IMG/VR virus record: IMGVR_UViG_3300023184_000024
Span: 124,001-188,000 of that record
Strand: one strand, 5' to 3'
Length of the DNA stretch: 64,000 bases
The notes below the pieces were generated by a model that was not told where the DNA came from, made no database searches, and saw nothing but the letters and a program-made list of their open reading frames with translations. A program made the position numbers and the translations under genes. Below, one piece after another: positions 1-64,000 of this stretch; the stretch's first letter is position 1, and every line of letters starts with the position of its first letter.

Positions 1-15
1 TTTAAGGAGAAGTGT

Positions 16-210
16 ATGAAGCACAAGATGATCGTGCCACAACGTAACCCCTTCGTTGTGTTGGCACTAAAACGCAAAGCGGGTAGTCATCGCAAGAGCA
101 ACAAAGCTCTGCGTCGATGCGAAAAATCTAGGGATCGTGGTGAAGCGGTATCACAGCAGACTTTTAATCTGCCAATCCCGAGTTCGAATCTCGGCGGTCC
201 CACCATATAA
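16..210 (+). CDS. small basic protein whose reading frame runs through tRNA-Lys
   Basis: AAGGAG at 4-9, 6 nt before ATG; Lys/Arg-rich first 38 codons; no stop until 208-210, after the tRNA CCA. Confidence 0.55.
   Translation: MKHKMIVPQRNPFVVLALKRKAGSHRKSNKALRRCEKSRDRGEAVSQQTFNLPIPSSNLGGPTI
131..205 (+). tRNA. tRNA-Lys(TTT)
   Basis: cloverleaf, GCAGA-CT TTT AA-TCTGC, TTCGAAT loop, CCA. Confidence 0.95.
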
Positions 211-271
211 AAACACATTGGTGTTGGTTTAACAAATAAGTAAACCTAGTTATAGTGTGTTTCTATATGGT
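202..271 (+). repeat. inverted-repeat stem, copy 1 of AAACACAYT/AGTGTGTTT element
   Basis: ACCATATA-A-AAACACATT pairs with AGTGTGTTT-C-TATATGGT. Confidence 0.7.
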
Positions 272-277
272 AGAGTT

Positions 278-367
278 GGAACGGTCCCATAATGGTATTG
301 GAGCGGATTGCTAATCCGTCGAGTGGTGAAAGCCGCTTTCTGGGTTCAAGTCCCAGTCGTTCCGCCA
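278..367 (+). tRNA. tRNA-Ser(GCT)
   Basis: cloverleaf with long variable arm, anticodon GCT, G73, CCA. Confidence 0.95.
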
Positions 368-374
368 ACATTTT

Positions 375-450
<76 letters not shown>

Positions 451-457
451 AACATAT

Positions 458-533
<76 letters not shown>

Positions 534-541
534 ATTTCTTA

Positions 542-633
542 ACCTCGGTAGTTTAACGGTAAAACAGCGGATTTATATCCCGTGCGCAACAGATAATTGG
601 CCAATGTGGGTTCAACTCCCGCCCGAGGTACCA
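542..633 (+). tRNA. tRNA-Ile(TAT) with atypical 22-nt variable arm
   Basis: ACCTCGG/CCGAGGT acceptor, loop TT TAT AT, T arm GTGGG-TTCAACT-CCCGC, A73, CCA. Confidence 0.85.
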
Positions 634-641
634 TCAAGTTT

Positions 642-715
642 GTATCCATAGTGTAATGGCAGCATCGCGGTCTCCAAAACCGTCAGTCTAGGTTCGAGTC
701 CTAGTGGGTACGCCA
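642..715 (+). tRNA. tRNA-Trp(CCA)
   Basis: GCGGT-CT CCA AA-ACCGT, G73, CCA. Confidence 0.95.
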
Positions 716-731
716 AATAAAGGAGCATAGT

Positions 732-1337
732 ATGCCAGCAGTATTTTTAGTCAGTGATACACACTTCGGACACGCTGGTGTGTGTCGCTTCATGCACCCC
801 GATGATCCTGAAGTAAAATTACGGCCGTGGACTGATCCCGATGAGATGGATGAGGAAATGGTGCGACGATGGAACGACCGTGTGCGACCCAACGACAAGG
901 TCTACCATTTGGGCGATGTTGTCATCAACCGTAAGGCCATGAAAACCTTGCATCGCTTGAATGGTGACAAGGTGTTGATACGCGGCAACCATGACATCTT
1001 CCGTGACGAGGAGTACAGAGAACACTTTCGTGAGTTGCGAGCATACCATGTCATGAACGGAATGATCTTGAGTCATATTCCTGTGCACGAAGCCAGCTTG
1101 GGCAGGTTTGGTACAAACATTCACGGACACTTGCACGCCAGTCGTGTAAAGAAAGTGCGTGGCTACGATGTCGAAACAGGTACCATGTTGTACAGCAACG
1201 AGATTGATCCACGCTACCATTGTGTCTGCGTAGAACAAACCGACTACACGCCCATCTTGTTTGAAGATGTGATCAAACGCATTGAAGCAGAAGGCGGTAG
1301 TGTGGGATTTAAAAACGGCAACGGACCAACTATGTAA
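732..1337 (+). CDS. calcineurin-like metallophosphoesterase
   Basis: SDTHFGH, HLGD, RGNHD, HGHLH motifs; AAGGAG RBS. Confidence 0.9.
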   Translation: MPAVFLVSDTHFGHAGVCRFMHPDDPEVKLRPWTDPDEMDEEMVRRWNDRVRPNDKVYHLGDVVINRKAMKTLHRLNGDKVLIRGNHDIFRDEEYREHFRELRAYHVMNGMILSHIPVHEASLGRFGTNIHGHLHASRVKKVRGYDVETGTMLYSNEIDPRYHCVCVEQTDYTPILFEDVIKRIEAEGGSVGFKNGNGPTM

Positions 1338-1342
1338 TACAT

Positions 1343-1417
1343 CGCGGGGTGGAGAAGTGGTAACTCATCGGGCTCATAACCCGAAGATCGACGGTTCGAA
1401 TCCGTCCCCCGCAACCA
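1343..1417 (+). tRNA. initiator tRNA-fMet(CAT)
   Basis: C1:A72 mismatch, GGG/CCC anticodon stem, CAT, CCA. Confidence 0.95.
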
Positions 1418-1418
1418 A

Positions 1419-1883
1419 TTACTGAGTAATTTGCCCTGTTACAGCATCCACATGCACAGGTTGGCGATCAGCAAATGTAAAATCATAAAAAGGATTGCCT
1501 CGATAATCAACAGTTTGGCGTAATCTACAGAACAACCAAACATTTGTGATACCTGCTTTGGTCATAGCCTGTTGTGCTTGAGCACAACTCAGTGTAGGTG
1601 GATATACAAATGCCTGACACTCAGCCACACGAGAGTCATCAAAAGTGGGACCAGTGGCATTGCCCGTAATGTCAACAGTTATAGCATAAGGCTTGGTATC
1701 TTCGGATCCTTGCCAGCAGGTATACATAGTGCCATTATGGTCAGCCTCAGCAAGATAAAATTTAGATCCGTTTTGATGTAGATCCATAAGGCTTTTGGCT
1801 CCCCAGATCTGTTGATCAAAACTCAAGGGAGACAACAACCTTAGTCGTCGTAAATACTGTTTTATACGTGTTATTATTGACAT
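1419..1883 (-). CDS. hypothetical protein
   Basis: 154-aa ORF with upstream AAAGGA and TAAATA on minus strand; C-terminal VHVDAVTGQI is PepSY-like. Confidence 0.65.
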   Translation of the reverse strand: MSIITRIKQYLRRLRLLSPLSFDQQIWGAKSLMDLHQNGSKFYLAEADHNGTMYTCWQGSEDTKPYAITVDITGNATGPTFDDSRVAECQAFVYPPTLSCAQAQQAMTKAGITNVWLFCRLRQTVDYRGNPFYDFTFADRQPVHVDAVTGQITQ

Positions 1884-1936
1884 AATTACATTTCCTTTTG
1901 TTGATAATACTTATTTAATTAATGTTAAACATCAAT

Positions 1937-2011
1937 GCCTGGTTAGTTCAGCGGTAGAACTCCGTCTTTACACGGCGGCTGTCGGCGGTTCGATCCCGTC
2001 ACCAGGTACCA
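1937..2011 (+). tRNA. tRNA-Val(TAC)
   Basis: CCGTC-TT TAC AC-GGCGG, CCA. Confidence 0.95.
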
Positions 2012-2068
2012 ATTTGACATTTAGCCTAATAGGTTGAATATTTTCAGTACTCAACTGTATAATTGTAT

Positions 2069-2797
2069 ATGTTGAAATATGTGTTATTAACTCTAGCAAT
2101 GATTGCCCCGGCCACAACTGTGGCTGATTGGGAATGGTCAAACAATTTAACTGCCAAAAGTTGGTTGGTTGCAGACGGCAACGGAGTAATACTCCAAAGC
2201 AATAACATCAATGAATCTAGAAGCATTGCCAGCATTACCAAGTTGATGACAGCAATGACTGTGATCGACGCTGGGCAGAACCCAAAAGAAATCATAGGGA
2301 AGTTTACCAGAGCACAGCATATACAGTTGGCTCTTGTTAGATCCAGCAATGAATCTGCTATTGCATTATGCGACAAATATCCTGGCGGGAAACCCAGTTG
2401 TATTAGAGACATGAATCAAAAAGCAATAGCAATGGGCATGCACAACACTAAGTTTGTTGAAGCGTCTGGCCTGAGTCCAATGAACATCAGTACTGCAACT
2501 GATTTATTAGAATTAGTTCTTTCGGCTAGTTATTACCCCGAAATTGTCAAAGCAAGTAAAACTCCACAAATAAAAATTCAAATCAGAAAGCAGTGGCTTT
2601 TCTTTGACAATACCAATCCAATCATCGGCAAACGCCATAATTTCATTGTGAGTAAAACTGGCATAACAAATGCCGCAGGCGGGTGTATTGTAATGATGCT
2701 AGACACCGAAGTCGGAAGGCGTGTTGTTGTTGTGCTCGGAAGCAAGAACGGCCAGACTAGGATACCCGAAGCTGAGTTTATTGCAACTCAGCACTGA
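2069..2797 (+). CDS. D-alanyl-D-alanine carboxypeptidase/endopeptidase (peptidase S11)
   Basis: signal peptide, SITK (SxxK), SSN (SxN), KTG motifs. Confidence 0.9.
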   Translation: MLKYVLLTLAMIAPATTVADWEWSNNLTAKSWLVADGNGVILQSNNINESRSIASITKLMTAMTVIDAGQNPKEIIGKFTRAQHIQLALVRSSNESAIALCDKYPGGKPSCIRDMNQKAIAMGMHNTKFVEASGLSPMNISTATDLLELVLSASYYPEIVKASKTPQIKIQIRKQWLFFDNTNPIIGKRHNFIVSKTGITNAAGGCIVMMLDTEVGRRVVVVLGSKNGQTRIPEAEFIATQH

Positions 2798-2827
2798 TTG
2801 TGTTGTATTTAAACAACACCTATGTGG

Positions 2828-2856
2828 TTGACCAGAAATGCTCATTTTGCTATAAT
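2828..2856 (+). promoter_or_regulatory. sigma70-type promoter P1 of RNA operon
   Basis: TTGACC-17-TATAAT with extended -10 TG. Confidence 0.85.
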
Positions 2857-2925
2857 AGAAACAAGTTAAGAAATTAACTGATGTTGCAAAAGACCCAGGA
2901 AGTTGTAGGGTTTTTGCAAAATGAA

Positions 2926-2954
2926 TTGACCGGTATATGCCATTGTGTTATACT
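2926..2954 (+). promoter_or_regulatory. sigma70-type promoter P2 of RNA operon
   Basis: TTGACC-17-TATACT with extended -10 TG. Confidence 0.8.
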
Positions 2955-2979
2955 AGAGACTAGTTAGAAATTAACTAGA

Positions 2980-2991
2980 TGTTCTTTAAAA
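2980..2991 (+). promoter_or_regulatory. boxA-like antitermination site
   Basis: TGTTCTTTAAAA, right after a hairpin downstream of P2; resembles rrn boxA TGCTCTTTAACA. Confidence 0.7.
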
Positions 2992-3029
2992 AATTATTTT
3001 TCGTATAGTAGTCTCGGACTAGTTCCGGG

Positions 3030-3274
3030 CACTATATGTAAACGCATCGGGTTACCAACCCAGTAGGCAACTTGGCAAGAGACTAATCTGTGGCCGCACA
3101 GACTCTTCCAAGTTACATGAAAGATGGAAACGAAGCCGCAAGGTGGATACTGTACAATCGCGCTGGAACTAGTTGGTCTGTAATGTGTTTGGCAAACAAG
3201 TCCGTGGACGGCACGGTAGGGCAGGTTTAAAACTGCGATCGTTGTCAAACATCCCTATGTGTTTTCATATAGTG
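3030..3274 (+). ncRNA. unidentified structured RNA, about 245 nt (contains copy 2 of the stem element)
   Basis: closing stem CACTATATG-T-AAACGCAT / ATGTGTTT-T-CATATAGTG, with several internal hairpins and GNRA loops. Confidence 0.7.
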
Positions 3275-3280
3275 AATTTT

Positions 3281-3416
3281 TAATGTTGTTAGTTCTGCCT
3301 TCTGTAAGCCCTGGGGGAAACGTCAACCCTGAGTAACTATGTGTATAAACGGTACGTCCGGCCGGCAATTCCGTTGAGCATAGCAAATAGTATAGTTGGC
3401 AGAACTAACAATATTA
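3281..3416 (+). ncRNA. unidentified structured RNA, about 136 nt
   Basis: 19-bp terminal stem 3281-3299/3398-3416, inner CTATG/CATAG and AACGG/CCGTT helices. Confidence 0.6.
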
Positions 3417-3492
3417 GGTCTTAAAGTGTTCATGGACGCACGACGGCTTGTCACGCCGTAAGAGTGGGGATCGTTACCCCCTAAGACCGCCA
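3417..3492 (+). tRNA. tRNA-Asp(GTC)
   Basis: ACGGC-TT GTC AC-GCCGT, G73, CCA; atypical T loop ATCGTTA. Confidence 0.9.
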
Positions 3493-3497
3493 AGTTT

Positions 3498-3569
3498 TGT
3501 GGTAAGGAAAGTAAAAGGAGAATGGGCAAGTTGTTGGCTAGTCAACAACCAGATACCTCACCTGCCACA
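3498..3569 (+). ncRNA. small hairpin RNA candidate
   Basis: TGTGGTA/TGCCACA closing stem, GTTGTTGGC/GTCAACAAC apical stem. Confidence 0.4.
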
Positions 3570-3580
3570 TTTTAATTTTT

Positions 3581-3644
3581 GAGAGCCACATCGCCTGGAT
3601 ACCTCCTCCTCTTAGGAGCACTGGGTCCTGCAACCGTGGCTCTC
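3581..3644 (+). ncRNA. small hairpin RNA candidate with anti-SD-like motif
   Basis: GAGAGCCAC/GTGGCTCTC stem, CTCCT/AGGAG apical stem. Confidence 0.5.
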
Positions 3645-3652
3645 CCTTATTT

Positions 3653-3727
3653 GCTCGATTCGTCTATCGGTTAGGACATGCGGTTTTCATCCGCATAAGA
3701 GCGGTTCGACTCCGCTATCGAGTACCA
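3653..3727 (+). tRNA. tRNA-Glu(TTC)
   Basis: TGCGG-TT TTC AT-CCGCA, CCA. Confidence 0.95.
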
Positions 3728-3732
3728 TACAT

Positions 3733-3817
3733 GGAGATGCCGCCGCAATGGTGTGGCAGGGGACTGTAAATCCTCCGACTTCGGTCACGATAGGTTCGAT
3801 CCCTATCATCTCCACCA
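3733..3817 (+). tRNA. tRNA-Tyr(GTA)
   Basis: GGGGA-CT GTA AA-TCCTC, long variable arm, CCA. Confidence 0.95.
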
Positions 3818-4010
3818 GAACGTTCCGAGTGTCTTCGGATACTGTGACCCGCAGGATGAGAAGTAGTGTGACAACTACGGGTGGTAGTCTTCGAACCTAA
3901 AGGCCGCTGGCAATGCGAGAACTGTCCCTGTCGGGAAGCGGGTGGAAGGTACGTGTGAGGGGTATGATAGCGTCATATCTTTCTGTACTATAATTACCGC
4001 CGGGGGATGC
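3818..4010 (+). ncRNA. unidentified structured, probably pseudoknotted RNA, about 190 nt
   Basis: UUCG-capped hairpin, GTAGT/ACTAC hairpin, 3880-3888/3993-4001 stem, crossing ACCCGC/GCGGGT pairing. Confidence 0.65.
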
Positions 4011-4011
4011 A

Positions 4012-4084
4012 GAGCATATTGAAGCACATTGTGTGTCGGCTTGCTGATAAACTTTAAGTAGAGATAGTGTGTTTCAATATGCTT
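4012..4084 (+). repeat. inverted-repeat stem, copy 3 of AAACACAYT/AGTGTGTTT element
   Basis: GAGCATATTGAAGCACATT pairs with AGTGTGTTTCAATATGCTT. Confidence 0.7.
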
Positions 4085-4089
4085 TTTAT

Positions 4090-4167
4090 GCACAGGTGGC
4101 AGAGTGGTCCAATGCAACGGATTGCAAATCCGTAAAACCGTGAGTTCAAATCTCACCCTGTGTTCCA
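4090..4167 (+). tRNA. tRNA-Cys(GCA)
   Basis: ACGGA-TT GCA AA-TCCGT, U73, CCA. Confidence 0.95.
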
Positions 4168-4175
4168 ATAAGGTT

Positions 4176-4251
4176 GCCTCCATAGCTCAGTTGGTAGAGC
4201 ACTGTGTTGATAACGCAGTGGTCCCTGGTTCGAGTCCAGGTGGCGGCACCA
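4176..4251 (+). tRNA. tRNA-Ile(GAT)
   Basis: CTGTG-TT GAT AA-CGCAG, CCA. Confidence 0.95.
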
Positions 4252-4266
4252 TGTAAGATATAAATT

Positions 4267-4340
4267 GCGGGGTTCGTATAGTGGTAATACCTCAGCCTTC
4301 CAAGCTGATGCGGAGAGTTCGATTCTCTTACCCCGCTCCA
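4267..4340 (+). tRNA. tRNA-Gly(TCC)
   Basis: TCAGC-CT TCC AA-GCTGA, U73, CCA. Confidence 0.95.
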
Positions 4341-4345
4341 TACAC

Positions 4346-4541
4346 CCGGTTACACTTTGACGTCTAAAGTGGGTGGGGCAGTCACCATAGAAAGTGCTGG
4401 GTTTGTAGTGCAACGACCATCCGTACTCTGTCGTGGAGTGGCGGGAACGCATTAGGGGGAGAACACAACTTAAACCCAAAGCGAAAAATGTGTGGACAGA
4501 GTAACAGCTCGGTCCGGGGCCTATGTGGTGTAGGTAGCCGG
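4346..4541 (+). ncRNA. unidentified multi-branched RNA, about 196 nt
   Basis: CCGGTTAC/GTAGCCGG closing stem; CACTTT/AAAGTG, GGTG/CACC, TGGGTTT/AAACCCA, TAGTGC/GCATTA, GGAC/GTCC helices. Confidence 0.7.
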
Positions 4542-4554
4542 ACACTTATAAAAT

Positions 4555-4630
4555 GCGGGATTAGCTCAGTTGGTAGAGCGATACCTTGCCAAGGTATAGG
4601 TCGAGAGTTCGAGCCTCTTATCCCGCTCCA
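4555..4630 (+). tRNA. tRNA-Gly(GCC)
   Basis: ATACC-TT GCC AA-GGTAT, CCA. Confidence 0.95.
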
Positions 4631-5424
4631 TCAAATTCTAAATACTCAAATTCCAATGTTGGTTGTTGTACTGCAATCAGTAGATCGTCAGTGTTGACGA
4701 CTCGCCCCACAACCGGGTGTCCGGTGAATTGTTTTATTTTTTCAATTCCGTGTGTGGCAACAAACTCTGGTGCATGAGTATTGAACCAGTTGATGTAACT
4801 GTTCCAATCAAAATAATTGTCAGTGCCTGTGTTAGTATTGATTACTAGATTAATGCCGGGCTTGACTTGATCATGGAAGCGGCAAGTTTGCATGACGTTG
4901 GTGTCGTCTTGTTGTTCATACAGATACAACGGATGATGCCCTACATGCGGATTTTGCAAACGTATATCACCAAATTCAAGATTGATCTTGGCAGGGTATT
5001 CCAGTGGATCTATTGCAAACATTGTATCGTTGAACCATTCAATCTGCAACCAACTATTACGAAGGCTTCCGCTTTCAAGTGCGTGTAGTGCAAAATGTAG
5101 TTCGTGTAATATGTCATCATGTTCTGCAGGTATGTTTTCAAATCCATTGGCAAGATAAGCTTCAATGTCCTTGTGTAATTTTGTGGTCACTGCAACATTG
5201 TAAGAGTCACGTTGCCAATCCCAACCCAATTCTTGTTTGGCACGATGCACAAGTTTTTCAAAATATTGTATGGTGTATTTTTGAGGATCACGAAAAATAG
5301 CGTGTGGGTCAACGGTCCATTGTTGTTTAATCAAAGATAGATATTTCTTTGCCAAATTTGTATCGTTTAACTTGCAATACAAGGGCGGAATGTTATAAAA
5401 TTTTACAACAAAATCATGAGTCAT
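4618..5424 (-). CDS. hypothetical protein
   Basis: 268-aa ORF, TAAATA just upstream; stop lies within tRNA-Gly 3' end. Confidence 0.75.
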   Translation of the reverse strand: MTHDFVVKFYNIPPLYCKLNDTNLAKKYLSLIKQQWTVDPHAIFRDPQKYTIQYFEKLVHRAKQELGWDWQRDSYNVAVTTKLHKDIEAYLANGFENIPAEHDDILHELHFALHALESGSLRNSWLQIEWFNDTMFAIDPLEYPAKINLEFGDIRLQNPHVGHHPLYLYEQQDDTNVMQTCRFHDQVKPGINLVINTNTGTDNYFDWNSYINWFNTHAPEFVATHGIEKIKQFTGHPVVGRVVNTDDLLIAVQQPTLEFEYLEFDGAG

Positions 5425-5460
5425 TGATTATTTACAAGTTATTTTTGAACCGTTAGTTTT

Positions 5461-5535
5461 CTGGCCATAGTATAATGGATAATACAGCGGCCTTCTAAGC
5501 CGTCAATCTAGGTTCGATTCCTAGTGGCCGGACCA
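5461..5535 (+). tRNA. tRNA-Arg(TCT)
   Basis: GCGGC-CT TCT AA-GCCGT, CCA. Confidence 0.95.
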
Positions 5536-5545
5536 ATTAACCCGT

Positions 5546-5621
5546 GGGGGTGTAGCTCAGTTGGGAGAGCGTTTGCTTTGCAAGCAAAATGTCGCAGGTT
5601 CGATCCCTGTCACCTCCACCA
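5546..5621 (+). tRNA. tRNA-Ala(TGC)
   Basis: G3:U70, TTTGC-TT TGC AA-GCAAA, CCA. Confidence 0.95.
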
Positions 5622-5668
5622 TTTAATAATATTGTCACATTTAAAATGATATATACAGGTATACAACC

Positions 5669-6103
5669 ATGCTACATTTAATCAAAAGCGTCACTGACTC
5701 CTTAATGGACTTTCTCAGTCAAGATCCTGTGCGTCCGCACATTCCCAGATCTGTTAGAGTTGGCAATAATCGAGACATTTTTGTGGCTCGCAAAGACGAT
5801 CAAAGCGTCAAAGCAATAACCTGTGTTAGTTATCAAAACATAATCCCCACTTCCGAAGGTGAATTGTTTGAACTCACCGAGTCTCCAGATGTTGTGGTAT
5901 TTTACACTATCTGGAGTTACGAGCCAGGTGCAGGTCGCGAGTTAATTTTTGAAGCCCGGGATTGGATTCAAAAAAATCGACCCGAAATTAAAAGATTTGT
6001 TACTCTAAGCCCTCCCACAGAAATGGCTCGTCGGTTTCACATCAAGAATGGTGCATTAGTACATCGCATCAATCCCGAAACTGTTAACTACGAGTATCAG
6101 TGA
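5669..6103 (+). CDS. hypothetical protein, GNAT-like fold
   Basis: VFYTIWS..GAGRELI, FVTLSP, ARRFHIKNGA motifs. Confidence 0.6.
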   Translation: MLHLIKSVTDSLMDFLSQDPVRPHIPRSVRVGNNRDIFVARKDDQSVKAITCVSYQNIIPTSEGELFELTESPDVVVFYTIWSYEPGAGRELIFEARDWIQKNRPEIKRFVTLSPPTEMARRFHIKNGALVHRINPETVNYEYQ

Positions 6104-6111
6104 TCCTATAT

Positions 6112-6189
6112 TGGGGTTTCGCCAAGTTGGTCTAAGGCACCGGATTTTGATTCCGGCATCCCTAGGTTCGAATCCTAGAACCCCAGCCA
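6112..6189 (+). tRNA. tRNA-Gln(TTG)
   Basis: U1-A72, CCGGA-TT TTG AT-TCCGG, CCA. Confidence 0.95.
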
Positions 6190-6264
6190 GGTAATGTAGC
6201 ATAATGGTAGTGCACCTCCTTCATACGGAGCAAAGTGCTAGTTCGACTCTAGTCATTACCACCA
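6190..6264 (+). tRNA. tRNA with CAT anticodon (elongator Met, or Ile2)
   Basis: GGTAATG/CATTACC acceptor, loop TT CAT AC, CCA; directly abuts tRNA-Gln. Confidence 0.85.
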
Positions 6265-6269
6265 AAATT

Positions 6270-6346
6270 CGGAGTGTAGCACAGCCCGGTAGTGCGCCTG
6301 CTTTGGGAGCAGGAGGTCCAAGGTTCGAATCCTTGTATTCCGACCA
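6270..6346 (+). tRNA. tRNA-Pro(TGG)
   Basis: C1-G72, CCTGC-TT TGG GA-GCAGG, CCA. Confidence 0.95.
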
Positions 6347-6353
6347 TTTTTAC

Positions 6354-6429
6354 GGAGTTGTTAGTGTAACGGTTAACACCACGGATTGTGATTCCGTTAA
6401 TACGGGTTCGATTCCCGTACGACTCCCCA
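6354..6429 (+). tRNA. tRNA-His(GTG)
   Basis: encoded G-1:C73, ACGGA-TT GTG AT-TCCGT, CCA. Confidence 0.95.
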
Positions 6430-6451
6430 AAGCTCAAGATAAATAATTTAT

Positions 6452-8011
6452 ATGTTTGATAATACTAAACCCAATATTGTAATCTTAACCGACCATACCG
6501 ACCCTTTACTGATGCTCAAGCTGTTTGGTGCCAGTAAAGTTGCCGCAGAATTGCGCATGGCCGGTTTTCAAGTGGCAGTGATTAATCACCTACATCTATT
6601 TACAGTAGAAGAAATTAAAAACATACTAGTACAACTAGTCAGTGATCAAACTGTGTTTGTTGGCACTAGTCCGTTTTTCTATAAAAATATCGAGAATGTG
6701 TTGACTGATCATGAATTTGATCACGAGCAAGGCGGTAAAAAATATGGAACCAAAGAATTAGGCAGTTTTTTGCCACACGGAATCAAGTACAATCAAGAAA
6801 TCAAGCACTTGATCAAAGGAATTAACCCCAACTGTAAGTTTGTCATTGGCGGCCCCGACGCACAAGATCGACAGTACAACAAAGACTACGATTATGTCAT
6901 TGTTGGCTACGGAGACAACAGTGGTCCCAATTTGGCCAGACATTTGGCCTACGGCGAACCTTTGGAAAAATCGCATCGTAGTTTGTACGGACCAGTCATT
7001 GTCGACGATAGATTGGCATCTAATTATAACTTTAATTCGTCGCTGATGAGCTACGAAGATCATGATGCTCTGCTGCCTGGAGAGACCATGCTGACCGAAA
7101 TTGCACGTGGTTGTATTTTCCGCTGTGGCTTTTGCAGTTACCCTCTGAATGGTAAGAAGAAATTAGATCATATTAAATTAGATGACATTCTCTATCAAGA
7201 ATTCATGGACAACTACGAAAAGTACGGTATAACAAGATACATGTTCAGTGATGATACCTACAACGACAGTGTAGATAAAATTAAGATGATGCATGCAGTC
7301 AGTAAACGTTTGCCATTTCAACTTGAATACTGGGCTTGCTTGCGTTTAGATTTACTAGGAGCACACCCCGAAACAATCGATTTGCTGTATGAAAGCGGTC
7401 TTCGTGCCATGATGTTTGGCATCGAAACACTGCATGAAAAAGCCAGTAAGATTATTGGCAAGGGCGGCAGTCGAGCCAAGCAAATTGCCACCATCAATTA
7501 CATCAAAGAAAAGTACGGCAACAATGTAATGATGCACGGGTCCTTTATATTTGGACTTCCTGAAGAGCCAATAGAGTCTATGTTGGACACAGCTGATCGA
7601 TTGGTGTCAGGAGAAATCAAACTTGACTCCTGGGCCATTCATGCATTTAGATTACAACACAAAGGTATGAGTTATACCAGCGAGTTTGATTTGAATCCTG
7701 AAAAGTATGGATACGAACCATACGATAATACATTAGGCGGCAATCGCCTAATTTGGAAAAACAAGTTTACCAACTTTTACGAGTGCGAGAAACTGGCACA
7801 AGAAACACTCAAGCGCGGCGCCATTAAACTAAAACTTAACAAAATTGCCGGTGTAACCAGTATGTTTATTGCAGGGCTGGGTTTTGATTTACAGTACTCG
7901 GCTAATAAAAACGTTGTAGACTTTGACTGGCATCAAATTGATTTGGCCAAACAACGACGCAGTGCAGAATACAAAGAATTGTTGTACAAACAACTCAACA
8001 TTCAACCATAA
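6452..8011 (+). CDS. B12-binding-type radical SAM protein
   Basis: ARGCIFRCGFC (CxxxCxxC), VIGGP, FSDDT, FGIET, FIFGLP motifs. Confidence 0.85.
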   Translation: MFDNTKPNIVILTDHTDPLLMLKLFGASKVAAELRMAGFQVAVINHLHLFTVEEIKNILVQLVSDQTVFVGTSPFFYKNIENVLTDHEFDHEQGGKKYGTKELGSFLPHGIKYNQEIKHLIKGINPNCKFVIGGPDAQDRQYNKDYDYVIVGYGDNSGPNLARHLAYGEPLEKSHRSLYGPVIVDDRLASNYNFNSSLMSYEDHDALLPGETMLTEIARGCIFRCGFCSYPLNGKKKLDHIKLDDILYQEFMDNYEKYGITRYMFSDDTYNDSVDKIKMMHAVSKRLPFQLEYWACLRLDLLGAHPETIDLLYESGLRAMMFGIETLHEKASKIIGKGGSRAKQIATINYIKEKYGNNVMMHGSFIFGLPEEPIESMLDTADRLVSGEIKLDSWAIHAFRLQHKGMSYTSEFDLNPEKYGYEPYDNTLGGNRLIWKNKFTNFYECEKLAQETLKRGAIKLKLNKIAGVTSMFIAGLGFDLQYSANKNVVDFDWHQIDLAKQRRSAEYKELLYKQLNIQP

Positions 8012-8014
8012 TCG

Positions 8015-8043
8015 TTGACTGCTGACTCAACATCTGTTATAAT
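8015..8043 (+). promoter_or_regulatory. sigma70-type promoter
   Basis: TTGACT-17-TATAAT with TG extension, upstream of tRNA-Leu. Confidence 0.85.
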
Positions 8044-8054
8044 ACAATAATTAA

Positions 8055-8131
8055 GCCCAGGTGATGGAATTGGTATACGTGTTGGTCTTAGAAGCCAAAT
8101 TTTGCGAGTTCGAGTCTCGCCCTGGGCACCA
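8055..8131 (+). tRNA. tRNA-Leu(TAG), short variable loop
   Basis: TTGGT-CT TAG AA-GCCAA, only 5-nt variable region, A73, CCA. Confidence 0.9.
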
Positions 8132-8139
8132 ATAAATGT

Positions 8140-8225
8140 GCGACTGTGGTGAAATAGGTAGACACAAAAGACTTAAAATCTTTCGCTGTAATGGCATGCC
8201 GGTTCGATTCCGGCCAGTCGCACCA
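8140..8225 (+). tRNA. tRNA-Leu(TAA)
   Basis: AAAGA-CT TAA AA-TCTTT, long variable arm, CCA. Confidence 0.95.
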
Positions 8226-8229
8226 ATAT

Positions 8230-8303
8230 GCTCCTGTAGTATAATGGTAATACACGCCCTTGGTAAGGGCGAGCCACAAGTTCAATTCTTGTCTGGAGCA
8301 CCA
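8230..8303 (+). tRNA. tRNA-Thr(GGT)
   Basis: CGCCC-TT GGT AA-GGGCG, CCA. Confidence 0.95.
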
Positions 8304-8307
8304 TATT

Positions 8308-8457
8308 ATGAAACTGTTCGAAGCAACAATAAAAATTAACGGTCGAGAATTCAAAGATCGTGTGGGCGCAAATAATGCCGAAGAAGCACGATTGCTTTTA
8401 CAACAACGTCATGGGCCTAGGGCAGTGCCTTATTTGCCCAAAATGATACCAAGTTAA
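8308..8457 (+). CDS. small hypothetical protein (49 aa)
   Basis: MKLFEATIKING... exactly fills the gap between two tRNAs. Confidence 0.6.
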   Translation: MKLFEATIKINGREFKDRVGANNAEEARLLLQQRHGPRAVPYLPKMIPS

Positions 8458-8459
8458 CA

Positions 8460-8549
8460 GGAAGCGTGGTCGAGTCTGGTTTATGGCAACAGTCTTGAAA
8501 ACTGTCGACTCGCAAGGGTCCGTGAGTTCGAATCTCACCGCTTCCACCA
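8460..8549 (+). tRNA. tRNA-Ser(TGA)
   Basis: ACAGT-CT TGA AA-ACTGT, long variable arm, CCA. Confidence 0.95.
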
Positions 8550-8564
8550 ATATGGAGTATTACT

Positions 8565-8864
8565 ATGTCAAACGAAAACGATAAATTCAACCATAGCAAG
8601 CGTTTGCTCAAAGATGACAATGCAGTCAACAAGCAGGTTAAAATTGCTAAATCACATGGGTTGACCAACAAGGACAAGGCAGTAAAAGAGCCACATCGTT
8701 TGGCCAAACATCATGCCATGGACTGTGGCCGTCCTGGGTGTATGCTATGTGGTAACCCACGCAAAACGTTTAAAGAACTCACTGCTCAGGAAAAACGACT
8801 GTATCAAGATGTTGACAATCCACCATCTAAGCATACAAACGGTACTTTGCCTCCTGAAGAATAA
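8565..8864 (+). CDS. basic hypothetical protein with Cys cluster
   Basis: GGAG RBS; CGRPGCMLCGNPR putative zinc-binding motif. Confidence 0.75.
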   Translation: MSNENDKFNHSKRLLKDDNAVNKQVKIAKSHGLTNKDKAVKEPHRLAKHHAMDCGRPGCMLCGNPRKTFKELTAQEKRLYQDVDNPPSKHTNGTLPPEE

Positions 8865-8867
8865 TAT

Positions 8868-8943
8868 GCCGCGGTAGCTCATCAGGTAGAGCAGCAGACT
8901 GAAAATCTGTGTGTGGCTGGTTCGAGTCCAGCTCGTGGCACCA
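8868..8943 (+). tRNA. tRNA-Phe(GAA)
   Basis: GCAGA-CT GAA AA-TCTGT, CCA. Confidence 0.95.
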
Positions 8944-8947
8944 ACAA

Positions 8948-9022
8948 CGGTCCTTAGTTCAATGGATAGAATGCTTGGCTTCGAACCAAGCGGTGTGGGT
9001 TCGATTCCTGCAGGACCGGCCA
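8948..9022 (+). tRNA. tRNA-Arg(TCG)
   Basis: CTTGG-CT TCG AA-CCAAG, CCA. Confidence 0.92.
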
Positions 9023-9032
9023 GGCCATATAT

Positions 9033-9764
9033 ATGTACATGCATTATGTACAGGAAATTAACCCTTGCCCCAGTGACTGGGCAACACAGTTTAAGTTAAC
9101 TGATTTCTATCAGCACATAGCCAAAGATTATAATCACGTAATCAGTAGTCACAAAGAAATGACTGTGTTAAAGGCAGCATTGCACCACACAGTGTACGAA
9201 ACTGGTCGCAGGTTTTGTGACCAATACGGCATACTCGATGCCACTCCGTACTATTACATTTTATCTTTGCTAGATATCAATCCAGAAAAAATTGTTGACC
9301 TAGGCTGTGGAGACAATGTTTTTTCCAAAACAATTCCTGGACTTGTTGGCATTGATGCTGATCCAAAAAGCAAGTGCGACATTCATGATTTTTTTGATCA
9401 AGATTTTGTCACGGGCCATAAAGAATTCTGTGATGCATTGATCACTATCAACACCATACATTTTTCATCGCTGGATACTATCACCCAAAGACTAAACTGG
9501 TGCCAACAGTTATTAAAACCCGGTGGGCGTGCTTTTGTTTCATTTAACATAGAAACTTGGTTAATGCACACAACAACACAACGATGTCAAGAATTATTTG
9601 GGCCTTGGCCCAGAGTTGAAGATGTAATTGCTTTTGTTGATCGGGCCGTCACCGATGCTGATTTAAAATTGTTGATCTATGATTTTCCTATATCACGGGT
9701 GTCTGCGGTGTCGAGCATACGTGACGACTACAATGGGAACATAAGATTGGTATTCCAAAAATGA
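9033..9764 (+). CDS. class I SAM-dependent methyltransferase
   Basis: IVDLGCG, GID, LLKPGG motifs. Confidence 0.8.
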   Translation: MYMHYVQEINPCPSDWATQFKLTDFYQHIAKDYNHVISSHKEMTVLKAALHHTVYETGRRFCDQYGILDATPYYYILSLLDINPEKIVDLGCGDNVFSKTIPGLVGIDADPKSKCDIHDFFDQDFVTGHKEFCDALITINTIHFSSLDTITQRLNWCQQLLKPGGRAFVSFNIETWLMHTTTQRCQELFGPWPRVEDVIAFVDRAVTDADLKLLIYDFPISRVSAVSSIRDDYNGNIRLVFQK

Positions 9765-10435
9765 TCAAACACGTATTTTTATTTTTTATTCCTGGGAGTG
9801 CCGGGAATTTTGTTTCAAGGTGTTTGAACTTGGTTGATGAGAATTGCCATTGTTGGGCAACCGAAGAACAAGCAGTTAGGTCACTGCCGATGACTCAAAG
9901 ACAAGACTTGCTGTGTTATACAGAACAAAAACAATATAAAAAATGGACGGACTTTGAACATCGACTTGAATTACACACTCGTCGATTTTTGCTAACAGAC
10001 CTGCCAGATAACTCAGTCAGTATTTGGCCAACCCACCCTGACTATGCTGTGCTCGATCGTGGCATTGCCGGCGGTGATGATCAATCATTTGTGTTTTACA
10101 TCGACCCCAGTGATAACATGGATTGGGTTGTGTTAAATGCGCTGTACAAAGACAGTTTTATCAATCGACGATGGTTAGAAATTGGAGAAAAGATGAGATT
10201 AGATTCAGAAATCAATAAAATTAACTTGACTAGCATCATCAATGGTGCTACAATATGTTGTAATGAGATTCAACGTATCTGCGACTTAATTGGCCAACCT
10301 TTTTCTGACCAAGCTAGATCAAGGATAATTGACCTTTGGCAACAGTGGCATAACACTACTTTGGCAAAAGATCGATTTGCTGAATTTCAAAAACAAATCG
10401 GGTTTAACCTAAGGAGTAATCATGTCCAAACTTAA
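9761..10435 (+). CDS. hypothetical protein
   Basis: 224-aa ORF coupled by ATGA overlap; N-terminal PGSAGN loop. Confidence 0.7.
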   Translation: MIKHVFLFFIPGSAGNFVSRCLNLVDENCHCWATEEQAVRSLPMTQRQDLLCYTEQKQYKKWTDFEHRLELHTRRFLLTDLPDNSVSIWPTHPDYAVLDRGIAGGDDQSFVFYIDPSDNMDWVVLNALYKDSFINRRWLEIGEKMRLDSEINKINLTSIINGATICCNEIQRICDLIGQPFSDQARSRIIDLWQQWHNTTLAKDRFAEFQKQIGFNLRSNHVQT

Positions 10436-10892
10436 CTTAGAAGAAGTTAAACGTTTCATTCAGGCCCAAGGTCCAGATACTAAAATTTATCTAGGTGCTG
10501 ACAGCGAGCGTTTTAAACTTGATAAAGTATGGTGGGCAGAATACACTGTGGCCATTGTGGTACACATCAACGGCAAGAATGGTTGTAAGATTTTTGGTGA
10601 GATATCCAAGGAACGTGACTATGATCAACGTGCAGACCGACCAAGCATGCGTTTAATGAACGAAGTTTATCGTGTCAGTGAAATGTTTCAACGCTTACAA
10701 GAAGCATTGGTTGACCGCAGTGTGGAAGTACATTTGGACATTAACCCCAATGAAATGCATGGATCGAGTTGTGTAATTCAACAGGCCATTGGATATATTC
10801 GCGGAACTTGCAATGTGATTCCAATGGTCAAACCCGATGCATTTGCCGCAAGCTACGCCGCAGATCGGTTGCGTAGTTTAAAAGTTGCTTAA
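10422..10892 (+). CDS. RNase H-like protein, YkuK/DUF458 family
   Basis: IYLGADS, EVHLDIN, KPDAFAASYAAD motifs; AAGGAG RBS. Confidence 0.8.
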   Translation: MSKLNLEEVKRFIQAQGPDTKIYLGADSERFKLDKVWWAEYTVAIVVHINGKNGCKIFGEISKERDYDQRADRPSMRLMNEVYRVSEMFQRLQEALVDRSVEVHLDINPNEMHGSSCVIQQAIGYIRGTCNVIPMVKPDAFAASYAADRLRSLKVA

Positions 10893-10905
10893 CTTGGAGA
10901 AAAAA

Positions 10906-11142
10906 ATGGCAAGAATTGTCAGTGAAGATGCTGTAAAAGCAGTGGAGAATCGATTCGATTTAGTTTTAATTGCGTCAAGACGAGTTCGAGAACTTCGTAA
11001 TGGATGGCAAAGGAAAGTAGACAGCGACAACGGTGATTTAGTCACTGCATTGCGTGAAATAGAGCAAGGATTGGTTGGTAGAGATTACTTACTTAAGCCC
11101 ACTGACATTGATCGGCGCAGGAAAAAAACTTCAGAGAAGTAA
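10906..11142 (+). CDS. rpoZ: RNA polymerase omega subunit homologue
   Basis: MARI..EDA...VENRFDLVLIASRR.REL, VTALREI signature. Confidence 0.9.
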   Translation: MARIVSEDAVKAVENRFDLVLIASRRVRELRNGWQRKVDSDNGDLVTALREIEQGLVGRDYLLKPTDIDRRRKKTSEK

Positions 11143-11215
11143 TTCAATAATAACTATATGATGAGTCAAATATAGGTCAAGTACATTGACCTATTACAAT
11201 TTTAAAGGAAAACAA

Positions 11216-12115
11216 ATGACAACAACAATCACAATCAAAGATAAAGCAGTAAACACCACATACCAAAATGTTACAGGATTAACAGGTGGTTCTGGAGATG
11301 GTGCCGTATTTGACGTTACAAAGACCAACGGGGTTTACTCTGTAGTTCTTGACAGTCTTGCCGCCAGCGCAGGACATGGCTATGTTGCCGGAGACACGAT
11401 CACTCTTGCTGGTACAGCATTGGGTGGCACAGTTACTAACAACTTAATCGTTACAGTAGCCACAGTTGGCACATCGGGTAAAATTGCTACGTTTGGCGTA
11501 GTAGGTACAGGTCGTGTCGGCGACGGCTCGGTTGATGTCACTGTAGATGTCACAGGCACCACAGGTGTTGACACATACACCATGGGTGGTGCTAGTACTG
11601 AATATACAATTACTAAGACTGCTGACAATGTAAAGTTAGCCAGCGGATTGGTTAGTAATATGGAATTCAACCTTGCTGATCATGAGCGTGTTGTGTTCAC
11701 GGACAAAGCTATTGCTTATGATGCCGCAGGTCGTGCAGGCGATGTGTATGCATTGTTGGCAGCCGCACTAGGTGTCGCTGATGTTACCAAAGCCTACACA
11801 GGTATTGGCATCGATCTTGCTGATAAAGGCTGGACAAATAAACAATTAGCAACAGCATTGTTGTCTACAGATGTTTACAAAACTGATGCTGGTGGTGTTA
11901 GTGATGAGACATTTATCAAGCACGTTTACAAGAATGTGTTTGGCACCGATGCTACACTAGCACAGGTCACAGACTACACAGCATGGATGACCAACAGCAA
12001 GTTGTCGCAGGCTGATGTGCTAGTTGCTGCCAGTGAGTTGTCTGCGTTTGAAACCACAATTGGCCTGGTTGGATTGGCAACCACTGGTATTGAGTATACT
12101 CCAGTAACAGTGTAA
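11216..12115 (+). CDS. Thr/Gly-rich surface protein with C-terminal DUF4214-like (S-layer-associated) domain
   Basis: ERVVFTDKAIAYD and SDETFIKHVYKNVFG motifs; AAAGGA RBS. Confidence 0.7.
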   Translation: MTTTITIKDKAVNTTYQNVTGLTGGSGDGAVFDVTKTNGVYSVVLDSLAASAGHGYVAGDTITLAGTALGGTVTNNLIVTVATVGTSGKIATFGVVGTGRVGDGSVDVTVDVTGTTGVDTYTMGGASTEYTITKTADNVKLASGLVSNMEFNLADHERVVFTDKAIAYDAAGRAGDVYALLAAALGVADVTKAYTGIGIDLADKGWTNKQLATALLSTDVYKTDAGGVSDETFIKHVYKNVFGTDATLAQVTDYTAWMTNSKLSQADVLVAASELSAFETTIGLVGLATTGIEYTPVTV

Positions 12116-12117
12116 CC

Positions 12118-12756
12118 TTGCCGGTACATTTAATCAATCCACTGCCGATATATCAAGAAGAGTCTGGCTATACTTTGTCAGACTCTGAATTATCGATACT
12201 CAACAATATCAAATATAACTCAGTGAGCAAGCCGTTTATCTGGGAATATGCATCAGAGTATACAATATTAGATCACCCTGGACTGGCAGATCTAAAGGCT
12301 GTATTACAACAGCACTTGGATAGGTATCGCAAAGAAATATGTGGTGTGGTTGATCAAGAGTTTTATATTACCAACAGTTGGTTAAGTAAAATCGAAGCTA
12401 TCCAAGGTAACTTATCTGAACATTCGCACGACAACAGTTTAATCAGTGGTGTGTTTTACATTGATGTCCCGCCCGACACTCCTTTGTGTTTTCGTAATCA
12501 TAGTCAGATTTTTAAAAAACATGATTTTTATTTTTCAAACAGTGTTGATACACAATACCGACAAGAAACATATTGTGTACCAGTAAAATCTGGAGACATT
12601 GTGCTATTCCCAAGTTGGGTAGATCATTACGTTGAAAAAAATCAAACAAGTCATGTTCGAAGAAGTTTGGCATTTGATAGTTTTGTTCGAGGGCTGTTTG
12701 ATGGTAAAATGTTGCACAACGATAAAACTGGTTTTAGTACGCTAATGATTAAATAA
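12118..12756 (+). CDS. putative 2OG-Fe(II) oxygenase (TIGR02466-like)
   Basis: HSH.NS.ISGVFY, GDIVLFPSWVDHYV, RRSLAF motifs. Confidence 0.8.
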   Translation: MPVHLINPLPIYQEESGYTLSDSELSILNNIKYNSVSKPFIWEYASEYTILDHPGLADLKAVLQQHLDRYRKEICGVVDQEFYITNSWLSKIEAIQGNLSEHSHDNSLISGVFYIDVPPDTPLCFRNHSQIFKKHDFYFSNSVDTQYRQETYCVPVKSGDIVLFPSWVDHYVEKNQTSHVRRSLAFDSFVRGLFDGKMLHNDKTGFSTLMIK

Positions 12757-12760
12757 AAGT

Positions 12761-13083
12761 TAAGACTGTATGAAGTAGAGAGAAAAGGATTCAAGACGCG
12801 GGGGCAGTGCCCGCCAGGTCCACCAAAAACACACTGCCAGTCGCGCTGGTTGTATGGTACTATTCTAGAAATAAGGTTCGAATCCTTAGTGTGTTTTTGA
12901 TGGGCCTGACACAGGATCGATTGGGTCAAGAGTATTGAAATGGACAGTCCGGCAATGTAGAAGCCGTTAGGGTTGGGGGAACTCGGCCGAAGACACAAAA
13001 ACCGTAAATGCAAACGACGAACAGTTCGCTTTAGCCGCCTAAACTCGGCTTAGGGTAGGAAATACCTCGTAACAGAAACCACC
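12761..13083 (+). ncRNA. ssrA: two-piece (circularly permuted) tmRNA
   Basis: acceptor piece ends ...GCGGG-GGCAGTG-CCCGC-CAGGTCC-ACCA (12825) before the coding piece starting GGGCCTG (12902); G3:U70; tag ANDEQFALAA* at 13010-13042; 5' end approximate. Confidence 0.92.
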
Positions 13084-13107
13084 AGCCCGCTTCGGCGGGC
13101 TTTTTTT
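13084..13107 (+). terminator. intrinsic terminator
   Basis: AGCCCGC-TTCG-GCGGGCT followed by a T run. Confidence 0.9.
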
Positions 13108-13120
13108 CTTGGAGTAAACT

Positions 13121-13360
13121 ATGGGCAATCAAACCGATTATTTTGAACGCATTGGCTACAAACCCACCTGGTATCTAGGAGATAGGGTGTTTGGGCATTG
13201 GAATAAAATTCCTTTTGTTGGAACAGTGGGCAATGATACTGTGATTAATCATACTGAAGGGCCACGGATCACTATTCATTTAGACCTTCCCATCAAGTAC
13301 AAGAGTCAAATACACAATATTATTGTAGTTAATCATAAAGATATCAAGCTTTACAAGTAA
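13121..13360 (+). CDS. hypothetical protein
   Basis: GGAG RBS, 79-aa ORF. Confidence 0.7.
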   Translation: MGNQTDYFERIGYKPTWYLGDRVFGHWNKIPFVGTVGNDTVINHTEGPRITIHLDLPIKYKSQIHNIIVVNHKDIKLYK

Positions 13361-13443
13361 TAATCTAACAAAATAGTAGATTTTGCATCATTATGCGGGC
13401 AAACAAAAAGCATAAATATCCGTAACAACGGAGCGAATCTACA

Positions 13444-16218
13444 ATGGCTTACATAGTCAACAACAGCCGAGGCCAAATTATTGCGGTGGTGCAAGATGGT
13501 ACTGTAAACATCACTGCAACTAGCCAAACTTTAGTCGGCAAAAACGTAACACCTTACGGGGAGTATGAGGTTGAAAATCTTGTACACCAATTAGAAAATT
13601 TTGCTAATAGTACGCCGCCTGGAAATCCAATTGAAGGACAACTTTGGTGGGATTCTGACAATGACCTAATCAAAGCATACACAGGAACCGGTTGGAAAAA
13701 TGTTAATGGAATCACTGTAGCTACATCTGCGCCATTGATGGATCCTAGTCCTATGGTCGGGGATCTGTGGTTTAATTCATCAACCAAAGCTCTTAGTATA
13801 TATTCTAGTACCAGCACTGGATATGCCTGGATCCCGGTTAATATAGTAAATGTGGCTTCGAGTGCTCCTACAGCCAACGTTGCTGGTGAAGTATACTATA
13901 ATAGCACCAGCAGTCAATTGTTTATATGGAACGGCACACAATGGAATCTAGTAGGGCCAGAGAATGTACTAGGCTTTGCTACCACACGCTGGACCAGTAC
14001 CACTCTATTAGATACCAACAGCGCCGAGCATGCAGTCATTGAAGCTGTGGTTGAAGGTATTGTCATTGCTATTATTTCCTCTGACGAATTTACTATATAC
14101 GGATCCCAGGCTCCGGCTGGCTTTACAAAACTCTATCCCGGAATCAACATGAGCAGTAGTTATGTTCTAGCCGGTCGTGCAACCAATGCTGATCAGTTAA
14201 CCACAGCTAGAACAATTAACGGTGTTGCATTTGATGGTACAACTAATATTACCATAGCCAATAATGGAGAATTAACAGCCGGCACTTACCTGGTTGGCAC
14301 CCCATACTCAGGAGCGGCTAATCAAACCTGGACAGTTGATGCAACTTTTACCAATACTCCCAGCAAGGTAGTGGCTCGAAATAGCAGTGGTGATTTTTCT
14401 GCACGTACAATCACTGCCAATGTGACCGGTAATGTAACAGGATATTCAACCAACGTCACTGGTATAGTTGCCGCAGACCACGGCGGTACTGGCTACTCTA
14501 GTTTTATTGAAGGCCAAATTTTAGTTGGCAATTCACTGGGCGGGCTTAATCGAGCCAACATAACCGGCAGTGGTCCTATAGAGGTCAGCAGTGACGGCAA
14601 CGGTATATCTATTTCTTATGCTGGTGGAACTGGCAGTGGCAATGTCACCTATGTAGGCATTACTGCTGGCACAGGTATTGGAGTTTCTGGTAGCCCAATT
14701 ACGTCTGCAGGTAACATCACAATCACCAACTCGGGTGTTACAAAAATAACACCGGGTTCGGGTGTCTCAATCAACTCAGGCAGCGGCAATGTTGTTGTCA
14801 CCAACAGCGGTGTCATTCGAGCTGTCGCTGGCACTGGCATTGGCCTTAATCAAGAAACTGGCCAAGTTACAATCACCAACTCGGGTGTGACCAGCATTGT
14901 TGCTGGCACAAACATCAGTGTTAACCAAAGCAATGGTGCAGTCACCATTAGTTCAACTGGCGGTGGTGGCGGAACTTACAGTTTACCGGCTGCAACGGCC
15001 AGCACCCTAGGCGGTGTTAAAGTGGGTGCTGGGTTAAGTGTCACACCCGGTGGTACATTGTCTGCACTGGCAAGTAGCGCAGTGACACAAATTGTTGCAG
15101 GTAACGGTTTAACTGGTGGCACTATTACATCAACTGGCACCATTGGCATTGACAGCACAGTGATGACCACTACTGGAACACAGACAGTCACAGGAAAGAA
15201 AGCGTACACTGGTGGCATTGTTAGTCAAACATATAATTTTTCAGACACAGGGTATAGTATCTTTTATGCTGACCCAACTTTCCCCGGATACACAGAATCT
15301 GTGGTACAGATAGCCGTTGCTAATGCTTTTTCTCACCAATTTTATAGAAAACGTTTTGTAGTAGAAGGTAGTGCAGATGTGCCACCAGGAACTACTAGAC
15401 CAGCTGGTGCAGTCATCACCGGCATTGACAACGGTAATACTGGCGGAGCTGGCATACAAGGTTGGCATACAAGCAGTGTTCCCGGATTGGGGATTGGCAC
15501 TGGTGCTCTTACCACCAGCGGATTATTCACTGGCGCATTGTTTCAAAGTAATGCAAGCCGAACCAAAGGCCCACAATTTGTACAAATTAGATGTTATTCG
15601 AGTACAAGTTCAACTCCCGATCCAGTGTTTGTGGTCAACGGACAAGGCGATGTTTCCTATGATGGTAACATAACTACTCCTGCCAGCGACTATGCTGAAT
15701 ATTTTGAATGGTCTGACGGTAATCCCAATGCTGATGATCGTGTTGGCTACTCTGTGACGTTGTCAGGTAACCAAATTCAACTAGCACAATCCGGCGATAC
15801 TGTGCTTGGTGTGGTGTCAGCCATGCCTGCTATCATTGGCGATGGCGCTGAACTCAAATGGAAAGACATGTACTTGACCGACGACTGGGGTCGGCCAATC
15901 ACAGAACCATATTATGAAATGACCTGGACTGATGAAAAGGGCGATAAACAAAGTTGTGCCAGCTTTGAAGATCAATCCGGTGTTCCCGGTAATGCAGTGC
16001 GTGTAGATGTAGATCCTGCTGGTAACCCACTTGTTAGAATAGTGGTCAACCCCGAATACGATCCAAGTATCAAGTACACTCCACGTAGCAAACGCAAGGA
16101 GTGGTCTCCTGTTGGTCTACTAGGTAAATTGCGTGTGCGCAAAGGTCAGCCAGTTGGTACTAACTGGGTCAAGTTGCGAGACATCACTGCCAACATCGAA
16201 GAATGGTTGATTAGATAA
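13444..16218 (+). CDS. tail fibre / receptor-binding protein with C-terminal autocleaving chaperone (peptidase G2-like) domain
   Basis: GQLWWD/GDLWF repeats, RTINGVAFDGT motif, Gly/Thr-rich 24-aa repeats, DYAEYFEW...WSPVGLLGKL. Confidence 0.8.
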   Translation: MAYIVNNSRGQIIAVVQDGTVNITATSQTLVGKNVTPYGEYEVENLVHQLENFANSTPPGNPIEGQLWWDSDNDLIKAYTGTGWKNVNGITVATSAPLMDPSPMVGDLWFNSSTKALSIYSSTSTGYAWIPVNIVNVASSAPTANVAGEVYYNSTSSQLFIWNGTQWNLVGPENVLGFATTRWTSTTLLDTNSAEHAVIEAVVEGIVIAIISSDEFTIYGSQAPAGFTKLYPGINMSSSYVLAGRATNADQLTTARTINGVAFDGTTNITIANNGELTAGTYLVGTPYSGAANQTWTVDATFTNTPSKVVARNSSGDFSARTITANVTGNVTGYSTNVTGIVAADHGGTGYSSFIEGQILVGNSLGGLNRANITGSGPIEVSSDGNGISISYAGGTGSGNVTYVGITAGTGIGVSGSPITSAGNITITNSGVTKITPGSGVSINSGSGNVVVTNSGVIRAVAGTGIGLNQETGQVTITNSGVTSIVAGTNISVNQSNGAVTISSTGGGGGTYSLPAATASTLGGVKVGAGLSVTPGGTLSALASSAVTQIVAGNGLTGGTITSTGTIGIDSTVMTTTGTQTVTGKKAYTGGIVSQTYNFSDTGYSIFYADPTFPGYTESVVQIAVANAFSHQFYRKRFVVEGSADVPPGTTRPAGAVITGIDNGNTGGAGIQGWHTSSVPGLGIGTGALTTSGLFTGALFQSNASRTKGPQFVQIRCYSSTSSTPDPVFVVNGQGDVSYDGNITTPASDYAEYFEWSDGNPNADDRVGYSVTLSGNQIQLAQSGDTVLGVVSAMPAIIGDGAELKWKDMYLTDDWGRPITEPYYEMTWTDEKGDKQSCASFEDQSGVPGNAVRVDVDPAGNPLVRIVVNPEYDPSIKYTPRSKRKEWSPVGLLGKLRVRKGQPVGTNWVKLRDITANIEEWLIR

Positions 16219-16278
16219 CTTAGAGGTTGATTTAGTTGGGCAATAAGTATATAATTATTGCACTAACTAAACTTCCTT

Positions 16279-17427
16279 ATGCATCTCATAGACTATCCAG
16301 TCACTGATCGTTTCGGCTACTATCAAATTGGCCAACAAAAATTTTATTCCAAATATCTGGCCATTCAGGAACATACCCGAACAGGCATACATCCCGAGTG
16401 GCATTTTAATGACGAAGTTTTTTCTAGCTACAATTGGAAGGAAGAGCCTGCGGAATCGCTGGACAAACTGTATCAACAACGTGCTGAACAGCTAAGAAAC
16501 AAATATGATTATCTTGTGTTGTTGTACAGTGGAGGCTCAGATAGCCACAACATATTAGATGTTTTTATTAACAACAACATCAAGCTTGACGAAATTTGTA
16601 CCTATCACAATTTAAGTGCGCCCGGTCAACAAGATCTTGGCACCAATGCTGAAGTTCTACGTGCGGCATTTCCATACATGGAACATGTACGATCTACGCA
16701 CCCTGAAATACGTCAACGCATTGTGGACATAACCCCAAACCAGGTATCCTATTGGCTCAATGACCAATACGGTCAACTTTGGCTGGAAAACCTTTCCAAC
16801 AATTTTCATTTGGGAAGTATTCAAAGTCAAATAAAATACTCGCTGGATCCCGAGTACGCACAAATGCGAGATCGTGGCGTAAAAATTGGATTTATTGTGG
16901 GCACAGATAAGCCCAGAGTCTGGCAGATTGATGGTCGCTGGTGTGTAAGGTTCATTGATACATTTACAGATTTTATATTTCATTGCCAAGACGATGGTAC
17001 TGAGTTTTTTTATTGGTCACCGGACTTGCCCAAACTAATTATTAAACAGTCGCACATTGTCAAACGTTATCTTGAGCAGGCCACAGAATCAACACCGTTT
17101 GTTAGTACCACAAAAAAAATTGAGTTGGCCTGCAAGGAACACAATGGAAAAAAACTTTGGCTAAGTGACCATGGTGTACACAGTTTGCTTTACCCAACCT
17201 GGAACATCAATACATTTAGTCTAGGCAAAGATCCGCACAAGGCCTGGGGAATTAGAGATATCTGGTTTAGAGATACTCTACACAAAGAAAATCATCAAAG
17301 CTTTAAAAACTACAAACATCAATTTGATACTTGGTGGAATTCGGTTCCGGACTATTGGAAAAATGATCCAGTTGATCGTAATCGAGGACAAAAGCTTTGT
17401 TGGAGCAGACCGTATTATCTTAATTGA
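16279..17427 (+). CDS. PP-loop (adenine nucleotide alpha hydrolase-like) protein
   Basis: LLYSGGSDS motif. Confidence 0.65.
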   Translation: MHLIDYPVTDRFGYYQIGQQKFYSKYLAIQEHTRTGIHPEWHFNDEVFSSYNWKEEPAESLDKLYQQRAEQLRNKYDYLVLLYSGGSDSHNILDVFINNNIKLDEICTYHNLSAPGQQDLGTNAEVLRAAFPYMEHVRSTHPEIRQRIVDITPNQVSYWLNDQYGQLWLENLSNNFHLGSIQSQIKYSLDPEYAQMRDRGVKIGFIVGTDKPRVWQIDGRWCVRFIDTFTDFIFHCQDDGTEFFYWSPDLPKLIIKQSHIVKRYLEQATESTPFVSTTKKIELACKEHNGKKLWLSDHGVHSLLYPTWNINTFSLGKDPHKAWGIRDIWFRDTLHKENHQSFKNYKHQFDTWWNSVPDYWKNDPVDRNRGQKLCWSRPYYLN

Positions 17428-17434
17428 GGAAAAC

Positions 17435-18325
17435 ATGTTAAAAAAATTCGCAACATCAATGTTAATCGCAGTTAGTTCAACTGTGTGGGCACAGTCAGAA
17501 CCTTTGCGTTTTCTGTTGCCATATGCACCTGGTGGATCAATTGATAAAATTGCCAGGGCCATTGAAAAGCCCTTGGAAAAAGAACTAGGACGACCGGTTG
17601 TGGTTGACTACAAGGCAGGTGCTGGTGGTCTAGTTGGCGCACAGTGGCTTAAAAATCATCAAAGCAAGACACCAACAATCATGCTTATGCCTGCGCCAAG
17701 TTTGGCATTCACTGATGAAGTCGACGCGGTTGCGGACTTCCCCCCAGTTTATTATGTTGGATACATTCCTGAGATGCTGGTGGCCCGGCCAGAATTTAAA
17801 TACAATACCTTGTCCCAGCTCATGAACGACAAGAATCGAGGAAAACTCAACTTGGCCACAGTTGCCAAAGGAGACCCCACTTCCACATTGCATGCTCGAC
17901 TGAACGACAGTAATGCTGTGCTGGTACCATACAAAGGTTCTAGTCAAAGCATAGTTGATGTAATGGCCGGGCATGTGGACCTTGCTGGCACATCAACCAC
18001 TGCGGTCCTGGAAATGATAGCTGCCGGTAAATTAAAAGGCCTAGGCGTTGGTGGTCCACGGAGATCGTCGGCGTTGCCCAACATACCAACATTTGATGAG
18101 CAAGGCATTGGTTGGAAGGCCACTCTAAGGTATTTTATCTTTGTAAATCGCTCTGCCGATGCCGACGAAGTTAAAACCATTGTATCTGCCCTGAATCGTG
18201 CTGTACGTAGTCCGGAGTTTGTGCAATCTAAAAAACAAATGGATCTGCATGACGAACCGTACCAAGGTACTGTTGCCCAATTTTTCTCACTGGCACTAGA
18301 ACAAACACGGCAAAACCGCCCTTGA
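17435..18325 (+). CDS. Bug/TctC tripartite tricarboxylate transporter substrate-binding protein
   Basis: signal peptide, PYAPGGSID..AR, VDYKAGAGG, VPYKG, LPNIPTFDEQG; GAGGA RBS. Confidence 0.9.
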   Translation: MLKKFATSMLIAVSSTVWAQSEPLRFLLPYAPGGSIDKIARAIEKPLEKELGRPVVVDYKAGAGGLVGAQWLKNHQSKTPTIMLMPAPSLAFTDEVDAVADFPPVYYVGYIPEMLVARPEFKYNTLSQLMNDKNRGKLNLATVAKGDPTSTLHARLNDSNAVLVPYKGSSQSIVDVMAGHVDLAGTSTTAVLEMIAAGKLKGLGVGGPRRSSALPNIPTFDEQGIGWKATLRYFIFVNRSADADEVKTIVSALNRAVRSPEFVQSKKQMDLHDEPYQGTVAQFFSLALEQTRQNRP

Positions 18326-18392
18326 TTGCTTGATTTGCAAGTGTGGCATAAAACCCACACTTTTTTTGTGGCCAAAATATTGCATAAAACAG

Positions 18393-18421
18393 TTGACACA
18401 ATAATGTAGATTTTGTATAAT
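18393..18421 (+). promoter_or_regulatory. consensus sigma70 promoter
   Basis: TTGACA-17-TATAAT. Confidence 0.9.
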
Positions 18422-18455
18422 ACGTGTACATTAAAACTTTTAAAGAAAGAGCCCT

Positions 18456-19559
18456 ATGTCAAAAGCAAGTGTAAGCGATAGTCGTACAGTCACCGCAATT
18501 GGTGCCAAAAAAGCAATTAAAAAATGCTTTGATAAAAAACGTCCAATTTTCCTATGGGGTCCTCCCGGAATTGGCAAAAGTGAAGTTGTTGCAGGTATTA
18601 CGCAAGATCTCAGTGGATTAATGATTGACCTACGCCTAGGTCAGATGGATCCCACCGACATCCGAGGTATTCCGTTTTACAACAAAGAACTAGGGAAAAT
18701 GGATTGGGCGCCGCCCATCGACTTGCCCGACGAAGAAACTGCTAGCCAGTATCCCATTGTGGTGTTGTTTCTTGATGAAATGAACTCGGCGGCACCCGGC
18801 GTTCAGTCAGCCGCTTACCAACTTATTTTGAACCGACGGGTAGGCAAGTATAAACTGCCCGACAACGTTGTTATGGTGGCCGCAGGAAATCGTGAAAGTG
18901 ATAAAGGCGTTACCTATCGTATGCCTACTCCGTTGGCAAATCGTTTCATCCATGCTGAGATGCGAGTAGACTTCCAAAGTTGGTTAGAGTGGGCTACTAA
19001 TAACAGAATTCACAAAGATGTTGTGGGATATTTGAGTTTTGCAAAACAAGATTTGTACGACTTTGACGCTCGCTCTAGCTCACGTGCCTTTGCTACTCCA
19101 CGTAGCTGGACATTCGTCAGCGAACTGTTGGAAGAAGATGACACAGAAGATGTCACGCTCACAGACTTAATTGCCGGCAGTGTCGGTGAAGGCCTTGCTG
19201 TTAAGTTCATGGCTCACCGTAAAATTGCGGGTAAACTGCCCAAGCCCGAAGAGGTGTTGTCCGGCAAGGTCAAGGACTTAAAGGTCAAAGAGGTGAGTGC
19301 CATGTACAGTCTTGTTATCAGCCTGTGCTATGAACTCAAAGATGCTATAGAAGTAAGAAAAGTCTCTGACAAAGATTTCCACGCAATGAGTGACAATTTC
19401 TTCCGTTACATGATGGATAATTTTGAAACTGAGCTTGTTGTTATGGGTGCTCGTATTGCACTTACCACATACAACTTACCATTCCAACCTACCAAGTTAA
19501 AAAACTTTGACGAGTTCCATCAGCGTTATGGCAAGTACATCTTGCAAGCCAACTCTTAA
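18456..19559 (+). CDS. MoxR-like AAA+ ATPase
   Basis: GPPGIGKS Walker A, LFLDE Walker B, AAGN sensor, LANRF, TPRSW. Confidence 0.9.
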   Translation: MSKASVSDSRTVTAIGAKKAIKKCFDKKRPIFLWGPPGIGKSEVVAGITQDLSGLMIDLRLGQMDPTDIRGIPFYNKELGKMDWAPPIDLPDEETASQYPIVVLFLDEMNSAAPGVQSAAYQLILNRRVGKYKLPDNVVMVAAGNRESDKGVTYRMPTPLANRFIHAEMRVDFQSWLEWATNNRIHKDVVGYLSFAKQDLYDFDARSSSRAFATPRSWTFVSELLEEDDTEDVTLTDLIAGSVGEGLAVKFMAHRKIAGKLPKPEEVLSGKVKDLKVKEVSAMYSLVISLCYELKDAIEVRKVSDKDFHAMSDNFFRYMMDNFETELVVMGARIALTTYNLPFQPTKLKNFDEFHQRYGKYILQANS

Positions 19560-19602
19560 AGAGTTTTGGGGTTGGGTCGCTCCGTAACAGGGACATAGGG
19601 CT

Positions 19603-19839
19603 ATGTCGAACCCAACCCCTCTCTATACCACTGTAAGGATCAGCTTTGATCCTTACAGCCATGATCAAGTACAAGACTTGCTTCGTAAAGTTCAGCGCGA
19701 CTTTGGCCGAGACCGATCACGTTGGTATTACCAAAGTCCGTTACTTGGCATGGACACCCAGGTCAATACTTGGACTGTTGATTTTTGCTTTCGAGAGCCA
19801 CATGATGCCACGTTGTTCGGACTCAAGTACTTGAGGTGA
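19603..19839 (+). CDS. hypothetical protein
   Basis: 78-aa ORF ending in F.....DATLFGLKY, resembling the C-termini of 20838..21206 and 25362..25685. Confidence 0.6.
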   Translation: MSNPTPLYTTVRISFDPYSHDQVQDLLRKVQRDFGRDRSRWYYQSPLLGMDTQVNTWTVDFCFREPHDATLFGLKYLR

Positions 19840-20805
19840 TTGTATAATGGTTTCAAGTTGGCCATCGATGCTACAACTGTCAGAATTCTTAAACTCTGAG
19901 AGTGCCGGCACCAACCATTCGTAGTCTACTTTGTAGTTGTGTCTTATTCGATTCTCCAACCAAAATTGATTGGTCATATGAGTCCAAGGACTGATGCCTT
20001 GCAGTCCAGAAAAGGTAACTCCCATGTCTTTGCATAGATCACGATAACTTAGAATTTCTTTGTAGTTTCCGTATTGTACAACAAATTGAGTTATAACAGG
20101 AATTCCTAAATCAATCACTTGCTTCATTCCTTTAACCATAATACCAAAGTTACCGCCACGTATTTTTTGATATGTTTCAGGGGTGCTAGCATCCATAGAC
20201 ACTGTTATTCCAGAAATTCGATTTTTAATCTTGGCTATTAGATCAATGTTTTTTGATAGTAGATTACCGTTTGAATTTATACTCAATTTGAAACACGATG
20301 GCAATCTATCTGAACTTAGGAAATCCAAATATGCAGTACTCATCAGCATTTCTCCGCGGCCATCCCCTTGTATCAAAACGGTGTGATCAAAATTTTGATA
20401 TTCCTCAATCAGACTGTTCAGTACGTGTCTGGCACCTGGATTGATTTCTTTGGTATGATAAAAATCACTGCGACAACTTGGGCAAGCAAGATTACAACTT
20501 CGGTCCAGATCTTGCAAATAGATATTCGTAGGCAAAGAAGGTGTTGGTATATTCGATAAATCAGTTACCGAATCCATGGACCAGTATCGTCCACACACAT
20601 TCGAATCACAGAATTTAAAGCTTTGATTATAAATGCTGTTTCTGAATTCTTGGGTTTTAGGTGATGCAAAAATATCGTGGAGTGTTTGGCTATTCAAATT
20701 CCCAGCAGGACCTTGTGTTTGCCAGCCTGGACATAAACATAGCACTACATCACCGTTCTGACTAATATTAACAGTGTTCCAAGGGCTATCACAAAATTTT
20801 AACAT
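19741..20805 (-). CDS. radical SAM protein with N-terminal SPASM/twitch-like domain
   Basis: FCDSPW..CLC, CNLACPSC, SMDA..ETY..IRGG; paralogous to 43617..44693. Confidence 0.85.
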   Translation of the reverse strand: MLKFCDSPWNTVNISQNGDVVLCLCPGWQTQGPAGNLNSQTLHDIFASPKTQEFRNSIYNQSFKFCDSNVCGRYWSMDSVTDLSNIPTPSLPTNIYLQDLDRSCNLACPSCRSDFYHTKEINPGARHVLNSLIEEYQNFDHTVLIQGDGRGEMLMSTAYLDFLSSDRLPSCFKLSINSNGNLLSKNIDLIAKIKNRISGITVSMDASTPETYQKIRGGNFGIMVKGMKQVIDLGIPVITQFVVQYGNYKEILSYRDLCKDMGVTFSGLQGISPWTHMTNQFWLENRIRHNYKVDYEWLVPALSEFKNSDSCSIDGQLETIIQSPQVLESEQRGIMWLSKAKINSPSIDLGVHAK

Positions 20806-20837
20806 ATAACAATATTTAGTAACCTTAAATAACAGAT

Positions 20838-21206
20838 ATGAAATACACTATACAAAAACTAGATGGAAGATTTAGTTATAATAATGATTTTAATTATTGC
20901 ATCAAGTTTAGTAACCGAATGAGTGGCAATAATGGTCCTTTGGAGTTTACTAGGTCGCACCAGTGGTTTGTTAACACGTACGGCTGGAGTGCCGAAATAC
21001 GACAATGGAGTGAAATCCGTAATTGGTACACCAAATCGGTACCAATGATGTCTGCCAAGGGCGGATGGGGTAGACCCGTTTCACCAAATACACCTCCCGA
21101 GTGCAATCCGATTTGGAGTTGGTCCAATGGGTACGAGGATTTGAGGATTTATGTTGCCAGTGACAAAGAGCTTGCATTTTTTAAGCTTGCTCATCAGGTT
21201 GACTAA
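20838..21206 (+). CDS. hypothetical protein
   Basis: 122-aa ORF directly after TAAATA. Confidence 0.7.
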   Translation: MKYTIQKLDGRFSYNNDFNYCIKFSNRMSGNNGPLEFTRSHQWFVNTYGWSAEIRQWSEIRNWYTKSVPMMSAKGGWGRPVSPNTPPECNPIWSWSNGYEDLRIYVASDKELAFFKLAHQVD

Positions 21207-21227
21207 TAAATTGATTTTATATATAAT
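21199..21227 (+). promoter_or_regulatory. sigma70-type promoter
   Basis: TTGACT-17-TATAAT. Confidence 0.8.
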
Positions 21228-21260
21228 AACACTATACACATTAAGGAGCGTCACAAGATT

Positions 21261-22556
21261 ATGACTACTACTACAGAAAACAAAAAAGAATTGGCAAAGA
21301 AGTTTGCCAATTTAATCGGACCGACGGATTTCAAATTGGATCGTGAAGTTCGAGAGTTGTTAGTCACTGCCCGTGTGGGCATGTTGCTCAAGGCATCGTT
21401 TTTTGGCAATTTGGCAACTCGTTTAAAACTAGTGAATGCCGATGAGTGGTGCGCCACTGCCGCGACTGATGGCAGAAACTTTTACTACAATACCCGATTT
21501 ATTAAAATGCTCAAGCCCAAAGAACTCGAGTTCTTGTTTGGACATGAGGTACTGCACTGTGTCTATGACCACTTTGGGCGTAGAGGTGAGCGAGATCATC
21601 AGTTGTGGAACATTGCCAATGACTATTGTGTTAATGGTGATTTGAAAAAACACAAAGTAGGAGACTTTATTACATCTGTACCTTGCTTGTATGATGCCAA
21701 GTACGAAGGTATGAGCTCGGAAGAAGTCTATGATATCCTGTATGAAAATGCAGAAAAGCTTGACCTAAATGGATTGTTAGACAAAATAATCGATGAGCAC
21801 ATGGACGGTGATGAAGAAGGCGATGGCAATAGCGTCGGTAACCGTGACGGGGACAAAGAAGGCAAAGGCCGTCCAAAGTTGACCGAAGAAGAACGTGCCA
21901 AAATCCGTGACGAGATAAAAGAAGCTGTGTTATCTGCGGCACAGACATGCGATGCCGGTAACTTGCCAGCAGGTGTAAAACGGCTAATCCAAAATTTAAC
22001 TGAGCCTGTACTAAATTGGCGTGAGTTGTTGCGTATGCAATTGGAATCAACTATTAAAAGCGATTACAGTTGGATGAGAGCCAGTCGCAAGGGTTGGGAC
22101 ATGGATGCCATTATGCCCGGAATGAAAAAGACCGATGCCATTGATATTGCTGTGGCCATTGACACGTCCGGTTCGATATCTGAGGAACAGGCAAGAGATT
22201 TCTTAAGTGAGATCAAAGGTATCATGGAATCGTTTGACAGTTACAACATACATGTATTCACTTTTGATACCGAAACTTACAATCCTCAAGTTTACACATC
22301 GGACAATTTAGAAAACATCGAGGATTACGATGTCCAAGGTGGCGGTGGCACCGAATTTACAGCAATTTTTAGATATCTTAAAGATGCCGAGATTGAACCT
22401 AAAAAACTAGTGGTGTTCACAGATGGATTTCCGTTTGGATCATGGGGCGATCCCAACTACTGTGACACAGTTTGGATTATACATAGTAACCCAAATCCTG
22501 ATCCACCGTTTGGTGTCTGGGCCGAGTACGGCAACAGTGAGTATGATTGCGATTAA
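21261..22556 (+). CDS. DUF2201-type metallopeptidase + vWA domain protein (MoxR partner)
   Basis: TAATDG, HEVLH (HExxH), DTSGS MIDAS, GGGGT, FTDG. Confidence 0.9.
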   Translation: MTTTTENKKELAKKFANLIGPTDFKLDREVRELLVTARVGMLLKASFFGNLATRLKLVNADEWCATAATDGRNFYYNTRFIKMLKPKELEFLFGHEVLHCVYDHFGRRGERDHQLWNIANDYCVNGDLKKHKVGDFITSVPCLYDAKYEGMSSEEVYDILYENAEKLDLNGLLDKIIDEHMDGDEEGDGNSVGNRDGDKEGKGRPKLTEEERAKIRDEIKEAVLSAAQTCDAGNLPAGVKRLIQNLTEPVLNWRELLRMQLESTIKSDYSWMRASRKGWDMDAIMPGMKKTDAIDIAVAIDTSGSISEEQARDFLSEIKGIMESFDSYNIHVFTFDTETYNPQVYTSDNLENIEDYDVQGGGGTEFTAIFRYLKDAEIEPKKLVVFTDGFPFGSWGDPNYCDTVWIIHSNPNPDPPFGVWAEYGNSEYDCD

Positions 22557-22607
22557 CGGCATTGATAAAAAAATATCAAGTCAAGTATTGCGATTAAATA
22601 TCATACT

Positions 22608-22823
22608 ATGAGCACACCCACACAACTAACCATAAACGACTTAGCTGAATTAAGGGCTATGATCGAAGCCGCTGTAGAGCGCGGGGCCTTCAAGGCCAAC
22701 GAAGTCAAAGCTGTGGGCGAAGTTTATGATAGACTCAATTTATTTGTTGAGCATATTATTAAACAAGCCCAAGTGGCGGCTGAGACAGATACCAAACCCA
22801 ATAAGGAAAATCAAAATGATTAA
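22608..22823 (+). CDS. hypothetical protein
   Basis: 71-aa ORF after TAAATA; LTINDL...RGAFKANE. Confidence 0.7.
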   Translation: MSTPTQLTINDLAELRAMIEAAVERGAFKANEVKAVGEVYDRLNLFVEHIIKQAQVAAETDTKPNKENQND

Positions 22824-23514
22824 ACACGTAGGTAAACACGGTGACCGAAAGGTTGCCATTATATTTAGAGAAGTGCCAAGCGAAGAGCATATGGCTCTGG
22901 TAATTTACCCAGAGACTTTGCCTGTTTCCATGCATGACAGCATAATGCGTACAATTGAAAGCAAGGAAGGCCAATCGGCAGAAAATCTTGGAGATGCATT
23001 ATTTCGTAGTCTATTTCCAGATGGTCGGCCTATGTTACAAACTTTGCATGCCGAAGGTATGCTTAAAAAAGTACAGACTAAACAAGTGGTAGTCACGCCA
23101 AATCCAAGTAGCCACGTTAATCTTGAAGAAATGAATCGTATCATTAAAGAGATGAAAATGGGCGAAGAAGCAATCAAGAAGATGTCTGACATTGACAACA
23201 ATCGAGGCATGAGTAACTACAAACGCAAAGACGACTTTGGTAGAGAAATTGGCGGACCTGCTGGCGGCCGTGGCTCACAAGTTGCCGGCAGTGATGCCGC
23301 TCGTGCGCTAGATGATGCCGCGCTTGCTGACAACTTCCGTGATCAGGCTACAAGAATGGCTGCCGAGGCAAAAAGTCTGTTAGCCGAGAGCGCAAGATTA
23401 ATGAAAGAGGCTGCGTTGATGGGCGGTGCTACTCTAGAAACTAGTACTCCATCTGTTGAGCCAAAGAAACGAGGCCGACCTAGTAAAACTAAGGCGGCGG
23501 ATGCAACTCTCTGA
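22816..23514 (+). CDS. hypothetical protein with C-terminal KKRGRP AT-hook-like tail
   Basis: AAGGA RBS, start MIKHVGKHG. Confidence 0.75.
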   Translation: MIKHVGKHGDRKVAIIFREVPSEEHMALVIYPETLPVSMHDSIMRTIESKEGQSAENLGDALFRSLFPDGRPMLQTLHAEGMLKKVQTKQVVVTPNPSSHVNLEEMNRIIKEMKMGEEAIKKMSDIDNNRGMSNYKRKDDFGREIGGPAGGRGSQVAGSDAARALDDAALADNFRDQATRMAAEAKSLLAESARLMKEAALMGGATLETSTPSVEPKKRGRPSKTKAADATL

Positions 23515-23803
23515 TGATTGGCTGACGCAATGGGAAATCATTGTTAATGACGTAGAAAAAGAACACATTCCATTGGAGTGTGTTAAAAAAATAGTTTTTA
23601 AATTGGTTAATTCAAAACAAAAAACTATTAATCTACGTGTGTTAAAAAAACAAGGTCTTGATGTTGAAGACATACAAAATGTAGTTCAGAGGTACATTGA
23701 TGCCACTCAAGATCTAATCACTAACATGGAATTTGTGTTAGACATCGAAGCCGTGGCTCAACTTTTACAACCCGAAACAGACCATCTTTTAAAAAATCTA
23801 TGA
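23501..23803 (+). CDS. hypothetical protein
   Basis: MQLSDDW..., coupled to thyX by ATGA overlap. Confidence 0.65.
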   Translation: MQLSDDWLTQWEIIVNDVEKEHIPLECVKKIVFKLVNSKQKTINLRVLKKQGLDVEDIQNVVQRYIDATQDLITNMEFVLDIEAVAQLLQPETDHLLKNL

Positions 23804-24468
23804 ATGTTCGACTACTATCCTATTCACAGCCAACAGAGAAATTTGCAGATATGGGCGTTGCAGATGCGCAGGAACTCATTGCGTATTGCGCCCGTGTCAG
23901 CAATCCCTCCAATCAGCTCAACACAGAGACGTCAGACAAACTTATTAGATACTTGGTCAAGCACCAACACTGGAGCCCACTTGAAATGGTCTCAGCCTGT
24001 CTCGAAATTACCACAACCCGAGACATTGCTAGACAGATCCTTAGACACAGAAGCTTTAGTTTCCAAGAGTTCAGTCAACGCTATGCTGACCCAACGAAAG
24101 ATCTCAATTTTGTTACAAGAGAAGCTAGACTCCAAGACCCCAAGAACAGACAGAACAGCGTCGAAGTAGATGATCAACTGTTACAAAATGAATGGTACAG
24201 AGCTCAACAACGAGTCATCTATGCTGCCAAAAGAGAATACGAGTGGGCTATTAAGAATGGCATAGCCAAGGAACAAGCTCGTGCAGTATTACCCGAAGGC
24301 TTGATCGAAAGTCGTTTATATATGAATGGTACCTTGCGTTCGTGGATTCACTTCATCGAATTACGCAGTGCCAATGGTACACAAAAAGAACATCAAGAAG
24401 TTGCAATTGCATGCGCACAAGCTATTGCTAATATTTTCCCAATGACCACTGAGTTTATCGCTGGTTAA
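23800..24468 (+). CDS. thyX: FAD-dependent thymidylate synthase
   Basis: HWSPLE and RHRSFSFQEFSQRY ThyX motif. Confidence 0.95.
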   Translation: MNVRLLSYSQPTEKFADMGVADAQELIAYCARVSNPSNQLNTETSDKLIRYLVKHQHWSPLEMVSACLEITTTRDIARQILRHRSFSFQEFSQRYADPTKDLNFVTREARLQDPKNRQNSVEVDDQLLQNEWYRAQQRVIYAAKREYEWAIKNGIAKEQARAVLPEGLIESRLYMNGTLRSWIHFIELRSANGTQKEHQEVAIACAQAIANIFPMTTEFIAG

Positions 24469-24477
24469 TTTCATGGC

Positions 24478-25359
24478 ATGATAGAAACTCTTTGGCAACA
24501 GTTTTATAACAATGTTAAAGATACGTCCTGGCCCGACTGCCCAACAGAACAGGATTTTGATCAGTTGCCCGACCACATTAAACAAGAAATACTTGTACAA
24601 CACAACGGCGGCAAGTATCTAACTCGGTCAAATCAAAAATCCAACACCGACTTATTACACTATAATCCTATTTTAGAAACTGAAAACGATCAAAATCAGG
24701 ATTATCTGTATCAAGTCGATTTTGAACCCGAATGTGCAAAAACATTTGATGCCAATGGTATATGTGTGCACTACGATGCCTACATGGATTACGGTGGCAA
24801 GGATTTTGGGCAAAACTACTCTAGGGTAATACAACACATACACCCGGGCAGAAAATTTAACCATTGCCTTGAATGGTGCGCTGGTTCCGGTGCTGTGGGA
24901 TTTCGATTGTTGGCCGATGATGTTTGCACATATCTCGATTTAGCAGACATATATCAACCCAGTTTATCGGCTTGCAAAAAAACTATTGCCAACTTGGATA
25001 AAAAATATCAAGGTCGAGCAACTACTCATCATATTCAATACTTAGAATCTATACCACAAAATTGCACTTACGACTTAATTGTAGGAATCCCTCCTTGGTT
25101 TAGTCGTCGGGTATTCGGGTCAAGTGGTTACGAAACACGCCGAGGTATTGACACAAATTGGCAAATACACAACAACTTCTTTTCAAACGTTGGTAAGTAT
25201 TTAGATCCCAATGGATCTATATTATTATTGGAGAATCCTTGGGGCTCGGGCCCAGATGATTTTGCAGAAATCATTGACAAAAGTGGACTAAAGATAGTAC
25301 AATGTTTCATGGAACAACAAGAACGTAACTATTATTACCTTGAAGTAAAGCATCAATAA
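24478..25359 (+). CDS. SAM-dependent methyltransferase (HemK-like motifs)
   Basis: LEWCAGSGAVG, YDLIVGIPPWF. Confidence 0.75.
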   Translation: MIETLWQQFYNNVKDTSWPDCPTEQDFDQLPDHIKQEILVQHNGGKYLTRSNQKSNTDLLHYNPILETENDQNQDYLYQVDFEPECAKTFDANGICVHYDAYMDYGGKDFGQNYSRVIQHIHPGRKFNHCLEWCAGSGAVGFRLLADDVCTYLDLADIYQPSLSACKKTIANLDKKYQGRATTHHIQYLESIPQNCTYDLIVGIPPWFSRRVFGSSGYETRRGIDTNWQIHNNFFSNVGKYLDPNGSILLLENPWGSGPDDFAEIIDKSGLKIVQCFMEQQERNYYYLEVKHQ

Positions 25360-25361
25360 CA

Positions 25362-25685
25362 ATGGCACGAACTCAGGACGATGAGCTAACGCTCTACAAA
25401 AAAGAAGAGGTTAAGGTCATCGGTGATCGGGCTGTGCGTTTTCGTGACGTATGTGTGCACGAATTCAAAATGGGTGATGTTGATGACGTTGAAATTTATG
25501 CGGCTGAACCAATTTGGAAGTGGCAGCAAACAGAAGCAGGCAAATGGGTCATGGAAAATGCTTTTGAGCCGCCTTACTGGATACGTCAATCTGACTATGC
25601 CACGTGGGGACATGTATATCGTATCATGGCCAGACTAAGCGAACAACACGAAACCTTCTGGACATTAAAATGGGGCAACAAATGA
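25362..25685 (+). CDS. hypothetical protein
   Basis: 107-aa ORF in operon. Confidence 0.7.
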   Translation: MARTQDDELTLYKKEEVKVIGDRAVRFRDVCVHEFKMGDVDDVEIYAAEPIWKWQQTEAGKWVMENAFEPPYWIRQSDYATWGHVYRIMARLSEQHETFWTLKWGNK

Positions 25686-26650
25686 AAATATTAGTAACAG
25701 GCGGCCTAGGTCTCATCGGGCACAACGTTGTGCAACGATTAGAAGCTCTAGAGCACGAAGTAATCATCACCGACACTCGTACAACCTACGGCATCATCCC
25801 GCAGACAGAGATTGATTACTTGATGACGGAACGATTAAAGAAGATATCAGGCAACAACATTTATCACATTGATATCACTAATGCTGACAACGTTGATTGG
25901 CTAGTAAACAAGCACAAGCCAGAAGTCATCATCCATATGGCAAGCTTTCCCCGACAGAAAGTTGTCAACGCTAATCCTGCATGGGGAAGTCGTGTTATGA
26001 TGGAAGGCTTGATCAATGTTTGTGAGAGTGCCAAAAAGCACAATGTACAACGTGTAGTGTACATTTCTAGCTCAATGGTGTACGGCGACTTTGAAGATCA
26101 AGTCGAAGAAGACTACAACTGCCGGCCTATTGGGCAGTATGGCATTATGAAATTAACAGGAGAAGACATTGTCAAAGATTATCATCGTCGCGGCGCTTTT
26201 GATTATGCTATTATACGTCCCAGTGCAGTTTATGGACCGCTTGACGTCGAAGACCGAGTTGTTGCCAAATTCATGCTCACAGCCATGCGAGGTGGAACCC
26301 TCAAGGTCAATGGAGCAGGGGAGACGCTAGACTTTACCTATGTGGATGATGCCGCTGATGGTATTGTGGCAGCTGCCACCCTTGACCATGCTGGCAACAA
26401 TACCTACAATATTACTAAAAGTCATTCAGTGAGCTTGTTAGAAGCCGCTGAAATGATTGTGAAGATTGTGGGGCAGGGCGAGATTGAGTGCAGAGACAAA
26501 GATGCAGACTTTCCCAGTCGTGGTGCATTAAACATTGATCGTGCAAAAACTATCTTGGGCTACGATCCCCGAGTAGATGTAGAGGAAGGATTCCAAAATT
26601 ACTTCAACTGGCTTAACAATTCCGTTTACTGGTCTCCGAAAACAGTATAA
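25682..26650 (+). CDS. NAD-dependent nucleotide-sugar epimerase/dehydratase
   Basis: ILVTGGLGLIG, ISSSMVYG, YGIMK (YxxxK), DFTYVDD. Confidence 0.92.
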   Translation: MKILVTGGLGLIGHNVVQRLEALEHEVIITDTRTTYGIIPQTEIDYLMTERLKKISGNNIYHIDITNADNVDWLVNKHKPEVIIHMASFPRQKVVNANPAWGSRVMMEGLINVCESAKKHNVQRVVYISSSMVYGDFEDQVEEDYNCRPIGQYGIMKLTGEDIVKDYHRRGAFDYAIIRPSAVYGPLDVEDRVVAKFMLTAMRGGTLKVNGAGETLDFTYVDDAADGIVAAATLDHAGNNTYNITKSHSVSLLEAAEMIVKIVGQGEIECRDKDADFPSRGALNIDRAKTILGYDPRVDVEEGFQNYFNWLNNSVYWSPKTV

Positions 26651-27710
26651 CAATCTCCGTACAGAGATTTTAGATGCCACCGACGAGGTGCTTCGCAGTG
26701 GCCAACTCATGAACGGAAATAACACCGCAGAATTTGAAGATTGGCTTGCTAAAAAGAATCATGTGCGTTATGCAGTGACTTGTCATTCGGGCACACATGC
26801 GCTTGAGATTTTAGCCAGTTACTGGGCAACATGCGACCGGCTTGGGCCGCATCCTCCTACGGTGTTGATCCCCTCAATGACGTATGTGGCCACTGCCAAT
26901 GCATTTATACGTACAGGATGGGACGTACACATCATTGACACTGATGCACATGGGCTGATTGATATTAACAAAATACCACATGGTCTGAGTTATCAAGCTG
27001 TTGTGTTAGTTGGACTGTATGGTGCATCTGTCACACATCATGGCAACTATCGTGCATGGAACGAATGGTTGCGTCATGACACTGTTGTTATAGAAGATGC
27101 CGCACAACACTGGCTTTCTGCTGACTGCACAAGAACTGGACGTGGTGGCGGTGCTATTAGTTTTGACCCTATGAAAAATCTTGCCAGTTACGGCAATGGC
27201 GGTGCTGTGGTCACTGACAATATTGACTTGGCAGAATATGCCAGAGTTTGGAGAGACAACGGTAAACCTGCACATCGCAATACCGGAACCAATAGTCGTA
27301 TGAGTGAACTAGATTGCGCCCACATGTTAGTTAAATCTCGGCACATTGATCGTTGGCAGGCCCGTAGACAAAAAATTGCAGACCACTGGCGTGAACGATT
27401 CAAGGACACAGGTATACGTTGTTTAATTGATGATTCTAACGCACACAATCATGCTGTGCATAAGTTTGTAATAGATGTCAACGGGCGCGATACTTTAAAA
27501 GCAAACCTTGCATTGCGCAAAATTGATACACGAGTGCATTATGCAAATCCCTTGCACGAATTGCCGTTGTATAGATCCTATCCTGGTCCAGATATGTTGG
27601 CTGTGAGCTCTAGTTTTGCTCGTCGTGTACTGAGCTTGCCTATCTACCCTGAGCTGACAGACTTAGAAGTTGAATATATCAGCGATCAGGTGTTAGGCTG
27701 CGTCGCATAA
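26598..27710 (+). CDS. DegT/DnrJ/EryC1/StrS PLP-dependent sugar aminotransferase
   Basis: SGTHAL, IEDAAQ, SFDPMKNL, SLPIYP; conserved IPFTGLRKQY N-terminus lies upstream of GTG 26688; start inferred at ATT 26598. Confidence 0.88.
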   Translation: MTSTGLTIPFTGLRKQYNNLRTEILDATDEVLRSGQLMNGNNTAEFEDWLAKKNHVRYAVTCHSGTHALEILASYWATCDRLGPHPPTVLIPSMTYVATANAFIRTGWDVHIIDTDAHGLIDINKIPHGLSYQAVVLVGLYGASVTHHGNYRAWNEWLRHDTVVIEDAAQHWLSADCTRTGRGGGAISFDPMKNLASYGNGGAVVTDNIDLAEYARVWRDNGKPAHRNTGTNSRMSELDCAHMLVKSRHIDRWQARRQKIADHWRERFKDTGIRCLIDDSNAHNHAVHKFVIDVNGRDTLKANLALRKIDTRVHYANPLHELPLYRSYPGPDMLAVSSSFARRVLSLPIYPELTDLEVEYISDQVLGCVA

Positions 27711-29508
27711 ATGCATAGCTTGCAAGCCATTCCCACTCATAGCTCTTTTTAAGGGCTTCAAAATCCCCGCCCACTTCATTGTAGTATTCCACAGCGTCTT
27801 GTGCACCTTTGTGACTCCAGTGTCCATTTGCAATGGTACCCGAATCTTCTCTCAACCAAGCCTTTAATCTATATTCGTTCTCTATGTCTGGCAGACTATG
27901 TTGTAGTTTTAACACTTCACGGAATGCTGTGCGCCATGCCATCCAAGGTGATTCAGCATAGTTAGCTGTGCCTGATATGATGGGCACAACTTCATGTGGC
28001 TGTTCTAGTGTAAAGTCTAATCCATCCCCCACGGTTTCTAACACTAATTTCTTGTTGTAAGCAATCATGGCTTGATGACCATATACCAAGCCATTTACAG
28101 GATTGCCAGCATGGAAAATATAGTGCTTGGCTTGTTGCATACGATCAGGTTGCCAGTTCCAATCAAATCTGTGATCTACTTCTAGCTTGGCAAACACAGC
28201 AAAGAACCAAGGCGTTGTGCTTAATCTGGCAGCGGTTTGATATGCTGCCACACGACCGTTTACACCTGCACTGTGATGAATGTGATTGCAGTCCAACCCC
28301 TCCATTTGTACTGCCCACACCAAGTGTTGGTAATTAAACTCAGCATAAGGTTCGCCATTGCTGATAAACACAATGTCCAACGGCTGGTCCTTTAGTGCCC
28401 TGTGTGTTTTGTCAATGTAAGGATAATCATACAACTGTGTCTTAATGTACGGAACTGCTGTCTTGGGGACAACTGTGCTTGTGGCACCCATACTTAAGGG
28501 AACAATTGTTTTAGTTTTTTCTCTCCATAGCGGAACAATCACCGTGTTGTGTTGTACATAATCTGTGTTTGTAAATATTGCCAATGGTCCTTTAAACTCT
28601 AAACTACGCACGGCATCGGCCTGACTGTCATAGTTATGGTGTATAACCGGCATAGGTCTACGTGGAACCGGAGTACCAATGAAATTACAGTCATACCATT
28701 CTAACAATTCAAATTGATTGGCACGTTGAACAAACGTAGGTACATGCATGAAAAAAGTGTCGCCAAATTTTTCGGTGTTGCTGGCAAAAACATGCAACAT
28801 TGTCGCTTGCCATTGTTCAGGATGCCAACTGAAATCAAAATTTGAGTAATCACACACGCTTGAACATATCCAAATAAACTCATGTTGTTCTACGTCAGCA
28901 TTTTTTGCAATGCGTTTTAATGTGTCAAAATAATTGTCAAAATATCTAACACACTTTGTGGTATTGGCAATTTGCCCAACATTCCCATCCATGTGATCAA
29001 TTTCGTAAATTGCTGTGGCAACACGATTAGATTTTGCTTGTATCTGATCAACAAACTTAATATCAGTTGCACCCGGAATACAGTACTGTGGGCCGCCTGT
29101 GCGTTGATGTTGTGTGCCAAATTGATAAATGTAAGGAGGATCAGTTGGGTCTGGATGCCAGCTGAAATCAAAGTTTGTAACATCCACTCCCAAAGGTACT
29201 TTCCAATATTTGTCCGTGTCGACTCTTTTTAAAATTTGATCGTTATGATAATTAGTATCAGTGTAGCCCAATTTTGGTATTAAGTACGTACCTGAATCTT
29301 TTTGCCACTGGCTTGCCCAGGCATGCCGTTGACTTGACTGCCAGGGGGCTGGCTCCCAAAGCCAATTCCACCCAGTGTAGTCTACTAAGTAGTTTAAAAT
29401 CCAGAAATATCTTGTGCGTGATAATTGTTGAGCTTGTTCAATGCTTGTCACTGCCCGTTCGTGAGGGAACAAGTTTGGGGGGTTTCCGATATAAAAAACA
29501 TCAAACAT
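27679..29508 (-). CDS. glycosyltransferase-like multidomain protein
   Basis: internal repeats F.W.P..WQ; C-terminal domain paralogous to 44687..45613. Confidence 0.6.
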   Translation of the reverse strand: MFDVFYIGNPPNLFPHERAVTSIEQAQQLSRTRYFWILNYLVDYTGWNWLWEPAPWQSSQRHAWASQWQKDSGTYLIPKLGYTDTNYHNDQILKRVDTDKYWKVPLGVDVTNFDFSWHPDPTDPPYIYQFGTQHQRTGGPQYCIPGATDIKFVDQIQAKSNRVATAIYEIDHMDGNVGQIANTTKCVRYFDNYFDTLKRIAKNADVEQHEFIWICSSVCDYSNFDFSWHPEQWQATMLHVFASNTEKFGDTFFMHVPTFVQRANQFELLEWYDCNFIGTPVPRRPMPVIHHNYDSQADAVRSLEFKGPLAIFTNTDYVQHNTVIVPLWREKTKTIVPLSMGATSTVVPKTAVPYIKTQLYDYPYIDKTHRALKDQPLDIVFISNGEPYAEFNYQHLVWAVQMEGLDCNHIHHSAGVNGRVAAYQTAARLSTTPWFFAVFAKLEVDHRFDWNWQPDRMQQAKHYIFHAGNPVNGLVYGHQAMIAYNKKLVLETVGDGLDFTLEQPHEVVPIISGTANYAESPWMAWRTAFREVLKLQHSLPDIENEYRLKAWLREDSGTIANGHWSHKGAQDAVEYYNEVGGDFEALKKSYEWEWLASYAFMRRSLTPDR

Positions 29509-30628
29509 GATCAGAATCGACGAAATTTACAATAATACATTTTGGCCTTTTATCAAAAAAAATCTACCATTAACTCGTATGTGGTTTCACGACCCACCCG
29601 GGTCAACCGCAGTCGACACGCTGATGGTCAATGGCAACGGCAATTCTCGCACAGAGTTTAATTATATATTGTTTCACGACCAAGAGCCAATATATCCGGA
29701 CATACACAGAGAATTATTTGTTCAAATTGAGATGCTAAACTCTGATCTTTGTGACATGAACTTTGGGGCAATCAGAAAAGGCATTGTCACCAGTGAATAC
29801 AACAGCGATGCGCTAAAGCATATATGCAACCTCAATCAGTGGAACAGCTATTATTATTTTTTCCACGGTTGGGCAGCCTTAGATTGGTATCGTGGATATG
29901 ACAAAACTTACTTGATGTCTGCACCCGAAGATCGTGTGTGCAACAAGGCATTCATTAATCCCAACAGAATCATAGGTGGTAAACGAGATCATCGAGTTTT
30001 GTTAATGTATCATATTTTAAAAAGCCAAAGTTTAGATGCGTGGATTAGCTGTCCAAAAGTTTGTCCGGTTGAAGATATGTCTATAAATGACATTGCCATG
30101 AAATTTATTCCAAGGTACAATGACATTGTTGATGTGCTATCCAGCGCAACCTTGCCCATGCACATGCCCGATGAATATGATCATCCCATGCACAGTTGTT
30201 GGTTAAGCTTGTTTGACCAATGCAACGAAACCCTGGCATACGTGGTCACCGAAACTGCGTTTTTTGGGCGTAAGAATCATTTAACTGAAAAAACATTTAA
30301 ACCTATTTGTTTACGCATGCCTTTTGTACTGGCATCAACTGCTGGCAGTCTTGAATACTTAAAAATGTATGGATTTAAAACATTCGATAGTATCTGGGAT
30401 GAAAGCTATGATTCAGAAACAGATGATCTTTTGAGATTGGAAAAAATAGCCGCGTTGTTGAAATCGTTGAATGACTTGTCTGTGGACCAACGAACTAGTA
30501 TGCTCAAAGCTTGTATACCGATATTAGAACATAATTATCAACATTTCTATGGCGGTGGATTTGAAAAAATCCTCTGGGCCGAGTTACAAGGTATGTTAAA
30601 TCAAATGCAAATTGATTATAGTCTATGA
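29507..30628 (+). CDS. glycosyltransferase-like protein (GT10-like TEK motif)
   Basis: VVTET...LTEKTFKP...PF, GFKTF..IWDESYD. Confidence 0.55.
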   Translation: MIRIDEIYNNTFWPFIKKNLPLTRMWFHDPPGSTAVDTLMVNGNGNSRTEFNYILFHDQEPIYPDIHRELFVQIEMLNSDLCDMNFGAIRKGIVTSEYNSDALKHICNLNQWNSYYYFFHGWAALDWYRGYDKTYLMSAPEDRVCNKAFINPNRIIGGKRDHRVLLMYHILKSQSLDAWISCPKVCPVEDMSINDIAMKFIPRYNDIVDVLSSATLPMHMPDEYDHPMHSCWLSLFDQCNETLAYVVTETAFFGRKNHLTEKTFKPICLRMPFVLASTAGSLEYLKMYGFKTFDSIWDESYDSETDDLLRLEKIAALLKSLNDLSVDQRTSMLKACIPILEHNYQHFYGGGFEKILWAELQGMLNQMQIDYSL

Positions 30629-31809
30629 TAAGTTTTTGCTATGACAAGTTAGCACAACCCGACATTGGTTATCCAAATTTGGCACGGCACCAGGCGCAAC
30701 CCTATACAACAGGCTGGAGAGAATTTGACCATCATTGGCCAAGAACTACACCTCTTAGACTATTAATGTACTTGCGGCAAGCATCTATTCCATTTACGGT
30801 AGTTACTGTAAACTCTAATTCGGTTGCCGGCTCCTGGTATCCGATCGCACTGGCCTGGTTTGATTTTTCACTGGATTATTTTGAACTTTTAACACCAACT
30901 GTTCGCCAGTTGTTGTCTAATAAAGTTGTTAAAATTCTATTTTACTATCACGAAGGTGATAATCCAGTGCGCATCAAGCATCGGCTCGATGACCTTTGCC
31001 GGCAACATCAACTGCCCGATGACTGTTATTTTTTTGTTAGTGCAAATACTGCTGCCAGCAAATTAAAAAACTTTGCTTATTTTTCTGAACATGAATTCTT
31101 TTTTAGATATGTTAACCGCTATCAACAAGCAAAGTTTGTTGGCACTAGGTCTAAAATTTTTACTGCATTAAATAGAACTCATAAATGGTGGCGTGCCAGC
31201 TGTATGAGTGATTTATATTTTTCTGGGTTGCTCGAAAACAGCACATGGAGTTATAACACCGATTGTACCATCAACGACAACGAGGACGACAACCCGCTTG
31301 AACTGGATTCAGTAGATAGGTGGAGAGATAATGTACATAATTTTATAAATCAAGGTCCATATACCTGCGACAATTATACCAGCGCCAGTCACAACGATCA
31401 TCATGACGTCAACGTTGAGTTATATCAAAGTTACTGTCATATTGTGCTTGAAACACACTTTGATGCTGACCAAAGCCAAGGAACGTTTATAACAGAAAAA
31501 ACCTGGAAGGTAATTAAATATGGGCAACCATTTGTTATAATTGGTCCTGTTGGTAGTCTTCAATCCTTGCGTGATTCAGGCTATCGCGTGTTTGATCATG
31601 CAATTGACAACTCTTACGATGGCATAGTTGACAACACACAACGATGGTTTGCTGTTAAAAAAGCATTGACTGCTGTACAAAACTCCAACTTACCAAAATG
31701 GTTCGACACGTGTCAATCAGATATTCAACACAATCAACAATTATTTGATAGTCGTCTGTTTTTGCCATTAAATATCTTACTAGGACAAATAAATGAACAA
31801 CATAGTTAG
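30625..31809 (+). CDS. glycosyltransferase-like protein (GT10-like TEK motif)
   Basis: IVLET...ITEKTWK...QPF, GYRVF..IDNSYD. Confidence 0.55.
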   Translation: MISFCYDKLAQPDIGYPNLARHQAQPYTTGWREFDHHWPRTTPLRLLMYLRQASIPFTVVTVNSNSVAGSWYPIALAWFDFSLDYFELLTPTVRQLLSNKVVKILFYYHEGDNPVRIKHRLDDLCRQHQLPDDCYFFVSANTAASKLKNFAYFSEHEFFFRYVNRYQQAKFVGTRSKIFTALNRTHKWWRASCMSDLYFSGLLENSTWSYNTDCTINDNEDDNPLELDSVDRWRDNVHNFINQGPYTCDNYTSASHNDHHDVNVELYQSYCHIVLETHFDADQSQGTFITEKTWKVIKYGQPFVIIGPVGSLQSLRDSGYRVFDHAIDNSYDGIVDNTQRWFAVKKALTAVQNSNLPKWFDTCQSDIQHNQQLFDSRLFLPLNILLGQINEQHS

Positions 31810-32833
31810 CAGTTACACAAGTTGGCAACCATTAGAGGAAGTAATTGTTGGGCGGGTATACACTCCAGATTATTTTAGCTTTATTGATAATCCCAACGTT
31901 CGTTCACAATTGGGGCAAATACTTGAGGAATCAGCAGAGGACCTTGACAATTTGCAACGCACCATTGAGCAGTACGGTGCCAAGGTTCGTAGACCCGAAT
32001 TGCCTGATATTAACAAATTTCACAATAATCAAATTAGAGACCAAGGTGTTCCTATCCCGCCGTTGACTCCTAGAGACTGGCAAATTACCATGGGAGAAAA
32101 ATTACTGCGAGTATTAAACGTAGACGAAATGACTAACATTTGTCGGGAGTATGAAAATGCACAACCGGGGTGCGTAGTCTCGCCACATCAAAATAGATAT
32201 CAGCCTGATCATGTCATGGCCAATGCTGTGGCTAGTTGTATTGTGCGGGTCGGTACTGATGTGTTTTTTGACAACTCGGAATGGATGACAACTGATCAAA
32301 TGCATTGGATCAGGGACAATGTGCTGGATTCAAGATATCGTGTTCGCAGAGCAGTTACCAACGGTCACGGTGATGCTGTGTTTGCAATTTTAAAACCTGG
32401 TGTTATTATCAGCAGTATACACGATGCAGATATTAACTATAAACAAGATTTTCCTGGATGGGAAGTGTATAAAGTATGGGATCCAACTATCTGGGCTGCC
32501 ATGGAAATAGGCAAATTTAAATATGAAACCAGTCCTGGTGCATGGTACGTGCAAGGGCAAACTCCTTCGCCCGAGTTCACTGACTTTGTCAACACTTACT
32601 TGACCAAGTGGACTGGATTTGTTGCCGAAACAGTGTTTGATGTCAACTGTTTGGTGCTCGATGAGTCACATGTGATTTTCAGTAGCTACAATCAAGGTGT
32701 GTTTGATTTTTGCAGAAAACACAAAATTGAACCTATTATATCTGAACTTCGACACAAGTATTTTTGGGACGGTGGTATCAGTTGTTGTACCCAGGACGTT
32801 CGACGTCGTGGTGGATTAGAAACTTATCTCTAA
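31793..32833 (+). CDS. amidinotransferase family protein
   Basis: W.PLEEVIVGR, TPRD, GHGD, FDVN.L, WDGGISCCT catalytic Cys region. Confidence 0.85.
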   Translation: MNNIVSSYTSWQPLEEVIVGRVYTPDYFSFIDNPNVRSQLGQILEESAEDLDNLQRTIEQYGAKVRRPELPDINKFHNNQIRDQGVPIPPLTPRDWQITMGEKLLRVLNVDEMTNICREYENAQPGCVVSPHQNRYQPDHVMANAVASCIVRVGTDVFFDNSEWMTTDQMHWIRDNVLDSRYRVRRAVTNGHGDAVFAILKPGVIISSIHDADINYKQDFPGWEVYKVWDPTIWAAMEIGKFKYETSPGAWYVQGQTPSPEFTDFVNTYLTKWTGFVAETVFDVNCLVLDESHVIFSSYNQGVFDFCRKHKIEPIISELRHKYFWDGGISCCTQDVRRRGGLETYL

Positions 32834-32835
32834 TC

Positions 32836-34314
32836 TCATGAGCAAACCTTTACTCCATATAGTGCTTCAAAACGATCTGCGTCGTTGCGATCATTGACTA
32901 TGGGTTCGCCCCTAACATTCAAACTGGTGTTCAACAACATGGGACAACCGGTCTTTGCATACCAAGCTTCTAGTAGTTGTCTAATTCCACTTCCATCTCG
33001 CGGCACAGTCTGTACACGACTAGTGTTGTCAACATGACACACAGCAGGAAATAGGTCAGGATGCCGGCAACGAGCGATTGACTGCATGTACCTACTAGTA
33101 CCGAAGCCATGAGGCATATCAAAGTAATTGTCAACATGCTCTTCCAAAATGACTGGCGCAAATGGTCTGAATTTTTGTCTACGTTTGATTTCATTTACAC
33201 GATCCTTGATGTCTATGCCACGCGGGTCAGCGAGTAGACTGCGGTTACCCAACGCACGGGGTCCGAACTCGGCTCGACCACTAGCAACCCCAACAATCCC
33301 AGTATCCAATAGATGAGCCATTGCAGTGTGGACAGGATAAGGGCCAGTAATGTTGCGGCCCAAAAAAGCAGTGTGCCAATGTAAACGGCCACCGTGGGCA
33401 AGAGCGGCGGCGCCAAGACTAGAACCAGCATCGCCAGGACAAGGTAGTATCCAAATTTTTTCAAAATATTTTCCCAAATGTCTATTGGCCAGGCAATTTA
33501 GTGCAACCCCGCCCATGTATACAAGATTTGTGCTCCACCCAAAATTTCTTGCACGTTGCATGACGTTTTGAATTAGATCTTCAGTGATCAACTGTGCCGC
33601 ACATGCAATATCTTCGTTGGTGGCTGATTCTAAAAATGTCGAGTCAAACCCAACATGCAAATTGTTAGCAAATTCAATGTTTTCAAAATCCTTGATAACG
33701 TTTGTGGCCATACTGCGATACCATGTATCTTTGCCCCAGGCGGCCATGCCCATGGTGATGTATTCTTCGTCTAAGGGGTGTAACCCCACCCTGCTAGTAA
33801 TTGCACTGTAGAACAGTCCAATTGAATGCGGATAATTTTTTTGCCAAAGTTTACGATACTTTGCCATGCCTGTTTGATCATATTCTGCTCCCCAAATTGT
33901 TATAGTTTCCCATTCGCCAATGGCGTCAATTACAACCACCGTGGCTCGTTGATAGGGACTGGTTTGAAATCCAGCGGCTGCATGACTGAGATGATGATTG
34001 TAGTTGAGCACACGCTCAGGCTCAATTTGACCGCCCAGTTGTTTTTTTAATATTTGCTGTACAGTAAATTTGTCCCACTCAATGCCCTGTCCTGCATACC
34101 ATTGACGCAGTTGTTTCAGCCAAGGACGTTCGTAGTATGCAACCACATCTGGCCCATGTTCCAGCACATCATCCAACAGTCCTTGGCAAAAGTCAGGATC
34201 GTTTTTCTTTTTTGAGTAACGTTCTGAATGTCCAGCAAACAATATCTCCCCGTTGGGAGAAATCACAGTTGCGGCTGCATCATGGAATCCGGCACTGATA
34301 CCTAGTATATTCAT
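32836..34314 (-). CDS. carbamoyltransferase, NodU/CmcH/TobZ family
   Basis: HDAAA, HHLSHA, GGVALNC, GRAEFGPRALGNRS, RPFAP, LNTSLN. Confidence 0.95.
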   Translation of the reverse strand: MNILGISAGFHDAAATVISPNGEILFAGHSERYSKKKNDPDFCQGLLDDVLEHGPDVVAYYERPWLKQLRQWYAGQGIEWDKFTVQQILKKQLGGQIEPERVLNYNHHLSHAAAGFQTSPYQRATVVVIDAIGEWETITIWGAEYDQTGMAKYRKLWQKNYPHSIGLFYSAITSRVGLHPLDEEYITMGMAAWGKDTWYRSMATNVIKDFENIEFANNLHVGFDSTFLESATNEDIACAAQLITEDLIQNVMQRARNFGWSTNLVYMGGVALNCLANRHLGKYFEKIWILPCPGDAGSSLGAAALAHGGRLHWHTAFLGRNITGPYPVHTAMAHLLDTGIVGVASGRAEFGPRALGNRSLLADPRGIDIKDRVNEIKRRQKFRPFAPVILEEHVDNYFDMPHGFGTSRYMQSIARCRHPDLFPAVCHVDNTSRVQTVPRDGSGIRQLLEAWYAKTGCPMLLNTSLNVRGEPIVNDRNDADRFEALYGVKVCS

Positions 34315-34412
34315 TTGTAGATAAATGGGTCTCGTTTGCGTAGTTCTTTGATTTTTCGACGATATTTAATTTCTAAAACTATTCTATTGTAAATTCTTAA
34401 AATCCATTTCAT
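34311..34412 (-). CDS. 33-aa peptide MKWILRIYNRIVLEIKYRRKIKELRKRDPFIYK
   Basis: ATGA-coupled on both sides; below the ORF track cutoff. Confidence 0.7.
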   Translation of the reverse strand: MKWILRIYNRIVLEIKYRRKIKELRKRDPFIYK

Positions 34413-35497
34413 GTTGCATTCCTTGATTGGTAGTCATAGCCTGGCCGCATTTGATCAATTTGTTGTTGTTCGTAATCAGCATCACTCCAACAGTAGTTGT
34501 AAACTGCCTTGGTATCTTTTATTTCTACAGAGTATATATCTAAATGAGTACCGAGTATGTTCCAAATATCTTGATAATTTTCGGTGCCAAAGCTCTGTTT
34601 AAGATTTACTTGTCCCACTGGCAAATGCCCTAGGCTCAATTTGGGATCTTGAGGGTCTAACCCATTATTGCTCAACCATTCCCGAAATGAACCAATTGTT
34701 TTGTCGTGCCAAGGATGCTTGCCGCCCAGAGTAATATCATTGCCCCACTCTATATCAAACTCGCCCGAGTAATATTCTAAATGCGTGATAGCTTCGCACA
34801 CTGTGGCTGTAAGTTCTGGAGCGCCTTCGTCTCTAAACACCTCCATCAGAGTTTTACCAATCTGTGCCCAGTGCATGTACACGCCGCCAAACACACGATC
34901 ATATCCGTTGGAGACAAAGCCTTGGCGATGTTCATCTTCTAGCTTGTATCGAGGAGCATTAATCCAAGTAGTAATCTGACTTGGACGCAACCAGTATGGA
35001 TTTGTTTCTGCTTTGCGTAAACCCAATATTAGATTTTCTGCTTCGTGACAAATTAAATTTAACTGTCGTATAGCATACTTGGTTGCATAGTCAGCTCGTT
35101 GATAATACACACTTAGATTTCCTACTGTGCCTTGCAGTACCTCAAAATGGTTGTGTAGTTTATTAAACAACTCGTGATTTACCCCATTGGGACTATGGTC
35201 TGTGGCAAGCACATTGGTTGTTGTAAATACTTCATCAATTTGATATCCCGATAGGTTGGTATTAATTGTGCTGATATGACGGTTAAGCTCGTTACACAAA
35301 TATTCAATGTCACGGGCAGTCTTAGGAAATCCCATAAAACAAAAGTTTTTTTCTAATAAGTTTCCTGAATTCAATAACTTCTTGAGTGCAACTACCCAGT
35401 CAACTGCCAATTGATGATCCTGCACATCAATGACATAATCTACTGTGTCATTTTTATGCAAAGGGTTGCGTAAAATAATTTTAACCTGGGATTTCAT
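34409..35497 (-). CDS. hypothetical protein
   Basis: 362-aa ORF in operon; some resemblance to 4618..5424 (KLH..FE, LN..CH..E). Confidence 0.75.
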   Translation of the reverse strand: MKSQVKIILRNPLHKNDTVDYVIDVQDHQLAVDWVVALKKLLNSGNLLEKNFCFMGFPKTARDIEYLCNELNRHISTINTNLSGYQIDEVFTTTNVLATDHSPNGVNHELFNKLHNHFEVLQGTVGNLSVYYQRADYATKYAIRQLNLICHEAENLILGLRKAETNPYWLRPSQITTWINAPRYKLEDEHRQGFVSNGYDRVFGGVYMHWAQIGKTLMEVFRDEGAPELTATVCEAITHLEYYSGEFDIEWGNDITLGGKHPWHDKTIGSFREWLSNNGLDPQDPKLSLGHLPVGQVNLKQSFGTENYQDIWNILGTHLDIYSVEIKDTKAVYNYCWSDADYEQQQIDQMRPGYDYQSRNAT

Positions 35498-36776
35498 TCC
35501 ACCACCTTGTTACTTCTTCACGGCCGGACAATATTTGTTGCATGCTGGTTGCACTTGTTCTTATGTTTTCTAATCTCAACACTCGCTGTTTTCCGCGAAC
35601 AAGTGCATCCTGATACCGGTCTGGCCATTGTTCTGCAAAGGTAGGACGATTTTTTAATTGTAGTAGAACATCACGCATGGCACCTGTAGAGCGTCCTGCT
35701 AATTCGTCAACCCAGGGATCTAATAACTCTCGAGGTAGAGCTAATGGGCTCATTACTACATCTGGAGTAAAACTAAAAATCACTTTGGCCAACAATTCTA
35801 CATTGTAGTCACGAGCCAACTCTTGAATAGCATCTACTTCAAACATGCCTGGCAATGTCAGTGTAAAGTCTAATCGCATTTGTCTACGATTCTTCTGGTA
35901 CTTTAATCCTTGCTCAAAGTTGTCACAGAACTGTTTGTAATCAAGTCCTGTTCGGATGTATTCTCCTGTGGTTCCTGTTCCGTCGAGGCTGGCGCAAATT
36001 TGCCAATCTCGAACATTAGATAAAATATCACGATATAGATTACTACCCCGAAAATCAACGCGACTAAGATTGGTGTTATACCTTGCATATACTTGTCCTC
36101 CATCCCCTAATTCAATTATACGTTTCATGTATCTCCAGTGTTGCTCGTACATCAAAGGCTCGCCGCCTACCCAATATACTTCTTCCACTCGATGTTGCTC
36201 TACAGCTAGAGCGAACTCTGCTTCAATTTGTTGGTCCTGAAATTGGCTTATTTCTGCTCGAACTTCAGGCCTCATCCATGTGTTTTTAGGGTTGCCCCAA
36301 TCAATCATGTCATGTTGTCGCTGTTCGCTTTCCCATGCACTACTTAACATATCGCCACATGTGCGACATTTAAAATTGCAAAGATTACTAAAACGATAAT
36401 CCCAACTCACCGGTTTCATTGTTGTGGTGCCATCTTCTGTGGTTGAATCGACTACCTCATCCCACTTGTGTTTAAACAAATGCCAGAAATATGTACGGTA
36501 AACATCAGTATTCAGCAACTTGTTGTTGCAGACGTCACACTCGGGCAATGTATCTCCGTTTAACATGCGTCGACGCACACTTCGCATATGGTCACTGTTC
36601 CAATGCTGATCTAGGGTGATGGGTATATACTTACCAGTGCCCGCTGTTGTGTCAATGTACTGTTGAAAATTCTGGGCGGGTTCTCTGCTGGCGCAACACA
36701 TCCTGCGCTCAGTTTGCGGGCTCAAGTATGTGTGCGTCCAAGGCGCCATGCAAAAATTATTCGGTGGCGAGATCAT
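35481..36776 (-). CDS. twitch-domain radical SAM protein
   Basis: FCMAPW..MCC, CNFKCRTC, GGEP, NTN, SLDG. Confidence 0.9.
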   Translation of the reverse strand: MISPPNNFCMAPWTHTYLSPQTERRMCCASREPAQNFQQYIDTTAGTGKYIPITLDQHWNSDHMRSVRRRMLNGDTLPECDVCNNKLLNTDVYRTYFWHLFKHKWDEVVDSTTEDGTTTMKPVSWDYRFSNLCNFKCRTCGDMLSSAWESEQRQHDMIDWGNPKNTWMRPEVRAEISQFQDQQIEAEFALAVEQHRVEEVYWVGGEPLMYEQHWRYMKRIIELGDGGQVYARYNTNLSRVDFRGSNLYRDILSNVRDWQICASLDGTGTTGEYIRTGLDYKQFCDNFEQGLKYQKNRRQMRLDFTLTLPGMFEVDAIQELARDYNVELLAKVIFSFTPDVVMSPLALPRELLDPWVDELAGRSTGAMRDVLLQLKNRPTFAEQWPDRYQDALVRGKQRVLRLENIRTSATSMQQILSGREEVTRWWNEIPG

Positions 36777-37980
36777 AGTCTAGCAGGGTTGCCAATTCGG
36801 GCGCCACAGTTTTTAAATTTTGAGATCTACGAACATCAAGATGTTTAATTTGGCTTTTGGTCATGAAGCCATCTGTGCTGGCTCCATTGTTCATGAAATC
36901 AATGATTCGATCAAATTCGGTTTGAAATTTTGCAGGAATTTCAGCGTTTTGTAAATGTTGAGTGATGACTTTCTTGGCAGTGTCGGGTAGATTGGCAATA
37001 CTAAAATACCAAGCATCGTGCATCATATTCCAATACACAAAATTAAACGGTTTATGTTCCAACCACTGTGCCACTTGATCAATGTAGCGTACATTAAACA
37101 CATTCACCGTGGTGCATACCTGCAGTTGTATCGTCATGGGCAGGTAACGTTTTAATTCAAAAAACTTTTTAATATTTTCTTGTACTTCTGTCCATACAGC
37201 ATTACTGCGTTGGTATTCAAATCTTTCCCCAATGTCGTCGATGCTGAATGCTATTTCTACTGTTTTAAAATGCTGCCAAATGTCTGGACCTCTTTCAGGG
37301 AATATTGTACCATTGGTGTTGTAGTGTATTTCTACATTGCCTGCAATGCCTCTTTCAACAATGCGTTCCAACATGTCAAAATGCTCTTGTATCATAAACG
37401 GTTCGCCGCCTGTGAATTCAATATACTGTATGTGGTCGAGTACTTGATCAATTTCTGACCAAAATGTTTGGTTTTTTCTGGGCCAGGCACCTTTTCTAAG
37501 CATGATATAATGTTCGCTGGATTTTTTATCTTCGTGTTCAGGAAGACTGTTGATTTCTTCTGAGGCAAACGTGCTTGAACTCCAGGAACCGCAAATGCGA
37601 CATTTTAGATTACAAATATTTCCCAGTTTGAGATCAAGAAATTGCAAAGGTTTTGATTCATCGGTCCATTCTTGATCAGGGATCACATGCTTTAATCGAT
37701 TGATAGTGTGCATTCGTTTACTAGTGCGACCGGCAGCTTCCTCTTTCCAGCACTTGCGACAAGTTTGCGGACGTTCGCCATCTAAGAACTGTTGTCTAAG
37801 TTTTTTCATAGACTGACTGTCTTGTATCTCTACAAAGCTTGCAGTGTTCAAATCAAACTTTTGTCCTTGATCATTGCGAATTTCGTCGTCGGCCAGGCAA
37901 CATGGTCTCACTGTGCCTATTGGACTAGTCTCTAAACTTATCCAGGGCAATACACAGAATTTATCGTGTGGGATATTCAT
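36757..37980 (-). CDS. twitch-domain radical SAM protein
   Basis: FCVLPW..PCC, CNLKCRIC, GGEP, NTNG. Confidence 0.9.
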   Translation of the reverse strand: MNIPHDKFCVLPWISLETSPIGTVRPCCLADDEIRNDQGQKFDLNTASFVEIQDSQSMKKLRQQFLDGERPQTCRKCWKEEAAGRTSKRMHTINRLKHVIPDQEWTDESKPLQFLDLKLGNICNLKCRICGSWSSSTFASEEINSLPEHEDKKSSEHYIMLRKGAWPRKNQTFWSEIDQVLDHIQYIEFTGGEPFMIQEHFDMLERIVERGIAGNVEIHYNTNGTIFPERGPDIWQHFKTVEIAFSIDDIGERFEYQRSNAVWTEVQENIKKFFELKRYLPMTIQLQVCTTVNVFNVRYIDQVAQWLEHKPFNFVYWNMMHDAWYFSIANLPDTAKKVITQHLQNAEIPAKFQTEFDRIIDFMNNGASTDGFMTKSQIKHLDVRRSQNLKTVAPELATLLDYDLATE

Positions 37981-39239
37981 AACAGTGCCTTTAACTCGGG
38001 TATTACATTACTCCAAGACTCATTTCTAATGCTATCTAACTCATGCGTTTTGCGCCAGAACGTGTCGATTAAATGAGTGTTGTCTGTGGTGTTCATGAAA
38101 GTAATAGCACTTTCAAATCCTGTGGTAGCACGGTGCAACGGATCTTGATCACGCAACCATTCCAAATGTTGCTCATATTTTTCTTGTATACGAGCTTTGT
38201 ATTCTGCTGGTGCAATGTCTATTCTATAGTGTGCAGGATCTTGCAAGATGTTTACATTTAAATCCTGTGCTCGAATAAGACCTTGATCAACCCAGGCACG
38301 ATGGAAGTCGGGCAAATGCAACGCATTCATTATGCTTAATGTAGGACTGATATAAAAGTCCACGTTGGGGCAAATGGCCATCATATCTCGACGATTTTGT
38401 TGTACCACAGCCCAGTCTGTACCTTTGCGTATGTACTCTCCACGAACACCCATATCATCTAAACTGGCGCCAACTGCAACAGACTGGAACTGTTTCCAAT
38501 ACTCAAATACACTACGTCCTTTTAAGTCTGTGTGAGTGAAGTTTGTGTTGTATATTAAGCGCACATCAAATCGTCGGCGGCGAACCAATTCATCTAGGAT
38601 ACGATAATGCTCTTCCATTAACAATGGCTCACCACCGGCAAAATAGATTTGTTCTACGTAGTCTAAATGCGGTTCTAGTTGTTGCCACATGTCCGTTTCT
38701 GTGCGGCCGGCATAGTTTAGCACAGTGTTGCGTTCTTTCCAATCGCCACCGGCCAGCTTGGCTTGGTCCTGGTACCATTGACTGCTAAAGATATGACCAC
38801 AGCTACGGCATTTTAAATTACACAAATTGCTGAAACGAATATCCCAATAAGTCATTTCAAAAGGATTGGTCTCTAGCTTTTTAATATGATGTCCGTGGTG
38901 CTTGTTGGCACTACGTCGACCACTAAAGAATCCCGACTCTTCTTGTTCATAACAACGTGTGCAGGCTGCATTGGGTGTTTCACTCAGCATGTCTGTGCGT
39001 AGTCGTTGCATGGGTTTGTCACGCCAGATTTCTTCAAGTGTGTTTGTTCTACAATTGCCCACTACACCGGGTTTCATTTCGGCATGGCAGCAAGGGTATG
39101 CCTCGCCCGTGGGGTAAGCATGTAAATGAATCCAGGGATAGATACAAAATGTTTTTGAGTCTTGTAACAAGAACTGTTCACGCTGTGTTAGTTCTACTGG
39201 TTTCACTAAGTCAGTTGAATTATAGTTATAATCTGCCAT
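37977..39239 (-). CDS. twitch-domain radical SAM protein
   Basis: FCIYPW..PCC, CNLKCRSC, GGEP. Confidence 0.9.
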   Translation of the reverse strand: MADYNYNSTDLVKPVELTQREQFLLQDSKTFCIYPWIHLHAYPTGEAYPCCHAEMKPGVVGNCRTNTLEEIWRDKPMQRLRTDMLSETPNAACTRCYEQEESGFFSGRRSANKHHGHHIKKLETNPFEMTYWDIRFSNLCNLKCRSCGHIFSSQWYQDQAKLAGGDWKERNTVLNYAGRTETDMWQQLEPHLDYVEQIYFAGGEPLLMEEHYRILDELVRRRRFDVRLIYNTNFTHTDLKGRSVFEYWKQFQSVAVGASLDDMGVRGEYIRKGTDWAVVQQNRRDMMAICPNVDFYISPTLSIMNALHLPDFHRAWVDQGLIRAQDLNVNILQDPAHYRIDIAPAEYKARIQEKYEQHLEWLRDQDPLHRATTGFESAITFMNTTDNTHLIDTFWRKTHELDSIRNESWSNVIPELKALL

Positions 39240-40548
39240 ACCACTCTTTTAAATTAGGGAACGTTTCATTAAAATTTTTATATCGTCGAGCATCGTACTG
39301 CAAATGGAACTCTTTAAAATCATGCAACAATGTTGGCATGTCAAATGTTTCACTGTGCGGAGTTTTTACAACGTCCAAGTAATCAATTAATCTTTGTGTG
39401 TGATTTATTTCGTGCTCGTGCAAGTAACTGTGGTCTTTGTGTCGCATTAACCACTCAGTCAGATTCTGTTTGTAATGTTCTCGCAAATCCTCACTCAGTA
39501 CTAAAGCACTCTGAAAGCTGGGAAAACGCAAGATGTTTAATGTAAAATTAAGGTACTCACGACCGTATTGTTTTTTCCAAGCAACTAATTGATCTAAATG
39601 GTCAGACAAGCTGTCCAAGCACAAGGCATTAATGGTGCACATACAATGAACTACTATACCTGCATCCAATAGTTTTAACACATTGTTGCACCAAGCACGG
39701 TAATCCAACCCGTCACGGATGTATTCGGCTTGGCTTCCTGTGGCTTCCATGGAAGTGTAGATTTCAACTTGTAAGCCCTTGGTGCTGGCCAACAGTCGAT
39801 CTACATCTACGTCTGCTCCTAGATTTGAATTAATAGCCAGGCGTGTATTAGTTCGCCCAGGGTTGTTTTTAAACCAATCAATCAGTTTCCAGGTGTAGCC
39901 ACTCATTAGCGGCTCTCCGCCGGTGATTCTTAGTTCTTGTAGTGTTCTGTGGAGGTCTGATTCCCACCATTCAAAGAACGCTTCCACGTACGGATTAGTT
40001 TCACCGAATTTATACAATTGAGCACTATTATGCTCGTGAGTAAAATGGTTACGACCGTCTGACTCCAGTTTAAGGTAAGGTCCGTTCTTTTTAATGTCGT
40101 TGACCCATGTACTACTAAAAGCAGGATTGCAATAACTGCAAGCAAACTGGCAAGTTCTATCAAACGCAATTTCCAAGGTGCGGAGATCAACGTCTTGGTC
40201 AACAGGAGTGTTATATGCTTCATTCAAGGCCTTTATAGGATAAATTTTACTTTTGTACACACGGTCACTGACAGCATTGGTGTCCATGTCTTCAATTTTC
40301 CAGCAGTATTCGCAACCAGGTGGACGTTCGCCAGCTAGCATCTGGCGCCGGTCTTCTTTCTTTTGTGCTGTATTATGTATTGCTTTGGGATTGGTTTTGA
40401 ACTCAGCACCAATGGTGTGTGCAGGAGGATGATGGCAACTGGTTGTTTGTCCTGAACCTAACCATATAGTAGCATTATACCATTTGGCCGCACAAAAGCT
40501 TGAACTTTTAGTGTCTAATATTTGCGTTTTAAAGTCGCGATCGTTCAC
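39226..40548 (-). CDS. twitch-domain radical SAM protein
   Basis: FCAAKW..SCHHP, CEYCW, CQFACSYC, GGEP. Confidence 0.9.
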   Translation of the reverse strand: MNDRDFKTQILDTKSSSFCAAKWYNATIWLGSGQTTSCHHPPAHTIGAEFKTNPKAIHNTAQKKEDRRQMLAGERPPGCEYCWKIEDMDTNAVSDRVYKSKIYPIKALNEAYNTPVDQDVDLRTLEIAFDRTCQFACSYCNPAFSSTWVNDIKKNGPYLKLESDGRNHFTHEHNSAQLYKFGETNPYVEAFFEWWESDLHRTLQELRITGGEPLMSGYTWKLIDWFKNNPGRTNTRLAINSNLGADVDVDRLLASTKGLQVEIYTSMEATGSQAEYIRDGLDYRAWCNNVLKLLDAGIVVHCMCTINALCLDSLSDHLDQLVAWKKQYGREYLNFTLNILRFPSFQSALVLSEDLREHYKQNLTEWLMRHKDHSYLHEHEINHTQRLIDYLDVVKTPHSETFDMPTLLHDFKEFHLQYDARRYKNFNETFPNLKEWYGRL

Positions 40549-41687
40549 TGTGTATTTTCTCTGATGAAATTTAAAAATCGGTTTGGAAAGTTGTCAACCA
40601 AATCTCTGCGATATTCTGCTAGTCGTTGTTGATTATATTTACAAATATCTTGCGAGGCTGCTAGGAAATCAACTAAATCTCCGCGACATAAATCTTCAAC
40701 CACTTCGGCAATTCTTTCGATGCGATCTAAATCATGTTCTATACTGTCAAAACTTTCATCAATTAAATTGCCAAAAGTTTTAAATCCAATTCTATGCATG
40801 TCTCGATAAAACCCTGCATTGGCCACAGCAATCCAGGGATGGGCCATGGCAATAGGTTTCCATATCTTCTCGGTGCGGAAGCTGTAGGGATTATGAAAAA
40901 TAGTTTCAGTTACTAGGCTAAAGTATGTGTCAATGTACGGCTCGGCCTTGAGGTATGCTTCGCCCCATTCGTTGTTGAACAAGCTGTGTTTGACCAAACT
41001 TGTATTGGTGGTATCTAAATTATCAAGCTGATCGCTGTATCTATCAACTTCGTAGTGTTTGGGCAATAGGCGCAGTGGTGATTCTTTAGCCATTAAGTTT
41101 TCCCCGTTGTGCCATAATGGTAGACGAGTTGCACCTGCTGTGCCCAATGTACTAAGACAAGTATACAGACTGTGTTCTAGTAGTCCAGTTGTTCTAAATT
41201 TTTCCAACAACCATTTACGATGCTGACGATGCCGTCCATTTAAAAATAAAAACTTATAGGGCTTATGTGTTTTTTTGTAGATGTCAGTCCATCTCTGAGC
41301 AACAACATCATTGTCATCAAGTTTGAGCAAATTATCAACAAATCCATCGTAGTTGTAATAACAGAATTCTGGGCTCATGTCGCCGCCGGCCAGCAACATT
41401 ATTTTTCTTTCACGTGCCAACTCTGTTATATTATATCGACGCAACTGCCCTATCATTGTGTCGGCACCTTCCCAGGGATTGCTAAAAATAATGTTGGCTT
41501 GGCCAGATTGTGCAACTTCTTCTATTAGTTTGTGGTAATGCTCAAATTGCCAAGGCCCCAACAGATATGTAGCGCCAGGCTCGATATTAATCTTATCAAA
41601 GAACTGGAACTCGCCGTCTAATGCCGAGCCGATAATATCGTAAATTCCGCAGTGGTATCCACTGTACAACTTAACGTTTTTTTGCAT
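40545..41687 (-). CDS. glycosyltransferase-like protein (GT10-like TEK motif)
   Basis: FLFLNGR.R.HR, SLVTET, TEKIWKP, GFKTF..LIDESFD. Confidence 0.55.
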   Translation of the reverse strand: MQKNVKLYSGYHCGIYDIIGSALDGEFQFFDKINIEPGATYLLGPWQFEHYHKLIEEVAQSGQANIIFSNPWEGADTMIGQLRRYNITELARERKIMLLAGGDMSPEFCYYNYDGFVDNLLKLDDNDVVAQRWTDIYKKTHKPYKFLFLNGRHRQHRKWLLEKFRTTGLLEHSLYTCLSTLGTAGATRLPLWHNGENLMAKESPLRLLPKHYEVDRYSDQLDNLDTTNTSLVKHSLFNNEWGEAYLKAEPYIDTYFSLVTETIFHNPYSFRTEKIWKPIAMAHPWIAVANAGFYRDMHRIGFKTFGNLIDESFDSIEHDLDRIERIAEVVEDLCRGDLVDFLAASQDICKYNQQRLAEYRRDLVDNFPNRFLNFIRENTQ

Positions 41688-43620
41688 GGTACTCGCACTC
41701 AGCCCACCAAGACTGCATTTCAGGAAATGCTGTTAAGAAACTAGTCCCTCGTCGACGGTCGTGCTCTGAGAAGAATTGATAAAAGTCTCCTTTGGCTGTG
41801 CTATGATCATCCAATTGCTTTTGCCGCATCCACGAGATGTCTCTTTCTAGTCGTTGCACTTCGTAGTCCTTGAATCCTTGAAATGGCGATAGATTGGATT
41901 CTAGATTGTTGGACATAAAAGTCTTGGAAGATTCTAACACACAGGCATAGCTTTCGGGAAGTATTTGTAAGCTTTGCCAACTGGGTTGTCGTAGTACCGG
42001 TGTATCAAACCACACACGCTGATATGTCTTACTGTGTTTTTTTCTTAGTTCTAAAATTCCGTTAAGCAGTTTCTGGAAACTAGTAACCGATAAATTATTC
42101 ATGGTCACAATGAAAGTCAAACTATTATAACTAGGAACTTGTGTTAGATATTGATCGACCCTGCTCCAAACAAGATCAAAATCCATGCCGTGTCTAATGT
42201 ATTCGGCTTGACTTCCCCAGGCATCCAAACTTACATACTGCATGAAATGTTCAATCTGCCCATTGCAAATTTTCTTAACATAATCTAGGTATCGATCAAA
42301 TAGCCGTTGTTCCACTGAAAAATTAGAAGTCACATTGAGGTGTAATTTAGGATTGGGATTCTCTAACACGTAATCAAACACCTTGTAGGTATTCTTATCC
42401 ATTAGGGGTTCTCCACCAGTCATGCGAAAGTGTTCAAGCTCAGGATATAACTCGGGCCACCATTTCCAGAACGCATCAACATAGGGGTTGTCTTCGCGTA
42501 CCGGTATTGGTTTGTTATGTCCAACAAAATGCTCAGGTGCATTGTGTGGAGTTGACGTCGGATATGCACCGAATCGATCTATTTCGTCTTGCCAACTTGA
42601 GCTAAACTGAGGGCTACAATAACTACATTTAAGATTGCAGGCATGATTAAAATTAACTTCAACATAGCTGGGATTGATATTATCAGTCCACTCTGCACTA
42701 ACAATTTTACCAAAGTCTTTGGCTGCCCAAGGTTCTCCACTACGATAAAATCTATCGCTGAGATTGCCAAGGTCCTCCATGTTCCAGCAATAGCTACACT
42801 CACTGGGACGTTTGCCGTTGAGCATGAGCCTTCGCTGTTCTTTTTTGTGCGTTGTATTGTGCAGGGCACTGGGGCTACGAGTTATATCCTCAATGGGAAT
42901 ACGGTGTAACGGTGGGTGGTAACAACTGTTGTTTAATCCGGTGGGCAGGTGCAGGCTGACCTGTTTCCATTTGGCCAAACACAGGCTGGGACTATACTCA
43001 TCCAATCTCATGCGCATTTTTTCTGCATCATCTAGAAACTTTGATTTGAATCCATCTTCGACTTTTTCTGTTGGCAATTCTGCTAGGCTTTTTGCTTTTA
43101 ATCGATTGAGGTATGTGAGTGTGCGATCAAATATATCACTGCTGGATAATTCTAATTCTTGTTTCATCATTTGCGCAAACTCACCGAGATCTGTGTCAAT
43201 GTCAATTACCAAATCTGCACCTGTGGTATCCAGAGGATATTGTGCATAATAATTTAAATGATAGGAAATGGTGCTTTGAGCATTTTCCATCGGGTCGTCT
43301 AACTGTCTTTTATTTGCTCGTTGTTGACCGGCCAGCACCCATTCGCGTCTAATGCACTTGTCAAGATTCCCATGTATGATTACCACTGGCCGGTCCGGCC
43401 AATGTTGCTTGAGCAATGGTACATTCACACAGTGGGTTAGTATTATTGGTTCTGATTCAAGCCCAATTGTGTCATTGGATAGATATCGAAATTTTGTTTG
43501 ATCGCCTTTATTTTCATAGAATTGTTGATCATAAACAAAATTAGATTTAAAGTCTCGCTGACCTTGTGAATACAAGTAGTAACGGTTGCCTCCTGCACCT
43601 GGATAGTAGCCAATAATCAT
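41671..43620 (-). CDS. twitch-domain radical SAM protein with extra N-terminal domain
   Basis: N-terminal YPGAGGN domain; LCLAKW..SCYHP, CNLKCSYC, GGEP. Confidence 0.88.
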   Translation of the reverse strand: MIIGYYPGAGGNRYYLYSQGQRDFKSNFVYDQQFYENKGDQTKFRYLSNDTIGLESEPIILTHCVNVPLLKQHWPDRPVVIIHGNLDKCIRREWVLAGQQRANKRQLDDPMENAQSTISYHLNYYAQYPLDTTGADLVIDIDTDLGEFAQMMKQELELSSSDIFDRTLTYLNRLKAKSLAELPTEKVEDGFKSKFLDDAEKMRMRLDEYSPSLCLAKWKQVSLHLPTGLNNSCYHPPLHRIPIEDITRSPSALHNTTHKKEQRRLMLNGKRPSECSYCWNMEDLGNLSDRFYRSGEPWAAKDFGKIVSAEWTDNINPSYVEVNFNHACNLKCSYCSPQFSSSWQDEIDRFGAYPTSTPHNAPEHFVGHNKPIPVREDNPYVDAFWKWWPELYPELEHFRMTGGEPLMDKNTYKVFDYVLENPNPKLHLNVTSNFSVEQRLFDRYLDYVKKICNGQIEHFMQYVSLDAWGSQAEYIRHGMDFDLVWSRVDQYLTQVPSYNSLTFIVTMNNLSVTSFQKLLNGILELRKKHSKTYQRVWFDTPVLRQPSWQSLQILPESYACVLESSKTFMSNNLESNLSPFQGFKDYEVQRLERDISWMRQKQLDDHSTAKGDFYQFFSEHDRRRGTSFLTAFPEMQSWWAECEYHAKKR

Positions 43621-44693
43621 AGTTCTAACAGTTGTAATAATCTATGTGAAAAAAATATGTTTTTGTTATTTTGATTTTTAATTTTAGAAACAAGTTCTTT
43701 ACATTGCAAATAATCAACATGCGTTTTTGACAGCACATCGTGATCAATGTATGTACCGTTGTTAATCTCCCACGAGTCCGGAGTTGGTGTTGGTGTTCTG
43801 CTCCAAGTTCCCCAGTCGTCTAGTTGATGTAGTACTCCTTTGAACCCATAGTCGCAACAAATGCGAACAAAATTTTCCATGTCTAAAAAGTTATTTTTTT
43901 GCACAGCAAAATTTAATGTTGTGATATGTTGCTTATTGATTGTTTTTACATAATCAAAGTTCTCTAAAAGTATTTTCCAACTTCCGCCTAATCTAACATT
44001 TTCATAGACCTCAGACGACCCTGCATCAACACTGATTCCTAAATCTACAATATTGTTTAAAATTGGACTGTCAGACAGTTGTTTTTTAATCAGTAGCCCG
44101 TTGGTAAGCAATTTAAAAATCTGTGTGCTTTTTGGTTTCCAAGACTTAATAAGAGGTCGGGTAATCTGACTGGCCAGCGGGTCGCCGTTGCCTGACATGG
44201 TAATTCTGATAGGTCTTTCAAAATTGTCAAGCCATTGGATGATGCGTTCAACGTCTTTCTTTTTACTTTCAACAACATCACCGTCTAAATGCATGATTGG
44301 GGCTCGTCGGCAACTGGGGCAATGTAAATTGCAACTATCATCAATGTTGATGCTTATGGTGTTTATCTGATTGATGATATTTTGTTTTTTAATTCCGCAA
44401 TGATCTACTGCGCACCAGGTAAACTTTTTATTTTCAACGTCATCTTGCAAAGTTTTTGCAATTGGACTATTCCATAGTTCGTCAAGACTATTAAAATCTT
44501 TTACTTTACCAACCGGGATTGGCAACCAACCGTCACAGGTGCATACAAAACAATCAGAATTGGAATCAACAATCAACGACATGTAAGGAACATTGCAACT
44601 ATTTGTAATAGTTTCTGTTGCGCCTTTGCCTCTAGGCATGGATTTAAGCTTGTGTGCCAGTCCCGGAGTTAGATCAAAATATGACATTACCAA
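43617..44693 (-). CDS. radical SAM protein with N-terminal Cys-rich domain
   Basis: CFVCTC.GWLP, CNLHCPSC, SVDA..VYENVR.GG. Confidence 0.85.
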   Translation of the reverse strand: MVMSYFDLTPGLAHKLKSMPRGKGATETITNSCNVPYMSLIVDSNSDCFVCTCDGWLPIPVGKVKDFNSLDELWNSPIAKTLQDDVENKKFTWCAVDHCGIKKQNIINQINTISINIDDSCNLHCPSCRRAPIMHLDGDVVESKKKDVERIIQWLDNFERPIRITMSGNGDPLASQITRPLIKSWKPKSTQIFKLLTNGLLIKKQLSDSPILNNIVDLGISVDAGSSEVYENVRLGGSWKILLENFDYVKTINKQHITTLNFAVQKNNFLDMENFVRICCDYGFKGVLHQLDDWGTWSRTPTPTPDSWEINNGTYIDHDVLSKTHVDYLQCKELVSKIKNQNNKNIFFSHRLLQLLEL

Positions 44694-45613
44694 CCTTCTT
44701 GCTGACGTATTACATCAATTTCGCGGACCATGACTCCTTGATTGTGCCAGTTACTTCGATAGTGATGTTTAAAAAACCCACTACCGCGGTCATCTAACAA
44801 TACAATGGGAAGATCGAGTTGTGTTGATAAATCTTCGGCCACTCTTCCTGCTACTACTTCTGGATCATGGTCTTTGACAGTATCCCAAAGCTCGGCCAGC
44901 ACATCAAAATTTTGCACTAGTTTATAGTCCCAGTTACTCAACATTGTCATGTAGGTTCCCTGCCTTGCTCCTGCAATTGACCAAGCGCCATTTTCTACAT
45001 CTCTTCCAACGTTGTGCCAAATCGTTAAATTCTCAAGATTCTTTTTATGAACCATGGTTCGAAAATCATTGACACTGGGCTTTGCGCCTTTGTTAAGACA
45101 CATTTTAACACCTTCACGGAATCCTGCTCGCCATGCCTGGAATGGAGACCCATTTGGGTAGGTTGTTGAGTAGCAGTCGTGCATTGCCCAATACAAGGGG
45201 TCGAAACAAAATTCAACCAATGTTTCATCACGTCCATCAGAGTTTTCGTGTGTGCGCATATTCCAAATATGTTCACGTGTCCACGAACTAATTCCTCCGT
45301 TGCCGTACATGAGGCCGTTGACATGATTTCGAGCTCTCCATCTATAAACTGCTTTGGCCCAATCATCATTGGTGTATTCTAAGGTAAGATTAAAAAACTT
45401 TTCGTCGGGCAAATTATCTCCGTCGATTAAAATAAACCGTTCAGTTGTGCTGGCATCTGCGGCTGCTTTATGGGCCGCATCACTGCCGTTGACTCCGTCA
45501 ACTCTGATTGCCCAAGGAATTGCATTTTTAATCTTTACCCAAAATTCTTCTTTTTGTGGCTCGTCATAGCTTAGATAAACACAATCAAGATCAGCAATAT
45601 CAATTTGTTCCAT
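44687..45613 (-). CDS. glycosyltransferase-like (GT-A, DxD) protein
   Basis: YLSYDEP, FILIDGDN. Confidence 0.6.
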   Translation of the reverse strand: MEQIDIADLDCVYLSYDEPQKEEFWVKIKNAIPWAIRVDGVNGSDAAHKAAADASTTERFILIDGDNLPDEKFFNLTLEYTNDDWAKAVYRWRARNHVNGLMYGNGGISSWTREHIWNMRTHENSDGRDETLVEFCFDPLYWAMHDCYSTTYPNGSPFQAWRAGFREGVKMCLNKGAKPSVNDFRTMVHKKNLENLTIWHNVGRDVENGAWSIAGARQGTYMTMLSNWDYKLVQNFDVLAELWDTVKDHDPEVVAGRVAEDLSTQLDLPIVLLDDRGSGFFKHHYRSNWHNQGVMVREIDVIRQQEGW

Positions 45614-45938
45614 TATTTTTTAAACTCCATTTGGTGTGTAACTGGTCACAGTTTACTATCACGGCCACATCACAGGGATCACAGCATGCCCCTTGAGTCT
45701 GATGTGGTTTTAATTTTTGTACAAAATTGTTGACATTTAACACAATTTTGTTATCTTTAACATGTATATTGCGCAGTGATTGGGCAAACTGTTCTTTGGT
45801 TATTTCAATGTAATTACCTGGTAGGTCTTCCATTGCGTAAAATGTCGGCTGTCCGTTGCCGTCATAGTAAAGTCTATAAAATATAGGGCCAGGCAAAGGA
45901 ATATCATGTAGTATTGTCCAAAACTCATCGGGCGTCAT
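45600..45938 (-). CDS. hypothetical protein
   Basis: 112-aa ORF in operon. Confidence 0.7.
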   Translation of the reverse strand: MTPDEFWTILHDIPLPGPIFYRLYYDGNGQPTFYAMEDLPGNYIEITKEQFAQSLRNIHVKDNKIVLNVNNFVQKLKPHQTQGACCDPCDVAVIVNCDQLHTKWSLKNNGTN

Positions 45939-46713
45939 TGAGCCATTCCTTTACATTATAGTGAAATGCGCCCCACTGAGCAATGGTGTTTATGCGAAGA
46001 TTGTCGTTCCATTCCCACACAAGCTCGTCTGTCCAATTTTCAGTGGCTGTGCCTGCGATATGTTTTTTCATATGTACAATTTTTGGATATTCACTGAACG
46101 GCAATGTGCATTTTTCCGGGCCAATTATTTGAGCGGCCATTGCATATACAAGATCTGTTGTGGGCACTTTGTCAGGAAATTTTAATATCTTTTGAAATTT
46201 GTCCCAATTTTCAAATATGCTTTTAACAAGATTAAAAAACTCTTGCGCATCCTTGCTAAGCCGCCAATATGTTATTGCATTGTAAACATCGGGTAAGTTG
46301 TTTTCATCAAATGTGCGTCGGTAATGCCGTGCATCACTGACTTCATCTTTCCAGTTTCTACACCCGGTACTGACAACAATATCTCTATGTCTAAACATAT
46401 TCCACCAGTGTTCAATTGAACTAGTAATCAACATGTCTGCTTCAAGTTTAATTGTTTCTCTAAATGGGGTCGCATGAAATACTTGCCAATCATTGCACTG
46501 ATGGTTGCCGCCGTTGCTTTGATCTCCGTTGGGCAAAGGCACGACATGATCAAACACAGGATCACTGCAACGATTTAATGTCATGACAGCAATTCTAGCA
46601 TCGGGGTGAAACTTTCTTATACTCTGAGCCAGTATTGACGCACACGCAACATAATCAACACTGTCTGTGTTCAGTGCCGGTATAAGGTAGCCTTGTTCTT
46701 CAATGGGCTTCAA
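45925..46713 (-). CDS. GT8-like glycosyltransferase
   Basis: DYVACA..LA.SI, TPF.ETIKLEADM, VHMK. Confidence 0.65.
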   Translation of the reverse strand: MKPIEEQGYLIPALNTDSVDYVACASILAQSIRKFHPDARIAVMTLNRCSDPVFDHVVPLPNGDQSNGGNHQCNDWQVFHATPFRETIKLEADMLITSSIEHWWNMFRHRDIVVSTGCRNWKDEVSDARHYRRTFDENNLPDVYNAITYWRLSKDAQEFFNLVKSIFENWDKFQKILKFPDKVPTTDLVYAMAAQIIGPEKCTLPFSEYPKIVHMKKHIAGTATENWTDELVWEWNDNLRINTIAQWGAFHYNVKEWLNDAR

Positions 46714-47503
46714 TTATTTTCCCCAAATGCTTTTTACCCATGACATGTAGGTCGGTGCCAAAAAATCCAATATTTCTACGAGCCCCTTTAACATCAACCC
46801 AATGTATATCAAACGAATCTTGTGCCAGCTGTGTAATTGCGTGGTCTGGCATGATTGTTGCAAGGTCCCATGGAATACTATCCACAGCCAGTGTGTGCCC
46901 GTTAACAATGCCCAATGCAATGCTCAATGCATAATCGTTGCGATAGGTTGATCGTTGTATGCCATACAAGTTTCTATAGTGCTGCCAATTATTTTTAATC
47001 ATCTGCATTGAATCAAAAATATATTGTGCGGTATTTGATTTACGAAACAGCATCACTGTTGCCCACCACATGGGCAACTTGTAATTGCCAAACCAATTAG
47101 ACTCATCAAAGTATCCAGGGCCTGTAATGTCCCAAGCGGTACGATGACACACAAAATCTAGATTAGAATTAAACAATACTTTCAATTTTGAACTGGCCAC
47201 AATATAATCAGCATCCAATACCAACGTTTGATCGTAGGGAGTTAACCTATATGCATCAACCCGGTTGGCATTGTACCAAGGAACAGTATGACCAATGTCG
47301 GAAAAATGCCGTTGGCCTCCCAATTCTTTGTCTACGACTATTACCTGTTCAAAATTAAAATTATCTGGAACCCGAGTGTTATCTGTTACCACTGTGGTAC
47401 CAATGCCAAGGTGTCTGCGAATATTTGCTGCACTCCAGTTGGCCATAGACAAATAATCTATGTCATCGTTGTTAAATGCAAAAATTAATGCGCCTGTGCT
47501 CAT
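46700..47503 (-). CDS. GT8-like glycosyltransferase
   Basis: TPYDQTLVLDADY (DxD), RNDYA, LHVMGK. Confidence 0.7.
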   Translation of the reverse strand: MSTGALIFAFNNDDIDYLSMANWSAANIRRHLGIGTTVVTDNTRVPDNFNFEQVIVVDKELGGQRHFSDIGHTVPWYNANRVDAYRLTPYDQTLVLDADYIVASSKLKVLFNSNLDFVCHRTAWDITGPGYFDESNWFGNYKLPMWWATVMLFRKSNTAQYIFDSMQMIKNNWQHYRNLYGIQRSTYRNDYALSIALGIVNGHTLAVDSIPWDLATIMPDHAITQLAQDSFDIHWVDVKGARRNIGFFGTDLHVMGKKHLGKIIEAH

Positions 47504-47808
47504 CTTTTTTGACTTACTTCAGCATAGTCAAGCAACCAGGCATTCATCTGTTCTTGCCAACGTTGTTGTGCTGCCAATTCTAGTTCATCGACGTCGATAC
47601 GCACAGGATTTTCATACAAGTCAAGAATCACTGCTGATTCTCTGTCAGGGCATGCACTTAGTACAGTCAATAGTTCAGGACCTGCTCGCCACATGCCACC
47701 GGCATACGCAAAAATCATTTTTGCCTGGTATTTTTCTTTGAGCACTCGTTTGGCTGCTTGATGATCAAAACGTGCTTTTGAATGTGAAATTAATTGATTG
47801 GTATCCAT
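47500..47808 (-). CDS. hypothetical protein
   Basis: 102-aa ORF heading the minus-strand modification operon. Confidence 0.7.
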   Translation of the reverse strand: MDTNQLISHSKARFDHQAAKRVLKEKYQAKMIFAYAGGMWRAGPELLTVLSACPDRESAVILDLYENPVRIDVDELELAAQQRWQEQMNAWLLDYAEVSQKR

Positions 47809-47835
47809 AATGTTTTAATTATACAGGAATAATTG

Positions 47836-47863
47836 AAAAAAGTAAAGGGCCCGCAGGCCCTTT
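47836..47863 (-). terminator. intrinsic terminator after structural genes
   Basis: AAAGGGCC-TGCG-GGCCCTTT then ACTTTTTT on minus strand. Confidence 0.75.
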
Positions 47864-47882
47864 GAATAGGTTGGTTGTCCAA

Positions 47883-48878
47883 TTACGCCACTGATGCGGC
47901 TATAGTTGGTGTTCCCCAGCTAGCTGTCAAATATGTAGTCGATGGGGGGAAATAGGTAACAACTGTTGCCGGTGCTGTTCCAAACGAACCAAGTGGTGAT
48001 GCTGTGTCAGTTCCGCCAGTAATTTCATCACTGGATCCTGCTCCTGAACCACCAGGATCAACCCAAGTAGTTGTAAGAACTAATTGTGTTCCTGAACTGG
48101 CTGTTTTTGCATTAAGAGCAATGTATTGACCGGTGTAAGGTGCGGTGTCAGCATACTGTCTGTACAGCAACGTATCAGTGGTGCTCAAATTGTACCACCC
48201 AGTAGTGGTAGCCAACGTGTTGGGTGTACCAGTTCCGCCTGATTTAGTTGTTCCAGTATAGCTTGTGCCAGCAATGGTTTGAGCGGCTCCATTAACTCGT
48301 CCGGTGATAAAGATATCTCCGCACAAGGTTGTTGCCAAGTCGTTCCATTCAGCATCGGCTAATAAGCCGGTTGAAGATTTATTGGTTTCCCATTTAATAC
48401 GTCCACCAGCATTGAAAAAATAACGAGCAGCATCGGCACTGGCAAATTGTATGGTGTGTGTAAATGTTATTGTCCATGCATTAGTGCCCGAGCCAGTATT
48501 TGTTGTTTTTGCTGAGCTACCTGACCATGATGTGATCTGTGCGCCGGTTCCGGCAGCATTGCCACGATTGGTGGTAAGATTTGTTAAATCTGTGTTCATT
48601 GCTGCCAACACAGTAATTGTGTTTCCGGCAACTGGAGCACTTCTTGAGGTAATAGTGGTACCTTGCTGGTTTGCCACAGCGGTAATGCTGTTAACTAGAC
48701 TGGCCCATTGAGTGGCAGTAATAGTGCTAGATGCCGAGACAGTGGACAAGGGAGTTTGCCCGTAACCTTTGTCAGTTGCACCTGTACCATAAATGTCATT
48801 AAGATTTGCTCCGCTTGTTGTACTAACAAATCCGTTATAGTCTGTAGCTTGTATTAATCCACCCGATGAGTAAGTCAT
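47883..48878 (-). CDS. virion structural protein (tail/baseplate)
   Basis: Thr/Ser/Gly-rich; F...AARYFFNAGG motif; within structural operon. Confidence 0.7.
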   Translation of the reverse strand: MTYSSGGLIQATDYNGFVSTTSGANLNDIYGTGATDKGYGQTPLSTVSASSTITATQWASLVNSITAVANQQGTTITSRSAPVAGNTITVLAAMNTDLTNLTTNRGNAAGTGAQITSWSGSSAKTTNTGSGTNAWTITFTHTIQFASADAARYFFNAGGRIKWETNKSSTGLLADAEWNDLATTLCGDIFITGRVNGAAQTIAGTSYTGTTKSGGTGTPNTLATTTGWYNLSTTDTLLYRQYADTAPYTGQYIALNAKTASSGTQLVLTTTWVDPGGSGAGSSDEITGGTDTASPLGSFGTAPATVVTYFPPSTTYLTASWGTPTIAASVA

Positions 48879-48887
48879 TTTTTTTCC

Positions 48888-50264
48888 TTATTTTGTTGCC
48901 ACAATAGCTTCGACTAACCCAGCTTCTCTGGTTAGTTTATCTTCTAATGCGCGACCAATTACATTAAACGCAGTAGCTTCTCCGGGCATGGCTGCTCTTG
49001 CATAGCCATCACCAGCAGATACTAACCGATCCCCTTTTCGAATTGTTCCAACAGCTTTTACCGGAACTCGTCCAGTCATTGCCACAGGCGGGTGTGTGTC
49101 GTCTGATCCGGCACCACCGTTCATTAAATATGCGGCTCTGGTGCTGATAACACCAAACACGGTATCACTTAATTCAAATCGTGATAATGTAATTTCCTTG
49201 TCGCCGCCCAATTCAACCACTGTTCCTGGTTCTAATAATGTGTCTGCTTCAAATCGTTCTGCAACGTCAGCATACAAAGCAGTGCTAGCGGTGGCAAAAA
49301 TAGTGTTGAAGTAACCAGTTGAATTACCGATGTTTCCAACACCATTGGCATTGTTGTTTGTTAGGGTAGAAATATTCAACACAGTGGGTATTGTGACCAC
49401 TGCTGTGGCGCCGTTGACTGCTATAACAGTTTTTACAACTCCGCCATCATTTACTTTGATACTAATGTTAGCATCCTGTGTTTGGTTTTGTAAAGTCACT
49501 TCTGACGTGGCTGTTGCAACACTGATTTTGGCATCTTGGTCAGCGCCAATAGTTAAACCTGTGTCGTTTAAAACGCCAAGTGTGCCCGATGTGGTATCAT
49601 TGGCATCACTGCGTAAGAATTGTGAACTATCGAGTCCATCAACTGTTTGTGCATCAGTTGCTGTGCCACGGAATAATGCGGCTGATACATTGGTGCTTAA
49701 TTGAATACCTGGACCAATTGTGGTAAATCCAGCCACAGCCACTTGAGGAGTAAACGTTGCATCTTTGGAGATTATGCCTACTATAGTATTTTGTACATAT
49801 AACTGAACTACAACGTGATCAATGCTGAGGTTATCAGTGATTGAAGTAACAATTGCACCTGACGTGCCTTGCCCAGATGTAGATGCTGGTCCAACCAGAA
49901 CCCAGGTTGATCCATTGTATACTTTTAACTGTTGGTTTGTGGTGTCGAACCACAAATCGCCAGCAACGTTGCTAGTTGGTGCACTGGCACTGGCAGTAGA
50001 TGCACTAATAACTTTAAAAGTAGTACCGTTGTACACTTTCATTGTATTAGTGGTTTTATCCCACCAAAGTTGACCAGTTAAAGGTGCTCCGGGTGCTGTA
50101 GTATTTGCGCCATTTTCTAATAAATGCACAAAGTTTTCGTCCAAAAATTCACCGTAACCGGCGTAGTTTTTGCCTACTAGAACCATGCTAGAACTGGTGT
50201 TGATGGTACCATCTGCAATTGTTGCAAAAATGCTACCATCAGTTAAATTAATTGTATATGCCAT
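48888..50264 (-). CDS. tail fibre/baseplate protein
   Basis: N-terminus paralogous to 13444..16218; C-terminal YADVAE...GRVPVK..G.I.KGD.LVS chaperone-like domain. Confidence 0.75.
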   Translation of the reverse strand: MAYTINLTDGSIFATIADGTINTSSSMVLVGKNYAGYGEFLDENFVHLLENGANTTAPGAPLTGQLWWDKTTNTMKVYNGTTFKVISASTASASAPTSNVAGDLWFDTTNQQLKVYNGSTWVLVGPASTSGQGTSGAIVTSITDNLSIDHVVVQLYVQNTIVGIISKDATFTPQVAVAGFTTIGPGIQLSTNVSAALFRGTATDAQTVDGLDSSQFLRSDANDTTSGTLGVLNDTGLTIGADQDAKISVATATSEVTLQNQTQDANISIKVNDGGVVKTVIAVNGATAVVTIPTVLNISTLTNNNANGVGNIGNSTGYFNTIFATASTALYADVAERFEADTLLEPGTVVELGGDKEITLSRFELSDTVFGVISTRAAYLMNGGAGSDDTHPPVAMTGRVPVKAVGTIRKGDRLVSAGDGYARAAMPGEATAFNVIGRALEDKLTREAGLVEAIVATK

Positions 50265-50318
50265 TTGTTTTTCACTCCGTCATCTGTGAGTATTTACCTT
50301 ATAATTTTCTATACATAT

Positions 50319-50924
50319 TTATGCGGCGCTTAAATTGGTCAGCGTTTGTATACGAATAGTATAGTCAATTTGAATTTGTCTGTTCAAGCTTTTTTGTACT
50401 GGGTGGAAAATAACATGTGTCAACAGTATTAAATCGTTGGATTCGCCTTCCCAGGCTTTGAGTCCCAACTCGTCAAACACAAATTCACCATTGAAATTAG
50501 TTGAATTGTCAAATGCTTGCTGGCCTGGTGGCTCGCCATAATCTAACAAACAAGTAACCAGGATATCAGTGTACACTTTACCCGGGGTATGCAATACTGC
50601 TAGTTTATTTCGAGTTGGGTCTGTGTTGGCAGCAGAATTGTTATCCACAACTTTGACATAAGTTTGGTTATACAGATCGGCATTTTGCCCTGTTGTGTTA
50701 GGCGGCAAGTATGTAATAACCCCTGTGGGGTCCACGGCTGATCCGCCATTGCCAAATGCCATGGCATAAATGTAACCAAGGTTTTTGTTGGCCAAACTCT
50801 GTGCCAGTGCAATACTCATGTTTTCATAATGAATTGCATTGTGCTTGTCTACAAAAACTTCGCCGTTGTTTGGATCGTAGATTTTTAAAAATCCTTCAAT
50901 TTTAGCCGGAGATAGATTTATCAT
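50319..50924 (-). CDS. virion structural protein
   Basis: MAFGNGG, FDELGL, HVIFHPVQKSLNR motifs; structural context. Confidence 0.7.
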   Translation of the reverse strand: MINLSPAKIEGFLKIYDPNNGEVFVDKHNAIHYENMSIALAQSLANKNLGYIYAMAFGNGGSAVDPTGVITYLPPNTTGQNADLYNQTYVKVVDNNSAANTDPTRNKLAVLHTPGKVYTDILVTCLLDYGEPPGQQAFDNSTNFNGEFVFDELGLKAWEGESNDLILLTHVIFHPVQKSLNRQIQIDYTIRIQTLTNLSAA

Positions 50925-51055
50925 GCTCGTTTCTCCACAAAAACTTCTCCGTTATTCGGATCGTGTATTTTTACATGTGCTTCCACATTCAACGATCCAA
51001 TTTCATTTGGGCGTTGCGGTTGCACCGGCTGTGGTGTGTGTTGTTGATCGATCAT
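50921..51055 (-). CDS. 44-aa protein MIDQQHTPQPVQPQRPNEIGSLNVEAHVKIHDPNNGEVFVEKRA
   Basis: TAAATA just upstream, ATGA-coupled to next gene; below the ORF track cutoff. Confidence 0.7.
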   Translation of the reverse strand: MIDQQHTPQPVQPQRPNEIGSLNVEAHVKIHDPNNGEVFVEKRA

Positions 51056-51067
51056 GACTTATTTACC

Positions 51068-54000
51068 TTAACTATTACTCCGTATAAACCTTGCTGCCTC
51101 TGTTTCGGTTACTTGTAAAGCTACCCCTGATCCCGGACTGTACCATGACCGACCGCGCTCTACTTCTATTACAATTTCATATCCAGCCGGAGGGGCAATG
51201 CCAAATTCTATAGTGACTGGTTCTCCATCTGTTATGATATACTCATTGTAAGCAGTCAGTTTAATTCCGCCCACAAATACTCCAATTGCACTGGCATTAA
51301 TTTCAGTAGAACCAACGTCAGCAATAGAAATATTATCAGCTACAAACGTTGTAGTAGAGCCATCTCCCATGAACGTGTTTGATACTATATAATTCTGATA
51401 CTGTACTGGCAAGATATTGCCTGGTCCAATATTATAAACATAGGAGCCGACATGATGACTGGCCACACCGGTTCCGGCTGTGCCTCTTCTTAGCCCGCTG
51501 ACTGTATTAGTAATTGTGTCTCTGTTACGATATGTTATGCGTTCACCGTTGATGGTTATTAACCCAAATAATCCATATTCTAAATCAGGCTCGTCGAGAT
51601 GTGTAACATCGTCAACGTAGATAATATTATCATATTCAGTCAGCGGCTGTGTTAATACTGTAGTTGTTTGAGCATTGATACGGTAAGAGGTTTGCAAGCC
51701 CCGCATATCTTGGAAGATTCGGAAAGCAATTGCGCCCGGTGCCACACTTTGCGTAAACAATGTAATTGCAATAACATCGGCCGCACCAACTGTTGGTCCA
51801 GTGATGTCGACAATCGATCCATCAATTGAGTAATCTAGGCCGGAGAACAAGAATGCACCGTTGCGGGTCACAATCACTCTGGTTGGGTCTAAAATAATTC
51901 TGCCAGTGTCAAATCGGTTGGTCTGAATCAGCAGGCCTTCACTGTAATCAAAAGATCCGGGGTCGTCGTTTATTGTGCCCACATCATACAATGTGTCATC
52001 GTATGCTTCAGTGATCTGAATACCGCTTGATGTCGGGCCAACAAACACTTCTGTTAAAATATCTTGTTGTGATGTGTCGTTGAAAGTGGTAATTCCAATG
52101 ACATCGCCAACAACTGGTGTTACTCCACCAGTTGGTTTAAAAATTAATGTGTCGCCACTGACATAGTACGGTGATGCTGTTCTAACCGAGATTAAAATTG
52201 CAGCGCCAACAGGAGGGTAATAGGCCATTGTAATGGTGCGTGTGTTAACTCCGTCCCACGGGTCTAACATAAATCCAACGCCAAGAGTCAATGGTTGACC
52301 ATTGACGTAAACAGATACGTCGTTGTCTGCAATCAATCCTTGACTAAATGCCCCTTTATCTGGCAGATAATAACTTAGACTGGATCCATCGTCGATGTAC
52401 TCAACTGCCTCAGCAGGTCGGGCTCTTATTCCGTTTTTAGTGACAATCAAGTTTGCAGGATTTGTACCTTGTAAACTATTTGTCAATATAATACTTTGAG
52501 AACCATCAGAAGTTACAGATTGTATCAATGGCACACTCCAGGAATATGATGGGTTTACTGTGTCAGTTCCCAGTGCAGTGTATGTTATTCTATCTGTTTG
52601 GCCGTATGTTATTCCAAAACCTAATAGAGTATATCCAATTCCAAATTCCCCAAAAGTGTAATTTGTTGTTACTTCTCCGTTGACAAAAATAACAAAACTA
52701 TCAATCAGCGAATAATTCATGGGAATTATCACAGATTGTCCAATGATATCTGAACCTACAATAGTATCTGTGTACAATTTGTTGCCACCACCAATTGAGT
52801 ACACATTTACGTTAACTAAATCTCCATCTAATGCTTGTGCAATTACTGTGACTGTTTTGTTAACCCAGTCAACTGTATAATCCATTCCTAGGTGTAGTTC
52901 TATGCCTTGCGTTTGATTAAAGACAATAATGTTTACAGGATAAGGCTCAGCAGATGCGTATGACACTGTAGGCATTGCTTCTGACCATGCAAAGTTAACT
53001 TCATCGGACGGGAATCCGTGACCGTTACGATCCCAATCTGCCCCAGGAGTTGTAAATACCCTCATGTCTAATGTGTCAAATATTGCGCCAGGTACCAGTT
53101 CTTCTGGCGCATGACTTGAGTAAGTATCAATGAATTCTGCACCGTCAACTATGATCGGATTTGGTCCAGTTGTTGGTGGAGCACCGTCGTATGCGGGTGC
53201 AGGCAATACACCTAAGTACGGGTCTGTAAATTCACTGCTGTAGATAGCGTCGAGAATTGCTGGATCGTAACTTGGTAACCCATCAGGTCCGTAATTAATG
53301 TTATCGTACGGAGTGTTGTCAAAATTACCAACATCAAACCCGGTATCTTCGTCAAAGTCAGGTGCATCAACTTGAACCCCTGGGTAAGCAATGCCTGAGA
53401 TTAATAAAGCAAGATCTAACCCAGGTTCGTTTACTCTAGGTTGGTAATATCCCATGGTACGATCAACCCCGCTTAGGTCGCCGGCCGGTATCAACGTCCA
53501 TTGACTAGGATCAAACGATTCTCCGACTACCTCAGAGTCTGCTTGCCATACCCGATCATCATACCGTACCAGATCGCCATAGTTGTAAGTAACGTTTGGC
53601 TCCCAGGTCAGGATGTCAGTCTGATATTGATACCTGTCATACTTGATGGTGGTGTTGATATCTCTTACTAACGAATTGCCCATGACTGCAACTGCTTGAG
53701 CACCGCCACCTTGTCCGCTTACAAGATTAATAATTGCTGTAGTTGAGTACCCAACGCCGGGATTAACAACGTCAACTGCAATTACGGCCCCGGCACTGTT
53801 GATTCGTGCAACCATTTCTGCTGGTGTAATGCAATCTCCAGTTACCACTACCTCAGGTGGTGCAATATAATTTGCTCCGCCAGCAACAATGGTGACACTT
53901 TCGATGTTTAGTAGATAATTTTGATACCACTGATCGTAAGGGAATGTTTGCCAAATACCATTGGTAGAAGGAACACTACTGGTTGTGCTTAGTCGACCAG

Positions 54001-57000
54001 TGTTGTCAAGCACCGGACTAATAAACAAGTCTTGAGCAGGATCCCAGTAAGCCGGCAAATCAAAGTCAGTTGCACTGCCATTGTATTGATCATAACCTTG
54101 ATATTTTAAATTAAATTCACGTATTTGTACGTGGTAAGGTTTGACTTCGTTGATGTAATCAAGTACAAAGTCTTGATTATCCTTGCGATAAATTTGGAAC
54201 GGCAACAACTCTCGTATCGTGTGCTCAACATCAATTAAACTGGTCTTGGTAAGCCAATCTGGTGCTTCTTCTTCGGACATGATGTAATTAAAGACTAAGA
54301 TGAGTAATTTATTACGTTCAATTGCCAAATCGTCAATCAGTATTTCTTGATTCAGTGCTTTTAAAATTTGTCGTGTTTCGATAATCGGTGCTTGATCATA
54401 ATACTGTGCATCAAACACTTCGATATCAAAACCAAACCTACCAATGTTATAATCCCAAATAGCGGCCGATATTTCAACTGTGCCGTCTTCTAGGCCTACT
54501 CTGCGCCAGGTGCCAGTTTCTAATAGATAGATTTCATATTTTCCTTGGGCATTCGACGCTACTTTCACACTGCTGCCGTTGGGCACAGTTAAAGTGGTCA
54601 ATGCAGAATAAGTTGGTACTTCGACTAATACTCTGGTTAATGGGTTGTACCCAGGAGCAAACCAGTTGATGTAGTTCCAATATTTTTTAGTATCGTAATT
54701 TTGAACACGAACCAACGACAGATATTTAGAGATTGATAATGGGTCAAGTAGTACTTCGTAGATTGCCCAAAGCCCACCGTTTGTGCTATCACTGTTTACT
54801 AGGTATAGATACCCAGCTGGGACTTCTTCCAAGTCCTGGAATGTTAATTCTTCATAATTTGCTACTTCGTAGTTCCATTGTCCAGACCCAGCAGTCGGCC
54901 TAGGCTCCTCGCTGTTCAATAAACTAAACTTTTTAGTCTCAGAAATTGGCAATTGAGCCATCACGGTATTGGCACTTTGAAGATAATTCTCAAGTGCTAA
55001 AAATCTATTAATGACCATGCTTTGCCGAGGACGGAACTGTACACCGTACTTTTCACTTGGGCTTAAAAACGGATCCGGCACAGGGTTCCCGGCAGTGTCT
55101 GAGCCGGTTAAACTATCTAGGAATTTTCTATATAATGTGTCATTTAAAAATCCATCAGCACGATTTTGCGGAATTAATTGGTACTCAACGTGTACAGCAT
55201 CTTCGTTCAGCTGTTGGTCAAACTCAACGTGAATAACAGTATCTTGTGCAGAAATATACTCTAGGCCATTGTAGATTGCAAGTGTGCTAGAATTTATTGG
55301 TGCAACATACGGAATGCCACTGCTACGTGGGTTTTCAATGTACTGAGTCAACGCAGTAATACTCAATGTTTTGCCTGCATCTCTATCAACGTTGCGTATT
55401 CCGCCTACCCAGAAGAAATAGTTTACACCAAATATGCCTTGCTCGTTGATATACGGAGTTGCAACATAACTTTCAGTGTTGTATGGTGTTCCTGGTCCGG
55501 CATAATTCATTGGCGGAACACTGCTAGAAATCCATTGGTATATGTCAACAGTACTACCCGGGAACAACTGTCCCCACCGTCGGCTGGCATAAACTATATC
55601 GTCTTGTTTTGGGTCAATGAATCTAGCACGGCTAGTATTCCACCAAATATTGCCAACTTTGGTTGCTCCCCACGAATTGCCATAGTTGTTAACTGGACCG
55701 TAATTATAGGCTGCGGGATCTACCGCTCCAATGTAATCTAAATTCTGACGTACTGGTCCTAGTAAGCGACCTTGAGTTGGATCAAAAAAGTCAAAGTAGT
55801 TTTTGTTTTTATTTGTAACTCGATCATACATGTATATTGTATTCATCAACTCAGTGTTGACTGCTGGCACCTGAACTCTGGTTGGTAACCAGGCTGGTAA
55901 CAAACTTAGATTAATTTGTTGTGCTACTTGTCCATAATTGAGTTGGCTGTCTTCAAGGTCAGATCCTGGTATACCAATCAATAGAGTACCGGTGGTATAA
56001 TCTATGGCTGCACCATATTGATCCAATGCTTGTAGTCCAGGATATATCACTTGTTGTCCAAATACAAACTGGCCAGGATTTGTGACCGATGCGTTGGTGG
56101 CTGGTAAGAAATCGTAGGTATAAACAGAACCGCTCTGTGTTAACGGGTCGGCAAAATTTGTGCTACGATCATCAAATAATGTGGTACCGTTATCAAAGGT
56201 AGTTGGAGCAATTGTGGTTCCATTTGGTGCACTCACAATCAAAGTTGCTGTGTTGTCTGAGATAAACAAACGCTCGCCAAAGTGTGCATAATCTTGGGGG
56301 ACTGGGCTTACAATTGTTTGTTGCATAACATAAACGGTTAGGCTTAAGTCATTGAACAGTGTTCCTGTTCCCGGAAGGACTTGTATTTTATCTGTGGACA
56401 ACACAGATTTTGCATTGGTCACTGTGAAAATAATTCTGCCCGAGACAACCACAATTCTTGATGGTTCAGTTGGTGCTGATTTAAATGTAATTTCCTGAGT
56501 TGTGTTATCATAGGTATAATTAACACCCTCGGTCTGCAATACATCATCAACATAAACTTTGGTTGTGTATGATTCGGCACCAGAATAAATTGATCCAATG
56601 TTATAAACTGTTGTTGCTCCGTCACTGACAAACACCACATCGGGTGATAACCTAACAGTGACATTGGGGAGTTTTGCCGCAACAATGTCTGCATATAAAT
56701 CTTCAATCTTGGTACCAGTACATTCAACAAAAACATCATTTATTCTAATATAGTTGCCGGCTGTCAGTACAGGATTTGCAATATTAGATTCAATTTTTCC
56801 ATATGTTCTAGCTTGATTTCTATAGTATTCAACCATGCCAGCTTCAACTCTGGTGGAATTAGTGTAAGGTGCTCCCACAAATAGGCTACAATTGTTTACA
56901 CATTGGTCAATAGCATAACCAAACTGATATCCTGCTCCTGCATCTGCGGATTCAATGACTTGTATCAAGTCAAATTGGTTGGTGCCAACTCTGATATTGT

Positions 57001-60000
57001 CACCGTATGCCAACGTGGTATTGAGAGTAAACTGATTACTATTATCAATGGTAAATGTTCCGCCATTGTTTAACTCAGTGTTGAGCAAATACTCGCCGTT
57101 GAGGCTAATCCATGTTGGTGCCACCATTGGTTGAACTGTGGTATACGCAGTCTGTGTGGCGTCAGTGACTGTAAGGCTTTGTATGCTACGGTCAAACACA
57201 TACACTTTTCCTTGACTGCCATTGGTCCTTGGTGTTCCTACTAACAGTGTTCGGCCATCAGTTGTTGTACTGATACTATGTCCAAATCGTGCATTGCTTT
57301 CGATACCGTCTACTGTTAATACAGTAACATACTCCCAGTGAGATTGGCTATCAACTAAAATTGTTGCGCCAATTGGAGGTACTGTATTAAACACAAGGTC
57401 TAGCGCCAACAATGCGCTATCGCTGTTGAATTCATAATCAATGAATGGACGGTACAACTTATCGTTGACTGTGACTGAGAACGAGAATATGTCAACTGCT
57501 GTGGCAAGATAAGGATCTAACGGAAATATACTGGTATTGCTTACGCCATAGCCCGACTGTGTAAATGCAGTAATACCCCCTAGCCCCGATGTGGTGGTCA
57601 CAGTTATAGTCAAGTCATTGCCTGGGCTTGTGCCGCCACCAATGGTGGCTGCATTTATAGTCAATACATTTCCGGGTGCATATCCCAAGCCTGGTGAGAT
57701 TAACGTAACAAAATAAACACCTCGTACACGATTAATAGTAAAAGTTGCACCAGTTCCTGACCCAGTGGCGCTATCTTGTGTAACATTGTTGTAGGTTTGT
57801 TGATCCAGTTGAAGGCCTTGCCTACGACTAATTATCAATGATTTTCCTGCTTCTGGCGACGGTGCAATTAGCACGTCGGTCGAATTTACAGTGTAATCAA
57901 CTCCGTACGTTAATAAAACGTTGTCTAGCACCACGTTCATTTGTTCAGGGTAGTTTGTAAGTTTCAAATGGTCGGACCAATTGTAGGAAAAAGTACCTGT
58001 GGTGATATATTCGATTTCCTGTTGTTGCACGTCAACTCGAGAATACGCATACACCTTATTGAGACCTGGACTGCCGATGTACATCCAGCGTTCATCCATG
58101 CTCATGGTAACCGCGTAGCCAAATTCATCTTGGTTAGGAACCTGATCGGGGATAAGCAACTGTCGTTGATCAAAGAAGTTACTGCCCGGTCTCACATAAA
58201 TCGCACAAGCATATCCTTGATTTGAATTACTTTTGCTTGCCCCGGCCACAGCCCATGATTTATTCCCAATGTCAACTGCGTTGCCGTACCCTTCTGTGTT
58301 GGCGGCACCCAGTGTTAGTATTGTATTTTGTTCGTAGACATTAAAATCAGATTTAACATAACTGTAAAAAGCGCCAGGTACGGGCGTGACATTATCAGGG
58401 TTGTATCCCGGAGCACCAATTAGTGCGCTTAAGTTACTAAGCCCTTGGCTGATACTAGACCCAAACTTGCTATTTTCAAGATTAAATCTCGGAGTCAGCG
58501 CCGAGTCTGCCACAAAAGGACTGGTTTTTTCTAATACTTCCCATCGTCCAAGACTGTTGTTATCAACCCAGGCGCGGGCACCTGGCGTCAGCAAGTCGGC
58601 ATACGGCAACGAGTTGACATCGGCTGCTTGTGCAACTCTTGCGGTGTGTAAAGTAAAGCCGATGCCAGAACCAGTTGCAGTTGTTTGAAATCCAGTAAAA
58701 GAATAATTGATCAAAACCTGTGTTGGGTTAGGCACATTTATTACTTTATAAACGCCATTAATAGCGGTATCAAAATATTTGATTATCAAGAATTCCCCAA
58801 CTGCTAAGCCGTGATCAGTTGTAAAACTCACCAAACTTAATCCATCTAAGTTATCGGTTACTTCAATTACGTTGCCCGGAACACGCTCGCAACGATAAAC
58901 ATCCCAGTTGTATTCATTTGTTTTGGCAATCCATACAGTGGTACCTTCACCGATGATGTTTAAATTTGCTGACAGGCTGGCTGTGTCATCAAGACTAAAT
59001 GCAGTGATGTCAACATCATTGAGATTGACATATCCAGCAGTGGGCAGTGCTACATCAGTGAAACTTTCTAGTGTAGTTGGTAAAATCTTTGGGCTTGTAA
59101 GCTTGTAGCTGGATTTCCAAACATTGTCAAGTAACACTGTTTGGTCTGCTCTAGATTCTTCGCCAGGTTGAATAACTTGAATTAGTGCGGGGTCACTCTG
59201 AAGCAACGCTTCGTTCATCAGTAACTCAAAATAACTCCTGTTAGCGTTGGCGCCATATGTTCCACGTAGCATGGCCCAATACTCGTAAATGTTGTATTCA
59301 GCAGTTTCTTTGCCAAGGTCGGCCAGACTAAACAGTTCAGCACTTTGTATTGTGCCTTTGATTCCTAAAAATTCTTGATACAAATTGACCTGGCTTATAT
59401 CATCCAAGTTGAGTGCTTGCATATACTGTCGTGGACGGAACCCAATTAACCCGTAACTAAACAAATCTGTTTCTTGTTCTAGGTTGGCATCGTATATACT
59501 ATATGCTTGTGCAAGCTGGTCGCTGTCGTTGGCAGCATTGGGCAACAACCCTTTTTGTACTTGGGCATAGTCACTTTTAATCCAAAGATTATAATTAAAA
59601 TCTTGACCCGGTTGGATAATTGTGCTGGCGCTGTAATATTGATCCTTGAACAGAACAATTTCACCTTTTGCATATTTCTGATTTGGTACCCAATTCACTA
59701 TATTGTCTTGATTTAAAACAAATCCAGGTGCGTTTACTGTACCATCCCAATCAGCACTCAATGTTCCTGCTACCCGAACACGACTTTGTCTTGCCCCGGT
59801 CACTGGTTGATAAATCAAGTCAGAAAAAATACTGACATTGTCAATGACTACAAGATGTTCGTATGAAGTAAATTGAAGATTCAAATAATTTATTGTTGAC
59901 TCTCCCAGCGTGGTAACTCTAAAGGTATTACCAAAACGATCAATTACCATGTCTCTGGCCGGCAACGGTTGTTTATTTTGATTTAATATAATATTTTCTG

Positions 60001-63000
60001 GTCTAGTAGGTACTAGGCTGTCAACAATTGATCCTGGCTGAGTCACTGATATACGATTGGCTCCGGGATTGAGATTGACCACAGATCCTGGTCCCCATCC
60101 TTGATTGCTCCAATATAGAAATTCCTGCGCCATTTGACGCCAGTTTACAATGTATCCATTTTCTTGTAAATCAAAAACAAAACCACGTTGTTCCAACAGT
60201 TTACCATAGCTGTACACAAAGTCACAGACTGCATTGCGATTAGTGAACACAAATCCATACGGAACTTTTACTATATTATTACTGTATTCCACAGGCACAC
60301 GAGCCGTTACGCCGCCGGTATTGATTGTTTCTGTGATTCCGCCTGGACGACTGGCCAATATTTCAAAATATGGTTGCAATGCGCTGTATCCGTACACTGC
60401 CCATCCATCATCGGTATTTTGAATAATGACCGAGCTGTATGTTGTTTCAGCAAATGGTTGATTTTTATACAGTAATAACTGATAACTTTCGTCAGGCAGC
60501 AATAAACTGGTATTCAATCCGTTGGGTGTTGATCGTTCTGCAAATATCTTCAAGTATTTTTTATCGCTGAATGCGCCCATTCTCCAACACAGGCGAACAT
60601 CAATGTTGCCCAACACTTCTGTTAGTCCTTGGGTACTGTTTATTCCAAGTTGTCTATTGTAGTCAATGATCCAGTTAAGATAACTGGCTTTGCTTGTTCC
60701 GTCGCCGTACAATGGAGTCAACTGGTTGGCATTTAATCGATAACGTTCATCCCATAGGTATTGGTTTAAAATATCATTGTAAACATAACGATCTCTGTCT
60801 GCGAACAAACTAAAAAACTTAGCCGGTTTAGTTAGTGCAAGCAATCGCATAACTGCAAACGGATACGCAGAACTAGTCCGCCAAGCGTTTTCAACTGGTC
60901 CATCATCACCGAATACCCAACTCCGACTAAAGCTTGTGGCATCGTAGTTGCCAACAGTGGCCTTCAATGGGTTTTGTAATTGCCCTGCGTCGTCAGATGG
61001 TATTACTCTTGTCAATCCAGGTCTTACATACCGAGGATCAATTCTGGGATTCAACGGGTCAGCGATAAATCCTTTTTCTAAATCGTTCCATAACACCATA
61101 TTTCCTGAGGTATACGGCGCTGGGCCGTACACTGTTTGCCACCAGGTAGGTTCTTTGCTGAACCCCAACATTTCCCAAGGTTGAGAGTTGGGATTAATTG
61201 TATCATAAAAATAATTATAAATTCCGCGCCAGGCACCCAACAAAGGTTTGCCAGTTAACCTGTCAGAGCTTTGACTATAGTTGTAGGTAAATGGGTCGTT
61301 GGCCAGATATGTTTGCGTCGTATAATCAAGGTTGTTCCAACTAACCCACGACAAGAAATCAGGTGACAATATACCATTGATCTCACTGAGTGAGTATTCA
61401 GTTTTACGGAATTGCCCTGGCACAACATCTTCAACTACTATTGGTACCGGCGTATCAATTTTTAAGTTATTAAATATACGTTTTTCAAATTCCAATAGCA
61501 CTTGATCTCGTATATCGCCAAATGCCACTGTGATACTGCCATCATGCCCTGATATAACTTCTGTGGGATTCACATAAGTTGTGTCAATGTAAATTTCTGG
61601 CTTAAACGATGGATATAATCCCATCTTAGATGGCGTGTTTGGCACATAACTACCATAGGTGGTCGGGTATTCTCGAATGACAATTTGATCACCAATCGCC
61701 AATGTTGCAGTGACGGCTATTGTTGCACTGTCGGTGCTAACAATATAGTCGTAATCTTTGACCAGCAATGTTCCGTTAAGGAATACTAACAGTCCTTGGA
61801 AATTTGAACTTGTAAAATTATATACTTGAGTTGTGTCAAATACTGCTGTGCTAATTGTTGTGTAGGTATAAGAAATTTCAGTGTAAGTTTCTCCCGACGG
61901 TATCATATCACTCCAGTAGAATGGAGAAATTGCACTGCGTCCTAGAGACAATTCTTGCAACACAGAATCAAGTATTTGTGTTGCAGTGAAATTAATAAAG
62001 TCGCCTTTGCTGGCCAAGTTTAGTAATCGATTTTTAAACTTGGTATACTCTTGACTGTTAAACTGTATAGAATTAAACAATTCGTACTGCTGTCGACGTA
62101 AAAACGTACCAGTCAATGCCAATGGTGCAGAATGTTGTACAATATTATCACCGTAAGGAATAATATTGCCCAGATCTCGAGTATTATTGGCACCATTGAT
62201 TGGACCGACTATGCTTTTTAAATTTTGTACCATGCTTTCGTAATGTGTACGAATGGTACCAAGTGTGTAGTTTGAACTATTTTCGTTTAACGGATTATTT
62301 TCTAAGTTTAACGGAACCTGGTAGTAACCAATATTGCTGGCCACTGCACTGAGTGCCTGCACTTCAACGACTGTGCCAACAGGCACAGTTGATGTAAAAG
62401 TAATCTTAGTTCCAGTATTGCTGATTTCAGTTGTGTAATTTTTTGGGTCAATGAAAACTGACTCAACAAAAATCTGCAACGATGGATACACAGTGTTGGT
62501 ATTCACTGGTACATCCAATACCAATGGCTCTCCGTTGTATGTAAATCTAAAAATTTGTCTGCTTTGATTTGGTGCGGCAGCTGTTTGCCATCCTATTAAA
62601 TCAGAAAATTCAATCCTGTTTTCGTACTGTCTTGCAAACCCAGTGCTGACATATTGTTCAGTGCTGACATTGTCGCGAACAAAAATAAATTTATCAGTAT
62701 AGAGATAGTTTTCAAATACAATATCTCCTACATTATTAAGATTTGCATATTTTAATGCAAATCCTAGTATTTCATCAACAGTCTGTGTCCCGCCGAATGC
62801 ATATCCAAATAACTTAGATCCAGTGAATGTACTACTTGGGTACACAGCACGATTGCTAAAACTTACACCATTGTTATCATATATTTCAAACAAAGGTGGC
62901 TGATTAACGTCAATTTTAGCTTGCGCCTCTAACCAATCTACTCCATCAAACCAGAAACTTTTACCCTGTTGTTTAACTCCGCTTAATGCCACCACTGCCT

Positions 63001-64000
63001 GATTGATTTGTATTTCGCCAGCCGAGTCTGGGATTAAATCTATTATCTCTGTGCCAGACAATGTGGGATCAATGAATCGAACTTCATAGACTCGATTTCT
63101 GACCTGGGGGTCTTTGTCTGATGCAAATATAACGCGGCTACCGTCGATAAAATTATAGCCATCGGTGCTAAAACCCAATTGCCCATTGATGTTTGACAAT
63201 GCATCTGTTGTTGTATAATCAATGATGTCTACCGGGCTTATGCCCTGGGTGCCGTAATTAAACAATTTGACGTTTGCTCTAAATTCAACAATTGGTCGTT
63301 TTGCTCTAAATTCATTGTTAAGCAACGGTGTTTGATTGTTGTAAGTTGCGGCAGCACGTATTACATCAATGTGGAACCATCGATTACTACGGCTCCATGC
63401 ATTTCGATCCTGTGCAGATCTGTTGATTGTAATATAATCAGGCACTAGAGGTGCATCAAGTGCAGTATCGTAAGCGCCATCGTCGAACCCTGTACTATCA
63501 TATGGCAAGGTCAGATTTTTTGTGTATGTTTCAGGAGTAACCAACGATTGTGTTGGTATTAATACAATTCCGTTTCCTATTGATGTGTTAACCGTGGGTT
63601 CTGTAGAAAGCGGTGCTCCTAGTGGAGTCCCAAAGCCATAGAACTCTAAGCTTTCTTCAACTGTTTCGTAGATATACTGCTGGAAATAACCTGTTGCTGT
63701 TGCGCCGGTAATTTTTCTCCCATTCATAATATGGAATGGACCAAAGTATGCGCGGCCGTCGATGAAACCAACACGCTTGTTAATACCAAGTCCCGTGCCC
63801 ACTCCCTCAACATAGAATGTTAAATTTTGGTATGTTGACGGTTCAGTTGTGCCACGAAACACCACTTTTAAACCGTTGGTAAATTCTACGCCATTTGGGC
63901 TTGTATATGTTTTTGCCCCGATGATGTCATTGATGTCAACTGGCTCGGCAATTTCAGAGTCAATTAATTTAATAACACCAAACAGTTCTGGGTTGGTACT
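51068..64000 (-). CDS. giant virion structural protein (>4300 aa, baseplate/tail-associated), 5' end outside window
   Basis: frame stays open from 63865 to the window edge; FG-GAP-like repeats, V..NG..L..G.DY repeats, GGANY/PGVGY repeats. Confidence 0.85.
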   Translation of the reverse strand, partial: STNPELFGVIKLIDSEIAEPVDINDIIGAKTYTSPNGVEFTNGLKVVFRGTTEPSTYQNLTFYVEGVGTGLGINKRVGFIDGRAYFGPFHIMNGRKITGATATGYFQQYIYETVEESLEFYGFGTPLGAPLSTEPTVNTSIGNGIVLIPTQSLVTPETYTKNLTLPYDSTGFDDGAYDTALDAPLVPDYITINRSAQDRNAWSRSNRWFHIDVIRAAATYNNQTPLLNNEFRAKRPIVEFRANVKLFNYGTQGISPVDIIDYTTTDALSNINGQLGFSTDGYNFIDGSRVIFASDKDPQVRNRVYEVRFIDPTLSGTEIIDLIPDSAGEIQINQAVVALSGVKQQGKSFWFDGVDWLEAQAKIDVNQPPLFEIYDNNGVSFSNRAVYPSSTFTGSKLFGYAFGGTQTVDEILGFALKYANLNNVGDIVFENYLYTDKFIFVRDNVSTEQYVSTGFARQYENRIEFSDLIGWQTAAAPNQSRQIFRFTYNGEPLVLDVPVNTNTVYPSLQIFVESVFIDPKNYTTEISNTGTKITFTSTVPVGTVVEVQALSAVASNIGYYQVPLNLENNPLNENSSNYTLGTIRTHYESMVQNLKSIVGPINGANNTRDLGNIIPYGDNIVQHSAPLALTGTFLRRQQYELFNSIQFNSQEYTKFKNRLLNLASKGDFINFTATQILDSVLQELSLGRSAISPFYWSDMIPSGETYTEISYTYTTISTAVFDTTQVYNFTSSNFQGLLVFLNGTLLVKDYDYIVSTDSATIAVTATLAIGDQIVIREYPTTYGSYVPNTPSKMGLYPSFKPEIYIDTTYVNPTEVISGHDGSITVAFGDIRDQVLLEFEKRIFNNLKIDTPVPIVVEDVVPGQFRKTEYSLSEINGILSPDFLSWVSWNNLDYTTQTYLANDPFTYNYSQSSDRLTGKPLLGAWRGIYNYFYDTINPNSQPWEMLGFSKEPTWWQTVYGPAPYTSGNMVLWNDLEKGFIADPLNPRIDPRYVRPGLTRVIPSDDAGQLQNPLKATVGNYDATSFSRSWVFGDDGPVENAWRTSSAYPFAVMRLLALTKPAKFFSLFADRDRYVYNDILNQYLWDERYRLNANQLTPLYGDGTSKASYLNWIIDYNRQLGINSTQGLTEVLGNIDVRLCWRMGAFSDKKYLKIFAERSTPNGLNTSLLLPDESYQLLLYKNQPFAETTYSSVIIQNTDDGWAVYGYSALQPYFEILASRPGGITETINTGGVTARVPVEYSNNIVKVPYGFVFTNRNAVCDFVYSYGKLLEQRGFVFDLQENGYIVNWRQMAQEFLYWSNQGWGPGSVVNLNPGANRISVTQPGSIVDSLVPTRPENIILNQNKQPLPARDMVIDRFGNTFRVTTLGESTINYLNLQFTSYEHLVVIDNVSIFSDLIYQPVTGARQSRVRVAGTLSADWDGTVNAPGFVLNQDNIVNWVPNQKYAKGEIVLFKDQYYSASTIIQPGQDFNYNLWIKSDYAQVQKGLLPNAANDSDQLAQAYSIYDANLEQETDLFSYGLIGFRPRQYMQALNLDDISQVNLYQEFLGIKGTIQSAELFSLADLGKETAEYNIYEYWAMLRGTYGANANRSYFELLMNEALLQSDPALIQVIQPGEESRADQTVLLDNVWKSSYKLTSPKILPTTLESFTDVALPTAGYVNLNDVDITAFSLDDTASLSANLNIIGEGTTVWIAKTNEYNWDVYRCERVPGNVIEVTDNLDGLSLVSFTTDHGLAVGEFLIIKYFDTAINGVYKVINVPNPTQVLINYSFTGFQTTATGSGIGFTLHTARVAQAADVNSLPYADLLTPGARAWVDNNSLGRWEVLEKTSPFVADSALTPRFNLENSKFGSSISQGLSNLSALIGAPGYNPDNVTPVPGAFYSYVKSDFNVYEQNTILTLGAANTEGYGNAVDIGNKSWAVAGASKSNSNQGYACAIYVRPGSNFFDQRQLLIPDQVPNQDEFGYAVTMSMDERWMYIGSPGLNKVYAYSRVDVQQQEIEYITTGTFSYNWSDHLKLTNYPEQMNVVLDNVLLTYGVDYTVNSTDVLIAPSPEAGKSLIISRRQGLQLDQQTYNNVTQDSATGSGTGATFTINRVRGVYFVTLISPGLGYAPGNVLTINAATIGGGTSPGNDLTITVTTTSGLGGITAFTQSGYGVSNTSIFPLDPYLATAVDIFSFSVTVNDKLYRPFIDYEFNSDSALLALDLVFNTVPPIGATILVDSQSHWEYVTVLTVDGIESNARFGHSISTTTDGRTLLVGTPRTNGSQGKVYVFDRSIQSLTVTDATQTAYTTVQPMVAPTWISLNGEYLLNTELNNGGTFTIDNSNQFTLNTTLAYGDNIRVGTNQFDLIQVIESADAGAGYQFGYAIDQCVNNCSLFVGAPYTNSTRVEAGMVEYYRNQARTYGKIESNIANPVLTAGNYIRINDVFVECTGTKIEDLYADIVAAKLPNVTVRLSPDVVFVSDGATTVYNIGSIYSGAESYTTKVYVDDVLQTEGVNYTYDNTTQEITFKSAPTEPSRIVVVSGRIIFTVTNAKSVLSTDKIQVLPGTGTLFNDLSLTVYVMQQTIVSPVPQDYAHFGERLFISDNTATLIVSAPNGTTIAPTTFDNGTTLFDDRSTNFADPLTQSGSVYTYDFLPATNASVTNPGQFVFGQQVIYPGLQALDQYGAAIDYTTGTLLIGIPGSDLEDSQLNYGQVAQQINLSLLPAWLPTRVQVPAVNTELMNTIYMYDRVTNKNKNYFDFFDPTQGRLLGPVRQNLDYIGAVDPAAYNYGPVNNYGNSWGATKVGNIWWNTSRARFIDPKQDDIVYASRRWGQLFPGSTVDIYQWISSSVPPMNYAGPGTPYNTESYVATPYINEQGIFGVNYFFWVGGIRNVDRDAGKTLSITALTQYIENPRSSGIPYVAPINSSTLAIYNGLEYISAQDTVIHVEFDQQLNEDAVHVEYQLIPQNRADGFLNDTLYRKFLDSLTGSDTAGNPVPDPFLSPSEKYGVQFRPRQSMVINRFLALENYLQSANTVMAQLPISETKKFSLLNSEEPRPTAGSGQWNYEVANYEELTFQDLEEVPAGYLYLVNSDSTNGGLWAIYEVLLDPLSISKYLSLVRVQNYDTKKYWNYINWFAPGYNPLTRVLVEVPTYSALTTLTVPNGSSVKVASNAQGKYEIYLLETGTWRRVGLEDGTVEISAAIWDYNIGRFGFDIEVFDAQYYDQAPIIETRQILKALNQEILIDDLAIERNKLLILVFNYIMSEEEAPDWLTKTSLIDVEHTIRELLPFQIYRKDNQDFVLDYINEVKPYHVQIREFNLKYQGYDQYNGSATDFDLPAYWDPAQDLFISPVLDNTGRLSTTSSVPSTNGIWQTFPYDQWYQNYLLNIESVTIVAGGANYIAPPEVVVTGDCITPAEMVARINSAGAVIAVDVVNPGVGYSTTAIINLVSGQGGGAQAVAVMGNSLVRDINTTIKYDRYQYQTDILTWEPNVTYNYGDLVRYDDRVWQADSEVVGESFDPSQWTLIPAGDLSGVDRTMGYYQPRVNEPGLDLALLISGIAYPGVQVDAPDFDEDTGFDVGNFDNTPYDNINYGPDGLPSYDPAILDAIYSSEFTDPYLGVLPAPAYDGAPPTTGPNPIIVDGAEFIDTYSSHAPEELVPGAIFDTLDMRVFTTPGADWDRNGHGFPSDEVNFAWSEAMPTVSYASAEPYPVNIIVFNQTQGIELHLGMDYTVDWVNKTVTVIAQALDGDLVNVNVYSIGGGNKLYTDTIVGSDIIGQSVIIPMNYSLIDSFVIFVNGEVTTNYTFGEFGIGYTLLGFGITYGQTDRITYTALGTDTVNPSYSWSVPLIQSVTSDGSQSIILTNSLQGTNPANLIVTKNGIRARPAEAVEYIDDGSSLSYYLPDKGAFSQGLIADNDVSVYVNGQPLTLGVGFMLDPWDGVNTRTITMAYYPPVGAAILISVRTASPYYVSGDTLIFKPTGGVTPVVGDVIGITTFNDTSQQDILTEVFVGPTSSGIQITEAYDDTLYDVGTINDDPGSFDYSEGLLIQTNRFDTGRIILDPTRVIVTRNGAFLFSGLDYSIDGSIVDITGPTVGAADVIAITLFTQSVAPGAIAFRIFQDMRGLQTSYRINAQTTTVLTQPLTEYDNIIYVDDVTHLDEPDLEYGLFGLITINGERITYRNRDTITNTVSGLRRGTAGTGVASHHVGSYVYNIGPGNILPVQYQNYIVSNTFMGDGSTTTFVADNISIADVGSTEINASAIGVFVGGIKLTAYNEYIITDGEPVTIEFGIAPPAGYEIVIEVERGRSWYSPGSGVALQVTETEAARFIRSNS

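What the first reader, a model, noticed from the sequence alone, without database searches (positions are those of the whole stretch)
35481..44693. Expansion of radical SAM paralogues with the auxiliary Cys domain at the N-terminus
Six genes here, plus 19741..20805, carry a C..PW/KW...CC...CxxC twitch/SPASM-like module before the CxxxCxxC core. This is the reverse of the canonical C-terminal SPASM arrangement. Three subtypes are visible (FC..PW/CC; C.AKW/SC.HP; C.C.GW). With the B12-type enzyme there are eight radical SAM genes in 64 kb and no known substrate.
Basis: partly seen in the sequence, partly recalled or inferred. Interest (0 to 1): 0.6.

Follow-up and report, generated by a model that had tools for sequence, protein, structure and literature searches.

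The report
Phage five-gene radical SAM module
A 353-kb freshwater jumbo phage carries a conserved operon of five old, divergent radical SAM enzymes whose extra iron-sulfur domain sits in front of the catalytic core; the enzyme family is already catalogued but has no known substrate, and here it is tied to glycosyltransferase genes.

Summary
Window 35481-44693 (- strand) has seven overlapping ORFs, and six are radical SAM (rSAM) enzymes with a Cys-rich SPASM/twitch module before CxxxCxxC. ORF 19741-20805 (- strand) is a seventh. The B12-type gene 6452-8011 makes eight in the window.

The architecture is not new. Five of the six, plus a sixth copy elsewhere in the genome, score 287-397 bits against NCBIfam NF033640 "N_Twi_rSAM" (cut-off 170). 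I found no characterised member and no paper on the family.

"Expansion" is the wrong word. The five are 21-33% identical and fall into five separate ortholog groups. The order E-D-A-B-C recurs in phage contigs: all 80 best IMG/VR loci have at least two copies within 10 kb, and 58 have five to seven. Arrays also occur in bacteria.

The window lies in a complete 352,754-bp freshwater jumbo phage with 17 rSAM ORFs.

Co-conserved partners are GT-A-type glycosyltransferase-like proteins and a carbamoyltransferase. Sugar-nucleotide enzymes and fibre genes lie nearby.

Best reading (about 0.45): serial radical tailoring of a phage-made glycan, perhaps on virion proteins. The main rival is protein or peptide modification (0.25).

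Verdict: new members of a known family in an undescribed conserved module. Interest 0.5.

The parts
37977..39239 (-). rSAM paralogue A (420 aa), N-terminal twitch + CxxxCxxC at residue 140
   Evidence: NF033640 397 bits. Pfam SPASM residues 32-97, 46.9 bits. AF2 model pLDDT 95.3, pTM 0.93. Present in 78 of 80 viral loci.
36757..37980 (-). rSAM paralogue B (407 aa)
   Evidence: NF033640 350 bits. SPASM residues 9-78. Own ortholog group with L016, L017 and L022.
35481..36776 (-). rSAM paralogue C (431 aa)
   Evidence: NF033640 287 bits. Own ortholog group with L016 and L022.
39226..40548 (-). rSAM paralogue D (440 aa), subtype CxAKW/SCxHPP
   Evidence: NF033640 293 bits. 51% identical to RsoM2USA_202 of the cultured Ralstonia phage RsoM2USA.
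40545..41687 (-). 380-aa conserved non-rSAM gene between D and E; possibly a glycosyltransferase
   Evidence: No Pfam, NCBIfam or PHROG hit. Atlas: weak GT10-like lead (0.79), and a structural neighbour cluster of longer proteins that also carry Epimerase domains. Present in 40 of 61 related viral loci.
41671..43620 (-). rSAM paralogue E (649 aa): extra 207-aa N-terminal domain + N_Twi_rSAM at residues 210-638
   Evidence: NF033640 322 bits. The N-terminal domain is a separate 233-aa gene in relatives.
43617..44693 (-). Short rSAM (358 aa) with an N-terminal SPASM-like module; not a member of NF033640
   Evidence: SPASM residues 33-99, 23.2 bits, and Radical_SAM 33.2 bits. NF033640 only 41 bits. 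Present in only 8 of 61 related loci.
44687..45613 (-). GT-A-fold glycosyltransferase-like protein (308 aa); the most conserved partner of the rSAM set
   Evidence: Present in 57 of 61 related viral loci. AF2 pLDDT 93.4. Foldseek top hit is the PBCV-1 capsid glycosyltransferase 2p6w (E 2.9e-4), then SunS. VIA: B4GALNT1 Z 9.2, STIV A197 Z 8.7. D64 and D66 are near-invariant, a DxD motif.
45925..46713 (-). 262-aa paralogue of the next gene; probable NDP-sugar transferase
   Evidence: 23% identity to 46700-47503, E 4e-10. Present in 51 of 61 viral loci.
46700..47503 (-). 267-aa nucleotide-diphospho-sugar transferase-like protein
   Evidence: Atlas features score 0.95-0.96 to clusters carrying GT8 / Nucleotid_trans. 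Present in 51 of 61 viral loci.
34409..35497 (-). 362-aa conserved protein of unknown function, downstream of C
   Evidence: No family hit. Present in 47 of 61 viral loci.
32836..34314 (-). NodU/CmcH-type carbamoyltransferase
   Evidence: Carbam_trans_C 163.9 bits and Carbam_trans_N 118.4 bits. Present in 44 of 61 viral loci. Also lies next to N_Twi genes in 7 bacterial loci and in RsoM2USA.
25604..27710 (+). NDP-sugar epimerase/dehydratase (25604-26650) and DegT-type sugar aminotransferase (26688-27710)
   Evidence: Pfam Epimerase 152 bits; DegT_DnrJ_EryC1 204 bits.
19741..20805 (-). Short rSAM (354 aa) with an N-terminal SPASM-like module; not a member of NF033640
   Evidence: SPASM residues 5-67, 42.4 bits. 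NF033640 46 bits. 24% identical to 43617-44693, E 1e-23.
6452..8011 (+). B12-binding (class B) type rSAM inside the tRNA array
   Evidence: Radical_SAM 60.5 bits and weak B12-binding. Sub-threshold hits to B12-rSAM families.
47883..50264 (-). Fibre-like structural genes directly upstream of the operon
   Evidence: 48888-50264 hits PHROG tail fibre / virion structural families. Co-conserved in 33-43 of 61 loci.

Best explanation
Shown:
- The region is the core of a conserved phage operon.
- It holds five anciently diverged members (A-E) of the N-terminal-twitch rSAM family NF033640, plus one shorter N-terminal-SPASM rSAM.
- Its ORFs overlap those of the adjoining GT-A-type glycosyltransferase-like gene and the downstream 362-aa gene. 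Two more NDP-sugar-transferase-like genes and a carbamoyltransferase continue the same-strand run.
- It lies between sugar-nucleotide enzymes and fibre genes of a 353-kb freshwater jumbo phage.
- Each N_Twi enzyme has a 70-90-residue N-terminal module with four conserved Cys (C-x17/18-C ... C-x2-C), then a linker, the CxxxCxxC/GGEP core, and a helical C-terminal domain.

Inferred:
- The four Cys hold one auxiliary [4Fe-4S] cluster, as in a twitch domain.
- Each paralogue cleaves SAM to the 5'-deoxyadenosyl radical and abstracts one particular hydrogen from a sugar of a phage-made glycan or its nucleotide- or lipid-linked precursor.
- The auxiliary cluster takes up the electron, as in BtrN- or anSME-type oxidation, or the radical resolves as epimerisation, dehydration or a cross-link.
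- Five paralogues would mean five different positions or steps.
- The GT-A enzymes would build and attach the glycan, and the carbamoyltransferase would decorate it.
- The target would probably be virion (fibre or capsid) protein.
For: Family and architecture. The BtrN twitch aligns to the N-terminal module (E 0.008). The core is nearest to anSME (Z 13.1), BlsE (12.9) and CteB (12.5).

Old conserved set:
- Five separate well-supported ortholog groups.
- At least 594 viral relatives.
- All 80 best viral loci have two or more copies and 58 have five to seven.
- The order EDABC is exact in 23 of 80 loci.

Glycan link in phages:
- The GT-A-like 44687-45613 is present in 57 of 61 related loci.
- The two NDP-sugar-transferase-like genes are each in 51 of 61, and the carbamoyltransferase in 44 of 61.
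- GT-A fold with a DxD motif and an Atlas GT8-like lead.
- An epimerase gene sits inside the array in relatives.
- Epimerase and DegT genes lie in the window.

Glycan link in bacteria: recurrent neighbours of N_Twi genes are SGNH/AlgX-like proteins (13 loci), Wzt ABC ATPase with Wzt_C (9), epimerase (8), carbamoyltransferase (7), GT1/GT4 and a sulfotransferase.

Cultured phage: RsoM2USA has a D-type gene 2 kb from a carbamoyltransferase.
Against: - No member has a known substrate.
- The bacterial arrays that hold the true orthologues of A-E (L022, L019) have no glycosyltransferase in the operon.
- Other family members are fused to TPR or Sel1 repeats, which usually bind proteins.
- The closest solved cores include peptide-modifying enzymes.
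- In Paenibacillus the neighbours are ACP, KS, KR and a thioesterase.
- The GT-A assignment rests on fold matches of middling strength (Z 8-9).
- The acceptor (virion protein) is inferred only from adjacency to fibre genes.
- No RNA evidence is available.
- The neighbour counts come from related loci, so they are not independent.
Confidence: 0.45

Rival explanations
1. The five enzymes modify a protein or peptide, either virion protein side chains or a RiPP-like product. Any glycosyltransferases would act on the same protein.
For: - Nearest solved relatives of the core include anSME, CteB, SkfB and SuiB.
- Family members elsewhere are fused to TPR or Sel1 repeats at either end.
- The L022 bacterial array has no GT, but it does have a 110-aa secreted Cys-rich Sel1-like ORF inside it.
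- The GT-A partner's best fold matches include protein- and peptide-glycosylating enzymes (PBCV-1 A64R, SunS).
Against: - Family scans of the seven ORFs named no peptide-recognition domain; I did not test specifically for an RRE.
- No conserved small precursor ORF was seen in the phage operon.
- The set is strongly co-conserved with sugar-handling genes.
- Bacterial neighbours are typical of polysaccharide export and decoration.
Confidence: 0.25
2. The operon makes a free small molecule, for example an aminoglycoside-like or glycolipid product, rather than decorating a macromolecule.
For: - BtrN, the twitch prototype, acts in aminoglycoside synthesis (my own knowledge); its twitch aligns weakly here.
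- Carbamoyltransferase, DegT aminotransferase and epimerase are also typical of such pathways.
- The Paenibacillus locus has ACP/KS/KR/thioesterase/GT2.
- PhyH- and WelO5-type oxygenases recur nearby in bacteria.
Against: - The phage operon lies among fibre genes, together with three or four GT-A-like proteins.
- No exporter and no scaffold-forming enzyme was seen in the window.
Confidence: 0.1
3. The enzymes act on nucleotides or nucleic acid: DNA hypermodification, tRNA modification, or a viperin-like nucleotide product.
For: - Weak sub-threshold hits to viperin and MoaA.
- ThyX, a 27-gene tRNA array and further rSAM genes lie in the same window.
Against: - No ThyA-family pyrimidine hydroxymethylase in the genome at E <= 0.1.
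- The hits are far below cut-offs (18-32 bits against 180).
- The operon partners are GT-A-like proteins and fibres.
- Bacterial homologues sit with Wzt-type exporters.
Confidence: 0.08
4. A recent lineage-specific gene expansion with redundant or decaying copies, which is how the finding was titled.
For: Tandem arrangement, same strand, shared architecture.
Against: - Pairwise identity is only 21-33%.
- Each copy has its own orthologues in distant phages and bacteria, on well-supported branches.
- All copies keep the Cys ligands and GGEP.
- The order is conserved across loci in which A is 38-87% identical to the window's copy.
Confidence: 0.02

Closest known systems
NCBIfam NF033640 'N_Twi_rSAM' (twitch domain-containing radical SAM protein)
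   Same: Five window genes and one more in the genome pass the curated cut-off over the full model length. They have the same N-terminal four-Cys module followed by the CxxxCxxC core.
   Different: The family is only a name: no substrate, structure or paper was found. It was built for bacterial annotation; here it appears as a fixed five-paralogue set in phages. The two short genes are outside the family.
BtrN (PDB 4m7t), the twitch-domain rSAM dehydrogenase of butirosin synthesis
   Same: One auxiliary cluster on four Cys. The BtrN twitch (chain residues 185-259) aligns with the N-terminal module of the profile. As I recall, its ligand spacing is about the same. It has a sugar-like substrate.
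   Different: In BtrN the twitch follows the core; here it precedes it. The sequence match is weak (E 0.008). There is no evidence that the chemistry is the same.
anSME / CteB / SkfB / BlsE (SPASM and twitch rSAM enzymes with solved structures)
   Same: These are the best structural matches to the core: Z 12-13 over about 210-225 residues.
   Different: Their auxiliary domains are C-terminal. anSME and CteB hold two auxiliary clusters on seven or eight Cys; here there are only four or five Cys. TM-scores are only 0.35-0.45 because the domain order differs.
Virus-encoded glycosylation machinery, for example chlorovirus PBCV-1 A64R (PDB 2p6w)
   Same: The most conserved partner gene (44687-45613) has a GT-A fold whose best Foldseek match is A64R. 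It lies next to structural genes.
   Different: To my knowledge, no rSAM enzymes are known in that system. The match is at fold level only (E 2.9e-4, TM 0.30-0.40).
Ralstonia phage RsoM2USA (343.8 kb, cultured), gene RsoM2USA_202
   Same: Jumbo phage of a betaproteobacterium. Gene 202 is 51% identical to paralogue D, and a carbamoyltransferase 44% identical to 32836-34314 lies 2 kb away.
   Different: Only one strong copy lies in that 25-kb stretch. All genes there are annotated as hypothetical.

Membership tests
NF033640 N_Twi_rSAM | Whole-protein score at or above the curated cut-off (170 bits) over the full model | tested here: met
   287, 350, 397, 293 and 322 bits for 35481, 36757, 37977, 39226 and 41671; 309 bits for genome 288590-289720.
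NF033640 N_Twi_rSAM (the two short genes 43617-44693 and 19741-20805) | Whole-protein score at or above 170 bits | tested here: not met
   41.4 and 45.7 bits. They share the domain order but are a different family, closest to each other (24% identity, E 1e-23).
NF033640 N_Twi_rSAM | Cys-rich twitch module N-terminal to CxxxCxxC | tested here: met
   Conserved C32, C50, C93 and C96 before C140/C144/C147. Pfam SPASM lies before Radical_SAM.
Twitch subclass (one auxiliary [4Fe-4S]) | An auxiliary Fe-S cluster is actually bound by the four Cys | not testable with these tools
   Needs reconstitution and EPR/Mossbauer, or a structure.
Full SPASM subclass (two auxiliary clusters) | Seven or eight Cys in the auxiliary domain | tested here: not met
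   Only four to six Cys precede the core, and four are conserved.
RiPP-maturase rSAM enzymes | Peptide-recognition (RRE) domain and an adjacent precursor peptide gene | tested here: inconclusive
   No specific RRE test was run; Pfam and NCBIfam scans of the seven ORFs named none, and hits to maturase families are 15-43 bits against cut-offs of 300-650. No conserved small ORF was recognised, but short ORFs were not searched systematically.
Class B (B12-binding) rSAM, for gene 6452-8011 | N-terminal B12-binding domain plus an rSAM core | tested here: inconclusive
   Radical_SAM 60.5 bits. B12-binding 21.8 bits is below the gathering score of 32.1. Best NCBIfam hits are all B12-rSAM families, but far below their cut-offs.
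GT-A glycosyltransferases, for 44687-45613 | GT-A Rossmann-like fold with a DxD motif | tested here: met
   AF2 pLDDT 93.4. The listed Foldseek matches are mostly GT-A enzymes. VIA Z 8-9.2 over residues 3-154, with nucleotidyltransferases of the same fold also listed. D64 and D66 are near-invariant. Activity was not tested.

The most novel reading that the evidence does not exclude
A fixed set of five N-terminal-twitch rSAM enzymes, spread through abundant freshwater jumbo phages, carries out a series of radical reactions on a virus-made glycan or glycoprotein. That would be a viral surface-modification pathway with enzyme chemistry not yet described for any member of this large family (1,435 clusters at 50% identity with E <= 1e-30).
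Probability: 0.3. Interest if true: 0.75.

Novelty: new member of a known kind. Interest (0 to 1): 0.5.

Why it matters
- The family is very large but has no known substrate. There are 6,057 clusters at 50% identity with E <= 1e-10, and at least 594 copies in IMG/VR.
- A conserved five-enzyme set with fixed partners gives enzymologists a defined pathway to reconstitute, instead of a lone orphan.
- The cultured phage RsoM2USA offers a genetic handle.
- If the product decorates virions, abundant lake phages would be building elaborate, radically tailored glycans of their own. That bears on host recognition and on phage-host arms races.
- Seventeen rSAM ORFs in one phage genome is, to my knowledge, exceptional. 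I did not compare the count across phage genomes.

Tried and rejected
- Megablast of the region against GenBank phages: no match.
- Paper searches for 'N-terminal twitch', 'N-terminal SPASM', the RefSeq product name, rSAM with jumbo phages, and rSAM with O-antigen: nothing on this family.
- The profile of the six paralogues was too divergent for a locus scan. A 90-sequence alignment worked.
- 'Relatives' cannot be drawn for a virus record.
- The 609-aa ORF 27679-29508 was considered as the 'B12-type enzyme' and rejected: it has no CxxxCxxC and no family hit.
- PDB sequence searches of four neighbour proteins gave nothing useful.
- Pfam GT8 and GT2 searches of the genome gave only a weak GT2 hit in 44687-45613 (E 0.027), and hits in a second region at 277-282 kb.
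- The N-terminal domain of E shows no significant similarity to the sulfotransferase-like neighbour in L047.
- The promoter and terminator scan is not above chance overall.
- No RNA run holds the region.
- Laying contigs from an independent study showed identical short pieces but no spanning contig.
Full report
**What is there.**
- Window 35481-44693 holds seven ORFs on the - strand. Neighbouring ORFs overlap by 4-20 nt, and the run continues in the same way down to 34409 and up to 45613.
- Six of the seven have a CxxxCxxC motif, at residues 121-140, or at 328 in the 649-aa protein. Four to six cysteines precede each motif.
- Pfam puts its SPASM domain in front of Radical_SAM.
- NCBIfam NF033640, 'N_Twi_rSAM, twitch domain-containing radical SAM protein', matches five of them end to end at 287-397 bits, against a curated cut-off of 170.
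- The seventh ORF (40545-41687) is not rSAM.
- 19741-20805 is a - strand gene of the same general build.
- The eighth rSAM of the window is the B12-type gene 6452-8011. The 609-aa ORF 27679-29508 is not rSAM.

**The auxiliary module.**
- Across the six family members, C32, C50, C93 and C96 (numbering of the 37977-39239 protein) are invariant. So are the three core Cys, GGEP, an EYxR motif and several Arg.
- In a 90-sequence alignment of distant relatives, C93 and C96 are still invariant and C32 and C50 are conserved in at least 90% of sequences.
- Four ligands suggest one auxiliary cluster, which is a twitch rather than a full SPASM domain.
- A profile of the paralogues aligns its N-terminal part to the C-terminal twitch of BtrN, weakly (E 0.008).
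- The AlphaFold model of paralogue A is very confident (pLDDT 95.3, pTM 0.93).
- Its core matches anSME (Z 13.1), BlsE (12.9), CteB (12.5), SkfB, viperin and MoaA.
- No solved structure belongs to the family.
- I could not read the model's coordinates, so the position of the module relative to the active site was not measured.

**The genome.**
- The window is bases 124001-188000 of a complete virus record of 352,754 bp with direct terminal repeats.
- It carries 27 tRNA genes and a permuted, betaproteobacterial-type tmRNA.
- The same DNA occurs in lake and freshwater metagenomes from independent studies. The protein search returned 7,889 relatives of paralogue A at E <= 0.001, and its best 120 hits are 84-90% identical.
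- The genome holds 17 rSAM ORFs:
  - six N_Twi members;
  - the two short N-terminal-SPASM genes;
  - five small rSAMs with the motif near residue 17;
  - four B12-type genes.

**Not an expansion but an old, fixed set.**
- The five clustered paralogues, which I call A (37977), B (36757), C (35481), D (39226) and E (41671), are only 21-33% identical to each other.
- In a tree of 75 domains they fall into five separate, well-supported groups.
- Each group also holds a gene of a sister phage, and a gene of an eight-gene array on a contig binned to a Bacteriovoracaceae genome. That array sits beside ribosomal protein, Obg and Lgt genes.
- A scan of IMG/VR found at least 594 relatives.
- Of the 80 best viral loci, in which A is 38-87% identical to the window's copy, all have at least two strong copies within 10 kb and 58 have five to seven.
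- The order E-D-A-B-C is exact in 23 of the 80, and is embedded with extra copies in many more.
- Bacterial loci also show arrays of two to eight copies, in Bacteriovoracaceae, Oligoflexia, Crocinitomicaceae and Saprospiraceae.
- The family as a whole is large: 1,435 clusters at 50% identity with E <= 1e-30.

**What travels with it in phages.** Counts are out of 61 related viral loci.
- 44687-45613: 57.
- 45925-46713 and 46700-47503: 51 each.
- 34409-35497: 47.
- The carbamoyltransferase 32836-34314: 44.
- 40545-41687: 40.
- The fibre-like genes upstream: 33-43.

**What the partner genes look like.**
- The model of 44687-45613 (pLDDT 93.4) has a GT-A fold. The best Foldseek match is the PBCV-1 capsid glycosyltransferase, followed by SunS. 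VIA gives Z 8-9.2 to GT-A enzymes. A DxD motif is near-invariant.
- 46700-47503 resembles GT8 / NDP-sugar transferases by language-model features, and 45925-46713 is its paralogue.
- In relatives an epimerase gene lies inside the rSAM array.
- The window also has an NDP-sugar epimerase/dehydratase and a DegT aminotransferase 8-10 kb away.

**What travels with it in bacteria.**
- The commonest neighbours of N_Twi genes are SGNH/AlgX-like proteins, PhyH dioxygenases, a Wzt-type ABC ATPase with the Wzt_C domain, epimerases and carbamoyltransferases.
- A Crocinitomicaceae chromosome adds GT1/GT4 and a sulfotransferase.
- The cultured Ralstonia phage RsoM2USA has a D-type gene (51% identity) 2 kb from a carbamoyltransferase.

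**Most likely function.**
- I take the set to be a series of radical tailoring steps on a phage-made glycan or its activated precursor. The glycan would be built and attached by the GT-A enzymes, carbamoylated, and probably placed on virion proteins.
- The family assignment, the conserved Cys pattern, the age of the set, its synteny and its gene partners are shown.
- The second Fe-S cluster, the chemistry, the sugar substrate and the acceptor are inferred.

**Evidence pointing away from that reading.**
- The bacterial arrays with true orthologues of A-E have no glycosyltransferase in the operon.
- Many family members elsewhere are fused to TPR or Sel1 repeats.
- The nearest solved cores include peptide modifiers.
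- A Paenibacillus locus looks like fatty-acid or polyketide chemistry.

**Weights.** Glycan 0.45, protein or peptide 0.25, free metabolite 0.10, nucleotide or nucleic acid 0.08. The last is weakened by the lack of any ThyA-type hydroxymethylase in the genome. A recent redundant expansion is essentially excluded.

**Comparison with what is known.**
- Five genes are members of NF033640 by its own curated threshold. The two short genes are not.
- The arrangement 'twitch first' is therefore already catalogued.
- I found no paper, structure or named function for it.
- What appears undescribed is the fixed five-paralogue module with GT-A partners in abundant freshwater jumbo phages, and the count of 17 rSAM ORFs in one phage.
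- I file it as new members of a known kind, interest 0.5. The more novel reading, a viral glycan or glycoprotein radical-tailoring pathway, has probability 0.3.

Noticed in passing
window 131-9022 and 12708-13133: 27 tRNA genes, and a permuted (two-piece) tmRNA that matches Rfam tmRNA_permuted (111 bits) and beta_tmRNA (84 bits), with tag ANDEQFALAA. This points to a betaproteobacterial host.
   Followed up: partly
window 6452-8011; genome 121520-123274, 5302-6738, 213458-214951: Four B12-type rSAM genes. One sits inside the tRNA array and a KedN5-like one (185 bits) lies just upstream of it. With five further small rSAMs the genome has 17 rSAM ORFs.
   Followed up: partly
window 51068-64000 (- strand, runs off the window): Giant ORF of at least 4,310 aa with FG-GAP and CBM5/12 matches. 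Probably a fibre or adhesin, just upstream of the fibre-like genes and the glyco/rSAM operon.
   Followed up: partly
window 17324-18325: TctC/Bug-type periplasmic solute-binding protein (115.7 bits) encoded by a phage. To my knowledge that family is typical of Betaproteobacteria.
   Followed up: no
window 18456-19559 and 21261-22556: A MoxR-type AAA ATPase and a DUF2201 metallopeptidase/VWA protein flank the short rSAM 19741-20805, which is on the opposite strand.
   Followed up: no
window 13444-16218: 924-aa protein with a Peptidase_G2 intramolecular-chaperone autoproteolytic domain (120.8 bits), as in tailspikes and fibres.
   Followed up: no
L015, L016 (NZ_JBBAKG010000001.1 and ...003.1): Two contigs (183 and 148 kb) of the MAG 'Haliscomenobacter sp. 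EUL_031' are syntenic with this phage (83-84% identity in A; the same partner genes). They look like phage contigs binned into a bacterial genome.
   Followed up: partly
L030-L058 and L081 (Elusimicrobia bin MJ-2014_bin-0981): About 18 contigs of one bin carry N_Twi_rSAM domains, many as tandem runs of 600-1,200-aa proteins. The three such proteins scanned are fused to long TPR arrays. Sel1 fusions occur in other Elusimicrobia.
   Followed up: partly
window 43000-43620 (N-terminal 207 aa of paralogue E): This domain (motif PGAGGNRY) is a separate 233-aa gene in related phages (36-49% identity in two blocks). It has no family match.
   Followed up: partly
window 27679-29508: 609-aa ORF that aligns with the GT-A-like 44687-45613 family at 26% identity. 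It contains a repeated FDFSWHP motif. Present in 35 of 80 viral loci.
   Followed up: partly
genome 277517-281709 and 288590-289720: A second group of GT8/GT2-like matches lies 7-11 kb from the sixth N_Twi_rSAM gene.
   Followed up: no
window 47863-47818 (- strand): A GC-rich hairpin with a T run, followed at once by a promoter-like TTTACT-17-TATAAT, in the only sizeable gap upstream of the operon. It may mark the operon start. The scan as a whole is not above chance.
   Followed up: no
window 39120-40194: An independent freshwater run holds a variant contig with 45 substitutions and two small indels over paralogue D, beside identical pieces. This indicates co-existing strains.
   Followed up: no
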